Positions 1 to 64,000 of a stretch of DNA of 64,000 nucleotides are shown here, piece after piece (the stretch's first letter is position 1; each line of letters starts with the position of its first letter). The stretch is from Eledone cirrhosa (lineage: Eukaryota). The notes under the pieces were generated by a model. It made no database searches, was not told the DNA's origin, and was given only the letters and a program-made list of their open reading frames with translations. The translations under genes were made by a program, and so were the position numbers. The stretch is from NCBI GenBank assembly GCA_964016885.1, contig OZ024752.1, forward strand, positions 15,066,001-15,130,000, read 5' to 3'.

Positions 1-489
1 AGTCTTTGTATATGTAAATTTTCTAATATTCTACGCTAACCATAACTTTCAGTAGTACCACCCCACATAAATTCCTCAATTTAAGAATGACCTGTAGTAT
101 CTACTTCATACTATAAACCTCAATTGAATATATATCTGACAAGGAATGCTTTTTGTGAAAATCAGTCATATGGAACTATTGTCATCTTGACTGACGGTTT
201 GAACTTTACAACCCCACCTGCCTCTTTGAGGTCAAATACCAACCCTACTACCATCTCCAAACTAATTAATGAGAATCGAGACTATTCCTGCTGACTACAT
301 TAAATTATTTCTAACAAGCTCATATGTCCCAAGACTCTGATACAATCAACACCATAAACACAGAGCTGACATATCTAAGAACTGACTAACTGCCTGATTA
401 GGTCATAGCCATTCAATGGCTATCATCGAAATATATATAGCAGTAAATAAAGGATTATGAGTTCATGCAATTGACTTATGTTTCGTCAC

Positions 490-1074
<585 letters not shown>

Positions 1075-1183
1075 TCGTTGACAAATATATCAATATGCCC
1101 AGACATGCAGATATATTGCCCTTGGTATGACAGTGTGGCTTTAGCTCAATGTAGGATAACTAGTATACTAGAGAGCCGTTATT

Positions 1184-1320
1184 GTTATAGGAATAACCAA
1201 AGAGTGCTTAGAAATACATTGTTTTATTAGCTAACAGTGTTTCCTCCATGGGGTATGGATGAAACACTGTTCGCTAATAAAGCAATATATTTTTAAGCAC
1301 TCTTTGGTTATTCCTATAAC
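1184..1320. repeat. Fold-back inverted repeat (~65-bp arms) between microsatellites
   Basis: gttataggaataaccaaagagtgctta...aacagtgtttcctccat is matched by atggatgaaacactgtt...taagcactctttggttattcctataac. Confidence 0.9.
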
Positions 1321-1367
<47 letters not shown>

Positions 1368-1371
<4 letters not shown>

Positions 1372-1630
1372 GAGATGTGTTTTATTGTAGCAACTATAAA
1401 GCAATGCAAACATCGGATAAGTAGCACTCCACAGTTTATAGGACTGGAGTATAAATAATATAAGATCAAAAGATGGTTAAAAAAGTTCCAAGTATTTTAT
1501 TGTGCGCATTTCAAAAACAAATATCATCATGGGATGATATTTGCCTTCTCATCAGATACAATAGGGAAACATGATATGAAGTTTAAAAACACGTGTGAGT
1601 AGTGAAGTTTTAAATCAACATATGAGAAAT
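1368..1630 (-). mobile_element. HHR-bearing non-coding repeat, family A (degenerate copy)
   Basis: Homologous to 31813-32075. Minus strand 1494-1562 reads CTGATGA, long stem II (gcaaatatcatc/gatgatatttgt), GAAA, tgcgca. U16.1 is mutated to C. Confidence 0.8.
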
Positions 1631-1796
1631 AAAATTAGATGGATATATGAGATTGGGAAAAAAAGGAACTAAAGAAGAATTATCGTAAAACTAACAGTGA
1701 CAATTTGGAATCTATAAACTCGTACATCTTATGCTATAGACTACGTTTCTAGTTTTACAGTTTATCCAGGGGTTCACCTTACATATGATACATTTC

Positions 1797-4187
1797 CTAT
1801 TGGTTCTTAAAAGGGTAGGTTTTGCTGATCAGGGATTTTATGGTGGTTCCTGGCTTTTCTACCACCTTTATTTTTAAGTGGGTCTTTCTCAGGGCCTTTC
1901 TACACTGGTTAGCTAATGTCCCTCCAGGGGTGCCGTCCACAAACATGACACTCTGGTATCTCTGGTTGTCGTACCATGATGTGGCTTTCCCTATCTTATG
2001 TCTAGCCCTATCTAAGCTATTCCATGATTTGCTCCTGTATAATGGGCAAATTCCTTTCATGTCCAGTTCTATGAGGGTCTTATACTTTTCCATGGCTCCT
2101 TCGTATACTCTTTGGTTGTAGCCAGAGAACTGCATGCGGTTGATGAAGTGTTGAATGTGTCTTTCCATTTCTGTTGGGTCGCACATGCTGGACACATTCT
2201 TCATCACTCGTACCAAATCTGCGATCAGAATATTAAACTTAGCACTACTGGACATTGCTGAGTTTTTGAGTATCAGGTATTTGGAGGCCATGGGTTTAGC
2301 ATAGTGTGAGTGGAGAATTTGGGCTCTCTCGTCTATAGTGTTAATCCAGAGTTCTGTGTCTAATACAGGTAGTCTATTGTTAGGGTGTTTGGAAGGGAAG
2401 TCGATAGTCACAGTTATACTCTGGTGTATGGAATTAGCTATCCGCTGGATGCTTTCCATCGTGCTACGTTCTAAATCAAACTTGTTAGTGCTCTCTAGTG
2501 GGGGTGTTCTTATAACTATATTGATATCGTCTACATAACGAGAGTACATGATGAGGTCTATGGAGCTTTCATTAAGGAGATCTTTAAGTCTCCTTTCCCA
2601 CCATACCATGAAAAGGTTGGCAACATCACCAGCTATGCTGACGCCGATGGCTGCTCCCTCATTTTGGGCGTAGATTTTCTCATTGAACTTAAATATGTGG
2701 CCCTTTAGGGTAGTTTTGATACTAGCCCCTATTGCATGTGCGACCATTTTTCTTACCTGATCATTGTTTTGGGGGGTCCGTATAGCTTTGGTCCACCCAA
2801 TCCACCTTCCCATGGGAGTCTTTTTTGCCATTGAGGTTATGGTGGGGGGTCTACCTCTTATAGGTCTACTAGGGTAGAAACATATAAGGTCATGGCTGTC
2901 TAGGTAGTCAGTGTCGTAGGTAAGTCTAAGTAGGAGGCCCAGTTCGTCTGTGTCGACGTCGCAGAACTCCACCTCACTCTCAATGATCATCTCCACACAT
3001 CTTTTCACAGCAAAATCAATGTTAATGGATGGGTACAGTGACACCACATCCATGCTGCCTATTATGCAGTTGGATAGGCTCTTGTTTTTGTTGCACTCAC
3101 TGATTCTGCTGAGGATGTCCTCTGTACTGTCACATACATCTGGGGACATCTTGATTATGGGGCGTATAACCATTGAGAGGAAGTAGGAGATCCTGTAGTT
3201 GCTAGCTATATTATCTCCGCATACGGGTCCTGTTGGTGGTCCTGTTGTTGGGTCGTCGACTGTCTTGTGGTCTTTGCGGAGCCCATACAAGGGTGGTATG
3301 CCATTGTTAGACGCCTGGAAGTTGTTGGCAGTGCGTCTGCTTGGATTTAGGATGTCAGTCCACATCATCATGTGAGCGTTGAGAATTTTTTCTCTCCCAT
3401 CGTGTGTTTGTTGTGCAACTTCGCTCATGTTGGTGATGTGGGGTTGCATAGCCTCGATGTAGTTCGGAATGCTATCTATTGACATCCTACCAGACTTATC
3501 TGTGGGTAGACACACTACCTCACCATCCCTTGTGCGCTGCTTGAGGCTAACCAAGCCTTCTACAGGTTTCCTCCCAAGTTGCTGGGCCTCTGGTCTGCTC
3601 TGTCTCTTAGTATACCTGTCTACTATTTGTCTAATCTTATTTCTAGCTATGGTGAACTCTGCCTCTGTCTCGTCATCTATTTGTTGTGGTATGCAAACTC
3701 TTTTATTAAAGGGTAACCTCGTAGGATATATATTACCCATCTTATATGTTTTGTCAGCTGGGTTGAAAAATAGTTTCTCTAAGGGGTTGTCATTATATCT
3801 ATCGTCATAGTTGTGTGTGTTGCTATTGTTGTTATCAGGGTCGTTGTTGTTGTTTCTATCATTAGCATTATTATTATTGTTATGATTGCTAGATGTATTG
3901 TTGTTTACTTCACCGTTATTGTTGTTGTTGTTACTGTTATTTCTACCATTGTGGTTGTTACTTTTATTATGTTTCTTGTTTTTGTTGTGTCTATCATTGA
4001 TGTTGCTACATGTACTATTTCCATTATTACCACTGTGGTTATTGTTGTTGTTGTTCGTATTGTTACCGTTATTACTACTGTGGTCGCCGTTGCTGTGTCT
4101 GTGGTTAATGTTTCTATTATTATTATTATTGTGGTTGTTGTTGTTCTGTCTATCGCTAGTATTATTACCATTATCACTATTTCTCAC
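1797..4187 (-). CDS. PLE reverse transcriptase with Asn-rich N-terminus, frameshifted before the endonuclease
   Basis: Motifs PLYGLRKDHK, GSMDVVSLYPSI, QNEGAAIGVSIAGDVANLFM, YSRYVDD, LPVLD. An ~11-bp deletion relative to the inverted arm gives the stop after YPFKNQ. Confidence 0.9.
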   Translation of the reverse strand: MRNSDNGNNTSDRQNNNNHNNNNNRNINHRHSNGDHSSNNGNNTNNNNNNHSGNNGNSTCSNINDRHNKNKKHNKSNNHNGRNNSNNNNNNGEVNNNTSSNHNNNNNANDRNNNNDPDNNNSNTHNYDDRYNDNPLEKLFFNPADKTYKMGNIYPTRLPFNKRVCIPQQIDDETEAEFTIARNKIRQIVDRYTKRQSRPEAQQLGRKPVEGLVSLKQRTRDGEVVCLPTDKSGRMSIDSIPNYIEAMQPHITNMSEVAQQTHDGREKILNAHMMMWTDILNPSRRTANNFQASNNGIPPLYGLRKDHKTVDDPTTGPPTGPVCGDNIASNYRISYFLSMVIRPIIKMSPDVCDSTEDILSRISECNKNKSLSNCIIGSMDVVSLYPSINIDFAVKRCVEMIIESEVEFCDVDTDELGLLLRLTYDTDYLDSHDLICFYPSRPIRGRPPTITSMAKKTPMGRWIGWTKAIRTPQNNDQVRKMVAHAIGASIKTTLKGHIFKFNEKIYAQNEGAAIGVSIAGDVANLFMVWWERRLKDLLNESSIDLIMYSRYVDDINIVIRTPPLESTNKFDLERSTMESIQRIANSIHQSITVTIDFPSKHPNNRLPVLDTELWINTIDERAQILHSHYAKPMASKYLILKNSAMSSSAKFNILIADLVRVMKNVSSMCDPTEMERHIQHFINRMQFSGYNQRVYEGAMEKYKTLIELDMKGICPLYRSKSWNSLDRARHKIGKATSWYDNQRYQSVMFVDGTPGGTLANQCRKALRKTHLKIKVVEKPGTTIKSLISKTYPFKNQ

Positions 4188-4653
4188 TTTCCTGCTATTG
4201 TTATGGTTATGGCTGTTATTTCTATACCCAGAGTTATTGTTTATATTACTACTACCGTTATTATTGTTGTTGTTGTTTACCTTTGCATTCCGACGTATTT
4301 TTGTGAAACACTTTTCCAGCTACGTTTTGCACTCCATAGGGTTAATCTTTTTGTAGATGGCAAATTTTGGTGGTAACCGTAGGATTTGTTCTTCTTGTTC
4401 ACTGATTAAAGTGTTCCCATAGATATTTACTGTGTGGTCATTGGTAATTTCACCGGTAGTTTTACATCAGTCATACGGATATTGTCGATGTTATCTGGGT
4501 ATTTTTGAGAATATTCGATTTTCCTTTCTTGTAGTTTTTTCTTATTCATCCATTCTAATTTCTTCTTGAAATGCCTATTGCATTCGTTTTGAGCGTATTT
4601 CGTTTCACGTCGGATGACGCTCATGAAGTTATCTCTCTCGTTTGCTGTGATGA

Positions 4654-5296
4654 GAGCAAATCATGGAATAGCTTAGATAGGACTAGACATAAGATAGGGA
4701 AAGCCACATCATGGTACGACAACCAGAGATACCAGAGTGTCATGTTTGTGGACGGTACCCCTGGAGGGAAATTAGCTAACCAGTGTAGAAAGGCCCAGAG
4801 AAAGACCCACTTAAAAATAAAGGTGGTAGAAAATCCAGGAACCACCATAAAATCCCTGATCAGCAAAACCTACCCTTTTAAGAAAACCCACTGTACCAAT
4901 AGGAAATGTATCATATGTAAGGTGAACCCCCGGATAAACTGTAAAACTAGAAACGTAGTCTATAGCATAAGATGTACAGAGGGTACTTGCAGAAACATGA
5001 CAACAACATACATAGGTGAGACAGCGCGTAGCATAGGTGAAAGGATAGACAAACACTGGGGGGAACTAAAAGGACGAAAAAACGGGTCAGTACTATACGA
5101 ACATGCTAGACAACAACATGACGGTAACATAAACAACATAGAAATTAGAATAATATCTAAACATAGAAATGACCCAGCAGATAGGCAAATCAGAGAGGCC
5201 AGTGAAATAGAAATTAGAAGACCAAAGCTAAACAGAAAGAATGAGTGGAATAACAACAACACCCAAACAAACAACACTGACTTAAGAGAAGTATAA
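4654..5296 (+). CDS. PLE C-terminal Cys-rich linker plus GIY-YIG endonuclease (5'-truncated, inverted arm)
   Basis: CTNRKCIIC...VVYSIRC...YIGETARSIGERIDKH...HARQQH...RQIREA...PKLN. PLE homology starts at 4654 within ORF 4571-5296. Confidence 0.9.
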
Positions 5297-5554
5297 ATAA
5301 GTAAATAAAATAAGATAAATAAATACATACACAAGCACAATGACAACAAGCACATAAACACACACTAGTCACCCAGCAAACATAACACTATACACACTAG
5401 TCACACAGCAAACATAACACTATACACACACGCAAACGCATGCGCAAAGAAGACAACTAAAATAAAGAAATAAGCAAATAAATAAATAAATATATAGACA
5501 GACTGAATAAAAAATGGCGTAGGCATACAACACAACAGGAGGAAAATATAACAC

Positions 5555-5592
5555 CACTGACGATGTTGCAGATGTGCAACGAAAGATTTATG
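5555..5592 (+). ncRNA. Minimal type I hammerhead-like motif in the PLE1 3' region (degenerate stems I and III)
   Basis: ca-CTGACGA-t-gttgca-gatg-tgcaac-GAAA-gatt-TA-tg. A homologous motif lies at 13562-13600 (minus). Confidence 0.65.
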
Positions 5593-5855
5593 TAAAGTAT
5601 GTAAACTATATATATGTGTTTGTGTCTATATTGTTTCTGTATTATTTTTGACCGTCGGTCAGTCAATGGCAACAATGAGGACCGAGTAAGTTAGATTACA
5701 GATATAAAAGACGAAGCGAAAACCAACCAAACAGTGAGTGTGTTCTGTTATTAATTCTGGCAATATTACACAAATATGACCCTCCCCAAGTATAACAATA
5801 TTTGTTTCGACACACGATTTCATATAAAAAACCTCGATAAACTAATTCATCGCCG

Positions 5856-5889
<34 letters not shown>

Positions 5890-6036
5890 TGAAAAGCATT
5901 TAGAAATGCGCAACCGGTAAAAACTTAAAAACTTAAAACCACAACTGAATACTCATACAATCACTAATACTCTTTTATTCCTAATTAAACCATTTTTCAA
6001 CTGTGAACAATTTGTCAGCATTTTCTATTCCGTTTA

Positions 6037-6275
<239 letters not shown>

Positions 6276-6499
6276 CTACTATATAACTCCCGTTCTGTCT
6301 CTGTGTGTAAAGTATTATAACTTGCGTATTGTTTTCCTGATCTGCCTAAAATGTTAGACATTGCCAAAGGAGGATGCGAGATGTGTCAATAACACCTATT
6401 TATTGCGTAATTGTTACTTTCAATGTGATAATCGCCATGTTCTAATCCTTATGTCACTTTGCGTTAAAACATGTCCAGTAGAACTGCCGTAAGCAGGAA

Positions 6500-9400
6500 C
6501 ACGGTTGAGAAAGAGACGGAAGTAGAAAGTGCAGAGTAGAAGAGAGAGAGGGACAGAAAAAGAAAGAGAGAGAATGTCTATAGGAGGGAAACAGCGACAG
6601 AAAGAAAGAGACAAAGAAAAAAAGGGAAGAGAGAGAGAGTGAGAGAGCGAGAGAGAGGGTGTTGGGTATGTAGGGGTGGTGGCGGGTGGAGTGGGGAGAG
6701 GGAGACAGGGTGTCCGAGCGGGGAGGGCTGAAGGTGGTGTGTGTGTGTAGTTATACGTGTGTGTGTGTGTGTGTGTATGTGAAAGTAAGGGTTGGGGGAA
6801 GAACGGGGTTCCATGTTCACGAAGAGGTGTTATGTGTGTGTGTGTGGGGGGGGGGGGGTTGTAGGTCGGAGTGTCTGTGCGTGTGTGGATAGAGGGGTGG
6901 GGGGAGAGGAATCAGGAGGCTGAGGGTGTAAATATGTGGTGGAAAGCACGTGTGTGTGGGGTTTAAGCGTGTTGTGGGTGTAGGTGGCGTGTGGATAAAC
7001 AAATTTGTTTGGGGTGTGTGTGTGGGTGAGTTATATAGGTGATTACGTAAGAGGATGGTTGAAAAGTTGGTAAAATCCTATGATGTTTAGTGGATTCTGT
7101 GGTGGTCAAGTTACACATACGAGTATTCCATGAAGCGATGGTCGGAAGAGGAGAGATGTGGGGTGCGCGCGCAACAGGATGTGGTCAAGCAGTGGGAGTG
7201 CTGCGTGTCTGTTTGTGCTGGGAGGTGGTCAGAGGGCATAGCAGCTGTCGGTGGAATGGTAAAGGGGCGAGGTAGGGTAGGCGTGAAAGTTGGAGTGAGG
7301 AGGGTGTGTGTGTGTGTATTAGTAGAGGTGTTAGTGGGATGAGTGAGTGTGGAGCGAGGGTGTGGGTGGAGCGGGGAGAGAAGGGTGTGTGTAGTTCTAT
7401 GGAGGGAGTGTGGTGTACTGGTGTGTGTGTAGTTTGATGAAGGGGTGTTAGTGGGTGTTAGTATACGGGATGTGGCGAAGGGTTGAATGCAGGTGTGAGT
7501 GGGGGTTAGTGGTGGTAGGGTGTGTAGAGTTGGTGGTGTACGAGGGTGTGTGGGTACGTGTGCGTGGGGTTGGGGGTGTTAGTGATGTTAGTTGCGTGTG
7601 GGGTGGGTGGTGTAAGTGGATGCGTGTGTTCGTGTGTTTGCGGTCAGGGGGTGTTAGTGAGGTTAGTTGCGGGGTGGTGGGATGGAGGTGTGGGGTTGAT
7701 AGGTGTGGGGGTGAGGGTTAGTGGTGGTAGTTGGGTCTGTGTTTAGTGTGAGCGCGTGTATATATGTGCCGGTGGGTGTGTGCGTGTGATAATGAGGGGG
7801 GAGGAAGAGAAGAAGTGAGGGATGTTAGTATGTTAGTTGGGGAAGGGTGGTCGGATGAGGGGTGGAGTGGAGGTGTTAGTATTGTTTGTTGTGGGGTGGG
7901 CGGTGAAAAGGAGGGGTGTGTTAGTGGTGTTAGTGTGGGGGAAGGGGGGCGGTCGAAGGCTAAAGGAATAAGGGTGGGGAGTTCAGGCCGGGGGGAGTGT
8001 GGGTCTGTAAGATGAAGATAGTTCTTTGTTCGACTCTAAGGCGATTGGCGGGTGTTCCGTGGCATTGGAGTAGGCCACAGACTGTGAGATGGCGTGCGGA
8101 ATGTCCAGGGCCACCAAAGTGGCGGGCGATGGGGAACTACCCCCGAGACGAATATCCCGGAGGTGCTCAGTGAATCGGTTTTCGCCAGGCGACGTCCCGT
8201 CTGTCCGACATAAGTCGCGCTGCACTCGGTGCAGCGAAGTCCGTAGACTAGGTTGGAGGAGGTGCAGCGGAAGGCATGCCGGACAGAGAGAGAGTGGCCG
8301 TTGGGACCCTGGAAGGTGGTGGTGTTGGTGATGTTGGGACAGGTGATACAGCGGGGCCTAGAACAGGGAAAGGAACCGGGGGGGGACAGAGCATGGGTTG
8401 GGGGGTAGGGAGCTGTGGACGAGGAGGGTGCGGAGATTGCGTGCGCGTTTGAAGGAGGGGAGTGGTGGGGTTGGGAAGATGTGGGAGGTGGAGGGGTCGG
8501 ACTGGAGGCATCGGAAGAGGCGGCGGATGGTGCGGTGGAGGGGTAAGGGGGAGGGGTGGTAGGTGATGGGGAAGGGGAGGCGATGGGTGGGTGTGCGGTA
8601 GCGTGGGGTGAGGGTGGTGGAGCGGGGGACAGCACGGGCGCGGGTGAGAGCGGTGTGGACGAGAGAGGGGGGGTAACCTCTGCGGATGAAATGGCTGACT
8701 TGGGAAAGGGCCTGGGACTCAAAGTCAGCATCACGGCTACAGAGGCGGCGGATCGTGAGAAGTTGGGAGTAGGGAATGGAGTGTTTAGTGTGGGTGGGGT
8801 GGGAAGAGGTGAAGTCGAGGGAAGAGTGGGAGTCGGTGGGTTTGAAGAAGGCGGAGGTGACGAGGGAGTGGTGGGAGGGGTCGAAGGCGACGGAGATGTC
8901 TAAGAAGTGGACGTGGGTGGTGGAGATAGAGGTGGTGAAGTGGAGGAAGGGGTGGAAGGAGCAGAAGAAGGAGAGAAAGGAGTTGAGCTGTTCTCGGGTG
9001 AGGGTCGTGGCTCCGATACAGTCGTCAATGTAATGACCGTACAGTTCGGGCGTGGGGCCGGTGTACTGGGCAAAGATTTTGGCCTCAACATGGCCAACAA
9101 AAAGGTTGGCATAGTTCGGGCCCATTCTTGTACCCATGGCTACCCCTGTGACCTGTTGGTAAAACTCACCCGTGAAGGAGAAACAATTCAGGGTGAGGAC
9201 CAGCTCGGCGACGCGAAGGAGGGTGGGGGTGGAGGGAATGGGGGAGGGGCGAAGGTCGAGGTAGTGTTTGAGGGCGCGTAGGCCATCGGCGTGGGGGATG
9301 ACGGTATAGAGGGACTTGATGTCTAGGGTGAAGAGGAAGGGCTGTGGGCCGGGTGGGTAGGTGAAGGAGTCGAAAAGGCGCAGGGCGTGGTTGGTATGCT
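6500..9400 (-). mobile_element. 5'-truncated GC-rich Penelope-like element (PLE2) with a long CA/CT low-complexity 3' UTR
   Basis: RT and GIY-YIG remnants at 7983-9400, followed by ~1.5 kb of strand-biased low-complexity tail. The left boundary is approximate. Confidence 0.8.
7983..9400 (-). pseudogene. PLE RT plus GIY-YIG endonuclease, frameshifted
   Basis: FTLDIKSLYTVI, QVTGVAMGTRMGPNYANLF, GHYIDD, HFLDI; then in other frames FPCSRPRCITC, VYGLRCTECSATYVGQTGRRL, NRFTEHLRDI. Confidence 0.9.
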
Positions 9401-9522
9401 TTAGTGAAAAGAGGAAGTGGCTATTTTGTCGGTAAGAGTGTGAAGCACCTCTCTGCATTTGTTTTCGTATGGTTTCTTCCTGTCTGCTCTGGGCCTGTGT
9501 CATCTGACCGACGTTATCTGCA

Positions 9523-9618
9523 ATAATTGTTTCTACTTTAGGCACAAGGCCAGCAATTACCCAGTGCATTACTGGTACTTTATTTTATCGACCCCGTAAG
9601 GATGAAAGGCAAAGTCAA
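9523..9618 (-). mobile_element. SINE, 3' half
   Basis: Reverse complement of gactttgcctttcatccttacggggtcgataaaataaagtaccag...tgtgcctaaagtagaaacaatt. Confidence 0.9.
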
Positions 9619-10140
9619 TGAATGCAGTCTCCTTTTTTCGTTATAAGTATGAACAGCTCTGAAGTTTATCCCCCCCCCCCATTAAATCAAGTTACGAGGG
9701 GAGAGGAGAGGGGACCCGCAGAATGTGACTGGAAGTAAGAAGTGTATCCTATAACTATGTAGTAAAAAACCACTCAGCTCTGTTTTCACACACACCCCCT
9801 TTTACTTACTTTTGCTCATAGCTTCGTACTTACAAGCACACGCACTCTTTTACTTACATATACACACACACACATAGCTTCTTAGTTTTTACGGACATAT
9901 AATAACACATACCAACACACACACACACATACAAGTATAGCTCTTTATACAAAACTGTTTATTTTCCATTTCAGTTAGACGCGCGCTATCCTCCACTTTT
10001 CTAAAAAGTATATACACAAAACGCCAACATCAACAGTTTTTCAATAGATGACAACGTGAATGGCCTTGTTATTTTTCTTTAATAAAATGTTCTCAATTCC
10101 GCCCCGCCTGGCCCTTCAGTGTTTCTAATTTCTCATTCTT

Positions 10141-10176
10141 TCTTCTGATGAAAGACTAGCGTCAGAAATGTTAAGA
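10141..10176 (+). ncRNA. Degenerate minimal hammerhead motif (PLE pLTR type)
   Basis: tctt-CTGATGA-aa-gac-tagc-gtc-a-GAAA-tg-tTA-aga. aatgtt looks like a CpG-decayed aacgtt palindrome. Confidence 0.55.
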
Positions 10177-10287
10177 CCCTCTTCCTGCTATATCAAGCGT
10201 TAATCTAATATATCCCTTCCATATACTGTACCAATTGTGCTGTTATTTCTGTTTACCTTTTACATAGATATATATATATATATAGGA

Positions 10288-10434
10288 AAAAGTATGACCC
10301 CGACGGCAGAGCTCAAGCCGTGTCGACGGCTATTTCTGGTCTAAATTAGAATTTTTAGCCTGGTGAAAAATTCTAATTTAGTCCAGAAATAGCCGTCGAG
10401 ACGGCTTGAGCTCTGCCGTAGGGGTCATACTTTT
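10288..10434. repeat. Near-perfect ~70-bp-arm palindrome (non-autonomous DNA element-like)
   Basis: aaaagtatgaccccgacggcagagctcaagccgt...aattagaattttt is matched by aaaaattctaatt...acggcttgagctctgccgtaggggtcatactttt. Confidence 0.9.
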
Positions 10435-10589
10435 CACTATTTCCCACTCTACTACCCTAAGTATTGAGTACTCTCGTGCATTATGGTCCGTCTGGTTCCT
10501 TACCAGATCTCCTTTGTTAACTGTAATTGTAGGAATCGGGTTGATTGCCTCCTATCCGGGAAATGCCTCTCTAGTAACATTGTCCCGTA

Positions 10590-11930
10590 GGGCCTACATA
10601 TGGTTAACCTCCAATAAATTCAAGCAGCGTGTTTACATGCATACCCATTCTTTTCGTTACCCTCTAAGAAAGAATATGACGTCACTTTCAGCTTATATCT
10701 GGAGTCTAAAAGACAACCACACCCAATATAAGTTACACTGGGAGATCCTAGCTAGGGCTAGATCATATAACGGAAATAAAAGACCATGTGACCTCTGCGC
10801 CGCTGAGGCCCTGGACGCCACAGACCACATCTTAAACAAAAAATCTGAGGCAATTTGGGCTTGTAAACATAAATTGCACAAAACTTTCCTGTATTACAGC
10901 CTCACGCTATACCCTAACGGATGGTACGATTTATACGTGCATATTTTACGTCTTGATGTGGGAGCTAAGTATGTTTTCTTTATACCATTACTTATTTGCA
11001 TAGGTAAGTATATTTTACCCGTATGTTTTGTGAAGGTACGTATACCTTCTCGGACGTATATTTGATTGTTTATGTTATGGCGTATAATTTTATATATTCT
11101 GGTACATATGGTTTGGCTATCTGTATACGGGAGTTTTGTGTCTGTGCGAGTATGCAGGTTCGTACGTATGTTGGGTGTGTGTATATGTGTACTTCATGTT
11201 TTGGTTGACTTACGTCTCCGAACATTCGTGTATTTGCATGAAGGTATGTGTGTGCGCTTGTTATATACGTATTTATTTAATATATATACGTTTATATAAT
11301 TATTTATTTATGTGTATACACGCATACACACACATATTTATATGTGCGTGGTTTTGTATACCGATGGTAAGTGTTTTGCGTCTGCTTGTGTATGTACGTA
11401 TTTGTTTGCGTGTATGTATTTATTTATTTCTATTACTTCTGTATTGTATTTATTTACTTTGCTCTTAACTCTGTAGCGGAGATTCATTCGGTCTCCTAGT
11501 TAGAATTTTAGTCTACGACTTCTGCTATACCATTTACGTGGTTTTGTCTTTGAGTGCTATTATTCTCCACGCTCCACATATGACGTATTATCTTCGTTTT
11601 TTTTCGTTCATTGCCAGAGAACGTCTCTATGAACCACCTAAGAGAACATTAGTCTAGGACCTCTTTTATACCATAAACATGGTTCTGTCTTTGCGCGTAA
11701 TTGTTTTTCACCGCTCCTATTAATGACGTATTATATTCGTTTTTTCCCGTTCTTTGCCAGCGAACGTTTCCACGAACCAAAGTATCGTCTTCCTGTCTTC
11801 CTCCGGTTGCAACGTTTTTTGAAATATCCACTTCTGCGTTTACAGATTGACTTTGTTAGTTTCAGAAGATCCCGTTAAGGGTGAAAGCAGCGATTCTTTG
11901 CTTAAACTTTAATCTGTTATTTTAATAAAT
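10590..11930 (+). mobile_element. PLE 3' fragment (PLE3): GIY-YIG remnant, TG-rich 3' UTR and terminus
   Basis: YIWLTSNKFKQR...HSFR...LSAYIWSLKD...WEILARA..Y....CDLC..E at 10590-10890. The segment 11815-11915 recurs inverted at 43270-43370. HHR-like relic cagaaga-t-ccc..ggg-t-gaaa near 11863. Confidence 0.7.
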
Positions 11931-13297
11931 ATATATATATATATGCGTGTGTGTGTGTGTGGTAAAGATACACACACTCATCTATCTGGTTTATGGCGTG
12001 TTTTCTGATAACGTTTGTCCTAGACATGATGCGTGTATGGTCTTTGTTCATGTCCTTACTTACATCGATATTTTCAGAAAACATCATTTACGTATATTTG
12101 CCAATGAATTCATAATTAATCATTAGTTATCGATTTATTCTCGAAGTGCACATGAATTATTGTTTATTTTCATTCTCATTTATCAAATGTTGTTCCTACA
12201 TTTATGATTGGTTGGCTGCAATCTATATTTCAAGATATTCATGAACAGTCTATTTATATTGAAATGAATCAAATTGACAGATCTTGGAATGGTCATTCTG
12301 TGGCCTTATCGCTGAGATGCATCAGGCATCCTGTCGAAATGAAATATTTGTTAACACGTAAAACATATTTTACTGAATACTGATAATAAATTCCAATCTG
12401 TCAATTGAAGTGATATTCTCTAACTATGTTACAAAGGCAATACATTTTAAAATGGGCCAGAAACTGATAATCTAGTCATTGTTTAAATCCCATATGCCCT
12501 ACTAAATATCACTAATGTATATTCCTCTTCCGACTGCTGATGTGTTCGATAATATTACATGACAATCCTATATTAAAATATATTCATGTAAATGCATACA
12601 TATTCACAGCATTAGTATTATAATATATGATAGTGGTGTCGATATACATGATTCCAGCTGAAAGAACATTCTGACGTGCTATCATTTGTTCAAATTATTT
12701 AACTAAATATTTTATTCATGTAAGCCGTTTGCTTTTGATATAAACAAATTTCTTCAAAGACCCAAACGTTCTACTTAATCCAGTAAATGTATGCAAACGG
12801 ATGCTACCTATTGTTATAACATTTTTATATTTCGTTAATAAAATTAGGTTTCAATAATTTTCATCATATAAGGATATATAATTTCATTTATATTCTTTTG
12901 TAAGATATGTCATACAAGTTCTTTTCAGGACACAACATTTCAGAACATCAACATATGCAGCAAGAAAAATTGTTTAATCCACGATATGAATATTCGATAT
13001 CGTTCTCTGCTGTAAGGTAGATATTAACATTTTAACATGAAGTCTGTCAAGGTATTAGTCTTCTTTCATGTGGCGATATTGAAACTTATACATGAATAAC
13101 ATGAGATTACACAAGGAATAATGAAACATATCTAAGAATAAATAGTTCTGTATCTAAAATATAAAGTACAAACACACACACACATACACACACATACACA
13201 CACACTCCCCCCCCCCACACACATACACACACACACATACATACACACACATACACCCCCCACACACATACACACACACACACACACACACATACAA

Positions 13298-13344
<47 letters not shown>

Positions 13345-13347
<3 letters not shown>

Positions 13348-14275
13348 CGTTTCTGAATTTGTTTAGCAAGATTCTTTAGCTGAAAACGTGTGTTGAAACC
13401 GATATTGTTATACTTTGGGAGGGTCATGTTGCCAATAAGAAACACACGCACCAGTTGCTATCACTTCAATTTATTATAATAAATTTATAAATTTAGGAAT
13501 TTATAAATTTCCGGTTGGTTGGTTGGTTGGTTCCACAACCCGATGATTGTTTATATATTGTCAAAGTTCTTTCGTCACACATTCTGTCACCTCTTCAGTG
13601 CCTGGGGATTATTTTCTGTGTTTTTGTGCCTCTCCTTTGTTCTGTCCTACGCCATCTTGTTTTTGTGTGTGTTGTGTGCTTAGTTTGCCCATGTGTTACA
13701 TCCAGGTGTCTGTGTGTGTTTATATGTTTTTATTTATTTGTTTATTTACATGTTACAGGTTGGTTGTTTGTTCTATGCGCGTGTGTGTTTTCATTTTGTC
13801 CTTAATTGTAAGTTGTGATGTTGCTGTTCCATTCATGTTTTCTATTTAGTTTTAGTTGCAGTTCATTTATGTTTATTGCCTCTGTGATTTGTCTAAACAT
13901 TGCGTCTTTTCTGTGTGTAGATTCTATTTTTATTTCTATGTTCTCTAATTTACCCTTATGTTCTATTTTAGCATGTTGGTAGAGTACAGATGATTCTTTA
14001 CTATCTTGAAGGTCTCGCCAGTGTTCATTTATCCGTTCCCCTACACTACGAGCTGTGTCACCTATGTACACTATATTCTTATCTCTACATTGTCCTTCAG
14101 TACATCTTATGCTATATACTACATTTTTCGTTTTACAGAAATGTATAATCTGTAAATTAAGCCCCCATATTAACTGTAAAACTCGAAATGTAGTTTATAA
14201 ATTTATTATAATAAATTGAAGTGAAAGCACCTGGTGCGTGAGTTTCTTATTGGCAACATGACCCTCCCAAAGTAT

Positions 14276-14283
<8 letters not shown>
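13345..14283 (-). mobile_element. 5'-truncated PLE (related to PLE1) with an inverted 3'-segment at its 5' end
   Basis: GIY-YIG ORF 13802-14071 (YIGDTARSVGERINEHW...RQITEA...KLNRKHEW); HHR-like motif 13562-13600; 14195-14283 is an inverted copy of about 13401-13490; (TA)n on both sides. Confidence 0.88.
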
Positions 14284-14317
<34 letters not shown>

Positions 14318-14429
14318 ATACTTTGGGTATAGCTTTGGGGGGGTATAGCTCTACACATCATCACAGAAGTGAACCTAAACATCGAGTGCTCACCCGGGTG
14401 AACCTGCAGTTACTCCTAGTTACACCCCC

Positions 14430-14468
<39 letters not shown>

Positions 14469-14470
<2 letters not shown>

Positions 14471-15198
14471 TCATCATCATCATCATCAGGTTTAGCGTCC
14501 GTGTTCCACGCTTGCATGGGTTTGGACGGGAGTTTTCCCACTTGAGGCAAGAGTGGTTGTCTTGCTCGCATAGGACTGTCTGGCGGGTTTTCTACAGTTG
14601 GATGCCCTTCCTAACACCAACCACATTTACAGTGTGGGGCTGGGAGGTTTTTACCGTGTTGCCTACACGGCCACATTACAGCGTGGACTGTCTGGCGGGT
14701 TTTCTACAGCTGGATGCCCTTCCTAACACCAACCACATTTACAGTGGGGCTGGGAGGTTTTTACCGTGTTGCCTACACGGCCACATTTACAGCGTGGACT
14801 GTGTGTTTTTTTGTCGTGACACCTACACGATCTCATTTGTTTCGGCCTGGATGTTGTGGGACCAACATAACTTTACATTGAAAGGGGCGGTGTGGGTGGG
14901 GTGGAGGTGGTGGGACGGGGGTGTTTTGATAGAGATGCCTACTGACTGTAGTAGGTTTTTACTTTGTATTTAGGTAAGGCGGGTCTTCTCTATTACTGAG
15001 TACCGCCAAAGGTCTCGGTCCAGTAACATTGTCTTGGAGAGGTGTAAGCGTGTGAGGTCGGAATTTATCAGCTCGTCCCCTGTTTTTCTGGGTCTGCCTA
15101 CTCCGTGGCTACCGTCTATCTTTATTGCCCTGCACTTTGTTATACAGCTGTCGTCTTTCATGCGCATCACGTGACCGTACCAACGTAGCCTTCTCTCT
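14469..15198 (-). mobile_element. RTE-clade LINE 3' fragment with (GAT)n tail
   Basis: C-terminus RLRWYGHVMRM...GRPRKT...DRDLWR; 3' UTR with a duplicated ggatgcccttcctaacaccaaccac block; (atc)n at 14469. Confidence 0.85.
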
Positions 15199-15208
15199 AG
15201 TAAAGAAC

Positions 15209-15267
<59 letters not shown>

Positions 15268-15271
<4 letters not shown>

Positions 15272-16312
15272 CAAGGTATTAATATAATAATAAATGGAAA
15301 CCATATTTATAAAACCATATTTATTTTATTATATTATTTTATTATTTTAAGGGCGGTGGATTGGCAGTATCGGTAGAGGCTCGGACGCCATGCTTTCCAG
15401 CATAATTACGTACCTTTACAATCTGAGTTTAAATCCCGCCGATGTTGACTTTGCCTTTCATCCTTACGGGGTCGATAAAATAAAGTACCAGTAATGCACT
15501 GGAAATTGCTGGTCTTGTGCCTAAAGTAGAAACAATTATATTATTTTAATATATATATTTCAAGGGTGACGAAGCAACCTTGGTGCGCTTTCATCAGATA
15601 AAATACAAAATTTGTTTTATAAATAATGACATACCCATGGAAATCACAGCTTAACGGTTCGAATATTCGCTGGATATTGGAAACTTATTAGGGGTAATTC
15701 AAAATGATGTGTGAATATGCAAATTGATGTACGAAAAAGTGAAAAAAAAAACGTTTATTTAAATTACGCTGGGTGAGGATGAGAAGAAAGAGAGAGCGAA
15801 AAAATTACTGTTATGAGATATATAGAGAGATAGAGAGAGGAGAGACATTTAACAGAGGATGAATTCATATAACGTAAATAAGTCTCAAATTTATATTAAA
15901 GTTACGTATATATAGTAATAATTTTGTTGTTAGAATTCTAATATAATACAATATAATATTAAGTTTTATAGGTAAAAAGAAAAAAATATATATAGTAAAA
16001 GTAAATATATATATAACAATATATATTGAAAATCTAATAATATATATTGAAAAATAAATTGAGAGTGAATAGATACATGTAGAAAATAGATAGAAAAATA
16101 TAGATAGGGAATAGATATATGAATAGAGGAATGGCTATATGAGTGTATATATAGCTATATTCTGTTATAGATAATTATTTTAATAATTTATGAGGGACAG
16201 TTTCCATTTATTATTATCTTGGAATATTTACTCCAGTAACTTGTTAAGTGCTCTATATCAGTCATAAATATTTATGTTTGTCGGAATTCCAACAAATTAA
16301 ATACAACTCCTT
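15268..16312 (-). mobile_element. HHR-bearing family B element with inverted 3' module, interrupted by a SINE
   Basis: Homologous to 17549-17815; HHR on minus at 15543-15604; 16200-16312 is the family B 3' end in plus orientation. Confidence 0.75.
15350..15536 (+). mobile_element. Full-length tRNA-type SINE with 11-bp TSD (tattattttaa)
   Basis: A-box-like tggcagtatcgg, B-box-like gagtttaaatcc, conserved gcctttcatcc...gtcgataaaa..agtaccag core, many copies in the window. Confidence 0.9.
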
Positions 16313-16358
16313 ACATATATATATGTAGAAAAACCACAGACCCTCCATCTCAACTCTA

Positions 16359-16394
16359 CTTTTGAAAAGCAGAAGAACTGCGAAACCGGTAAAG
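16359..16394 (+). ncRNA. Minimal hammerhead candidate with a U3-A8 core variant
   Basis: ctt-TTGAAAA-gcag-aagaa-ctgc-GAAA-ccgg-TA-aag. Confidence 0.5.
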
Positions 16395-16528
16395 CAACCA
16401 AATAAATATATATATATATATATTTTAAATAAGACTCCAGTTGCATTTTCGATTTCATCTTTTTTTCTTTATACTTTCACTCGTGTAGGACAACTCGGTT
16501 ATTTTTCATTTTGTAAAAAAAACCTCAC

Positions 16529-16598
<70 letters not shown>

Positions 16599-16881
16599 TA
16601 GATCATGTCTAAAGAATCAATCAGATATTAAAATATATACTATTTCTTCCTCTAATTAGCATAATTAACCATATACAAAATCAAATCTAGCAAGCTTTAA
16701 GAATAAATTTTCTTACGGGGAAATCCCTGACAAACAATCGATCGTAGCCTCTTCGCGGCAGCTCCGTTCCACTATTTATCAAACATTTCGGCAGCATGCG
16801 GAATCCGATCAAATATACCATCAACCGCACATAATTAGTAGTAAAATTAAACCTAGAAGAAATGAGCACATACCGTAATTA

Positions 16882-16961
16882 TATCCCTACCATGGTTTCT
16901 TCCTTATTTAGGACATCCAAATAATATGGAAACATCCTGAGTTAGGTTTCATCAGGGGATA
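16882..16961 (-). ncRNA. Type I hammerhead ribozyme in the TA-flanked island 16597-17080
   Basis: tatccc-CTGATGA-[aacct...aggatgttt...ggatgtcct...aggaa]-GAAA-ccatgg-TA-gggata. Confidence 0.75.
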
Positions 16962-17355
16962 AACTCAGAATCAGACATTTATTTTCTCAAACCGACCGCG
17001 CCAAATTTAGATTCAAAAATGGCTAAGATCGCTATGTAGCTGTGTACCAGCCATTGAGCGTAAAAGTGAACAGTTGCAACATATATATATATATATATAT
17101 ACGGGGTAACAAATTATTGTTATAGGTAGTCCACTTAAGTGTAGTCCAGTTATGGTATCCGGGTAGTTTATACATATGCCTCATGTCAGCTAGTTTCACA
17201 CGCTAAAATCGTAGATATACTATACTTCCCACCTAGATTGATGTTGTGGTTATTTCAAATAATTTATTGCTAGCATTGTTAGTATTGTTGTTATTGTTCT
17301 GATTGAATGCCATTACTACTATATATAGTAGCCATGCCTGTATATTCTGTTCATT

Positions 17356-17474
17356 CTCACAAGCTCCGATGAATTGACTGGGTATAACATTGTATTAGTG
17401 ATCGAATAGCGTGAAAACAAGCGGGTAGCGATCTCTAGACCTACCAGTTCAGAGAAACAATTGTCAGCAATGAG
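17356..17474 (+). ncRNA. Hammerhead-like motif with ~80-nt stem II and U4C change
   Basis: ctca..gct-CCGATGA-[tgactgggta...taccagttca]-GAAA-caattg-TC-agc..tgag. Confidence 0.5.
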
Positions 17475-17682
17475 ATTAAAAACCTTTTTTGTATAGCAAA
17501 CCGTGTCACTCTTCTTTCCTGATTTATTATATATATATATATATATATGCAGAGGTTATATTTAATTTGTTGGGATTCAACAAGCTTAAACATTTTTATA
17601 ACTGATATAGAGCACTCAACAGTTTAGTGGAGTGTTTATTCAATATATTAATAAATGGAAACTATATTTATAAAACTATAAT

Positions 17683-17748
17683 TATTTTATTATATACATT
17701 TCAAGGGCAACCAAGGCAAATTATGGTGCGCTTTCATCAGATAAAATA
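17683..17748 (-). ncRNA. Type I hammerhead ribozyme, family B (element 17549-17815)
   Basis: tattttat-CTGATGA-aagcgcacca...tggttgccctt-GAAA-tgtata-TA-ataaaata, with an 8-bp stem I. Confidence 0.8.
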
Positions 17749-17824
17749 GAGATTTGTTTTATAAATAAATATTGACAAGCCCGGAAAAAAGACAACATTA
17801 ACGGTTGAAGCTTCCTTTATATAT

Positions 17825-18251
17825 ATAGTTATAAACGAAAGATATATACTTTATATCATCTCTATTTATTTCATTCTATATTTCGAAGATGTAAAGTTTT
17901 ATCAATAACATAAAGCAAAACATGCCCTCCTCAGATAACATATATAGAAAATGTATAATTGTTTCATGATATGCTGGTAGACAAACGAGCTGGACAGATC
18001 GGTGACCACCAAGCGTATGACTATATTAGTCATATTTAGTAATTTTCTATATAGTTTATCTGAGGAGGACATGTTTTAATTTATGCTAAACATGAAACTT
18101 TACATCTTCGAAATATATATAATGAAATAAATAGAGATGATACATATCTTTCGTTTATAACTATTCGGATAAATTTAAACCGTTCAGTGCTTGGCATCTG
18201 TTATATATAAGAACGAGTTGATCGTAAATCAACTAACTCTTTTTTTCATTG

Positions 18252-18252
<1 letters not shown>
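17825..18252. mobile_element. Fold-back HHR element, family F
   Basis: Arms ~17825-17951 and ~18043-18164. Plus HHR 18055-18126 (tttat-CTGAGGA...GAAA-tatata-TA-atgaa); degenerate minus copy ~17868-17937. Confidence 0.75.
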
Positions 18253-18309
<57 letters not shown>

Positions 18310-18313
18310 TATA

Positions 18314-18834
18314 CTAGCCGAATTACCCGCGCCTTGCCGCGTTTCACACATTTTTCTTTTGTGAGAAAATGATGATTTATTTTAAATCAGTGATATAATT
18401 TATGGAGAAAAACTTTGCATTTCAAAATTACTCAATGTAAAATATAATGCATGAAAAATTGGAAAACATTTTTTGTAATATATAAAATCAAATTTACATT
18501 ATTAAATGTTATTCTTATTTCGTTTCTTGTAAATAATTTTTTTCAAAATATCAATTCAAAACTTTTGTTAATAGGCATCATATCTTGTCATTTACTTATG
18601 GTTTAAATTTCAAATAAATCGAAGGGAAAAAAAGATTCAGCGGGGGTTTGTGCCCCCAGAGGTCACTTTGATTAAAATAAAACATACTTATCCAAGTGCC
18701 CTGGGTAATGTAGTTTAAGAATATATATGGTAATGGGGGTCTATCTCCAAAGCCATAGGAAAAGTTCGTGAACAAACAAACAACCAACCAACCAAACAAA
18801 CAAAATACAGGAACTACAACTTTATACATATAGA
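18314..18834 (-). mobile_element. Non-autonomous Helitron
   Basis: Minus strand starts TC (a|tctatatgtataaag), carries (TTTG/TTGG)n, ends with a GC-rich subterminal segment and CTAG|t; inserted between A and T. Confidence 0.7.
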
Positions 18835-18859
18835 TATATGGATTATAAAAGAGAAAATT

Positions 18860-19041
18860 TCGCTCTACATGGCTGAATACAATAAATGTAATCTGAGATT
18901 TTCGAATATTAATAATAACATTCGATTCGTTCGCAAGTATGCCTACACAAGAGCAAAAATAAAGGGTTCATTCTACTGACATGGCTATAAAATTGAGGCT
19001 TGTTTGCATAATTGCGAAGGAATCAAATGTTTTTATTAATA
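18860..19041. mobile_element. Inverted-repeat non-autonomous element (short copy)
   Basis: tgtaatctgag..ttcgaatattaataa is matched by ttattaatattcgaaaaactcagattaca. Related copies at 19482-19894, 22815-23277 and 23335-23593. Confidence 0.75.
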
Positions 19042-19444
19042 TTCGAAAAACTCAGATTACAGATATATGGATTATTTATCATATAATAATTGGATATGTA
19101 TTCTATTAATTATCACCATCTCTATTTATTTTTTTACATTTTGCTACACGTGAAACTGGTTAAGTTGTATGATTTCTTATGTTTCCCACGAGAATGTATG
19201 TGAGATATGTAATAAAGTGTACCTATTTCAACTGACATCTTACTTCACTCTCAGGTGCATTCCTTTCATGAAAAAAACTACGTAAATTTAATTGACGCCA
19301 TTTTCTCTATGATTATAACCAGCAAGAATATATGATGCATATAAATATATATGCTGTCACACACACACACATACATATACACACACACACATATATATAT
19401 ACACACACACACATATACACACACACACATACACACACACACAT

Positions 19445-19481
<37 letters not shown>

Positions 19482-19485
<4 letters not shown>

Positions 19486-19978
19486 ACCTGAATGTTTCGA
19501 ATATTAATAATAACATTCGATTTGTTTGCAATTATGCAAATATGGCTGATCGGAGGAAGGATCTGCTAATATGCAGATCTGACTGATCAGCCAGTCTGCT
19601 AATATGCAAATCAAGCCGATCAGTCACTGTGTATTTTTGAAAATAGCATATATTTTCCCTCGCTCTGACAGTTTCGCAGGTGAAAGGTGAGCTGTACTGA
19701 TGAAGGGTGATACCCAGAAACATTAGTGTCTGCAGTTCTGTTTGCATGCCAATACAAGAGCAAGAATGAAGTATTCATTCTACTGACATGGCTATAAAAT
19801 TGAGTCTTGTTTGCATAATTGCAAACGAACCGAATGTTATTATTGATATTCGAAAAACTCAGATTACATTTATTTTATTCAGCCATGTAGAGCGAAAAAT
19901 GATAGGCGCTCGTCGTTGGGAAGTGAAATGGGAAGCATACACAATTTCACTTCCCGTCGACGAGCGCCTATCATTTTT
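19482..19978. mobile_element. Inverted-repeat element (long copy) with adjoining 84-nt hairpin
   Basis: Same inverted repeats as 18860-19041; hairpin aaaaatgataggcgctcgtcg..gggaagtgaaat / atttcacttccc..cgacgagcgcctatcattttt at 19895-19978. Confidence 0.75.
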
Positions 19979-20719
19979 GTGTAGAATATTTTTCAAGTGA
20001 TTTTATAAAACGTCATATAATGGCATGTTATTTTTTTCTTTATTTTCCCTTCCATAGAATGGGGATTCATTTAAAAGAGACCGCCTGATACTTTAATATC
20101 TATTTCTATAAAATATAACAATGTTCCTAAAAGAACATATGTCCATACATGTATTGATATCAATTCAGACATTCTTCAGACTCATCATACTATGATAAAA
20201 ATGATTGTGTGTCTATAAATATTAATTTCCTTAACAGTGCACAGTATTATATTACCTTATGAAAAAGAATCCAAAGCAAAACACAATACAGTCTATATAA
20301 GTTGAAATGCCTGAATGTATTTCGTTTGTACGATCTACTCTTCAGATTAAATATTGTTGTAGCGTCATTTCATTCCATGCACTTGATAGATTATCTATTG
20401 TTATTTTATGAATTGTGAACGATAAATGATCTACTACTTTCCGACGGATTGCCACATGGCTTAATCAATTAATATAATAGAAAAGCCGATACTTACTTTC
20501 GCATCGCAATAGTCTATGTTTGGTTAGTAATATGCCGTCAATTTCTATCGCATAAAACATTCAATCCACCGTTCAAATAAGTGTCAATTCGCCGCCAATC
20601 AAACGCAATTTTACATTAGAAAAAGCTCAATATTCCCGGTCGAATCGAAATTGACAGCCCATTACTTACCGAACATAGACTATTGCGAAGCGAAAGTAAG
20701 TATTGGAACGAATACCATA

Positions 20720-20830
20720 GAGTCTAAGGTATTCGTTCCGGCTCTATGCTCTCTGAGTGCAAATCTGACCGAGTTCAACTTTGCCTTCCTTCAAGCTTTC
20801 GAGGTCAATAAAAAAAAATACCAGTGTTGT
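20720..20830 (+). mobile_element. Old degenerate SINE copy
   Basis: ctgagtgcaaatctgaccgagttcaactttgccttc...gtcaataaaa..taccagt. Confidence 0.6.
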
Positions 20831-21564
20831 ACTGAGGTCGATTCTTCCTCTATATCTCTTTCTCATTTCATTTCTCTCATCTTCTATCTTTCTCTGGAAG
20901 AAATCTGCTGTACTCAGTCTGGAGATGGGATGGCTTCGCCAGGCTTATAATACCCAAGAAACACCATGTGTCAATCCGTGCCCCTCTGACTACATCAAGA
21001 GTGACGGGACTGTGCATTGCAGTTGATATATCTACACGTTAGAGTCTTATGTAGTACATCATACAGCTCTGAATCATACGAGATTCATTCAAGAGGTTGT
21101 GTGACTTTTCTTTACAGGCTCTTTTAATTTACCTACCTAACTCTCACTCTAATACATCCCTGATATGGTTGTAATAAGCGTACATGTTTTGCCTAATACT
21201 TATTAATCGTAGACAGAGGGATTTTTACCATATTTTTCAAACCCTAAATCAGAAAAGTCTCGAATTGCAACACATCATAACAGATATGGATTTAAATCAG
21301 CAAATTTCTCCAGCCAATACGGTATACATTTTAATGTTAATTCATTCAACACAGTGTGGATAACGTTGCAGAATGTAAAGCCGCAAGAACACATTGATTC
21401 AGATAACTGAGAAAGAATCTATCAATGTAACCACCATGGTAGTTCACTACATTAAATATCTCATGACATATCTTCTAATATATCAAGAGGATTAAGTAAT
21501 ATCCTATTACGTGATTTTACACTTTGACGATTCTGCCCTCACGACATTCTCAAGAATAAGTGGG

Positions 21565-21727
21565 CGAAGAAGAAGAAGAAGAAGAAGAAGAAGAAGAAGA
21601 AGAAGAAGGAGAAGAAGAAGAAGAAGAAGAAGAAGAAGAAGAAGAAGAAGAAGAAGAAGAAGAAGAAGAAGAAGAAGAAGAAGAAGAAGAAGAAGAAGAA
21701 GAAGAAGAAGAAGAAGAAGAAGAAGAA
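21565..21727. repeat. (GAA)n microsatellite
   Basis: Direct reading. The poly-R, poly-F and poly-S ORFs are artefacts. Confidence 0.98.
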
Positions 21728-23030
21728 ATTAACATGTGAAGATGCTTCTGATAACTTCAAACCGATACCACATACATCAACAGAATACCTAGAAATATCA
21801 TATATATCAACAGGAACCTTTTACAGATATCGTATATATATATATCTTATATATCAACATGTTATATCTACTGACAGTTTCCTAACAAGTTTATAACTTT
21901 TTTTAATTAAAAAAGAAAAGAAAAACCTAATATGTTATAATTGAATCAATATAATCCACACCTTTGAAACATATCTCCCTATCTCTGCAAAGATTCATAA
22001 AAAATACTCATTATCAAGAAAGTTATAAGGAAACCTGTTTCGATAGCTGGCATCATCAGTAGATACAAAAATCGTTCAGTTTGGAGAATTCACTGGAAAT
22101 AGCAACGAAATATTTTATCTTCATCCGAGACATTCCAGACCGATTCAATATCAACCGTGACAAATTATTAAACCAGATGGGATTCAAGGACACACATATC
22201 AAAACAGATCAATCCCAGCCAAACCTAGATATATTTTAAACCTAAGTAAAAGATAAATATAGAAGAATCATTTTCAAAATGTCTTAAAATTTCAATTGAT
22301 AGGAGTCTATAAAGATGCCAGTGACAGCAATTTAAAAAAAAAGACTTGTGACCTACGTAATAACCAGTAATAACTCACAAATAATGTTAAGATAGTTCAG
22401 TGTTAAAAGCGCTCTAGCCACTGACAAATTTGCAGTATTTAGATTTAATGCGCTAAACACTGAAAAGCTTTCATTTGGAAACAAACCTGGATGTTATTTA
22501 TTCATTTTAGATTGACGTATAAAGAAAACATATTTTATATTCATTTTTCTCTTCTCTAAAATAGCAACTCCTAAATCCTTTGCAACTTCATATTTAACAG
22601 TTAAATATCGTTTCACCGCGAGTTATGTATTCTTAATGCATTTCTCACCCCATAAATTATAAGGGACGCATTTTTTCATCTAAATCTCAAAGAACTTCAC
22701 AGGCGAATATTTATATTTTCATTAAGCTGTTGCTTGTTGCGATTAGAATTTCAATTCCGTCACCATAAATTGAATGAGATACACGAGAATGCATTACAAA
22801 ATAGCAAACACATAGTCACTGTATATTTTAGAAAATATCATTTATTTTCACTAGCTCTGACAGTTGGCAGGTGAACAGTGAGCTGTACTGATAAAGGGCA
22901 ATCACCCACAAAAATTAGTGTCTGCAGTTCTGTTTACATGTCAACATAAGTGCAAAAATGACGAGGTCATTCTACTGACATGGGTTTAAAGAGCTGTTTG
23001 CATAATTGCATACGAATTAAATACTATTAT

Positions 23031-23222
23031 TGGAGGATGATTGGCAGTATCGGTAGAGGGTCAGAGGCCATGCTTTACAACAAAGAGTTACGCCCCTTTA
23101 TGATCTGAGTTCAAATCCCGCCGTGGTTAACTTTGCCTTTCATCCTTACGGGGTCGATAAAATAAAGTATCAGTAATGCACTGGGATAATTGCTGGCCTT
23201 GTGCCAAAAGTAAAAACAATTA
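23031..23222 (+). mobile_element. SINE inserted in an inverted-repeat element
   Basis: Full SINE consensus interrupting ...tattatt|tattaatattcgaaaaaactcag. Confidence 0.9.
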
Positions 23223-23377
23223 TTAATATTCGAAAAAACTCAGATTACATTTATTGTATTCAGCCATGTAGAGCGATAAACTATTTGTTAGTTATTTGAA
23301 TATGGCAAGGTCGGCTATTAATCGCTCGTGTACATGCATAATTGCAAACGAATCGAATATCATTATTGATATTCGAA

Positions 23378-23563
23378 GAGCGGTGGATGGGCATTATCAG
23401 TAGAGGATCGGACGCCATGCTTTGAAGCAGAGTTGCCTCCCTTTATGATCTGAGTTCCAATCCCGCCAAGGTTAACTTTGCCTTTCATCCTTACGGAATG
23501 GATAAAATAAAGTACCAGTAATGCACTGGGATAATTGCTGGCCTTGTGCCAAAAGTATAAAGA
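23378..23563 (+). mobile_element. SINE with ~16-bp TSD (attatt(g/a)atatt(c/t)gaa)
   Basis: SINE consensus with duplicated flank. Confidence 0.9.
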
Positions 23564-24506
23564 ATTATTAATATTTGAAAAACTCAAATTACATAACAAA
23601 ATATATCCTTTGACAATGGCATAGATCAACTTCATTAAAGATTTAGAGGCCCCGTAAAAATCTATGTATTTGGTTAGTTAAAAAATAAATGGTCATTTAA
23701 AACACATATTACAATGATTGTTGTTGCCCCGAAAAAATAATTTTATAGACTATAAAAATAGTTTATATAATATATCCATCATGTGATTATTGTTAGTTGC
23801 GGTTTTCCGTAGCATTGGTATATAGAATGAACCCACTTAAGAGAAACAACTTTGGAAACATAACTACATCTACTATTGTTTAGGCTACATGCTATATCAC
23901 CAAATCACAATATTTACAATAGAAAAATATGGTGAATATGGTTATATATCAGTAGCTTGATACACAGAAATATTAATTGAAAGATTTTACATTCATTTCA
24001 TATTTACTTAAACCGGAAAATGTATTTCATTCGCAAAAAAATTCTCTGCATAAATAATTATTTTTCTTAGACAAATAAACGTAGGTTTATATCGTGTTGC
24101 AATATGACATGGATTGTATCGTTATCTTGCGATAAACAACGTCTAGAAATGAGTGATTATATGGCAGACTTGTAGAACGCAATTCCTAGATATATAAATG
24201 TATGTCTGCATAGAAATCCGACTCCTATTTTTTCATACTTATGCTTTCTTCTGGATCTCAATCAATCTTCATCTCGTTGAAAGAATTGGTCTCTCCAAAA
24301 CGAAAGAAATAAGAAAGAAAATTGAAATTAGATGTTAAGATGGATTTTAGGTCATGCAAACATAAATCTATTACTTCTGTATCTATACTTTAGTTCTAAT
24401 CAATCAATTATATATTATTTATCTATAAAAGATTTGCTTTGCCAAAAGGTTAGAATTAAAAAAAATCTATCATATATATATAATTGTCTGTGCTATGTAT
24501 TATGTA

Positions 24507-25469
24507 CTAGCATTAAAGCCCGGCGTTGCTCGGGGTCAGTAAGTTACCAAAGTTAGGTTGGACCACCCATTTTATGGAGCACTTTTTTGTTTGCCAGGCA
24601 CTGGGTGAATGAATTGCAGACCTGGACTGCCGAAGCAGGAGCTGCGCCAGCAGTGACAGTTGTAGTTTCGCCTATGGATATTATCCCTGTGCAAAGAAGT
24701 GTTGTCATTTATTGTTTCAGATTCTTGCGCAACACGCGCGTAGACGATGCCAGCCGAACAACATAGCTGCGATGGAGTTGTTCTGCATGGTTGTCTAATG
24801 TGTGTTTTCTAAATTTAAGACAGTAGGGAGGGGTGTGATATGGGGGAGAGTTAGCTGTTGTTTCTAGCAGGTTTAGTGACCTCATAGAGCATATTATTGT
24901 GTATAGTAAATATACTGATACTTCTTTCTTCCACGTTCGTTGAGAGATGTTTTAAAAAAGATTTATCGCTATTTTTTTTGTTGTTGAATAAATTTATCCG
25001 TTGCTTTTGAATAAGTGTTGTTTCGTATGAAATGTAATAAGTTCTCTTTGTCATTGAAGTAAATGAATGTTTGCAAGTTCCACACTCAAAAACAAACGTT
25101 CTCTCTCTCTCACTCTCTTCTTTATTTCTTTCTCTCTTCTTTCTTAGACGTTCCTAAGGGGAGTTTGTAAGTTTAAGCGTGTATAAGAGAAAGTTGCAAC
25201 ATGTATGTAGTTTTATCGAATTTTAAGGGGAGTAGAGAGAGGTATTCAGATTGTATTAGAGGGGTAAAGCGTCATGTATTTAGTTTTATCGATTATTTGC
25301 GTAATTGTGGGTGAGTTTGAAAGAAGTAAATAGTCGTTGACTTAAGTTATACCATTTACAATATTCTTACAGACGTTGAGTCGAATCGGTTTGAAATTGT
25401 ACAAATGAATAAACATGGAACATGTACACACACACACACACAAAACAACAACAATCTGCCTTTTATAGA
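24507..25469 (-). mobile_element. Non-autonomous Helitron
   Basis: 3' end cccgagcaacgccggg...tgCTAG|t and 5' end a|TCtataaaagg on the minus strand. Confidence 0.75.
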
Positions 25470-25472
25470 TAA

Positions 25473-26059
25473 CTAGCAGTGGTACCCGTCGTTGCACGGG
25501 ATAAGGTATTTTGGAACGCGGTCCGCCAATAGACCTAAAAACTGCATGCCTAGACAATATGTAAAGAAAATAAACCGAATACTCTGACGGCTGGATAATA
25601 TTTAAGATTTTCCTCGATGAAGCAGGAAAAATGCAGGTTTTCACCTAATGCGGGCCCTAGGGGATCAAGAAAATGAATTTTTTTATGTGCATAATATGCC
25701 TTGAAATTTCGGGAAAATCGGCTAGACGTAACGCCTCCAAAAAAGCCCTAAGAAGCTGAAAAAAGGAAGTTTTTCACCTAATGCGGGCCCTAAGCCATAA
25801 CAAGTTGGATTTGCTTTGCTTACGGTATGAAGAAGAGACTGACTAATACATAGGTACAATTTCAAGGGAATCGGTCTGACGTAACGCCTCAAAAAAACCC
25901 CTTAAAATGTTAAACAAAAGAGTTTTTCACCTAATGCGGGCCCTAGGAGATACAAAAAGTTGATTTTTTTATGTGCGTAACACTCCCTCAAACATAAGTA
26001 ATACACATGTCAAGTTTGAAAAAAGTCGGTTGGGTACTTCTCGAGTTTAGGGATTCAAA

Positions 26060-26096
<37 letters not shown>

Positions 26097-26398
26097 CCTC
26101 AAGGAACTGACGTAATGCAGACAGTCAGACATACAGACAGATATTATAAGGGCGCCACGTTATAAGTATGTATCTATCTAAAAAGAGAAAGACTAAGAAT
26201 TATAGAGCGAGATCGCTAAATCGTCTAATGTTGTCTCTGGGTCATAGAAAATTTGAGATTTATTTTGCTCAGAACACTCCCTGAAACATAAGTATTACAT
26301 GTGTAAAGTTTGAAAACAGTCGGTTGGGTGTTTCTCGCGTTTTAGGGATTTGAACTCACACACACACAGACATACATCCTCAGTGTTATATATATAGA
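25473..26398 (-). mobile_element. Non-autonomous Helitron with three internal ~130-150-bp repeats
   Basis: 3' cccgtgcaacgacggg...tgCTAG; 5' TCtatatatataac; gtttt(t)cacctaatgcgggcccta at ~25637, ~25769 and ~25922; shares a block with 43430-43650. Confidence 0.75.
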
Positions 26399-26774
26399 CT
26401 AGCAGAAAACCGCCGACGGGTGGTTTTCTGCTAGTATATATATATATTACACACACAGAAATGTATATATATTTCTGTGTGTATATATATATTACACACA
26501 CAGAAATGTATATATATTTCTGTGTGTATATATATATATTTCTGTGTGTGTATATATATATATATTACACACACACAGAAATGTATATGTTTCTGTAGCA
26601 CCCCTCAATTCCCCCCTCTCTCCCTCCCACTATCCCCCTCTTGTAGTCTGTCTCTTTCTTTCACTCTCACTCTCTCTCTACGCGTGCCCAAAAAACATTC
26701 GCACGCGCGCACGTGTTTCCACTGTCGGACAGACAGACAAACAGAGAAATTGCTGGTTATATATTATAAGGAGA
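26399..26774 (-). mobile_element. Rearranged non-autonomous Helitron
   Basis: CTAG end abuts the previous element's TC start; 5' a|TCtccttataatatata followed by (TCTG)n; 38-bp terminal palindrome. Confidence 0.55.
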
Positions 26775-26902
26775 TTATGCTATATAACTCCACGCTATCC
26801 TTGACTGATCAGGAAACTAAACCCTACCTAAAACCTGTATAGCAATATAGCAATTTGCTAATATAAAAGCCTTGTGTATTTGCCCGTAACGCACTAGAAC
26901 AG

Positions 26903-27365
26903 ACTGAGGAAGGAAGGGGTTATTACGTCCACATAGGAAGAAAGGGGGTGATTATGTCGTCTGATCAGGGAAAGGGGTATTATAAAGACTGAGGAAGGAA
27001 GGGGTGATTACGTCCACAGAGGAAGAAAGGGGTGATTATGTCGTCTGAGGAACACAGGGGTGATTATGTCGACTGAGGAAGGAAGGGGTGATTACGTTGA
27101 CTGAGGAAGGAAAGGGTGATTATGTCGTCTGAGGAAGGCAGGGGTGATTATGTCGACTGAGGAAGGAAGGGGTGATTACGTTGACTGAGGAAGGAAGGGG
27201 TGATTATGTTGACTGAGGAAGGAAGGGGTGATTATATCGTCTGAGGAAGGCAGGGATGATTATGTTGACTGAGGAAGGAAGGGGTGAACATATCGTCTGA
27301 GGAAGGAAAGGGTGATGACATCCACTGAGGAAGGAAGGGGTGATTATGTCGTCTGAGGAAGGAAA
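26903..27365. repeat. 28-bp minisatellite (~16 copies), probably inside a Helitron-like element ending at 27506
   Basis: Unit ctgaggaaggaaggggtgatta(c/t)gt(c/t)g(a/t), with successive starts at 27073 and 27101. Confidence 0.92.
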
Positions 27366-27971
27366 GGTCAGAAACAATAGCGGTCCAGCGTTGTAAGATT
27401 CCTCACAGCTGTATGTTTGTATGTTTGCATCACTTGTGTGAGTGCGCGCGAAGGAACCAACCAACCAACCAACAAACAAACATCTCTTTTTTATATTATG
27501 TATAGATAATGCAATTAGCTGTTATTTTGGACGGCAGGGCGCCAGCTAGTATATTAATATTTGTGCGATGTTCACAATAATTTTCAAATAAGTATTATAC
27601 TACATGATAGGTTTGATTATATTTTACATTGAGCTGCTTTATAGCTGTATGCTGTTTAATACTATTGAGTGATGTTTGTTTTAGCTTTGTCTTCACCTGC
27701 GTATTTGGCACATCGTGAAATACAGACACATATCCCTTTACATAAATGCAATACTATAGAATAGTAATATCTTATGTGCTAGGAAAATATCTTATTTAAA
27801 GGACAAAATTACGGGTGTATTTATTTAACCTCACTAATCAACACTCTGCCTCATATGTAATTTCTCCATATTCGTTTCAAAGCCTGTGAACAGGTGATCA
27901 GCTTCCATATTTATCAATTTTTAATAATTCGATTTATCCACGCCATGTGATGAGAGGATACACAATGTATT

Positions 27972-28417
27972 ACTAGACCTGAAAAATGCGCAGTCTCAAA
28001 AGTGCCACAGAATGTTATAATAAACCTTCAAAAGTGTGGGACTAGAGTTGTTGCTCAAAAATATTGTAATCATTATCTATCGTACACTCTGTGGCATCCT
28101 TTTATAAAAGAGAGACTCATAACAAACTCAAAACGACACGATAATTATTTAAGCTCATGTTCAATATCTCATATTAGATGTTTAGTAATGATTAATACGA
28201 AATGCACTTAAGCTGAATCATATATCAAACATTCTTTTAAATAATGATTGTGTCGTCTTGAGTTCGTTATGAGTCTCTTTTTTATAAAAGGATGCCACAG
28301 AGTGTACGATAGATAATGATTACAATATTTTTTAGCAACAATTCTATTCCCAAACTTTTGAAGGTTTATTATAACATTCTGTGGCTCTTTTGAGCTTGCG
28401 CATTTTTCAGATCTAGT
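27972..28417. mobile_element. Fold-back/MITE-like element with ~200-bp inverted arms
   Basis: actagacctgaaaaatgcgca...ctctgtggcatccttttataaaa is matched by ttttataaaaggatgccacagag...tgcgcatttttcagatctagt. Confidence 0.88.
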
Positions 28418-29112
28418 TTAATATTTTTTTAAGGCAACACTTGTAATAACTCTAGTTAAACATAATATATATTAATAATAAATTATCGTTGTAATGTAAT
28501 TAGATTATATAATTGTTATTTTATAAATGATCTTATAAATATTATTGTAAGACGTATAAAATATTTTCAGACTTTTAATAGTTAATATAAATTTAAAAAA
28601 TCATATTTAAATTAACAATATAACTTACTAAAACGAGAAAAATATTTTGATGATAAAACGATGAAATACTGGAGGAAGATTCGAAAGCGAAACGATAAAT
28701 AAACGTGGAAACAAAGTGGCGGATGCTTTTGAGGAACAATTAATATCGTTGGTTGATTAGCCAATAATACGATGAAATTAGCCAATAAGACGATACATTA
28801 CAAAATATATTTGGGAGGCAGCACCATGGCAAGCGATACCCCTTGAAATGTTTATTCACAAGCTACGCATGTATGTCATACGTATGTAAGTCATGTCATG
28901 TCAACAACACATCAGACACGCAGACATAAAACATTCTGTTGTTAGTCACTGCGTGTCTAACAGATAATCGTTAAAACTTTTTAGAAAGGTATTTTAAAAA
29001 TCAATAATTATATGCCAAGATATGTTTGAAGAAAAATGTGTGGGGTTATCTAACCAATGGTTTTCATACACATAACACATATACATAGATAGAACATAGT
29101 TACATATAGAAA

Positions 29113-29212
29113 ATAATTGTTTCTAATTTTGGCACAAGGCCAGCAATTACCAGTGCATTACTGGTACTTTATTTTATCGACCCCGAAAGGATGAAAGGCA
29201 AAGTTAACCTCA
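29113..29212 (-). mobile_element. SINE, 3' half
   Basis: Reverse complement of the SINE core and tail. Confidence 0.88.
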
Positions 29213-30132
29213 GAAAATAATGAGGTATATTACATAAAAAAATGACTTTGATATTTTTGGAATATGCGCATAAGAAAACCAAATTTACAAACAGCAGATA
29301 GCTGTGGTAGAAGTTACTGCAGATTACAAATTCTGAAAGTCTACAATGATTCAACATCCATGAAGAAGCTATTACACATAAAGTATACTATGTAGCGAAT
29401 AATATGCAATTCATCAATTCCAGAAGAATTTGTATGGGAAAAAAAACAGAAATTTAAATGATATTTTAATAACTGCATTTTCAACGTAGGGACAAAATAG
29501 ACAGCAAATTAAATTCGATCTGGATAAGACGTTGTCACAGAGTAGAATATGTCTAACGTATATAACCAGTAAACGAGTAAAATTTGATATATATATATAC
29601 ACTCACATGGAATGTATGCCCATCGGTTTCAAGCAAGTGTACTCCAAGTATTTGATCAACTGAACAGCTTTATCATTAGATTAACATATGACTGAGCATT
29701 TCACAAACAAGTATAGTTTTAAAGGCAATTCTTAGTGAGATGTATCATGACAAAAATTGTTAAAAGATTGGCTTTTGAATAACAGATAAAGTCCTGAGGC
29801 GGGCTTCAGAACAGTCTCCATGAAACCAGTTTCATTTATATGGTATGACTCCATCCAATACCTAATGTCTCGTGGTTTCTGATTATAAACAAAAGCTAGT
29901 CACATTTACAAAATGCACATAACTGTTGTAAAATCACTGCATTGGTCGGGTATCGACTGTAATTAAAGTGGAGTGACGTAACTTCTAACGATCAGCGACT
30001 TTTAGACTCACCGGACTAAAGAAACAATTGTTAATACTGTAAATAAACCCTATTGTACAGTCGACCATGTTATTTTTCATTCTTTTGCTATATATAGCTT
30101 TACCTTTCCTACGGAAATACTTCAATTATATA

Positions 30133-30179
<47 letters not shown>

Positions 30180-30261
30180 AACATGATTTACCTTTTTTGC
30201 TTTACCTTTCCTGCGGAAATACTTCAATTATATATATATGTATATATATTTATATATAAAT

Positions 30262-30369
30262 GGCAAAAATGAAATTTCATTTCTCACTCCTAGTACAGCT
30301 GATACTTAAATATAAGCATATTTACGTACATACACATATGTATACAGACGTACAGTAGTATGTATATAC

Positions 30370-30406
<37 letters not shown>

Positions 30407-30800
30407 TATGGGTTAACCGAACATTTATTATAATGCTCCGTTTGTTTGTAAACAAACATCCCGAATTAAGCGGTACAGTGTTCGGCAACCATCGTTGCCC
30501 TTTTGTTCAACACTGACAAAGGAACGATAAACAAGTTTCTAACTTATTAGCTTTCATCAGCATCGTATACCTTCCTGTCAGTCGATTGAACGTTTGAAAG
30601 TATATACTTTCCTTATGCATATTAACGGCTTGGCAGCCTAATTTGCATATCAAGTGAGTTAGTCGGCCGGGCGTACGGAAAACGATAAATGGAAAAAATG
30701 AAATTTCATTTCACACTCTTAGTACGGCTGATACTTAAATATTAGCATGTATACATACATACATATATGTATACAGACGTACAGTAGTATGTATATACAT
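30262..30800 (-). mobile_element. Retrozyme-like HHR repeat, family E (~430-bp monomer plus partial tandem)
   Basis: aaatgaaatttcattt recurs at ~30267 and ~30696; degenerate HHR 30524-30566; homologous to 34934-35432. Confidence 0.75.
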
Positions 30801-30810
30801 ACACACACAC

Positions 30811-30890
<80 letters not shown>

Positions 30891-31563
30891 AGAGAGAGAT
30901 GGGGGGGGGGGGCGAGAGCCAGAATCAAAGAAAGAAAATGGCGAGTGGAATAAATGCCGTTATCGAGTGAGGTGAATGGTGAAGTGTTTCAGATTTCCAG
31001 TTGGTGTGTGATGACAAGTAATAATGGATATTATTAAGTATGGATATATGAATTAGTCTAACATGCCGGGGGTGTCTAGCTGATTATATCGATTTCAGCA
31101 TATATTGTGTAATTTATTTATCCTTCTTGTAGTTATAAATATAAAATAAAATTTAAAACTGGTCGAATTCAACCTCAAAATATTTGACGTCAGAAATCAA
31201 AATGTGTTTTTTTTCTACAAGCTCTTTTACATCAAAAGACCCAAGGGTATAACTGGTGATTGTATTATCGTTGCTGAATCAGATTTATCGGAGATATACC
31301 ATATCCCAAGAAATAGGAGTTACATTTGAGAAAGTACTACCAATTCATATATTAAATTTGTTAAATTCTAATAAACTACGATATCATGTTTTTACTAATC
31401 CTTACGTAGAGGACAGAAATGTTACCTCATGTCTAAAAATAGGAGCTGAATAAATATTCAAAGAAAATAAAACACGCACATACATACATACACACACACA
31501 TTCACGCGCATACATCTATATTTATATATATGTATATATATATGTATGTGTGTGTATGTATAC

Positions 31564-31629
<66 letters not shown>

Positions 31630-31688
31630 TACGTATATATATGAATATATATATATATATGTCCATATATATATGTATATATATGTGT

Positions 31689-31815
<127 letters not shown>

Positions 31816-31940
31816 GGAGGTGAGTTTTATTGTAGTACAATAAAGCAATGCAGATATCGGATAAGAAGCACTCTACAGTTTGTAGGACTGGAGTATACAT
31901 AATATATAAGAACAAAAGATTGTTAAAAGAGTTCCATGTA

Positions 31941-32007
31941 TTTTATTATGCGCATTTCAAAAACAAATATCATCATGCAATAATATTTGTGTTTTCATCA
32001 GATAAAA
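31941..32007 (-). ncRNA. Type I hammerhead ribozyme, family A
   Basis: ttttat-CTGATGA-aaac-acaaatattat..atgatatttgt-tttt-GAAA-tgcgca-TA-ataaaa. Confidence 0.85.
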
Positions 32008-32161
32008 CAGGAAGACATGATATGGAGGTTAAAAAACACTTGTGGATAGTTCAGTTTTAAATCAACAAATGAGAAGTAGTTTTCTAAAACTACTTTTCAT
32101 ATGTTGATTTAAAACTGAACTATCCACAAGTGTTTTTTAACCTTCATATCATGTCTTCCTG

Positions 32162-32228
32162 TTTTATCTGATGAAAACACAAATATTATTGCATGATGAT
32201 ATTTGTTTTTGAAATGCGCATAATAAAA
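32162..32228 (+). ncRNA. Type I hammerhead ribozyme, family A (mirror copy)
   Basis: Same motif as 31941-32007, on the plus strand. Confidence 0.85.
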
Positions 32229-32258
32229 TACATGGAACTCTTTTAACCATCTTTTGTT

Positions 32259-32295
<37 letters not shown>

Positions 32296-32351
32296 TATAT
32301 TTTATCTTGTGATTCTATAGACATGTTTTATGATATATATATATATATATA

Positions 32352-32403
<52 letters not shown>

Positions 32404-32417
32404 TATATATATATATA

Positions 32418-32461
<44 letters not shown>

Positions 32462-32476
32462 TATATATATATATGC

Positions 32477-32507
<31 letters not shown>

Positions 32508-32539
32508 TATATATATATATGCATATATATATATATATA

Positions 32540-32611
<72 letters not shown>

Positions 32612-32623
32612 TATATATATATA

Positions 32624-32659
<36 letters not shown>

Positions 32660-32674
32660 TATATATATATATGC

Positions 32675-32705
<31 letters not shown>

Positions 32706-32711
32706 TATATA

Positions 32712-33983
32712 CAGGGTTTGGACAAAATAATGGAAACACCTTAAAATTTCAAACAAATTTATTTTAACATGGGTTAGGACCGCCTTCGGCAGTAATTACA
32801 GCTTGAATTCTACGAGGTATGGACTCGTACAAAGTTTGAATTGCTTTCAAAGGAATTTTTGTCCATTCTTCAGCTAAAACAGTCTCCAGTTCTTCTAATG
32901 ATGATGGTGGATGATATCGACTCCTTACTTGTTTTTCTAAAGTGCACCATAAATGTTCAATAATATTGAGATCTGGGGACTGTGGTGACCAGATAATATG
33001 TTCAACATCACTACAATGTTCCTCGTGTCATTCAGAAACAACTTTAGCTGTGTGAATTGGTACATTATCAACCTGAAAGATTGTGTTTCCCTCCGGAAAC
33101 AGTTCCGGAATCATAGGATGAATTTGATCAGATAAAATGCTTAAATTGCCTTGACTATTAATTCTGCCATGAAGAGAAACCATTGGGCCGGCGGATTTCC
33201 AAGATATAGCCCCCAGATAATCACAGATCCTCCTCCATGTTTAACAGTTGGAAGAAGGCAGTCTTGGTCAAATGTTTCTTTTGGCTGTCTCCACACGTAT
33301 ACTCGGCCGGTGGTCGGAAATAAGGTGAAGGATGACTCGTCCGACAAAATAACATTCTTCCACTGCTCTAGGGACCAATTCTGTAGGTTTTTACTCCACT
33401 CTAAACGCTTTGTAACGTTTGTTTTTGAAAGTAGTGGTTTTCTGATTGCAGTCTTCCCGTGAAATTCGGCTTGGTGTAGCTCCCGGTGAACAGTTTTTGT
33501 GGAAACTGTGTTCTCGAGGTGGTCATTATGCTCTGCAGTAATTTTGGGAGCTCTACTTTTGTGATCCTTTCTAACAATTCGCGTAAGAATCCGACGGTCC
33601 TTATCTGAAAGTTTTGGTTTTCTGCCGGCATTTTTTCGATGAGGAGGTTTTTCCCTCATTCTCAAAGGCTGTTATTACTTTCTAGACGTTACTTCTTGTT
33701 ACAGCAAACATTTCGGCTGTTTTCGTTACGCTAGCGCCTGCCATACGAGCACCAACAATTTGACCTCCTTGAAAGTCCGATAGATCTGTCATTTTAATAA
33801 ATTTTAAGTAACCTTTTTATGATGTTATCTGAAAAACAACTGCAATTTTAACAAAACATATTAAGCAACACTAATAATAAATAAAAAGACATAAAAATAA
33901 ACAAAGCTTTTGACGGTTTTATAGATATTTCAAAATTATGATGCTATGATGGTAGGTGTTTCCATTATTTTGTCCAACCCCTG
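32712..33983 (-). mobile_element. Tc1-family DNA transposon
   Basis: ~30-bp TIRs cagggtttggacaaaataatggaaacacct / aggtgtttccattattttgtccaacccctg, TA on both sides. Confidence 0.95.
32764..33792 (-). pseudogene. Tc1 DDE transposase, disrupted
   Basis: MTDLSDFQGGQIVGARMAG, ILSDES, PTVKHGGGSV, IFQVDN, WSPQSPDLNIIEHLW, with stops and frameshifts. Confidence 0.92.
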
Positions 33984-34001
33984 TATATATATACACAGAC
34001 A

Positions 34002-34094
<93 letters not shown>

Positions 34095-34099
34095 GTATA

Positions 34100-34190
<91 letters not shown>

Positions 34191-34191
34191 C

Positions 34192-34933
<742 letters not shown>

Positions 34934-35605
34934 GAAACAAAATGAAAACGAAATTTCATTTCTCACTCTTAGTATGGCACTTACTTAAATGTAAGTATGC
35001 ATGTATACGTACATACATATATGTATACAGACGTACAGTAGCATGCACATATATATATATATATACATATATATATACATATGCATACAGGTACACATAC
35101 ATATATGCACGTATCAGTTTAGCGGCGCTAACGTCGCTTTGTTCGTTTGTAAACAAACTGAACAGCCTGAATTTATGCCATTCGGTGTTAAGGCAACCAC
35201 GTCACCTTTTTGTTCAACACTGACACAGGAACGATGTACTAGTTTCAAGCTTGTTAGCTATCATCAGCACCGTTTACCCATCTGCCAGATAGTTGAACGT
35301 TCGAAAGTATATACTTTCCTTATGAAAATTAACGGCTGAGCAGCCTAATTTGCATATTGAGTGAGTTAAATCGGTCAGGCATACCGAAAACGATAAATTG
35401 AAACAAAATGAAAACGAAATTTCATTTCTCACGTTTGTTTACAAACGAACAAAGCGACGTTAGCGCCGCTAAACTGATACGTGCATATATGTATGTGTAC
35501 CTGTATGCATATGTATATATATATGTATATATATATATATATGTGCATGCTACTGTACGTCTGTATACATATATGTATGTACGTATACATGCATACTTAC
35601 ATTTA
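34934..35605 (-). mobile_element. Retrozyme-like HHR repeat, family E (~466-bp monomer, terminal direct repeat, inverted segment)
   Basis: gaaacaaaatgaaaacgaaatttcatttctcac at 34934 and 35400; about 35434-35605 is an inverted copy of about 34985-35157. Confidence 0.85.
35230..35274 (-). ncRNA. Minimal type I hammerhead ribozyme, family E
   Basis: aacggtg-CTGATGA-t-agct-aaca-agct-t-GAAA-ctag-TA-catcgtt. Stem I can extend through ctggca/tgtcag and gttcaac/gttgaac. Confidence 0.88.
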
Positions 35606-35685
35606 TATATATATGTATATATATATATGTATATATATATATGTATATATATATATGTATATATATATGTGTATATATATATATG

Positions 35686-35730
<45 letters not shown>

Positions 35731-35800
35731 GTATATATATATATATACATGTATATATATATATGTATGTATATATATATATATATGTACATATATATAT

Positions 35801-36628
35801 GAGAGACGTAAGATAAGAAAATTATAAAATTATAAAAAAATTATAAAATTGACTTACTTACTAAAATATCACTTCCAACTAATTAATTTCTGGAATGGAG
35901 TAAATATATTTTCCGAAGAACGTACAGAAAAGCATTCCGTCGTCAGGAAAGTCTCTTTTCATGTAAGTTTCCAGGCATAGCGAGGACTCTGGAAACTTAT
36001 TAAAAAAAAAATTCAGTGGAGAGAAAATAGCGAAGCGTGGACTGAAATCCTAGCCATTGAGAAAATCACTGTCTCTACGTCCGTGGCAAATTCAAAAAGA
36101 ATCAATCACGTGACATCGATGTCAATCAGTGGTAAGCGAGTTGTTAATAAGACGGCGGCCTGCCTACTACTATAGCAGCAGTCATGGCCAATATTGCTCG
36201 ACAAATGAATTGGAGATAATTATAAAGAATTTATATCTAGTAACATATATACATACAGATGCATACCAATGCTAGCAAGTATATAGGTTTTGTCTTAGTA
36301 ACATTGTGGTTCAATGCATGGGGTTGCAGAACAATAATATGAGAGACGTAAGATAAGAAAATTATAAAATTATAAAATTGAATTTGCCACGGACGTAGAG
36401 ACAGTGATTTTCTCAATGGCTAGGATTTCAGTCCACGCTTCGCTATTTCCTCTCCACTGAATTATTTTTTTAATAAGTTTCCAGGGTCCTCGTTCTGCCT
36501 GGAAACTTACATGAAAAGAGACTTTCCTGACGACGGAATGCTTTTTTGTATGTTCTTCGGAAAATATATTTACTCCATTCCAGAAACTAATTAGTTGGAA
36601 GTGATATTTTAGTAAGTAAGTCAATTTT

Positions 36629-36630
<2 letters not shown>
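35801..36630. mobile_element. Family D: permuted ~540-bp monomer plus inverted duplication, with HHR on both strands
   Basis: gagagacgtaagataagaaa at 35801 and 36341; 36380-36630 is an inverted copy of ~35845-36093; minus-strand HHR at 35871-35952. Confidence 0.88.
36521..36602 (+). ncRNA. Type I hammerhead ribozyme, family D
   Basis: actttc-CTGACGA-c-ggaatg...cattcc-a-GAAA-ctaattag-TT-ggaagt. Confidence 0.85.
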
Positions 36631-36702
<72 letters not shown>

Positions 36703-36722
36703 TGTACATATATATATATGAG

Positions 36723-36753
<31 letters not shown>

Positions 36754-37668
36754 TTATTTTTAACCTATAGGTCTCCTTTTTAACTTCTCTCCCTCTCTAT
36801 CATTGGTTACTGCTACTTACTACTGTACTACTGTCTCGGTTTCCCCCTCTCTATCGGTATCTAATTTTCTGGGGTTTTTTTCTTTTTCTATCTTGTAGCT
36901 ATTAACGCACTGTGGTGAGATGTACTGACTTTAATGCGTTGCAGCATCAGCGAACCACAGCAGACAGCCGAAGAGCGGGAATTGTCCTTATGTTTGTGTT
37001 TCTCTTACATTTTCCAAACAATATTTATTACTAACCACGCAGCGCCCTTGTCATTCTTAATTCATATATACATATATATATATATTTGGTGTATGAACAT
37101 TCAGTGTGTGTGTGTGTATGTGTGTGTGTGAGAGTGTGTAATTAGAAGACAGTATATTTGAATTCAACCACTTTCTATTTATTACGTAATCACTGTTATA
37201 CCTATTTCGATATCATCTATTATGTAATACTCAGACACGATGTTATCGCTTTTTTACATGGATAAATATTAGTGTTGTAAATTCTTATCTGGTGAGAGTT
37301 TACATTGTTTCTTCTCCACTCCACTTGTATACGGAATTACCCGATGATATTTTTTTTGTTCACGTCACTTAGGGCATACGTACTATTTGGCGCATAGTTG
37401 TTGCCAGTTCCTATTTGTCCGATCTCTGTTCGTGTCACCCACTCAATTGTCTCTTGATGGTTTTGTTGACACTCATTCCCGGTTCATCAGCTCATATATC
37501 TTAGAGAGAATGTGTTATCAAGAGCTGGCACCATGAAAGCAAATTCTTGGTAAAATATTTTCTTTTATGAGCGGCTAATATAATATGTCCAATGGTCTAG
37601 TATATATTCTTCAGTGCACATATATAAAGAACGTCATATAAATATTTACATATATATTGGGTCTGATC

Positions 37669-38115
37669 ATAATTGTTTCTACTTTTAGGCACAAGGCCAG
37701 CAATTACCCAGTTCATTACTGGTACTTTATTTTATCGACCCCGTAAGGATGAAAGGCAAAGTCAACCTCGGCGGGATTTGAACTCAGATCGTAAAGGGAC
37801 GTAACTATGCTGGAAAGCATGGCGTCCGACCCTCTACCGATACTGCCAATCCACCATGGAATCAAATTCCCATTGTCACTGCCTCCGTCTCTCTCGCCCT
37901 CCCCATCTCTCATTATTATATGTAATGGGGTGGATTGGCAGTATCGGTAGAGGGTCGGATGTCATGCTTTGATGTATAGCGTTACGGCCCTTTCCATTCT
38001 GAGTTCAAATCACGCCGAGGTCAACTTTGCCTTTCATCCTTACGCGGTCGATAAAATAAAGTACCAGTAATGTACTGGGTAATTGCTGGCCTTGTGCCAA
38101 AAGTAGAAACAATTA
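37669..38115. mobile_element. Head-to-head SINE pair (37669-37856 minus; 37927-38115 plus)
   Basis: Two full SINEs about 70 bp apart in divergent orientation. Confidence 0.92.
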
Positions 38116-38484
38116 TTATATGTAATGGGGACCCACGCAAATTGTTCATTTATTTCAGTATTTGTTCAGTCCTCAAGATAGGCAATAAAAATAAACACCA
38201 GCAACAGCAACATCAGTTGTAAGATTGTAACTATGACCTGGTGAGGTGTGTAAGTCGAACCCCAGCAGCACAATCAATAAGAGCTGTTAAAAGGGTGGAT
38301 GAACTCCTCAGAATCAACCATCACCCACCCCGACTATGGGTTAAATAAACTCACCAACACGCAATTGTCAAACGTTCACACAGGACATGACCAAAACCAA
38401 AAATAAAAGCTGTGGTAATTAATCAGCAAGGGGTTCCTCCAACACGAGTGAAGCGACCCTGAATTGGATTAGTAGAATGGAAAT

Positions 38485-39157
38485 AAGGGTTTCTGGTTTA
38501 GGCAAAAGGTCTGCAATTTCGGGGTAGGGAAAGGTCGATTAAATCAACTCCCGTGCATTACTTGAACTTTAATTTATCAACGCCTGAATGGATGAAATTC
38601 AAAGCTAACCACGGCAGGATTTGAACTCTGCACGTAAAGGGCCGCAACTCTCTGCTACGAAACAGGTTGTCCGACGCTCTACCTATGCTACCAATACAAC
38701 GCGCTGAAAAATGGAAATAATGATTTCTAGTCTAGGCACAAGGCCAGTAATTTGGGGGGGGGGTGAAAGTCGATTAAATCGACCCCAATACCTTACTGGT
38801 ACATTATTTTATCGACCCCGTAAGGATGATAGGCAAAATTAACCACGGCAGGATTTGAACTCAGAACGTAAACGGCCGCAACTCTCTGCTGCGAAGCAGG
38901 TTGTCCGACGCTCTACCGATACTACCAATCCACCGCGCTAAAAAATGGAAATAATAAATGCAATATAATAATTTTTTCTACTTTAGGCACAAGGCCAGCA
39001 ATTACCCAGTGCATTACTGGTACTTGATTTTATCGACCCTGTAAGGATGAAAGGCAAAGTTAACCTCGGCGGGAATTAAACTCAGATCGTAAAGGGACGT
39101 AACTCTGCTGGAAAGCATAATCCGACCCTCTATCGATACTGCCAATTCACCGCCCTT
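38485..39157 (-). mobile_element. Three tandem SINEs, two of a variant subfamily
   Basis: ~38485-38705 and ~38720-38940 carry an extra gtcgattaaatc block; ~38968-39157 is the standard type. Confidence 0.85.
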
Positions 39158-40415
39158 ATAATAATGATTATGTTAACGTTTCATACGACGGTGATAGAAT
39201 CCTGTCCCTCGTACCACCTGTAGTATCATATTCCTAGTCTTGATGAGGTCCCATTGGAACAGTAACCCATAATGTTGATTATTGGATGAAAGAAATAGAA
39301 GATGTGTGTATGAGTTTTGGTATATATGTGTAGAGAAATGTATATAGCTCGCATCATTAGCTCGATGTGACTGTATATGTGGCTATACACTTAATGTCGT
39401 CAATGATTTTTGTATTTTATAGCTCTTAGTCCATGTATATTTTTATCGGTAACATATATTTACTGCCTTTAATGCTATATTGGTTTTCATTTATAGTTTA
39501 CTGAAAGTATCAACCCAGTCTCCCTTCATTTTATTTCTTTCACTTTACTATAGGTTAATTCATTTTGCATTATTCCATTTTCTTTGTACGATATTATATA
39601 TCAAATGCTTATATCAGAACAATATTCTACTCCAGTAGTTTTACAATAATATTACATTTTATATCATTTCGTTGATTCTTACTGACACACAAAATAATTA
39701 ATTCTACCTATTCTACCAGTCATTAAATCACGCAGCAGGAAGCATCGCACGAAGCAATTGACACCTTACAGACACATACATGCTAACAATTCAATTCTCT
39801 TATGCTTGTGCTTAACCAACCACATCAATCAACGAATGAGAAATGTGGAAGGTTCGCATGATTTTAATGCAACACAACTAATGATCTTCTACTAGGCTTA
39901 TGATCATTGATTCTGTGCGTCTCTCAACGAGTCAGAACATAAAACTCATTCGTTCTATATAAGTATAAATCTCTTAATATCTCTCCGAAGCACAAAAAAG
40001 AAAATTATAAACTTTATATTTTATGGACATGTCTCCCACCCCGCCTCGGTGAACCTGAGACCAAGAGAAGGCTTAGATGATCCCACACAGTCCCATATAC
40101 ATAATTTACTAAACCAAAATGTTAGAAATGCGTGTTTTGATATGTTAATAGATGTCTACCGATTCATTCCTTCTGTTCCGTTTTTCTTATATTTTTTTTT
40201 ATATACAATATTCAATCTTAAAGAAAAACCGCAAAATATGATATGTTCACCAGTCCTGTGAAGATGAAAAAAAGAAAATATGTAAATCAATTCACAAGTT
40301 ATCAGGTCTCAATAAATCTTATCACACTTAATCTTCACCATACCGCACTCCCGTCCTCCCACCCCTCTCTCTATCTCTCACGTGTGTTTCTATGCACACA
40401 TACATACATTCAGAC

Positions 40416-42505
<2,090 letters not shown>

Positions 42506-43093
42506 ACGTTTGTGTGAGTGTTTGTATTATACATAACAAACTTAATTTGGTGATAAACTTTATTTCTATTTCGTTTTTTCTATCAAGTTATATACTCTCC
42601 AACTGTTTGACATCTTTCATGCAATCTCATATCTTATACTAGTCTTCTATTGTGAAATGTTTTCAACAATATTATTCTGTTATTTCCCAAAATTTATTTC
42701 CAAAATAAAAGTGTGCAGACGCATTATTGTTGTAGATTGTCAGTACAAAATTACATGGTGTGAAAGAAAATGATGTTATATATACGAGGCTGTCTCTATG
42801 GACGTAAGGCTAGTCTTTGATGACATATCATTAAACTCAAGGATGCTTAGAAACCACGCCATAAACCATATAGATGTATGCTCCGAATTTTTCATAAAAT
42901 TTACATTCATTATTTATCCCGAATAAAAATCCAATATTACTACTGGAAAATCCTGAAGATTTCCGTTTCACTTATTTTCCCTTGCTTTGAGCTATTCTTT
43001 GTTTTTCGTTGATGTGACGGATGAGCGTGCTGAACATCATTAAAGAGGCCATAACCAAGACGGGAAATACGTTTTTATGCTTTTTATAATAGA

Positions 43094-43704
43094 CTAACAG
43101 AATGGCCCGGCGTTGCTCGAGATTTGCTCTAGGCTTCATATATATTTGATATATATTTATCCTTATCGAGCCTCGTGAAATAAATACATTTGTTTATATT
43201 TTGTTATTGTGTATGCAAAATATCTGTACACGAATATATAATTATATATATATATTATAATAACAGATTAAAGTTTAAGCAAAAATCGCTGCTTCCACCC
43301 TTAACGGGATCTTCTGAAACTAAAAGAATCAATCTGTGAACGCAGAAGTAAATATTTCGAAAAACGTTACATACTATATATATATATATATACACACACT
43401 ATATAAACATATATACACACACACAGCGTCATAATGTCGTAATGCAGACAGCCAGACATAAAGACAGATATTATAAGGGCGCAACGTAATATCTATGTAT
43501 CTGTCTAAAAAGAAAAACTAAGAATTATAGAGAGATCGCTAAATTGCCTAGGCAGTTAGAATTTGGAATATTCTTTGCTCAAAACACTTACAAGACACTA
43601 AGTATTACATGTGTAAAGTTTGAAAACAATCGGTTGGGTGGTTCTCGAGTTTTAGGGAGTCAGACAGACAGGCAGACAGAGATTATCTGTTGTAGATATA
43701 TAGA
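43094..43704 (-). mobile_element. Non-autonomous Helitron containing a PLE3 terminal fragment
   Basis: 3' ctcgagcaacgccggg...gTTAG|t; 5' a|TCtatatatc; (TCTG)n; 43270-43370 matches 11815-11915. Confidence 0.7.
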
Positions 43705-43875
43705 TAATCTCCAAAATCTGCAGAGCGTCTGTTGCAGCATATTTTCCTTCCTCAATGCAGACACTAAAATTTAACTATGGTATATCAGCTCAGACAATGA
43801 AGTAGAGGTTTAAAAGGAGAGAAACATAAAGAGGAGGGGGGGGGGTTATTATTATTATTATTACTATTATATTTA

Positions 43876-44056
43876 GGGCGATGGATTGGCTGTCTGGACA
43901 CCATGCTTTGCAGCATAGAGTTAAGGCCCTTTATGGCATGAGTTCAATTCCCGCAGAGGTTAACTTTGCCTTTCCTCCTTACAGGGTCGATAAAATAAAT
44001 TACCAGTAATACACTGGGGTATTTGCTGGCCTTATGCCAAAAGTATAGACAATTAT
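43876..44056 (+). mobile_element. SINE
   Basis: SINE consensus with a small deletion in the head. Confidence 0.85.
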
Positions 44057-44442
44057 CCTTATTGAATTTCGTTTCCCTTCGGTATTGTTTCTGATATATG
44101 CCGAGTGTCTCTCTGACACTCAGGGCAAATATATTCACTGTATCCATTGGTAAGGCAGTTAACACACCACATCGAATATAATTTACACCTTATCATCCTT
44201 ACAGAGATAGTGTTACACACACACATCCACAAAATGGGGGGGGGGGGGTATCATTTTCACAGAGATAGTGCTCTTCTCAATACGTGTGCAGTACCAGTCA
44301 AAACATTTTTTTTGCATCTCTTGCAGAGAGGATAAACCAGGAACCATTCGTCGCAAGTACTGTTCTGTTCCTTTCTTGATCATTCCCGGTGCTCCCACAA
44401 TCACTGGTATTGGAACAGCCTTGCAGTGCCACATTATTTTGG

Positions 44443-44625
44443 AATTGGCAGTATCGGTAGAGGGTCGGACGCCATGCTTTCCAGCATAGTTACGTCCCTT
44501 GACGGTCTGAGTTCAAATCCCGTCGAGGTTAACTTTGCCTTTCATCCTTACGGAGTCGATAAAATATAGTACCAGTAACGAACTGAGTAATTGCTGGCCT
44601 TGGGCCAAAAGTAGAAACAATTATT
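44443..44625 (+). mobile_element. SINE
   Basis: SINE consensus. Confidence 0.9.
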
Positions 44626-44659
44626 TCGATTTCAATGAGCTGATCTTTATTATTATTAT

Positions 44660-45735
44660 TATCATTTTTATTTTCTTTCATTATTGTTTCTGAGATATAT
44701 GCTGAGTGTCTTCCTGACACCTAGGGCAAATAAATTCACAGTGTGCATTGGTAGGCCAGTTAATACAGCACATTGATTATAATTACAAAAAAAAAGAGTA
44801 TACATATATACACATGTGCATATTCATATGTAAATACAAGGTGGGATGGCCATCTCACAGAGATAGTGCTATTCTCAATACGTGTGCAGTACCAGTTTTG
44901 ATCATACCCAGTCCTCCAACAATCACTGGTATTGTAACGGTCTTGAGGTGCCACATTTTCTCAATTTCAATAAGCATATCTTTATATTTTCGTAGCTTGT
45001 CAAATTCTTTTGCCGCGATATTGTGATCACATGGGATGCTCATATCTATCAATAAACAGACCTTGTTATGTTGATCTTTTACAATGATGTCAGGTCTAAT
45101 TACTTTTATGGTCCTGTTAGTATGTACAGGAAAGTCCCAGAGAATTGTTACTTTTTCTCCTTCAGTTACAGCCTCAGGGTGATGATTGTACCACTTGTCT
45201 TCAGCTTCGATTTTGTAATGCCGTCATATTACCAGTGAAGATATTGGCCAACTCTGTAATGTCTATGTTTGTATTCTACTGGTGCTAAAACTTTACATCG
45301 AGAGACTAAGTGATCCACTGTTTCAACCTCAGCATTGCAGAATCGGCACTTAGGGTTTATTCCGTTTTTCATCACATTGGCCTTGGTAATTACGAGTCAA
45401 TAAGCTTTGATCTTGGGCAGCTAGATGAAGCATTCACTCTCCGCCTTTAGCCCTGAACTACGTAGCCACTGATGGGTGTGCTTTTGGTCAACATCAGCTT
45501 GTTTGCTACGGGCCACATATTTGCCATGCAGAGGTTTCTGTTCCCACTTCGATGCTAATTGTCCTTAAGTTTTTGCTTTTGCCAGTGATTTTATGTGCCT
45601 AGCCATATCATTTGCAACAGTTTCTTTAGTCTGTCCAGCCTAGGTATCAAGCATGAGATCAGTAGCATATTTGTTGCTCTCCTTCGAGATAGAATGAAGC
45701 TTCTTAATTCTCTCATGCTTTTCAACAAGTTTGAT
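44660..45735 (-). pseudogene. Old R4/Dong-like RLE LINE 3' relic; related pieces at ~44060-44430 and ~45890-46150
   Basis: CRFC...ETVDHLVSRC, LWDFP, RPDIIV, LIDMSIP, KLRKYKD, TIPVIVG; flanked by (TTA)n. Confidence 0.85.
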
Positions 45736-46553
45736 TATTATTATTATTATTACAGTTGCATTTATCTTGTTATGTTCATACGAGTTATCACCAAGTCACA
45801 ACCAGTGACCTCAAGAGACAACAAGGTCCGCCATGTTCAAGAAAGAACATACATACACACACATGCATCTTTAGGTGTTTAGACTTGTGATGTACTTATA
45901 TTGACAGAATCTTCTTTAGTATATGGGCAGTTCCCATTAGTACTATCTTTTGTATTTCTCCTATACGCGGGTTTCCTGGGATTTGCGATAAGTAATCATT
46001 AGACCCCTTAGGTATCATTCCTAGAGCGCCTACAACCACTGGTATTGTTTTAGTTCTCAATTTTCACATTTTTCCAATTTCTATCTCCAGGTCCTTATAC
46101 TTGCTCAATTTTTCAAATGTTTTTATAGATACATTCTTGTCTATTGGGTTTTGCCTTCACATTCAGTAGAGTGGACGACAGGCATGTCTGTAGCCGTCGT
46201 AGTTGTGGTGAAATCTACAGTGGCTGCTTTTAAACTTTTGACCAGAACGTTGTTTACCATTTCAAGGTAGGAAATTTCCATTTTTTTTTTTTTCGGTGGG
46301 TATCGATTCTTTTCGAAATTTTTAAAAATAAATCTGAATATTCGGGCTTAAAGCCCGAATATTGAGAGTATCCCTCTCTTGAAACCAAGTTGGGTACCTT
46401 ATGTTTCGTTAACGACAAGAAAATACAAACAATGATACTTTAAAACAGCGTAAAGTTAAGAACCTTTTCTCCCTCAGACTTGTACTGTCTTCACACATGT
46501 GCGTCCAAATAATAATAATAATAATTATAATAATGATAATAATAATAATAATG

Positions 46554-46582
<29 letters not shown>

Positions 46583-46587
<5 letters not shown>

Positions 46588-47845
46588 AGGAATTGTTAAG
46601 AACTGAATACATTCGGAGAGTAAGGAGCGTATTGAAGTCACATCTGAACAGCAGAAATGCCATAAGCGCAGTAAATTCCCGAGCTGTGTCTATTATTAGG
46701 TACAGTGCGGGAATTCTGAGATGGAATGTTGCTGAACAAAAAGAAATGGATAGGAAGACTAGGAAGCTATTGACTATCTACAACATGTTCCACAAGAGGA
46801 GTGATGTCGATAGACTCTACCTAAGGAGATCTGAGGGTGGAAGAGGTCTTATCAGCATAGAGGACTGTGTTCAGATGGAGAAAAACAACCTATACAAATA
46901 CGTGACCTATAGTAAGGAGCCAATGCTCAGAGCTGTACTGAAGGAGGGGACAGTAGGCCAGGGGATACCCAAGGAGGAAATAACATCAAGGAGGAAGAGC
47001 AGCCTTAAGGGAAAATCCCTTCATAGTACCTTCTTTGAGAAAACTGAATTTAGAGATCCACAGACATGGAACTGGTTGAGAAGAGGAGACCTCAAAAAGG
47101 CTACAGAAGGAATGCTAATGGCTGCGCAGGAGCAGGCCCTCAAAACGAAGTGGTTGAAGCACCATATCTACAAGGAGGAGGCTAGCCCACTGTGCAGGAT
47201 CTGTGGAGAGAGAGAGGTGACTGTGGCTCACATTGTGTCCGAGTGTAAACACCTAGCCCAGACCCACTATAAGGGCTGGAGACACGATGTGATGGGCAGG
47301 GTGATCCACTGGCACCTGTGCAAAGTAAACAATCTACCACATTCTGAGAAATGGTATGAGCATAGGCCAGAGGCGGTGATGGAGAACAGTCAGGTGAAGG
47401 TGCTGTGGGATTTTAGGATACAGACGGACAAAAAACTGGAACACAATAGACCTGACCTGGTGGTTGTGGACAAAGAAAAAAGATCGTGCCTGATTGTGGA
47501 TGTGGCCTGCCCGTTCGACACGAGAGTGCAAGAGAAGGAGAGGGAGAAAATTAACCGATACCAGGACCTAAAGTGGGAGGTGAAAAGGATTTGGAACTGC
47601 CATGAAGTCAAAGTGATCCCGATTGTCATAGGCGCACTGGGGACTATCTCCAAAGGTTTCCAGGGATGGTTAAAGAAAATCGGCCCCTTCACGCTTTTTG
47701 GAACGCTTCAAAAGGCATGCTTGCTTGGAACGGCAAGAACCCTCCGATACGTCCTGAATATCTGAGGCTGCAGGTAGTGGCTTGATATTCAATCCAACGG
47801 ACTTTCCAGTTAACCAACATCAATGACTGAGATTCAAGGAATAAC

Positions 47846-47875
<30 letters not shown>
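46583..47875 (+). mobile_element. R4/Dong-like LINE copy 1, 5'-truncated, within (TAA)n
   Basis: Near-identical to the 3' part of 48942-52334; (AAT)n on both sides. Confidence 0.95.
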
Positions 47876-47876
<1 letters not shown>

Positions 47877-48941
47877 GGAAGAAGACGCACGAGGTGACGG
47901 AGGTCATGAAATCGCTCCCGTAAGTTTTGAATTTTTAACATATTTAAACCATTTGTGAAATAACAACTCTTAGCACAAATGCTACGTAAAGCACCCGGCT
48001 TGAGCCCCAAAAAATTCGGACCCAAAATATATTGTTATAAGGCTCAAATATTCAAATATTCAACTTTGTATTGTACACTGTATATCCAAAAAAAAAAATG
48101 GCTATAAATGGAAGAAGAACCCCTCCCCTCCTCTCCTCTGGCTACACTATATAGGACAGCTAAACTCACCAACACCAGAAACTAGATACACCACCCACCC
48201 CATCATCTGTGTACACTAAACACAACAGCCAGATAACGACACATTTTCACCTTCACCGCCACCGCTCACTACGGCCATCATTACCACCACTATCCCATCA
48301 CCGCCGCCACCACCCCTTGACTCCGCTACAGCACCATCACTACAGTAATACGGTCACATCACCGCCACCACTGCCTCGGTATCAACATCACCACCACCAC
48401 TGTCTCAGTATCGCTAACGCCGCCAGTCTCCCACTTCCCTGCTGGCTGCTACTTCCACATTATAGAATTCCTACTACTAACAAAGAGGAAGGCATCAAAA
48501 TATATAGATAGACCCAAAAGAAAAAAGAAAAAACAAACAACAAAACCAAAGCAGCACGGCAACAACAGCAAAAAACGAGAAAAACAAACAGAGAAAAACA
48601 AAAACAAAAAAAAGAAACCCCAAAAACGTAAAGAAAATAAGAATGAAGAGAGAAGCAGGCGGACGGACAGAGAAGAGGGGGGAAAAAGTAAAACTTAAAA
48701 AACTAAAACTAAGTCAGACATTCGAACACTACATTACAATGAAACTTATGCTTATTCATTTCTGGGGCCCTTTCTGCCTGTGTGTTTGTTTGTTTATGTG
48801 TGTTCGTATACAGCGTGGCGATAATGCCACACAAGGGCCAAGTGGGATGGCGGATCCACAGATGGCTATGTAAACATACATTCGCCAATCCTCGATAAGA
48901 GTGTTTAAATATCGAACATAAACAGTTCGAATAACGGTGAA

Positions 48942-51900
48942 ATGGAGACTAGAACGTCATGTGACAGACTCTCACCCAACAGGTGCCCCCTGGCTCAGCA
49001 GCAGGAACCTGACTGTCAACCAAATACTGCTGATGTTGGAGGAAGGAGAAGAAGGAAAGGGGCCAGAACCAACTGGACGAAAGAATTGAATAGAACTGTT
49101 ATGCAATGCTACCTGAAAAGTAACCCCAAGGAGAGGGGCTACAGGAGACGGATGCATAACATCTGGAACGAGATTGGTTTATTTAAATTAGATGAACAAA
49201 AATTGGCCGGGCAGGCTCGGGTAATAAGAACTAATGGGTGGATAAGCGAGCTGGAACTGGAGGAACTGAGCAGAGAGAATGGCTTGGAGATGGCGGGTGT
49301 AGTATGCCAGACAAGCGAGCCGGTGGGAAATGAAGGTGAGGAGGTCCTGAGAACGGAGGAACCACCCGAAGCAGATAATGATCTGAGTACTGAGATAAAT
49401 AATACCTGGAACAGAGATACGGCCACTGAGGAGATGAATGCTGACGGGCTAGGACAAGATTCGGTTGACATCCTAAATTTAGTGGTAGATGAATTGAACA
49501 ATGATAGTGGGAGACCTATGAACCTAAGATTTGTAGACAGGAAAAAGTTAAAAGAAACAACAGCTAAGGTAAACAAAGTCATCCCATACCTTGAGGCGAG
49601 GAGCCTTCACCAGTGCAACAATATCCTCAGAGCAACAGCAAATACGGTGAGGAAACTACTTGGTATAAAAGCGAGAGGAAACAACAGACAAGAAAGAGCA
49701 GAACCGTGGTGGAAGAAGCGACTGAGTGGGCAAATCGGGGAAATGAGAAATGACATAGGAAAGCTTGAGTCACTGCTGAATGGGACACTAAAAAACATAG
49801 GCACTAAAAATAGACTGGAAATAAAATACAAAACTAGGAGTAAAAAGCTAAATATTATCATAGAGGAATTGAAGCAACGCATTGTAGCAAAGAGTGCAAA
49901 AATCAGGCGATACGAGAACAGAGTCAGTCAGTATAAACAGAACCGCATGTTCGACAACAACCAGAAGATGCTGTTTGGACAGCTTGAGGGCAAAGAAAGA
50001 GGCAACGACTTGATCCCTGGGGCGGAGCAAACTAAAACATTCTGGAGAGGAATATGGGAGCAGGATGTTAGACACAATGCCCAGGCAGGGTGGATTGAGA
50101 CAGTACAGAGGGAGATCGGTGAGCAGGCACAGCAACAGACTGATTTGAGTATCACAGTTGAAACTCTTAAGGGGCAAGCCAAAAAACTAACCAACTGGAA
50201 ATCACCAGGCCCAGATGGTGTGCAGGGGTATTGGATTAAACATCTAACATCCCTCCACCCGAAGCTGACGGCCATGTTCAATGAATGCTTGGTGTCGGGT
50301 GAGGTGCCAGAGTGGTTGACAAAAGGTACCACAGTTCTGATAATGAAAGACCGAATCAAGGGTAATGATGCTACCAACTATAGACCTATCACATGTCTGC
50401 CCGTAATGTGGAAACTGTTGACGAGCATTGTGTCTGAGGAAATCTACCATCACCTCCACACAAACAACTTGTTACCGGACGAACAGAAAGGATGCCGAAA
50501 GAAGTCACGTGGTACAAAGGACCAGTTGCTTATTGATAAGATGGTAATGGGGAATTGCAGGAGGAGACACACTGATCTTGCCATGGGATGGATAGACTAC
50601 AGAAAGGCATTTGACATGGTGCCTCATTCCTGGATCACCAAAAGCCTGGAGATCTTCAGGGTGGCGGATAACATCAGACAGTTGCTAGGCAGGAGTATGG
50701 GGTCCTGGGAGACAGAGTTGACATCAACTGGAGTATCCTTGGGAAGCGTGAAGATCAAGAGAGGTATCTTCCAGGGAGATAGCCTGTCACCTCTGTTGTT
50801 TGTCCTTGCCCTGATGCCCTTGACCATTATGCTGCGAAAAGTGAGAGCAGGATACAAGTTGGGAAGGGGAGAGCTTACCATCAATCACCTCCTCTTCATG
50901 GACGATCTCAAGCTCTTCGGGAAAAGTGAGAAGGAGTTGGATGTGCTTGTTGACACTGTCCGTATTTTCAGAAGTGATATATGTATGCAGTTTGGTATTG
51001 GTAAATGTGGAGTCATTGTGATGAAGAGGGGTAGGTTGAGCAGAAGTAACGGGATCCAGATACCAACAGGTGAGATGATAAAGGAAATTGACTCTGAGGA
51101 AGGATACAAGTATTTGGGCGTTCTGGAGGCTGATGGCATAAAGAACAAAAAAATGAAGGAATTGTTAAGAACTGAATACATTCGGAGAGTAAGGAGCGTA
51201 TTGAAGTCACATCTGAACAGCAGAAATGCCATAAGCGCAGTAAATTCCCGAGCTGTGTCTATTATTAGGTACAGTGCGGGAATTCTGAGATGGAATGTTG
51301 CTGAACAGAAAGAAATGGATAGGAAGACTAGGAAGCTATTGACTATCTACAACATGTTCCACAAGAGGAGTGATGTCGATAGACTCTACCTAAGGAGATC
51401 TGAGGGTGGAAGAGGTCTTATCAGCATAGAGGACTGTGTTCAGATGGAGAAAAACAACCTATACAAATACGTGACCTATAGTAAGGAGCCAATGCTCAGA
51501 GCTGTACTGAAGGAGGGGACAGTAGGCCAGGGGATGTCCAGGGAGGAAATAACATCAAGGAGGAAGAGCAGCCTTAAGGGAAAACCCCTTCATAGTACCT
51601 TCTTTGAGAAAACTGAATTTAGAGATCCACAGACATGGAACTGGTTGAGAAGAGGAGACCTCAAAAAGGCTACAGAAGGAATGCTAATGGCTGCGCAGGA
51701 GCAGGCCCTCAAAACGAAGTGGTTGAAGCACCATATCTACAAGGAGGAGGCCAACCCACTGTGCAGGATCTGTGGAGAGAGAGAGGAGACTGTGGCTCAC
51801 ATTGTGTCCGAGTGTAAATACCTAGCCCAAACCAACTATAAGGGCTGGAGACACGATGTGATGGGCAGGGTGATCCACTGGCACCTGTGCAAAGTAAACA

Positions 51901-52334
51901 ATCTACCACATTCTGAGAAATGGTATGAGCATAGGCCAGAGGCGGTGATGGAGAACAATCAGGTGAAGATGCTGTGGGATTTTAGGATACAGACGGACAA
52001 AAAACTGGAACACAATAGACCTGACCTGGTGGTTGTGGACAAAGAAAAAAGATCGTGCCTGATTGTGGATGTGGCCTGCCCGTTCGACACGAGAGTGCAA
52101 GAGAAGGAGAGGGAGAAAATTAACCGATACCAGGACCTAAAGTGGGAGGTGAAAAGGATTTGGAACTGCCATGAAGCCAAAGTGATCCCGATTGTCATAG
52201 GCGCACTGGGGACTATCTCCAAAAGTTTCCAGGGATGGTTAAAGAAAATCGGCCCCTTCACGCTTTTTGGAACGCTTCAAAAGGCATGCTTGCTTGGAAC
52301 AGCAAGAACCCTCCGATACGTCCTGAATATCTGA
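48942..52334 (+). CDS. Intact R4/Dong-like non-LTR retrotransposon protein (RT, CCHC, restriction-like endonuclease), 1130 aa
   Basis: KSPGPDG, YRPITCL, EQKGC, WIDYRKAFD, GIFQGDSLSPLLF, LFMDD, YKYLG, CRICGEREETVAHIVSEC, RHD, RPDLVV...IVDVACP...KINRY; short 3' UTR and (AAT)n tail to 52461. Confidence 0.95.
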   Translation: METRTSCDRLSPNRCPLAQQQEPDCQPNTADVGGRRRRKGARTNWTKELNRTVMQCYLKSNPKERGYRRRMHNIWNEIGLFKLDEQKLAGQARVIRTNGWISELELEELSRENGLEMAGVVCQTSEPVGNEGEEVLRTEEPPEADNDLSTEINNTWNRDTATEEMNADGLGQDSVDILNLVVDELNNDSGRPMNLRFVDRKKLKETTAKVNKVIPYLEARSLHQCNNILRATANTVRKLLGIKARGNNRQERAEPWWKKRLSGQIGEMRNDIGKLESLLNGTLKNIGTKNRLEIKYKTRSKKLNIIIEELKQRIVAKSAKIRRYENRVSQYKQNRMFDNNQKMLFGQLEGKERGNDLIPGAEQTKTFWRGIWEQDVRHNAQAGWIETVQREIGEQAQQQTDLSITVETLKGQAKKLTNWKSPGPDGVQGYWIKHLTSLHPKLTAMFNECLVSGEVPEWLTKGTTVLIMKDRIKGNDATNYRPITCLPVMWKLLTSIVSEEIYHHLHTNNLLPDEQKGCRKKSRGTKDQLLIDKMVMGNCRRRHTDLAMGWIDYRKAFDMVPHSWITKSLEIFRVADNIRQLLGRSMGSWETELTSTGVSLGSVKIKRGIFQGDSLSPLLFVLALMPLTIMLRKVRAGYKLGRGELTINHLLFMDDLKLFGKSEKELDVLVDTVRIFRSDICMQFGIGKCGVIVMKRGRLSRSNGIQIPTGEMIKEIDSEEGYKYLGVLEADGIKNKKMKELLRTEYIRRVRSVLKSHLNSRNAISAVNSRAVSIIRYSAGILRWNVAEQKEMDRKTRKLLTIYNMFHKRSDVDRLYLRRSEGGRGLISIEDCVQMEKNNLYKYVTYSKEPMLRAVLKEGTVGQGMSREEITSRRKSSLKGKPLHSTFFEKTEFRDPQTWNWLRRGDLKKATEGMLMAAQEQALKTKWLKHHIYKEEANPLCRICGEREETVAHIVSECKYLAQTNYKGWRHDVMGRVIHWHLCKVNNLPHSEKWYEHRPEAVMENNQVKMLWDFRIQTDKKLEHNRPDLVVVDKEKRSCLIVDVACPFDTRVQEKEREKINRYQDLKWEVKRIWNCHEAKVIPIVIGALGTISKSFQGWLKKIGPFTLFGTLQKACLLGTARTLRYVLNI

Positions 52335-52426
52335 GGCTGCAGGTAGTGGCTTGATATTCAATCCAACGGACTTTCCAGTTAACCAACATCAATGACTGAG
52401 ATTCAAGGAATAACAATAACAATAAC

Positions 52427-52461
<35 letters not shown>

Positions 52462-52462
<1 letters not shown>

Positions 52463-55154
52463 TTGGTTGATATCCTAAACTTAGTGGTAGATGAATTGAA
52501 CAATGATAGTGGGAGACCTATGAACTTAAGATTTGTAGACAGGAAAAAGTTAAAAGAAACAACAGCTAAGGTAAACAAAGTCATCCTATACCTTGAGGCG
52601 AGAGCCTTCACCAGTGCAACAATATCCTCAAAGCAACAGCAAATACGGTGAGGAAACTACTTGGTATAAAAGCGAGAGGAAACAATAACCAGAAGATGCT
52701 GTTTGGACAGCTTGAAGGGAAAGAAAGAGGCAACGACTTGATCACTGAGGCGGAACAAACTAAAACATTCTGGAGAGGAATATGGGAGCAGGATGTTAAA
52801 CATAATGACCAGGCAGTGTGGATTGAGACAGTACAGAAGGAGATCAGTGAACAGGCACACCAACAAACTGATTTGAGTATCACAGTTGAAACTCTTAAGG
52901 GGCAGGCCAAAAAAGTAACCAATTGGAAATCACCTGGCCCAGATGGTGTGCAGGGGTATTGGATTAAAAACATAACATCCCTCCACCCGAAACTGACAAC
53001 CATGTTCAATGACTGCTTGATGTCAGGTGAGGTACCAGAGTGGTTGACAAAAGGTACCACAGTTCTGATAATGAAAGACCGAATCAAGGGTAATGATGTT
53101 ATCAACTATAGACCTATCACATGTCTGTCCGTAATGTCGAAACTGTTGACAAGCATTATGTCTGAGGAAATCTACCATCACCTCCACACAAACAACTTGT
53201 TACCGGACGAACAGAAAGGATGCCGAAAGAAGTCACGTGGTACAAAGGACCAGTTACTTATTGATAAGATGGTAATGAGGAATTGCAGGAGGAGACACAT
53301 TGGTCTTGCCATGGGATGGATAGACTACAGAAAGGCATTTGACATGGTGCCTCATTCCTGGATCACCAAAAGCCTGGAGATCTTCAGGGTGGCGGATAAC
53401 ATCAGACAGTTGCTAGGCAGGAGTATGGGGTCCTGGGAGACAGAGTTGACATCAACTGGAGTATCCTTGGGAAGCGTGAAGATCAAGAGAGGTATCTTCC
53501 AGGGAGATAGCCTGTCACCTCTGTTGTTTGTCCTTGCCCTGATGCCCTTGACCATTATGCTGCGAAAAGTGAGAGCAGGATACAAGTTGGGAAGGGGAGA
53601 GCTTACCATCAATCACCTCCTCTTCATGGACGATCTCAAGCTCTTCGGGAAAAGTGAGAAGGAGTTGGATGTGCTTGTTGACACTGTCCGTATTTTCAGC
53701 AGTGATATATGTATGCAGTTTGGTATTGGTAAATGTGGAGTCATTGTGATGAAGAGGGGTAGGTTGAGCAGAAGTAACGGGATCCAGATACCAACAGGTG
53801 AGATGATAAAGGAAATTGACTCTGAGGAAGGATACAAGTATTTGGGCGTTCTGGAGGCTGATGGCATAAAGAACAAAAAAATGAAGGAATTGTTAAGAAC
53901 TGAATACATTCGGAGAGTAAGGAGCGTATTGAAGTCACATCTGAACAGCAGAAATGCCATAAGCGCAGTAAATTCCCGAGCTGTGTCTATTATTAGGTAC
54001 AGTGCGGGAATTCTGAGATGGAATGTTGCTGAACAGAAAGAAATGGATAGGAAGACTAGGAAGCTATTGACTATCTACAACATGTTCCACAAGAGGAGTG
54101 ATGTCGATAGACTCTACCTAAGGAGATCTGAGGGTGGAAGAGGTCTTATCAGCATAGAGGACTGTGTTCAGATGGAGAAAAACAACCTATACAAATACGT
54201 GACCTATAGTAAGGAGCCAATGCTCAGAGCTGTACTGAAGGAGGGGACAGTAGGCCAGGGGATGTCCAGGGAGGAAATAACATCAAGGAGGAAGAGCAGC
54301 CTTAAGGGAAAACCCCTTCATAGTACCTTCTTTGAGAAAACTGAATTTAGAGATCCACAGACATGGAACTGGTTGAGAAGAGGAGACCTCAAAAAGGCTA
54401 CAGAAGGAATGCTAATGGCTGCGCAGGAGCAGGCCCTCAAAACGAAGTGGTTGAAGCACCATATCTACAAGGAGGAGGCCAACCCACTGTGCAGGATCTG
54501 TGGAGAGAGAGAGGAGACTGTGGCTCACATTGTGTCCGAGTGTAAATACCTAGCCCAAACCAACTATAAGGGCTGGAGACACGATGTGATGGGCAGGGTG
54601 ATCCACTGGCACCTGTGCAAAGTAAACAATCTACCACATTCTGAGAAATGGTATGAGCATAGGCCAGAGGCGGTGATGGAGAACAATCAGGTGAAGATGC
54701 TGTGGGATTTTAGGATACAGACGGACAAAAAACTGGAACACAATAGACCTGACCTGGTGGTTGTGGACAAAGAAAAAAGATCGTGCCTGATTGTGGATGT
54801 GGCCTGCCCGTTCGACACGAGAGTGCAAGAGAAGGAGAGGGAGAAAATTAACCGATACCAGGACCTAAAGTGGGAGGTGAAAAGGATTTGGAACTGCCAT
54901 GAAGCCAAAGTGATCCCGATTGTCATAGGCGCACTGGGGACTATCTCCAAAAGTTTCCAGGGATGGTTAAAGAAAATCGGCCCCTTCACGCTTTTTGGAA
55001 CGCTTCAAAAGGCATGCTTGCTTGGAACAGCAAGAACCCTCCGATACGTCCTGAATATCTGAGGCTGCAGGTAGTGGCTTGATATTCAATCCAACGGACT
55101 TTCCAGTTAACCAACATCAATGACTGAGATTCAAGGAATAACAATAACAATAAC

Positions 55155-55189
<35 letters not shown>
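52462..55189 (+). mobile_element. R4/Dong-like LINE copy 3 (chimeric; open 804-aa ORF 52648-55062)
   Basis: 5' part matches copy 4 and 3' part matches copy 2; repeat period 2728 bp. Confidence 0.93.
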
Positions 55190-55190
<1 letters not shown>

Positions 55191-57655
55191 TTGGTTGATA
55201 TCCTAAACTTAGTGGTAGATGAATTGAACAATGATAGTGGGAGACCTATGAACTTAAGATTTGTAGACAGGAAAAAGTTAAAAGAAACAACAGCTAAGGT
55301 AAACAAAGTCATCCTATACCTTGAGGCGAGAGCCTTCACCAGTGCAACAATATCCTCAAAGCAACAGCAAATACGGTGAGGAAACTACTTGGTATAAAAG
55401 CGAGAGGAAACAATAACCAGAAGATGCTGTTTGGACAGCTTGAAGGGAAAGAAAGAGGCAACGACTTGATCACTGAGGCGGAACAAACTAAAACATTCTG
55501 GAGAGGAATATGGGAGCAGGATGTTAAACATAATGACCAGGCAGTGTGGATTGAGACAGTACAGAAGGAGATCAGTGAACAGGCACACCAACAAACTGAT
55601 TTGAGTATCACAGTTGAAACTCTTAAGGGGCAGGCCAAAAAAGTAACCAATTGGAAATCACCTGGCCCAGATGGTGTGCAGGGGTATTGGATTAAAAACA
55701 TAACATCCCTCCACCCGAAACTGACAACCATGTTCAATGACTGCTTGATGTCAGGTGAGGTACCAGAGTGGTTGACAAAAGGTACCACAGTTCTGATAAT
55801 GAAAGACCGAATCAAGGGTAATGATGTTATCAACTATAGACCTATCACATGTCTGTCCGTAATGTCGAAACTGTTGACAAGCATTATGTCTGAGGAAATC
55901 TACCATCACCTCCACACAAACAACTTGTTACCGGACGAACAGAAAGGATGCCGAAAGAAGTCACGTGGTACAAAGGACCAGTTACTTATTGATAAGATGG
56001 TAATGAGGAATTGCAGGAGGAGACACATTGGTCTTGCCATGGGATGGATAGACTACAAAAAGGCATTTGACATGGTGCATCATTCTTGGATCACCAAAAG
56101 CCTGGAGATCTTCAAGGTGGCAGATAACATCAGACAGTTGTTGGGCAAAAGTATGAAGTCCTGGGAAACAGAGTTAACATCAACTGGAGAATCTTTGGGA
56201 AGCGTGAAGATCAAGAGAGGTATCTTCCAGGGAGTTAGTCTGTCCCCTCTGTTGTTTGTCCTTGCCCTGATGCCCCTGACCAGTGTACTGCGAAAAGTGA
56301 GAGCAGGATACATGTTGGGAAAGGGAGGGCTTACCATCAATCACCTCCTCTTCATGGATGATCTTAAGCTCTTCGGGAAGAGTGAGAAGGAGTTGGATGT
56401 GCTTGTTGACACTGTCCGTATTTTCAGCAATGATATATGTATGCAATTTGGTATTAATAAGTGTAGAGTCATTGTGATGAGGAGGGGTAAGTTGAGCAGA
56501 AGTAACGGAATCCAGATACCAACAGGTGAGATGATAAAAGAAATTGACTCTGAGGAAGGATACAAGTATTTGGGCGTTCTGGAGGCTGATGACATCAAGA
56601 ACAAAAAAAATGAAGGAATTGATAAGAACTGAATACCTTCGGAGAGTAAGGAGCGTATTAAAGTCACATCTGAACAGTAGGAATGCCATAAGTGCAGTAA
56701 GTTCCCGAGCTGTGTCTATTATTAGGTACAGTCCGGGAATTCTGAGATGGAATGTTGCTGAACAAAAAGAAATGGATAGGAAGACTAGGAAGCTATTGAC
56801 TATCTACAATATGTTTCACAAGAGGAGTGATGTCGATAGACTCTACTTAAGGAGATCTGAAGGTGGAAGAGGTCTTATCAGCATAGAGGACTGTGTTCAG
56901 ATGGAGAAAAACAACCTACACAAATACGTGACTGATAGTAAGGCCCTCAAAACGAAGTGGTTGAAACACCACATTTACAAGGAGGAGGCTAGCCCACTGT
57001 GCAGGATCTGTGGAGAGAGAGAGGAGACTGTGGCTCACATTGTATCCGAGTGTAAACACCTAGCCCAGACTCACTATAAGGGCTGGAGACATGATGTGAT
57101 GGGCAGGGTGATCCACTGGCACCTATGCAAAGTAAACAATTAACCACATTCTGAGAAATGGTATGAGGATAAGCCAGAGGCGGTGATAGAAAACGATCAG
57201 GTGAAGGTGCTGTGGGATTTTAGGATACAGACGGAAAAGATACTGGAACACAATAGACCTGACCTGGTGGTTTTGGACAAAGAAAAAAGATCGTGCCTGA
57301 TTGTGGATGTGGCCTGCCCATTCGACACGAGAGTGCAAGAGAAGGAGAGGGAGAAAATTAACCGATACCAGGACTTAAAGTGGGAGGTAAAAAGGATTTG
57401 GAACTGCTATGAAGTCAATGTGATCCCGATTGTCATAGGCGCACTAGGGACTATCTCAAAAAGTTTCCAGGGATGGTTAAAGAAAATTGGCCCCTCCACG
57501 CTTTTTGGAACGCTTCAAAAGGCATGCTTGCTGGGAACAGCAAGAACCCTCCGATACGCCCTGAATATCTGAGGCTGCAGGTAGTGGCTTGATATTCATT
57601 TCAACAAACTTTGCAGTTAACTAACATCAATGACTGAGACTCAAAGAGTAATAAC

Positions 57656-57709
<54 letters not shown>
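55190..57709 (+). mobile_element. R4/Dong-like LINE copy 4, 5'-truncated and decayed
   Basis: Frameshift at ~56610, internal deletion at ~56941, stop at 57143, QGVSLS in place of QGDSLS. Confidence 0.93.
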
Positions 57710-57710
<1 letters not shown>

Positions 57711-58146
57711 TTTTCTTTATTAACCACAAGGGTTCACATAAAGTAGACATTAAGGACAGTACAGGACAATACAGGACGGTACAAATGGGCATTTCTGCGT
57801 GTAAAAAAACAGAGGTTGAAATAAAATAACAAAGAAAAATTCCCCAATAGGGGGGAGACTTCCAAGGGACATTTGTGGAGAAAGCCCATTAAAAGACCAC
57901 AGTGGCCCTGACCACCAGGGCAAGTGCCCTCTCCCAGTTTTCCACCTTTAATTTACAGACACATACTCAGAGAAGGCCCATTCATTCGGGCCATACTTGC
58001 TTCTCTCACCCATCTTTCAACAAAATGCTGGGAAGAGAGCACTTCCCTCTCTACCCTGATTTTCCTTTTCAAATGAAATTTGAAAAAGTTAATCAGGGCA
58101 TCACCGAAGAGGTAAGTGCTCGTCTTCAGCCCTTTCAAACGTGTCC

Positions 58147-58147
<1 letters not shown>
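57710..58147 (-). mobile_element. Probable Tx1/L1-type LINE 3' fragment in (TTA)n
   Basis: Minus frame WTRLKGLKT...FFKFHLKRKIRVER...FVERW, then a 3' UTR ending aataaagaaaa; a diverged homologue lies at ~58405-58720. Confidence 0.6.
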
Positions 58148-58190
<43 letters not shown>

Positions 58191-58192
<2 letters not shown>

Positions 58193-58394
58193 GGAGATCT
58201 GAAGGTGAAAGAGGTATTATCAGCATAGAGGACTGTGTTCAGATCGAGAAAAACAACCTACACAAATACGTGACTGATAGCAGTGAGCCAATGCTCAGAA
58301 TTGTACTGAAGGAGAGGACAATAGACCAGGGGATGTCCAAGGAGGATATAACAACAAGGAGAAAGAGCAACCTTCATGAAAAATCCCTTCATAT
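58191..58394 (+). mobile_element. R4/Dong-like LINE internal fragment
   Basis: RRSEGERGIISIEDCVQIEKNNLHKYV, following (AAT)n. Confidence 0.9.
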
Positions 58395-59407
58395 ATAACG
58401 GCGAGTAACACACCCTTCTCCGCGCTCTCCTTCGTTTCCACGTGGAATTTTGAATGATGATGAGTGCTTGTCCGATGAAGAATGTGTCTGTTTTAAGTCG
58501 TTTTATTGTTTTTCTATCCACAATGGCTTTGTTATCGCCAGGTGGCAGCAGAAAAATGGCTGCTTCTCCAGGGAAAAAAATATGGCAATACGATATTCAT
58601 CATGGTGTCAGCCTTTATCGGAATCTGTTATACTCACGACAATATTTGAGAAAGTTCCACAAGTCCACAATGCACTCGGTGAGTGCAGGATGAATAATTC
58701 CATGTGTGTGGAATGACTACAACCGGCAGTGCTCCCTGGTAATACTGCTCAACCGATGAACAAGACTTGTAATTAAAATGGTCCAGCCTCATCACAGATT
58801 GCATCCCGCTTAATCTCATTGAGATTTCCCTTAATCTTACATGCTTCTCGCCAATGCTCAGACAACTTATATTTTAATTTCATGACCAGGCTGTTCCATT
58901 GATCGAACAACTGGAACACCGTTCGTCAAAGCCGTGTAGATCCATTTATATTCCTATTCTCGTGTATGAAACAAAAATCTGAAAATTGCTACGGTTTTTA
59001 AGTTCGTCACATGAGGAATATCTTTGACTTTAAGATACAATATATTGTACGAGCAAAGAAATGAACGTATCAAAGAATATCCGTTGCTTAGTTTAGAATT
59101 GTATTTTTAAATTGCTAATGTGTATTGACACGAAGGACAGCGTATTATCGTAAAATATTATTTCTACTTTTAAGCAATATAAAAGCGTCTCACACTTAAT
59201 AGACTTCTGCAGATTTGAAGAGAGATAAAAAACCTACCTTGGTTTTTTAATATCTCGACAGAGCTTTGAAACGAAATAAAAAGTCCTAATTGTATTAAGG
59301 AAGACCAAGCTATATTAAAGTATATAAGAAGTTCAAACATTCTCGATAGTGTAATGCTTTTTAATTTCAGTACAACACTGATACAGAGTAACTGCCGATA
59401 TATATAT

Positions 59408-59690
59408 AGTAATGTAATAAACAAGATAAGATAATTATTTCATTTACCAAAGGTTTCACGAAGACAGACAAGCCTTGCACAGACCTATGACTTCAATCGT
59501 CAGAATGAAATTCCATTAATTTCATTCTGACGATTGAAGTCAAACCTCTGTGCCTGGCGTATCTGTCATCGTGAAACATTTGGTAAATCAAATAATTATA
59601 TTATCTTGTTAATTACATAACTAAAAAGCTCTGTAACCTACATAGAGCACTCTCTTTTCCTTTACCTTTCCTAACGGAAGCACTTTATAT
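59408..59690. mobile_element. Fold-back HHR element, family G
   Basis: Arms 59408-59512 and 59518-59622. Minus HHR 59437-59511 (atttcatt-CTGACGA-ttgaag...cttcgt-GAAA-cctttgg-TA-aatgaaat); more degenerate plus copy 59519-59593. Confidence 0.85.
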
Positions 59691-59959
59691 ATATATATAG
59701 AGAGAGAGAGATATAGATATATCACCGGGAGAGATGACACCTTAACCTTTGTCACGGCAGAATTCTAGGAGAAGGAAAACTCTGATATAACACCTCCAAC
59801 TCTGATGGTATCCAATGATGTTGACTTGTTCTTCTTTTTTGTAAATATCATCGTGGTTAAGAGAGTGGGACTGGCTTTGTGCCGTGCCTTTGCTCACTAT
59901 AAAAGCTTCACGGCACAGGAATTGCTTTATATCTGGAGATCTCTCTGCACTTGTCGTTA

Positions 59960-60140
59960 CATGGTACCATGGGCCCAGCACTATGTGTCAATAATTGTCA
60001 CAAGTGTAGTGTTTGTACGAGAGTTTTCAAGTCGCTGGCTGGACTAAAAAGTCACACTCGTTCAGCGCATCGGTAGGAGTTCTCCTACATGGATATAAAA
60101 TAGTGGCCGTAATCGAAAACGAGTTGTCAGCCACCATATA
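59960..60140 (+). mobile_element. Probable RTE-type LINE extreme 3' fragment with C-terminal C2H2 finger
   Basis: 59990-60076 translates NNCHKCSVCTRVFKSLAGLKSHTRSAHR*, followed by a short UTR and (TA)n. Confidence 0.6.
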
Positions 60141-60484
60141 TATATATATATATGAATGAAGGAAATGCCAAGAGGCATATACACAAATGTAAAAAAAAAA
60201 AACGAAACCTTTCTAGGTAGTAGCATTACTGATCACAGCTTGATGATTGCAATTTCAATATATTTACAGCTAATGCACTGTTAATTGGCCATCAGTTAAA
60301 AGTATTTAATTGAACATTGAAAATGGTGTCGTATTTTAGGGACGTACTAATTTCATCACGAAAACACATATCAGAAGACTTATGTATGTATATACATAAA
60401 TACATACACACTGCCACAATCTGGCACATACACACTAGCACACTCACATATATACACACACACATACGCGCACACACACAGACA

Positions 60485-60527
<43 letters not shown>

Positions 60528-60550
60528 TTACATATACACACATATATATA

Positions 60551-60649
60551 TAAGGTGTCCCAAAAATATATACACAATTCAACAGCATTCTAATAAATAT
60601 TGCCTGTACAAGTAATCAAAGTGTGTATATATTTTCTTCGGACACCATG
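60551..60649. mobile_element. ~100-bp Tc1/mariner-type MITE
   Basis: ggtgtcc..aaaatatatacac / gtgtatatatttt..ggacacc, TA-flanked. Confidence 0.65.
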
Positions 60650-60981
60650 TATATAATATATATATATGTATATATATATATATATGTGTGTGTGTGCGTA
60701 TGTATGTATATAAATATATATGTGTGTGTGTGTATGTATATATATATGTATGTGTATGTGTGTATATGTATATATATATGTATGTGTATGTGTGTATATA
60801 TATATATGCATATGTGTGTGTGTATGTATGTATATATACATATGTGTGTGTATGTTTGTATACATACATGTGTGTGTATGTTTGTATACATACATATGTG
60901 TGTGAATGTATGTATATATACATATGTGTGTATATGTATGTATATATATATGTGTATATGTATGTATATATATATGTGTAT

Positions 60982-61045
<64 letters not shown>

Positions 61046-61081
61046 ATATATATATATATATGTGTGTGTATATATATATAT

Positions 61082-61286
61082 ATATTGTTATACTTTGGGA
61101 GGGTCATAATAACACACCCACCAGCTGCTTTCACTTCAATTTATTATAAATTAAATTTATAAATTGAATTTATAATAAATTGAAGTGAAAGCATCTGGTG
61201 CGTGTGTTTCTTATTGGCAACATGACCCTCCCAAAGTATAACAATATTTCAGATAAAGAATCTTGCTAAACAAATTCAGAAACGAA

Positions 61287-61290
<4 letters not shown>
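61082..61290 (+). mobile_element. Extremely truncated fold-back PLE terminus (same family as 13345-14283)
   Basis: tattgttatactttgggagggtcat...atgaccctcccaaagtataacaata, then aagaatcttgctaaacaaattcagaaacgaaat. Confidence 0.85.
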
Positions 61291-61317
<27 letters not shown>

Positions 61318-61555
61318 TACAAAAAAGAGAGAGGTATATGTGGAATCGGAATCGTTTATAGCATGTATGTTAATTACATATTAAGCTACTGTATATGCTT
61401 CTATATATATATGTGTGTTATGTATATACTCTTTTTATTATAATATAATTTTACAATATTGGGGTTTGATTCTACTTCGAATTTCTCAGACGTTTTAAGA
61501 AATATCTTAGAATTAAATAGGTAATGAACGTTAGATTGTAGAAACTATATCGTAA

Positions 61556-61732
61556 TCAGTATCGGTAGAGGGTCGGACGCCATGCTTTCCAGCATAGTTA
61601 CGTCCCTTTACGATCTGAGTTCAAATCCCGCCGAGGTTGACTTTGCCTTTCATCCTTACGGGGTCGATAAAATAAAGTACCAGTAATGTACTGGAAAATT
61701 GCTGGCCTTGTGCCTAAAGTAGAAACAATTAT
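61556..61732 (+). mobile_element. SINE
   Basis: Near-consensus copy. Confidence 0.92.
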
Positions 61733-62309
61733 TACACTTCACAGTCTATAATTTAAAGAAACGAGGTTGTGTAACCTTCAAGTGTTGATCTAATTTCAGC
61801 AAACTTCATCAAGCATGTAACTCTCCATGGCACGATCTCTTAATCTTATACTAATTAAAATAAGAGCGCATTAAATGATGACTGTAAACCCCTTAAAAAA
61901 ACTATAAATTAATTAGTATATTGATATTAATATACTATTAATATTAATATACTAATTAATTTTATAATAATTAATATAGTTATTAAGGGATATCATCATT
62001 TAATGCGTTGTTCTTTTCCCCTAGAGGGTATGCAACCAAAGAAAAAATATCACCAGCACTGAATTAAGCATTCTGGAGAGGGTGCCCATTCATCAACCCC
62101 ATTGGTGGCACAGCATAATTTGAGTTCCCGAGGGGTGTGCCCATATTTCAACGACCAGCGATATTCATCAAAAGGAAAAGTGACTTCCTGTTTAGTTGGA
62201 GAAAGTCCTTCTTAATCCATATCAAACTATTGGTCCCGTGAATCCCGAATCACCACATTATCTCTACTCTACCCATATAAAAGTGCATGGCAACCTTCAT
62301 CCTGAAATC

Positions 62310-62613
62310 AACATGTGAAGATGCTTCTGACTGCAACTTCAAACCGATACCACATATATGAACAGAATATCTAGAAATACATCAATAAGATATCTCTAAT
62401 GATATCACATATATCAACGGAATATCTAGAAATATCTCATACATCAATAAGATATCTCTAATGATATCACATATATCAACGGAATATCTAGAAATATCTC
62501 ATACATCAATAAGATATCCCTACTGATATCACATATATCAACAGATATCGTATATATATATCATATATATCAACACGTTATATCTACTTATATCACAAGA
62601 AGAAGAAGAAGAA
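62310..62613. repeat. Dispersed repeat (also 21730-21870) with 62-bp internal tandem units and (GAA)n
   Basis: aacatgtgaagatgcttctga..aacttcaaaccgataccacata is shared; units start at 62377, 62439 and 62501. Confidence 0.8.
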
Positions 62614-63204
62614 TTTGGCAGTGACCAAAACATACATACAAAATATATACTTGTAGATGTGCATATGTTGTGCGTGAGTATGTGCTTAAATGTTTAAGCT
62701 CTAAAGACAGACTTCTTGTTATATATATATTTACATTTAATATGAAATAGGAAATGGACTGATGCAGTTTCCTTGTAATTGAATATTTAATACTTTCATC
62801 ACAATATATGTTCTATTACTGTATCTAGCGCCAATTGTATATGTACAACTCTTTATTATATTTTTTTCAAATTTGAAATGAATATTCGTATGGATAATAG
62901 AGAAACAGTCACTTCTCAAATAAATTGAATGAACTCAAGGAAATATACCATGATTTATATAAAAATATGATAAATGAGAAGTTTAAACTGTTTACATATG
63001 TATCTAAGACAAAATACTAGTCAGTGCATTCTTTAAACTCAAATGATTATAAATTGCACGTCTCACATTTCCAGAAAAATATGCTCTGTTGATGTTATAC
63101 ATAATTTTGTATCTAGCGAGTGTTGGGTGTATACGCTCTATAGTTTACATAGCTATAAAGTGTTGCATATACGGTATTATATACATATATATATTGTTAT
63201 GCTT

Positions 63205-63596
63205 TAGGAAAAAGTACTGAAACAACATTGTACCTTTGAAATATGTATTATAAAATATGTACTTTGGTTATAATATTTCTCATTTATTAATATTTGGAAT
63301 AATATTATAGATACTCCAGATAAATCACTGTGAGTGCTTCGAATCTATTGTAAAATTTAATTCGTTGAATAATCAACGAACCATATAAACTTTTGGTTAT
63401 ATATATATATGTGTGTGTGTAGTGACACTACAGGAATTGAAGACTCAAGTACTTTAGCGGTATGTCGCATATCCAAACTCTTATATATTTTATCTGATGA
63501 AAACGTACTGAAACAACATTGTACCTTTGAAATATGTATAATGAAATATGTACTTTGGTTATGATATTTCTCATTTATTAATATTTTGAATAGTAT

Positions 63597-63600
<4 letters not shown>
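63205..63600 (+). mobile_element. Retrozyme-like HHR repeat, family C (~293-bp monomer, partial tandem)
   Basis: gtactgaaacaacattgtacctttgaaatatgtat at ~63213 and ~63505; HHR 63482-63552 (atattttat-CTGATGA-aaacgtac...gtaccttt-GAAA-tatgta-TA-atgaaatat). Confidence 0.85.
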
Positions 63601-63644
<44 letters not shown>

Positions 63645-63771
63645 GTGTGTGTGCGTGTATAAATATATATACATGTATGACTCTAGAAAATGAACTGTCG
63701 CTAATGCAGATTATTTCATATTTATATATACAGATTATCCTTCAGATGCATTCTTACATACATATATAATA

Positions 63772-63882
63772 ATAATTGTTTTACTTTTGGCACAAGGCCA
63801 GCAATAACCCAGTGCATTACTTGTACTTTATTTTATCGACGCCGTAAGGATGAAAGGCAAAGCTAACCTCGGCGGAATTTGA
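63772..63882 (-). mobile_element. SINE, 3' half
   Basis: Reverse complement of the SINE core and tail. Confidence 0.88.
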
Positions 63883-64000
63883 TAATAATAATAGTAATAA
63901 ATGGATAATATATCACTATAACATCATAATTTATTTCATAATATATATTTCAGGAAGAAATTGTTAAGGCATACGCACCAGTTCGTAAACGGATTCAACT

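What the first reader, a model, noticed from the sequence alone, without database searches (positions are those of the whole stretch)
35801..36380. Permuted, slightly-more-than-monomer copies suggest circular or tandem RNA templates
Seen: family D repeats at 540 bp. The sequence that ends the 34503 copy is internal (~36225) here and runs on into the upstream part. Family E (430-466 bp) and family C (~293 bp) likewise occur as one monomer plus a partial repeat. Known: non-LTR retrozymes give monomer circRNAs through HHR cleavage. Inference: reverse transcription around a circle. A PLE-style partial tandem pLTR is the alternative.
Basis: partly seen in the sequence, partly recalled or inferred. 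Interest (0 to 1): 0.7.

Follow-up and report, generated by a model that had tools for sequence, protein, structure and literature searches.

The report
Two-armed Penelope-type hammerhead retrozyme
This repeat is one copy of an abundant, protein-free jumping element with a predicted self-cutting RNA motif, whose copies start at only two fixed points and often run past their own start, which likely records a Penelope-type enzyme copying one RNA, probably a circle, into both ends of a DNA break.

Summary
The 540-bp period is real, but the copies are not randomly permuted. Family D (a 19-mer of its ribozyme occurs 12,089 times in the genome) is a non-coding unit with a covarying type I hammerhead on the minus strand, inserted in (TA)n. 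Arms start at only two sites 120 nt apart and end anywhere; 47 of 48 classifiable head-to-head insertions pair one start of each kind. An ORF-bearing Penelope-like element (PLE) in the window shows the same footprint. So it is a non-LTR retrozyme moved by PLE machinery; 'circle' and 'PLE partial tandem' are not alternatives. Arms cross the predicted cut site 238 times without pile-up or scar, and laps share one haplotype: a re-ligated circle is favoured (about 0.6) but an uncleaved linear multimer is not excluded, and no RNA was seen. The 34503 copy is another subfamily (521 bp); family C does not belong. Extra: a replicated, age-independent 3-base error hot spot (35925-35927) arises at insertion, in this lineage only. 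The scan found the same two-armed layout before in other families of this genome.

The parts
35797..36377 (+). D1 arm 1: starts at fixed site A (35801, with 4 nt of AT microhomology to the flank), one full 540-bp unit plus 37 nt; cDNA sense, RNA sense is the minus strand (inferred from the ribozyme)
36378..36628 (-). D1 arm 2: inverted arm, unit positions about 45-295; atypical in lacking start B (lost or primed at an AT-rich spot)
35868..35956 (-). Type I hammerhead: CUGACGA core from 35946, 6-bp stem II extended by an internal loop and distal hairpin, palindromic stem III, predicted cut between 35878 and 35877
   Evidence: not hit by Rfam
36517..36605 (+). Second hammerhead copy in the inverted arm, predicted cut after 36596
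36221..36340 (+). 120-nt 'tail' between fixed start B (36221) and fixed start A
35925..35927 (+). Three-base hot spot (unit 125-127) that differs between laps of one insertion
35601..35800 (.). (TA)n target, left flank
36629..36741 (.). (TA)n target, right flank
34503..34784 (+). D2 subfamily (521-bp unit) arm starting at site B; hammerhead on minus strand, core from 34744, predicted cut after 34676
34791..34830 (-). D2 inverted arm starting at site A
34935..35600 (.). Family E insertion: 466-bp unit plus 32 nt, then inverted arm 35433-35600; minimal hammerhead on minus strand near 35230-35275; a separate family with the same layout
1722..5856 (.). ORF-bearing PLE (RT frame 1797-4319 minus; inverted arm 4654-5856 plus with GIY-YIG-like end) used as comparison; same two-end, head-to-head, (TA)n footprint; no sequence link to D

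Best explanation
Family D is a non-coding 520-570-bp mobile unit with a covarying type I hammerhead motif whose copies sit in (TA)n as two head-to-head arms starting at two fixed sites 120 nt apart, likely made by a Penelope-type reverse transcriptase priming from both strands of a target break on one RNA, probably a re-ligated monomer circle. Shown: fixed starts, one of each per insertion, variable inner ends, wrap-around past the start, one haplotype per insertion, no stop or scar at the predicted cut. Inferred: minus-strand transcription of arms with two or more ribozymes; cleavage as a dimer through the palindromic stem III; ligation to a circle; GIY-YIG nicking of (TA)n; priming through TA microhomology at A and B; joining of the two cDNAs by microhomology. 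The partner PLE is not identified.
For: Starts: 75 A, 61 B of 149 arms; pairs 47 AB, 1 BB, 0 AA among 48 classifiable of 59 (p about 2e-13); replicated 15 AB, 1 BB, 0 AA in 36 further loci; D2 18 of 18 two-armed loci mixed (counted by eye). (TA)n of 8 nt or more on both sides in 40 of 47 AB pairs. Same footprint in the ORF-bearing PLE: 10 head-to-head pairs with both ends visible pair end 5801 with 5844-5856 (one ambiguous locus left out). Hammerhead: 94% of cells paired, 9 of 20 pairs with two-sided change, four Watson-Crick types at one stem II pair in 16 subfamily representatives; core intact in 153 distinct sequences. 238 passes across the cut site, 2 of 199 ends within 4 nt versus 2.9 expected; no excess change there. 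Diagnostic sites concordant within insertions (121: 1/101, 155: 2/78, 221: 0/65, 272: 0/54, 282: 0/52; family heterozygosity 0.46-0.60); 21 haplotypes among 44 multi-lap insertions; 17 rare alleles shared by both arms. Literature: circles shown for other retrozymes (PMC7229834), circle template proposed for PLE tandems and dimer-only cleavage (PMC4209133), two RT starts define the PLE tail (PMC11167929).
Against: The 4-kb ORF-bearing PLE wraps around in the same way and my scan found no hammerhead inside it, so wrap-around does not need a ribozyme circle. A PLE RT used uncleaved RNA in vitro (PMC11167929). The longest arrays carry variants shared by only some adjacent laps (8 partial versus 13 complete), so DNA-level duplication or conversion shapes them too; 1 of 112 lap pairs has two different haplotypes, with the switch away from the cut site. 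No ADAR-type marks shared between laps in D1 (T>C 58 at 141 sites, A>G 80 at 195). Laps differ at 125-127, which a faithfully copied circle would not give. Within-arm and between-arm divergence are alike (1.81% vs 1.70%, p=0.47), which fits a circle and a young homogeneous linear source equally. No sequence link to the one PLE family tested.
Confidence: 0.6

Rival explanations
1. Same element and same PLE machinery, but the template is an uncleaved linear multimeric transcript of an existing tandem copy; arrays are regrown by unequal exchange.
For: ORF-bearing PLE wraps around without a detectable hammerhead; uncleaved RNA is the in vitro substrate (PMC11167929); mosaic variants in long arrays; family E has arrays over 3 kb.
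Against: Internal starts and 5' truncation shorten arrays each generation, yet 19 of 78 unbiased arms have two or more ribozyme passes across units of 471-571 bp and 21 haplotypes are homogeneous across laps; longest D array seen is about 4 laps; a conserved ribozyme that never ends an arm is hard to explain.
Confidence: 0.25
2. The template is a linear monomer and the RT jumps from its 5' end back to its 3' end; the hot spot at 125-127 is the jump scar.
For: All four bases and small indels at 126-127, more discordant within arms (20/46) than between arms (12/55); independent of age; one two-haplotype arm.
Against: No hot spot in D2 or D3; the site is not the ribozyme cut; length is mostly kept; non-majority alleles are often shared by several laps and both arms; only 2 of 143 ends fall at 115-135.
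Confidence: 0.1
3. A DNA-level repeat (satellite seed, MITE or Helitron-type) whose tandem and inverted forms arise by recombination or rolling-circle DNA replication.
For: Inverted arms resemble terminal inverted repeats; mosaic long arrays.
Against: Strand-specific RNA structure with compensatory change, one-sided truncation, unequal outer ends (A with B), and the same footprint as an RT-coding PLE.
Confidence: 0.05

Closest known systems
Metazoan non-LTR retrozymes (coral, mussel, axolotl; PMC7229834; bioRxiv 10.64898/2026.07.22.740005)
   Same: Non-coding tandem unit, one type I hammerhead per unit, GC under 50%, dispersed monomers to oligomers, co-occurring with PLEs.
   Different: Unit 520-570 bp (170-400 nt in PMC7229834; 51-972 in the preprint); long branched stem II; copies mostly partial and two-armed with two fixed starts, not described in the parts of those papers I read; cleavage and circles not tested here.
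Penelope-like elements, EN+ (PMC8557442; PAc in PMC11167929; hammerheads in PMC4209133)
   Same: Partial tandems, inverted 5'-truncated arm, tail at one end only, (TA)n targeting, hammerhead with an extra base after A9, long helix II and palindromic helix III.
   Different: No ORF; tail 120 nt rather than 30-40; both starts carry TA microhomology to the target, whereas PAc starts at non-homologous sites; an extra A before GAAA.
Non-autonomous Chlamys PLEs such as MRC1 (passage in PMC8557442)
   Same: ORF-less, pLTR-forming, multicopy head-to-tail insertions.
   Different: Those resemble their autonomous partner at the 3' end and most Chlamys lack hammerheads; no partner found here.

Membership tests
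non-LTR retrozyme | Short tandem unit with one type I hammerhead per unit | tested here: met
   periods 471-571
non-LTR retrozyme | Non-coding, GC under 50% | tested here: met
   longest ATG frame 27 aa, GC 0.346
non-LTR retrozyme | No LTR, PBS or PPT | tested here: inconclusive
   no terminal repeats other than the tandem unit; PBS and PPT not searched
non-LTR retrozyme | Ribozyme self-cleaves | not testable with these tools
   structure and covariation only
non-LTR retrozyme | Expressed as monomer linear and circular RNA | not testable with these tools
   needs RNA experiments
non-LTR retrozyme | Target-site duplication longer than 4 bp | tested here: inconclusive
   flanks are (TA)n on both sides
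autonomous PLE | ORF with RT and GIY-YIG endonuclease | tested here: not met
   so not filed as autonomous
non-autonomous PLE | Partial tandem with variable 5' truncation | tested here: met
non-autonomous PLE | Inverted 5'-truncated copy joined head to head | tested here: met
   59 pairs in 84 loci
non-autonomous PLE | Tail at one end only (two RT starts) | tested here: met
   47 of 48 and 15 of 16 mixed pairs; 120 nt instead of 30-40
non-autonomous PLE | Microsatellite targeting | tested here: met
   40 of 47 with (TA)n both sides
non-autonomous PLE | Sequence shared with an autonomous partner | tested here: inconclusive
   none with the one PLE family tested, 30 + 12 loci; other PLE families not tested
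Rfam hammerhead families | Score at gathering threshold | tested here: not met
   0 hits in the window; none among the 150 of 201 rows shown at E<=10; the long stem II insert is the likely reason (inference)

The most novel reading that the evidence does not exclude
D insertions are genomic fossils of rolling-circle reverse transcription: a PLE RT pair primes at two mapped sites on one ribozyme-made RNA circle and goes round up to four times, and the lineage-specific hot spot at 125-127 is a per-lap RT signature (a pause or backbone lesion inside the ribozyme's extended stem II) that records how the enzyme negotiates the folded ribozyme and where it gives up.
Probability: 0.35. Interest if true: 0.72.

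Novelty: new member of a known kind. Interest (0 to 1): 0.5.

Why it matters
Which enzyme copies animal retrozymes, where it starts and whether it runs round a circle have been proposed (PMC4209133, PMC7229834, PMC7761336) but, in the parts I read, not shown. Here the copies carry the PLE tail signature and give base-resolved start sites, so a 540-nt minimal substrate with two mapped starts can be tested directly with a PLE RT, as circle versus linear dimer. It also bears on why PLEs form tandem and inverted insertions at all.

Tried and rejected
Rfam: no hammerhead hit; found by motif scan instead. RNA: no RNA holder listed; contigs of four runs laid: X1 and X2 matched only AT-rich bits, X3 and X4 cover the stretch but are of unknown kind; nothing on expression, strand or circles. 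Random permutation of ends: rejected. Pile-up or scar at the ribozyme cut: none. ADAR marks shared between laps, a lead from earlier notes: not found in D1. Positions 208-209 looked hypervariable but are A-run length changes. CpG decay as the cause of the hot spot: rejected, CpG sites differ in only 4% of pairs and all four bases occur. A second hammerhead cutting at 126-127: no core in the right order (by eye). Hot spot in D2 or D3: absent. Partner PLE: only the window's first PLE family tested, no similarity. MFE folding of the isolated ribozyme is weak (z -0.4 to -1.7) and gives the ribozyme fold only for the D2 copy; the whole unit folds at z -4.3 with the core in another fold. Family C as a retrozyme: rejected. 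Earlier notes by sequence and near this place: nothing.

Full report
Setting. The window lies in a 3.0-Gb animal genome (G000, C12:15066001-15130000), rich in (TA)n arrays; it looks octopus-like (my inference, and the wording of earlier notes). Unit coordinates below are 1-540 = window 35801-36340.

Observation. A masked self-comparison shows 35797-35837 repeated exactly at 36337-36377, an inverted arm 36378-36624 at 96.8%, and the 34503 copy matching unit positions 421-540 and then 32-187 at about 80%. The 34503 copy belongs to a sister subfamily, D2, with a 521-bp unit (419 of 552 columns identical). Family E (34935-35600) has a 466-bp unit, a partial repeat, an inverted arm and a minimal hammerhead core. 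Family C has no hammerhead.

Anatomy across the genome. Three DNA or pattern searches plus one fetch after the first search gave 140 loci, merged to 84. Of 149 arms, 75 start at site A (position 1), 61 at site B (421), 12 elsewhere, 1 at an edge; inner ends are spread round the unit. Of 59 head-to-head pairs, 47 are A+B, 1 is B+B (one arm without a TA flank), none A+A; 11 have an odd or unreadable outer end, the window copy among them. 36 further loci gave 15 A+B, 1 B+B, 0 A+A, and all 18 two-armed D2 loci among 28 are mixed (by eye). (TA)n of 8 nt or more flanks both sides in 40 of 47 pairs; both starts share TA or AT letters with the flank. Inner joints overlap by 2 nt or more in 35 of 59 (alignment overlap, partly chance). 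55 of 135 A or B arms exceed one unit, the longest 2145 nt; this sample is biased to long arms by the first query. In the first 100 of 12,089 exact matches to a ribozyme 19-mer, 78 arms have 1, 2, 3 and 4 passes in 59, 17, 1 and 1 cases, with periods 471-571 (exact matches undercount passes).

Ribozyme. Rfam misses it. A motif scan finds a type I hammerhead on the minus strand, cut predicted at 35877|35878. Across 16 subfamily representatives 94.3% of cells pair, 9 of 20 pairs change on both sides, slid controls pair 35-48% (the structure was derived from these sequences, and relatedness inflates the shuffle test). In 153 distinct sequences one stem II pair takes four Watson-Crick types; a C and an A face each other at the base of stem II in 149; stem III is a palindrome in 146. 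The extra base after A9, long helix II and palindromic helix III are described for PLE hammerheads, with dimer-dependent cleavage (PMC4209133, passages).

PLE footprint. Partial tandems, an inverted truncated arm, a tail at one end and (TA)n bias define PLE insertions (PMC8557442, passages); the tail lies between two RT start sites (PMC11167929, parts 1-2 of 4). The window's own RT-coding element (weak RVT_1 match; very numerous young copies) ends at 5801 or 5844-5856, one of each in the 10 head-to-head pairs where both ends were visible, sits in (TA)n, and full-length copies run from the ORF start into their own 3' end. It shares no sequence with D1 or D2 beyond AT-rich bits, so the partner is unnamed.

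Template tests. (a) A cleaved linear unit would stop the RT at 77|78. 123 of 135 arms cross it; over 199 arms there are 238 crossings and 2 ends within 4 nt, against 2.9 expected; no excess change there. (b) All laps and both arms share diagnostic alleles (0-2.6% discordant at five sites with heterozygosity 0.46-0.60); shared non-consensus bases are 0.98% within arms, 0.97% between arms, 0.19% between loci; 21 haplotypes occur among 44 multi-lap insertions. New variants therefore pass through a one-unit bottleneck and are re-multiplied, as a circle would do. (c) Against: partial sharing among adjacent laps in the longest arrays, one two-haplotype arm among 112 lap pairs, no ADAR asymmetry in D1, and wrap-around in a PLE with no detectable hammerhead. 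I put the circle at about 0.6.

Hot spot. Positions 125-127 differ between laps of one insertion in 18/101, 32/101 and 10/93 pairs, against 1.5% at non-CpG and 4% at CpG sites, with all four bases at 126 in every common haplotype. It does not grow with age (14 of 26 younger, 14 of 26 older insertions) and repeats in the 36 new loci (14/35 at 126). Passes followed by an arm end within 25 nt read the majority allele in 17 of 19 cases, others in 44 of 198 (p 7e-9); from the last-but-one to the last pass the change is towards the majority allele 15 times and away twice; five control sites show no such link. Lap pairs within one insertion are not independent. The site is the first pair of the distal hairpin in stem II. 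It is absent from D2 and D3. Most likely (inference, low confidence) an RT pause with slip errors from neighbouring bases, perhaps plus A-to-I editing at 125; a junction scar is the rival.

Mechanism. Shown: the points above. Inferred: an arm with two or more ribozymes is transcribed on the minus strand; dimeric hammerheads cut out a 540-nt unit that a host ligase closes (as for other retrozymes, PMC7229834, parts 2-4 of 6); a PLE protein nicks both strands of (TA)n; each end primes on the RNA, one at A and one at B; each cDNA runs a variable distance, sometimes several laps; the two join by microhomology.

Comparison and novelty. It fits the non-LTR retrozymes on every feature testable here and works like a non-autonomous PLE, the link argued by distribution and phylogeny in bioRxiv 10.64898/2026.07.22.740005 (parts 1-3 of 5) and suggested in PMC7761336 (passages). 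Six searches showed no paper describing retrozyme insertions with two fixed starts or this family; an octopus repeat annotation (PMC13282606, passages) lists PLEs without it in the passages seen. The library lacks most subscription papers and I saw no supplements. Earlier notes of this scan report the same two-armed layout for other families of this genome; I had reached it before looking. Their editing-mark argument did not hold for D1. Verdict: new member of a known kind, with useful mechanistic footprints; interest 0.5.

Noticed in passing
window 1722-5856: Young two-armed RT/GIY-YIG PLE; full ORF about 1217 aa in other copies; two 3' ends about 45-55 nt apart; no hammerhead found inside by my scan; very high copy number (36,826 first-look candidates).
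   Followed up: partly
window 8036-9584 and 10382-11065, 13802-14194: Fragments of further PLE-type RT and GIY-YIG frames (weak Pfam matches); possible partner families, not tested.
   Followed up: no
window 19480-19900, related 18858-19061 and 22814-23032: Another hammerhead-bearing repeat (core at 19697, plus strand) with partial repeat and inverted pieces.
   Followed up: no
window 59407-59623: Inverted pair carrying a hammerhead with a 39-nt stem II region (core at 59503, minus strand); a further long-stem-II family.
   Followed up: no
window 30256-30785: E-like copy with 430-bp period and a minimal hammerhead (core at 30560, minus strand).
   Followed up: partly
window 34034-36741: D2, E and D1 insertions stacked one after another in (TA)n, so insertions seem to breed targets for the next.
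   Followed up: partly
window 25955-26446 and 43435-43704: Family C: (CA)n-containing repeat ending in a GC-rich hairpin at 26387-26446; resembles a non-autonomous Helitron-type element (recalled, untested).
   Followed up: partly
window 9514-9618, 15318-15558, 22999-23594, 37666-39167, 44444-44625, 61557-61734 and others: Abundant SINE-like repeat, several copies in inverted pairs and one 234-bp tandem at 38476-38955.
   Followed up: no
window 46413-57644: Non-LTR retrotransposon (1141-aa RT frame) in a 2728-bp tandem of 5'-truncated copies separated by (AAT)n.
   Followed up: no
window 32708-33987: Tc1-like transposon with 34-bp terminal inverted repeats.
   Followed up: no
L288:1535-2443: One arm whose two laps are different D3 haplotypes; the switch lies about 185-215 nt past the ribozyme motif.
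   Followed up: yes
L175, L182, L184, L186: Family E forms arrays longer than 3 kb, unlike D (at most about 4 laps seen).
   Followed up: no
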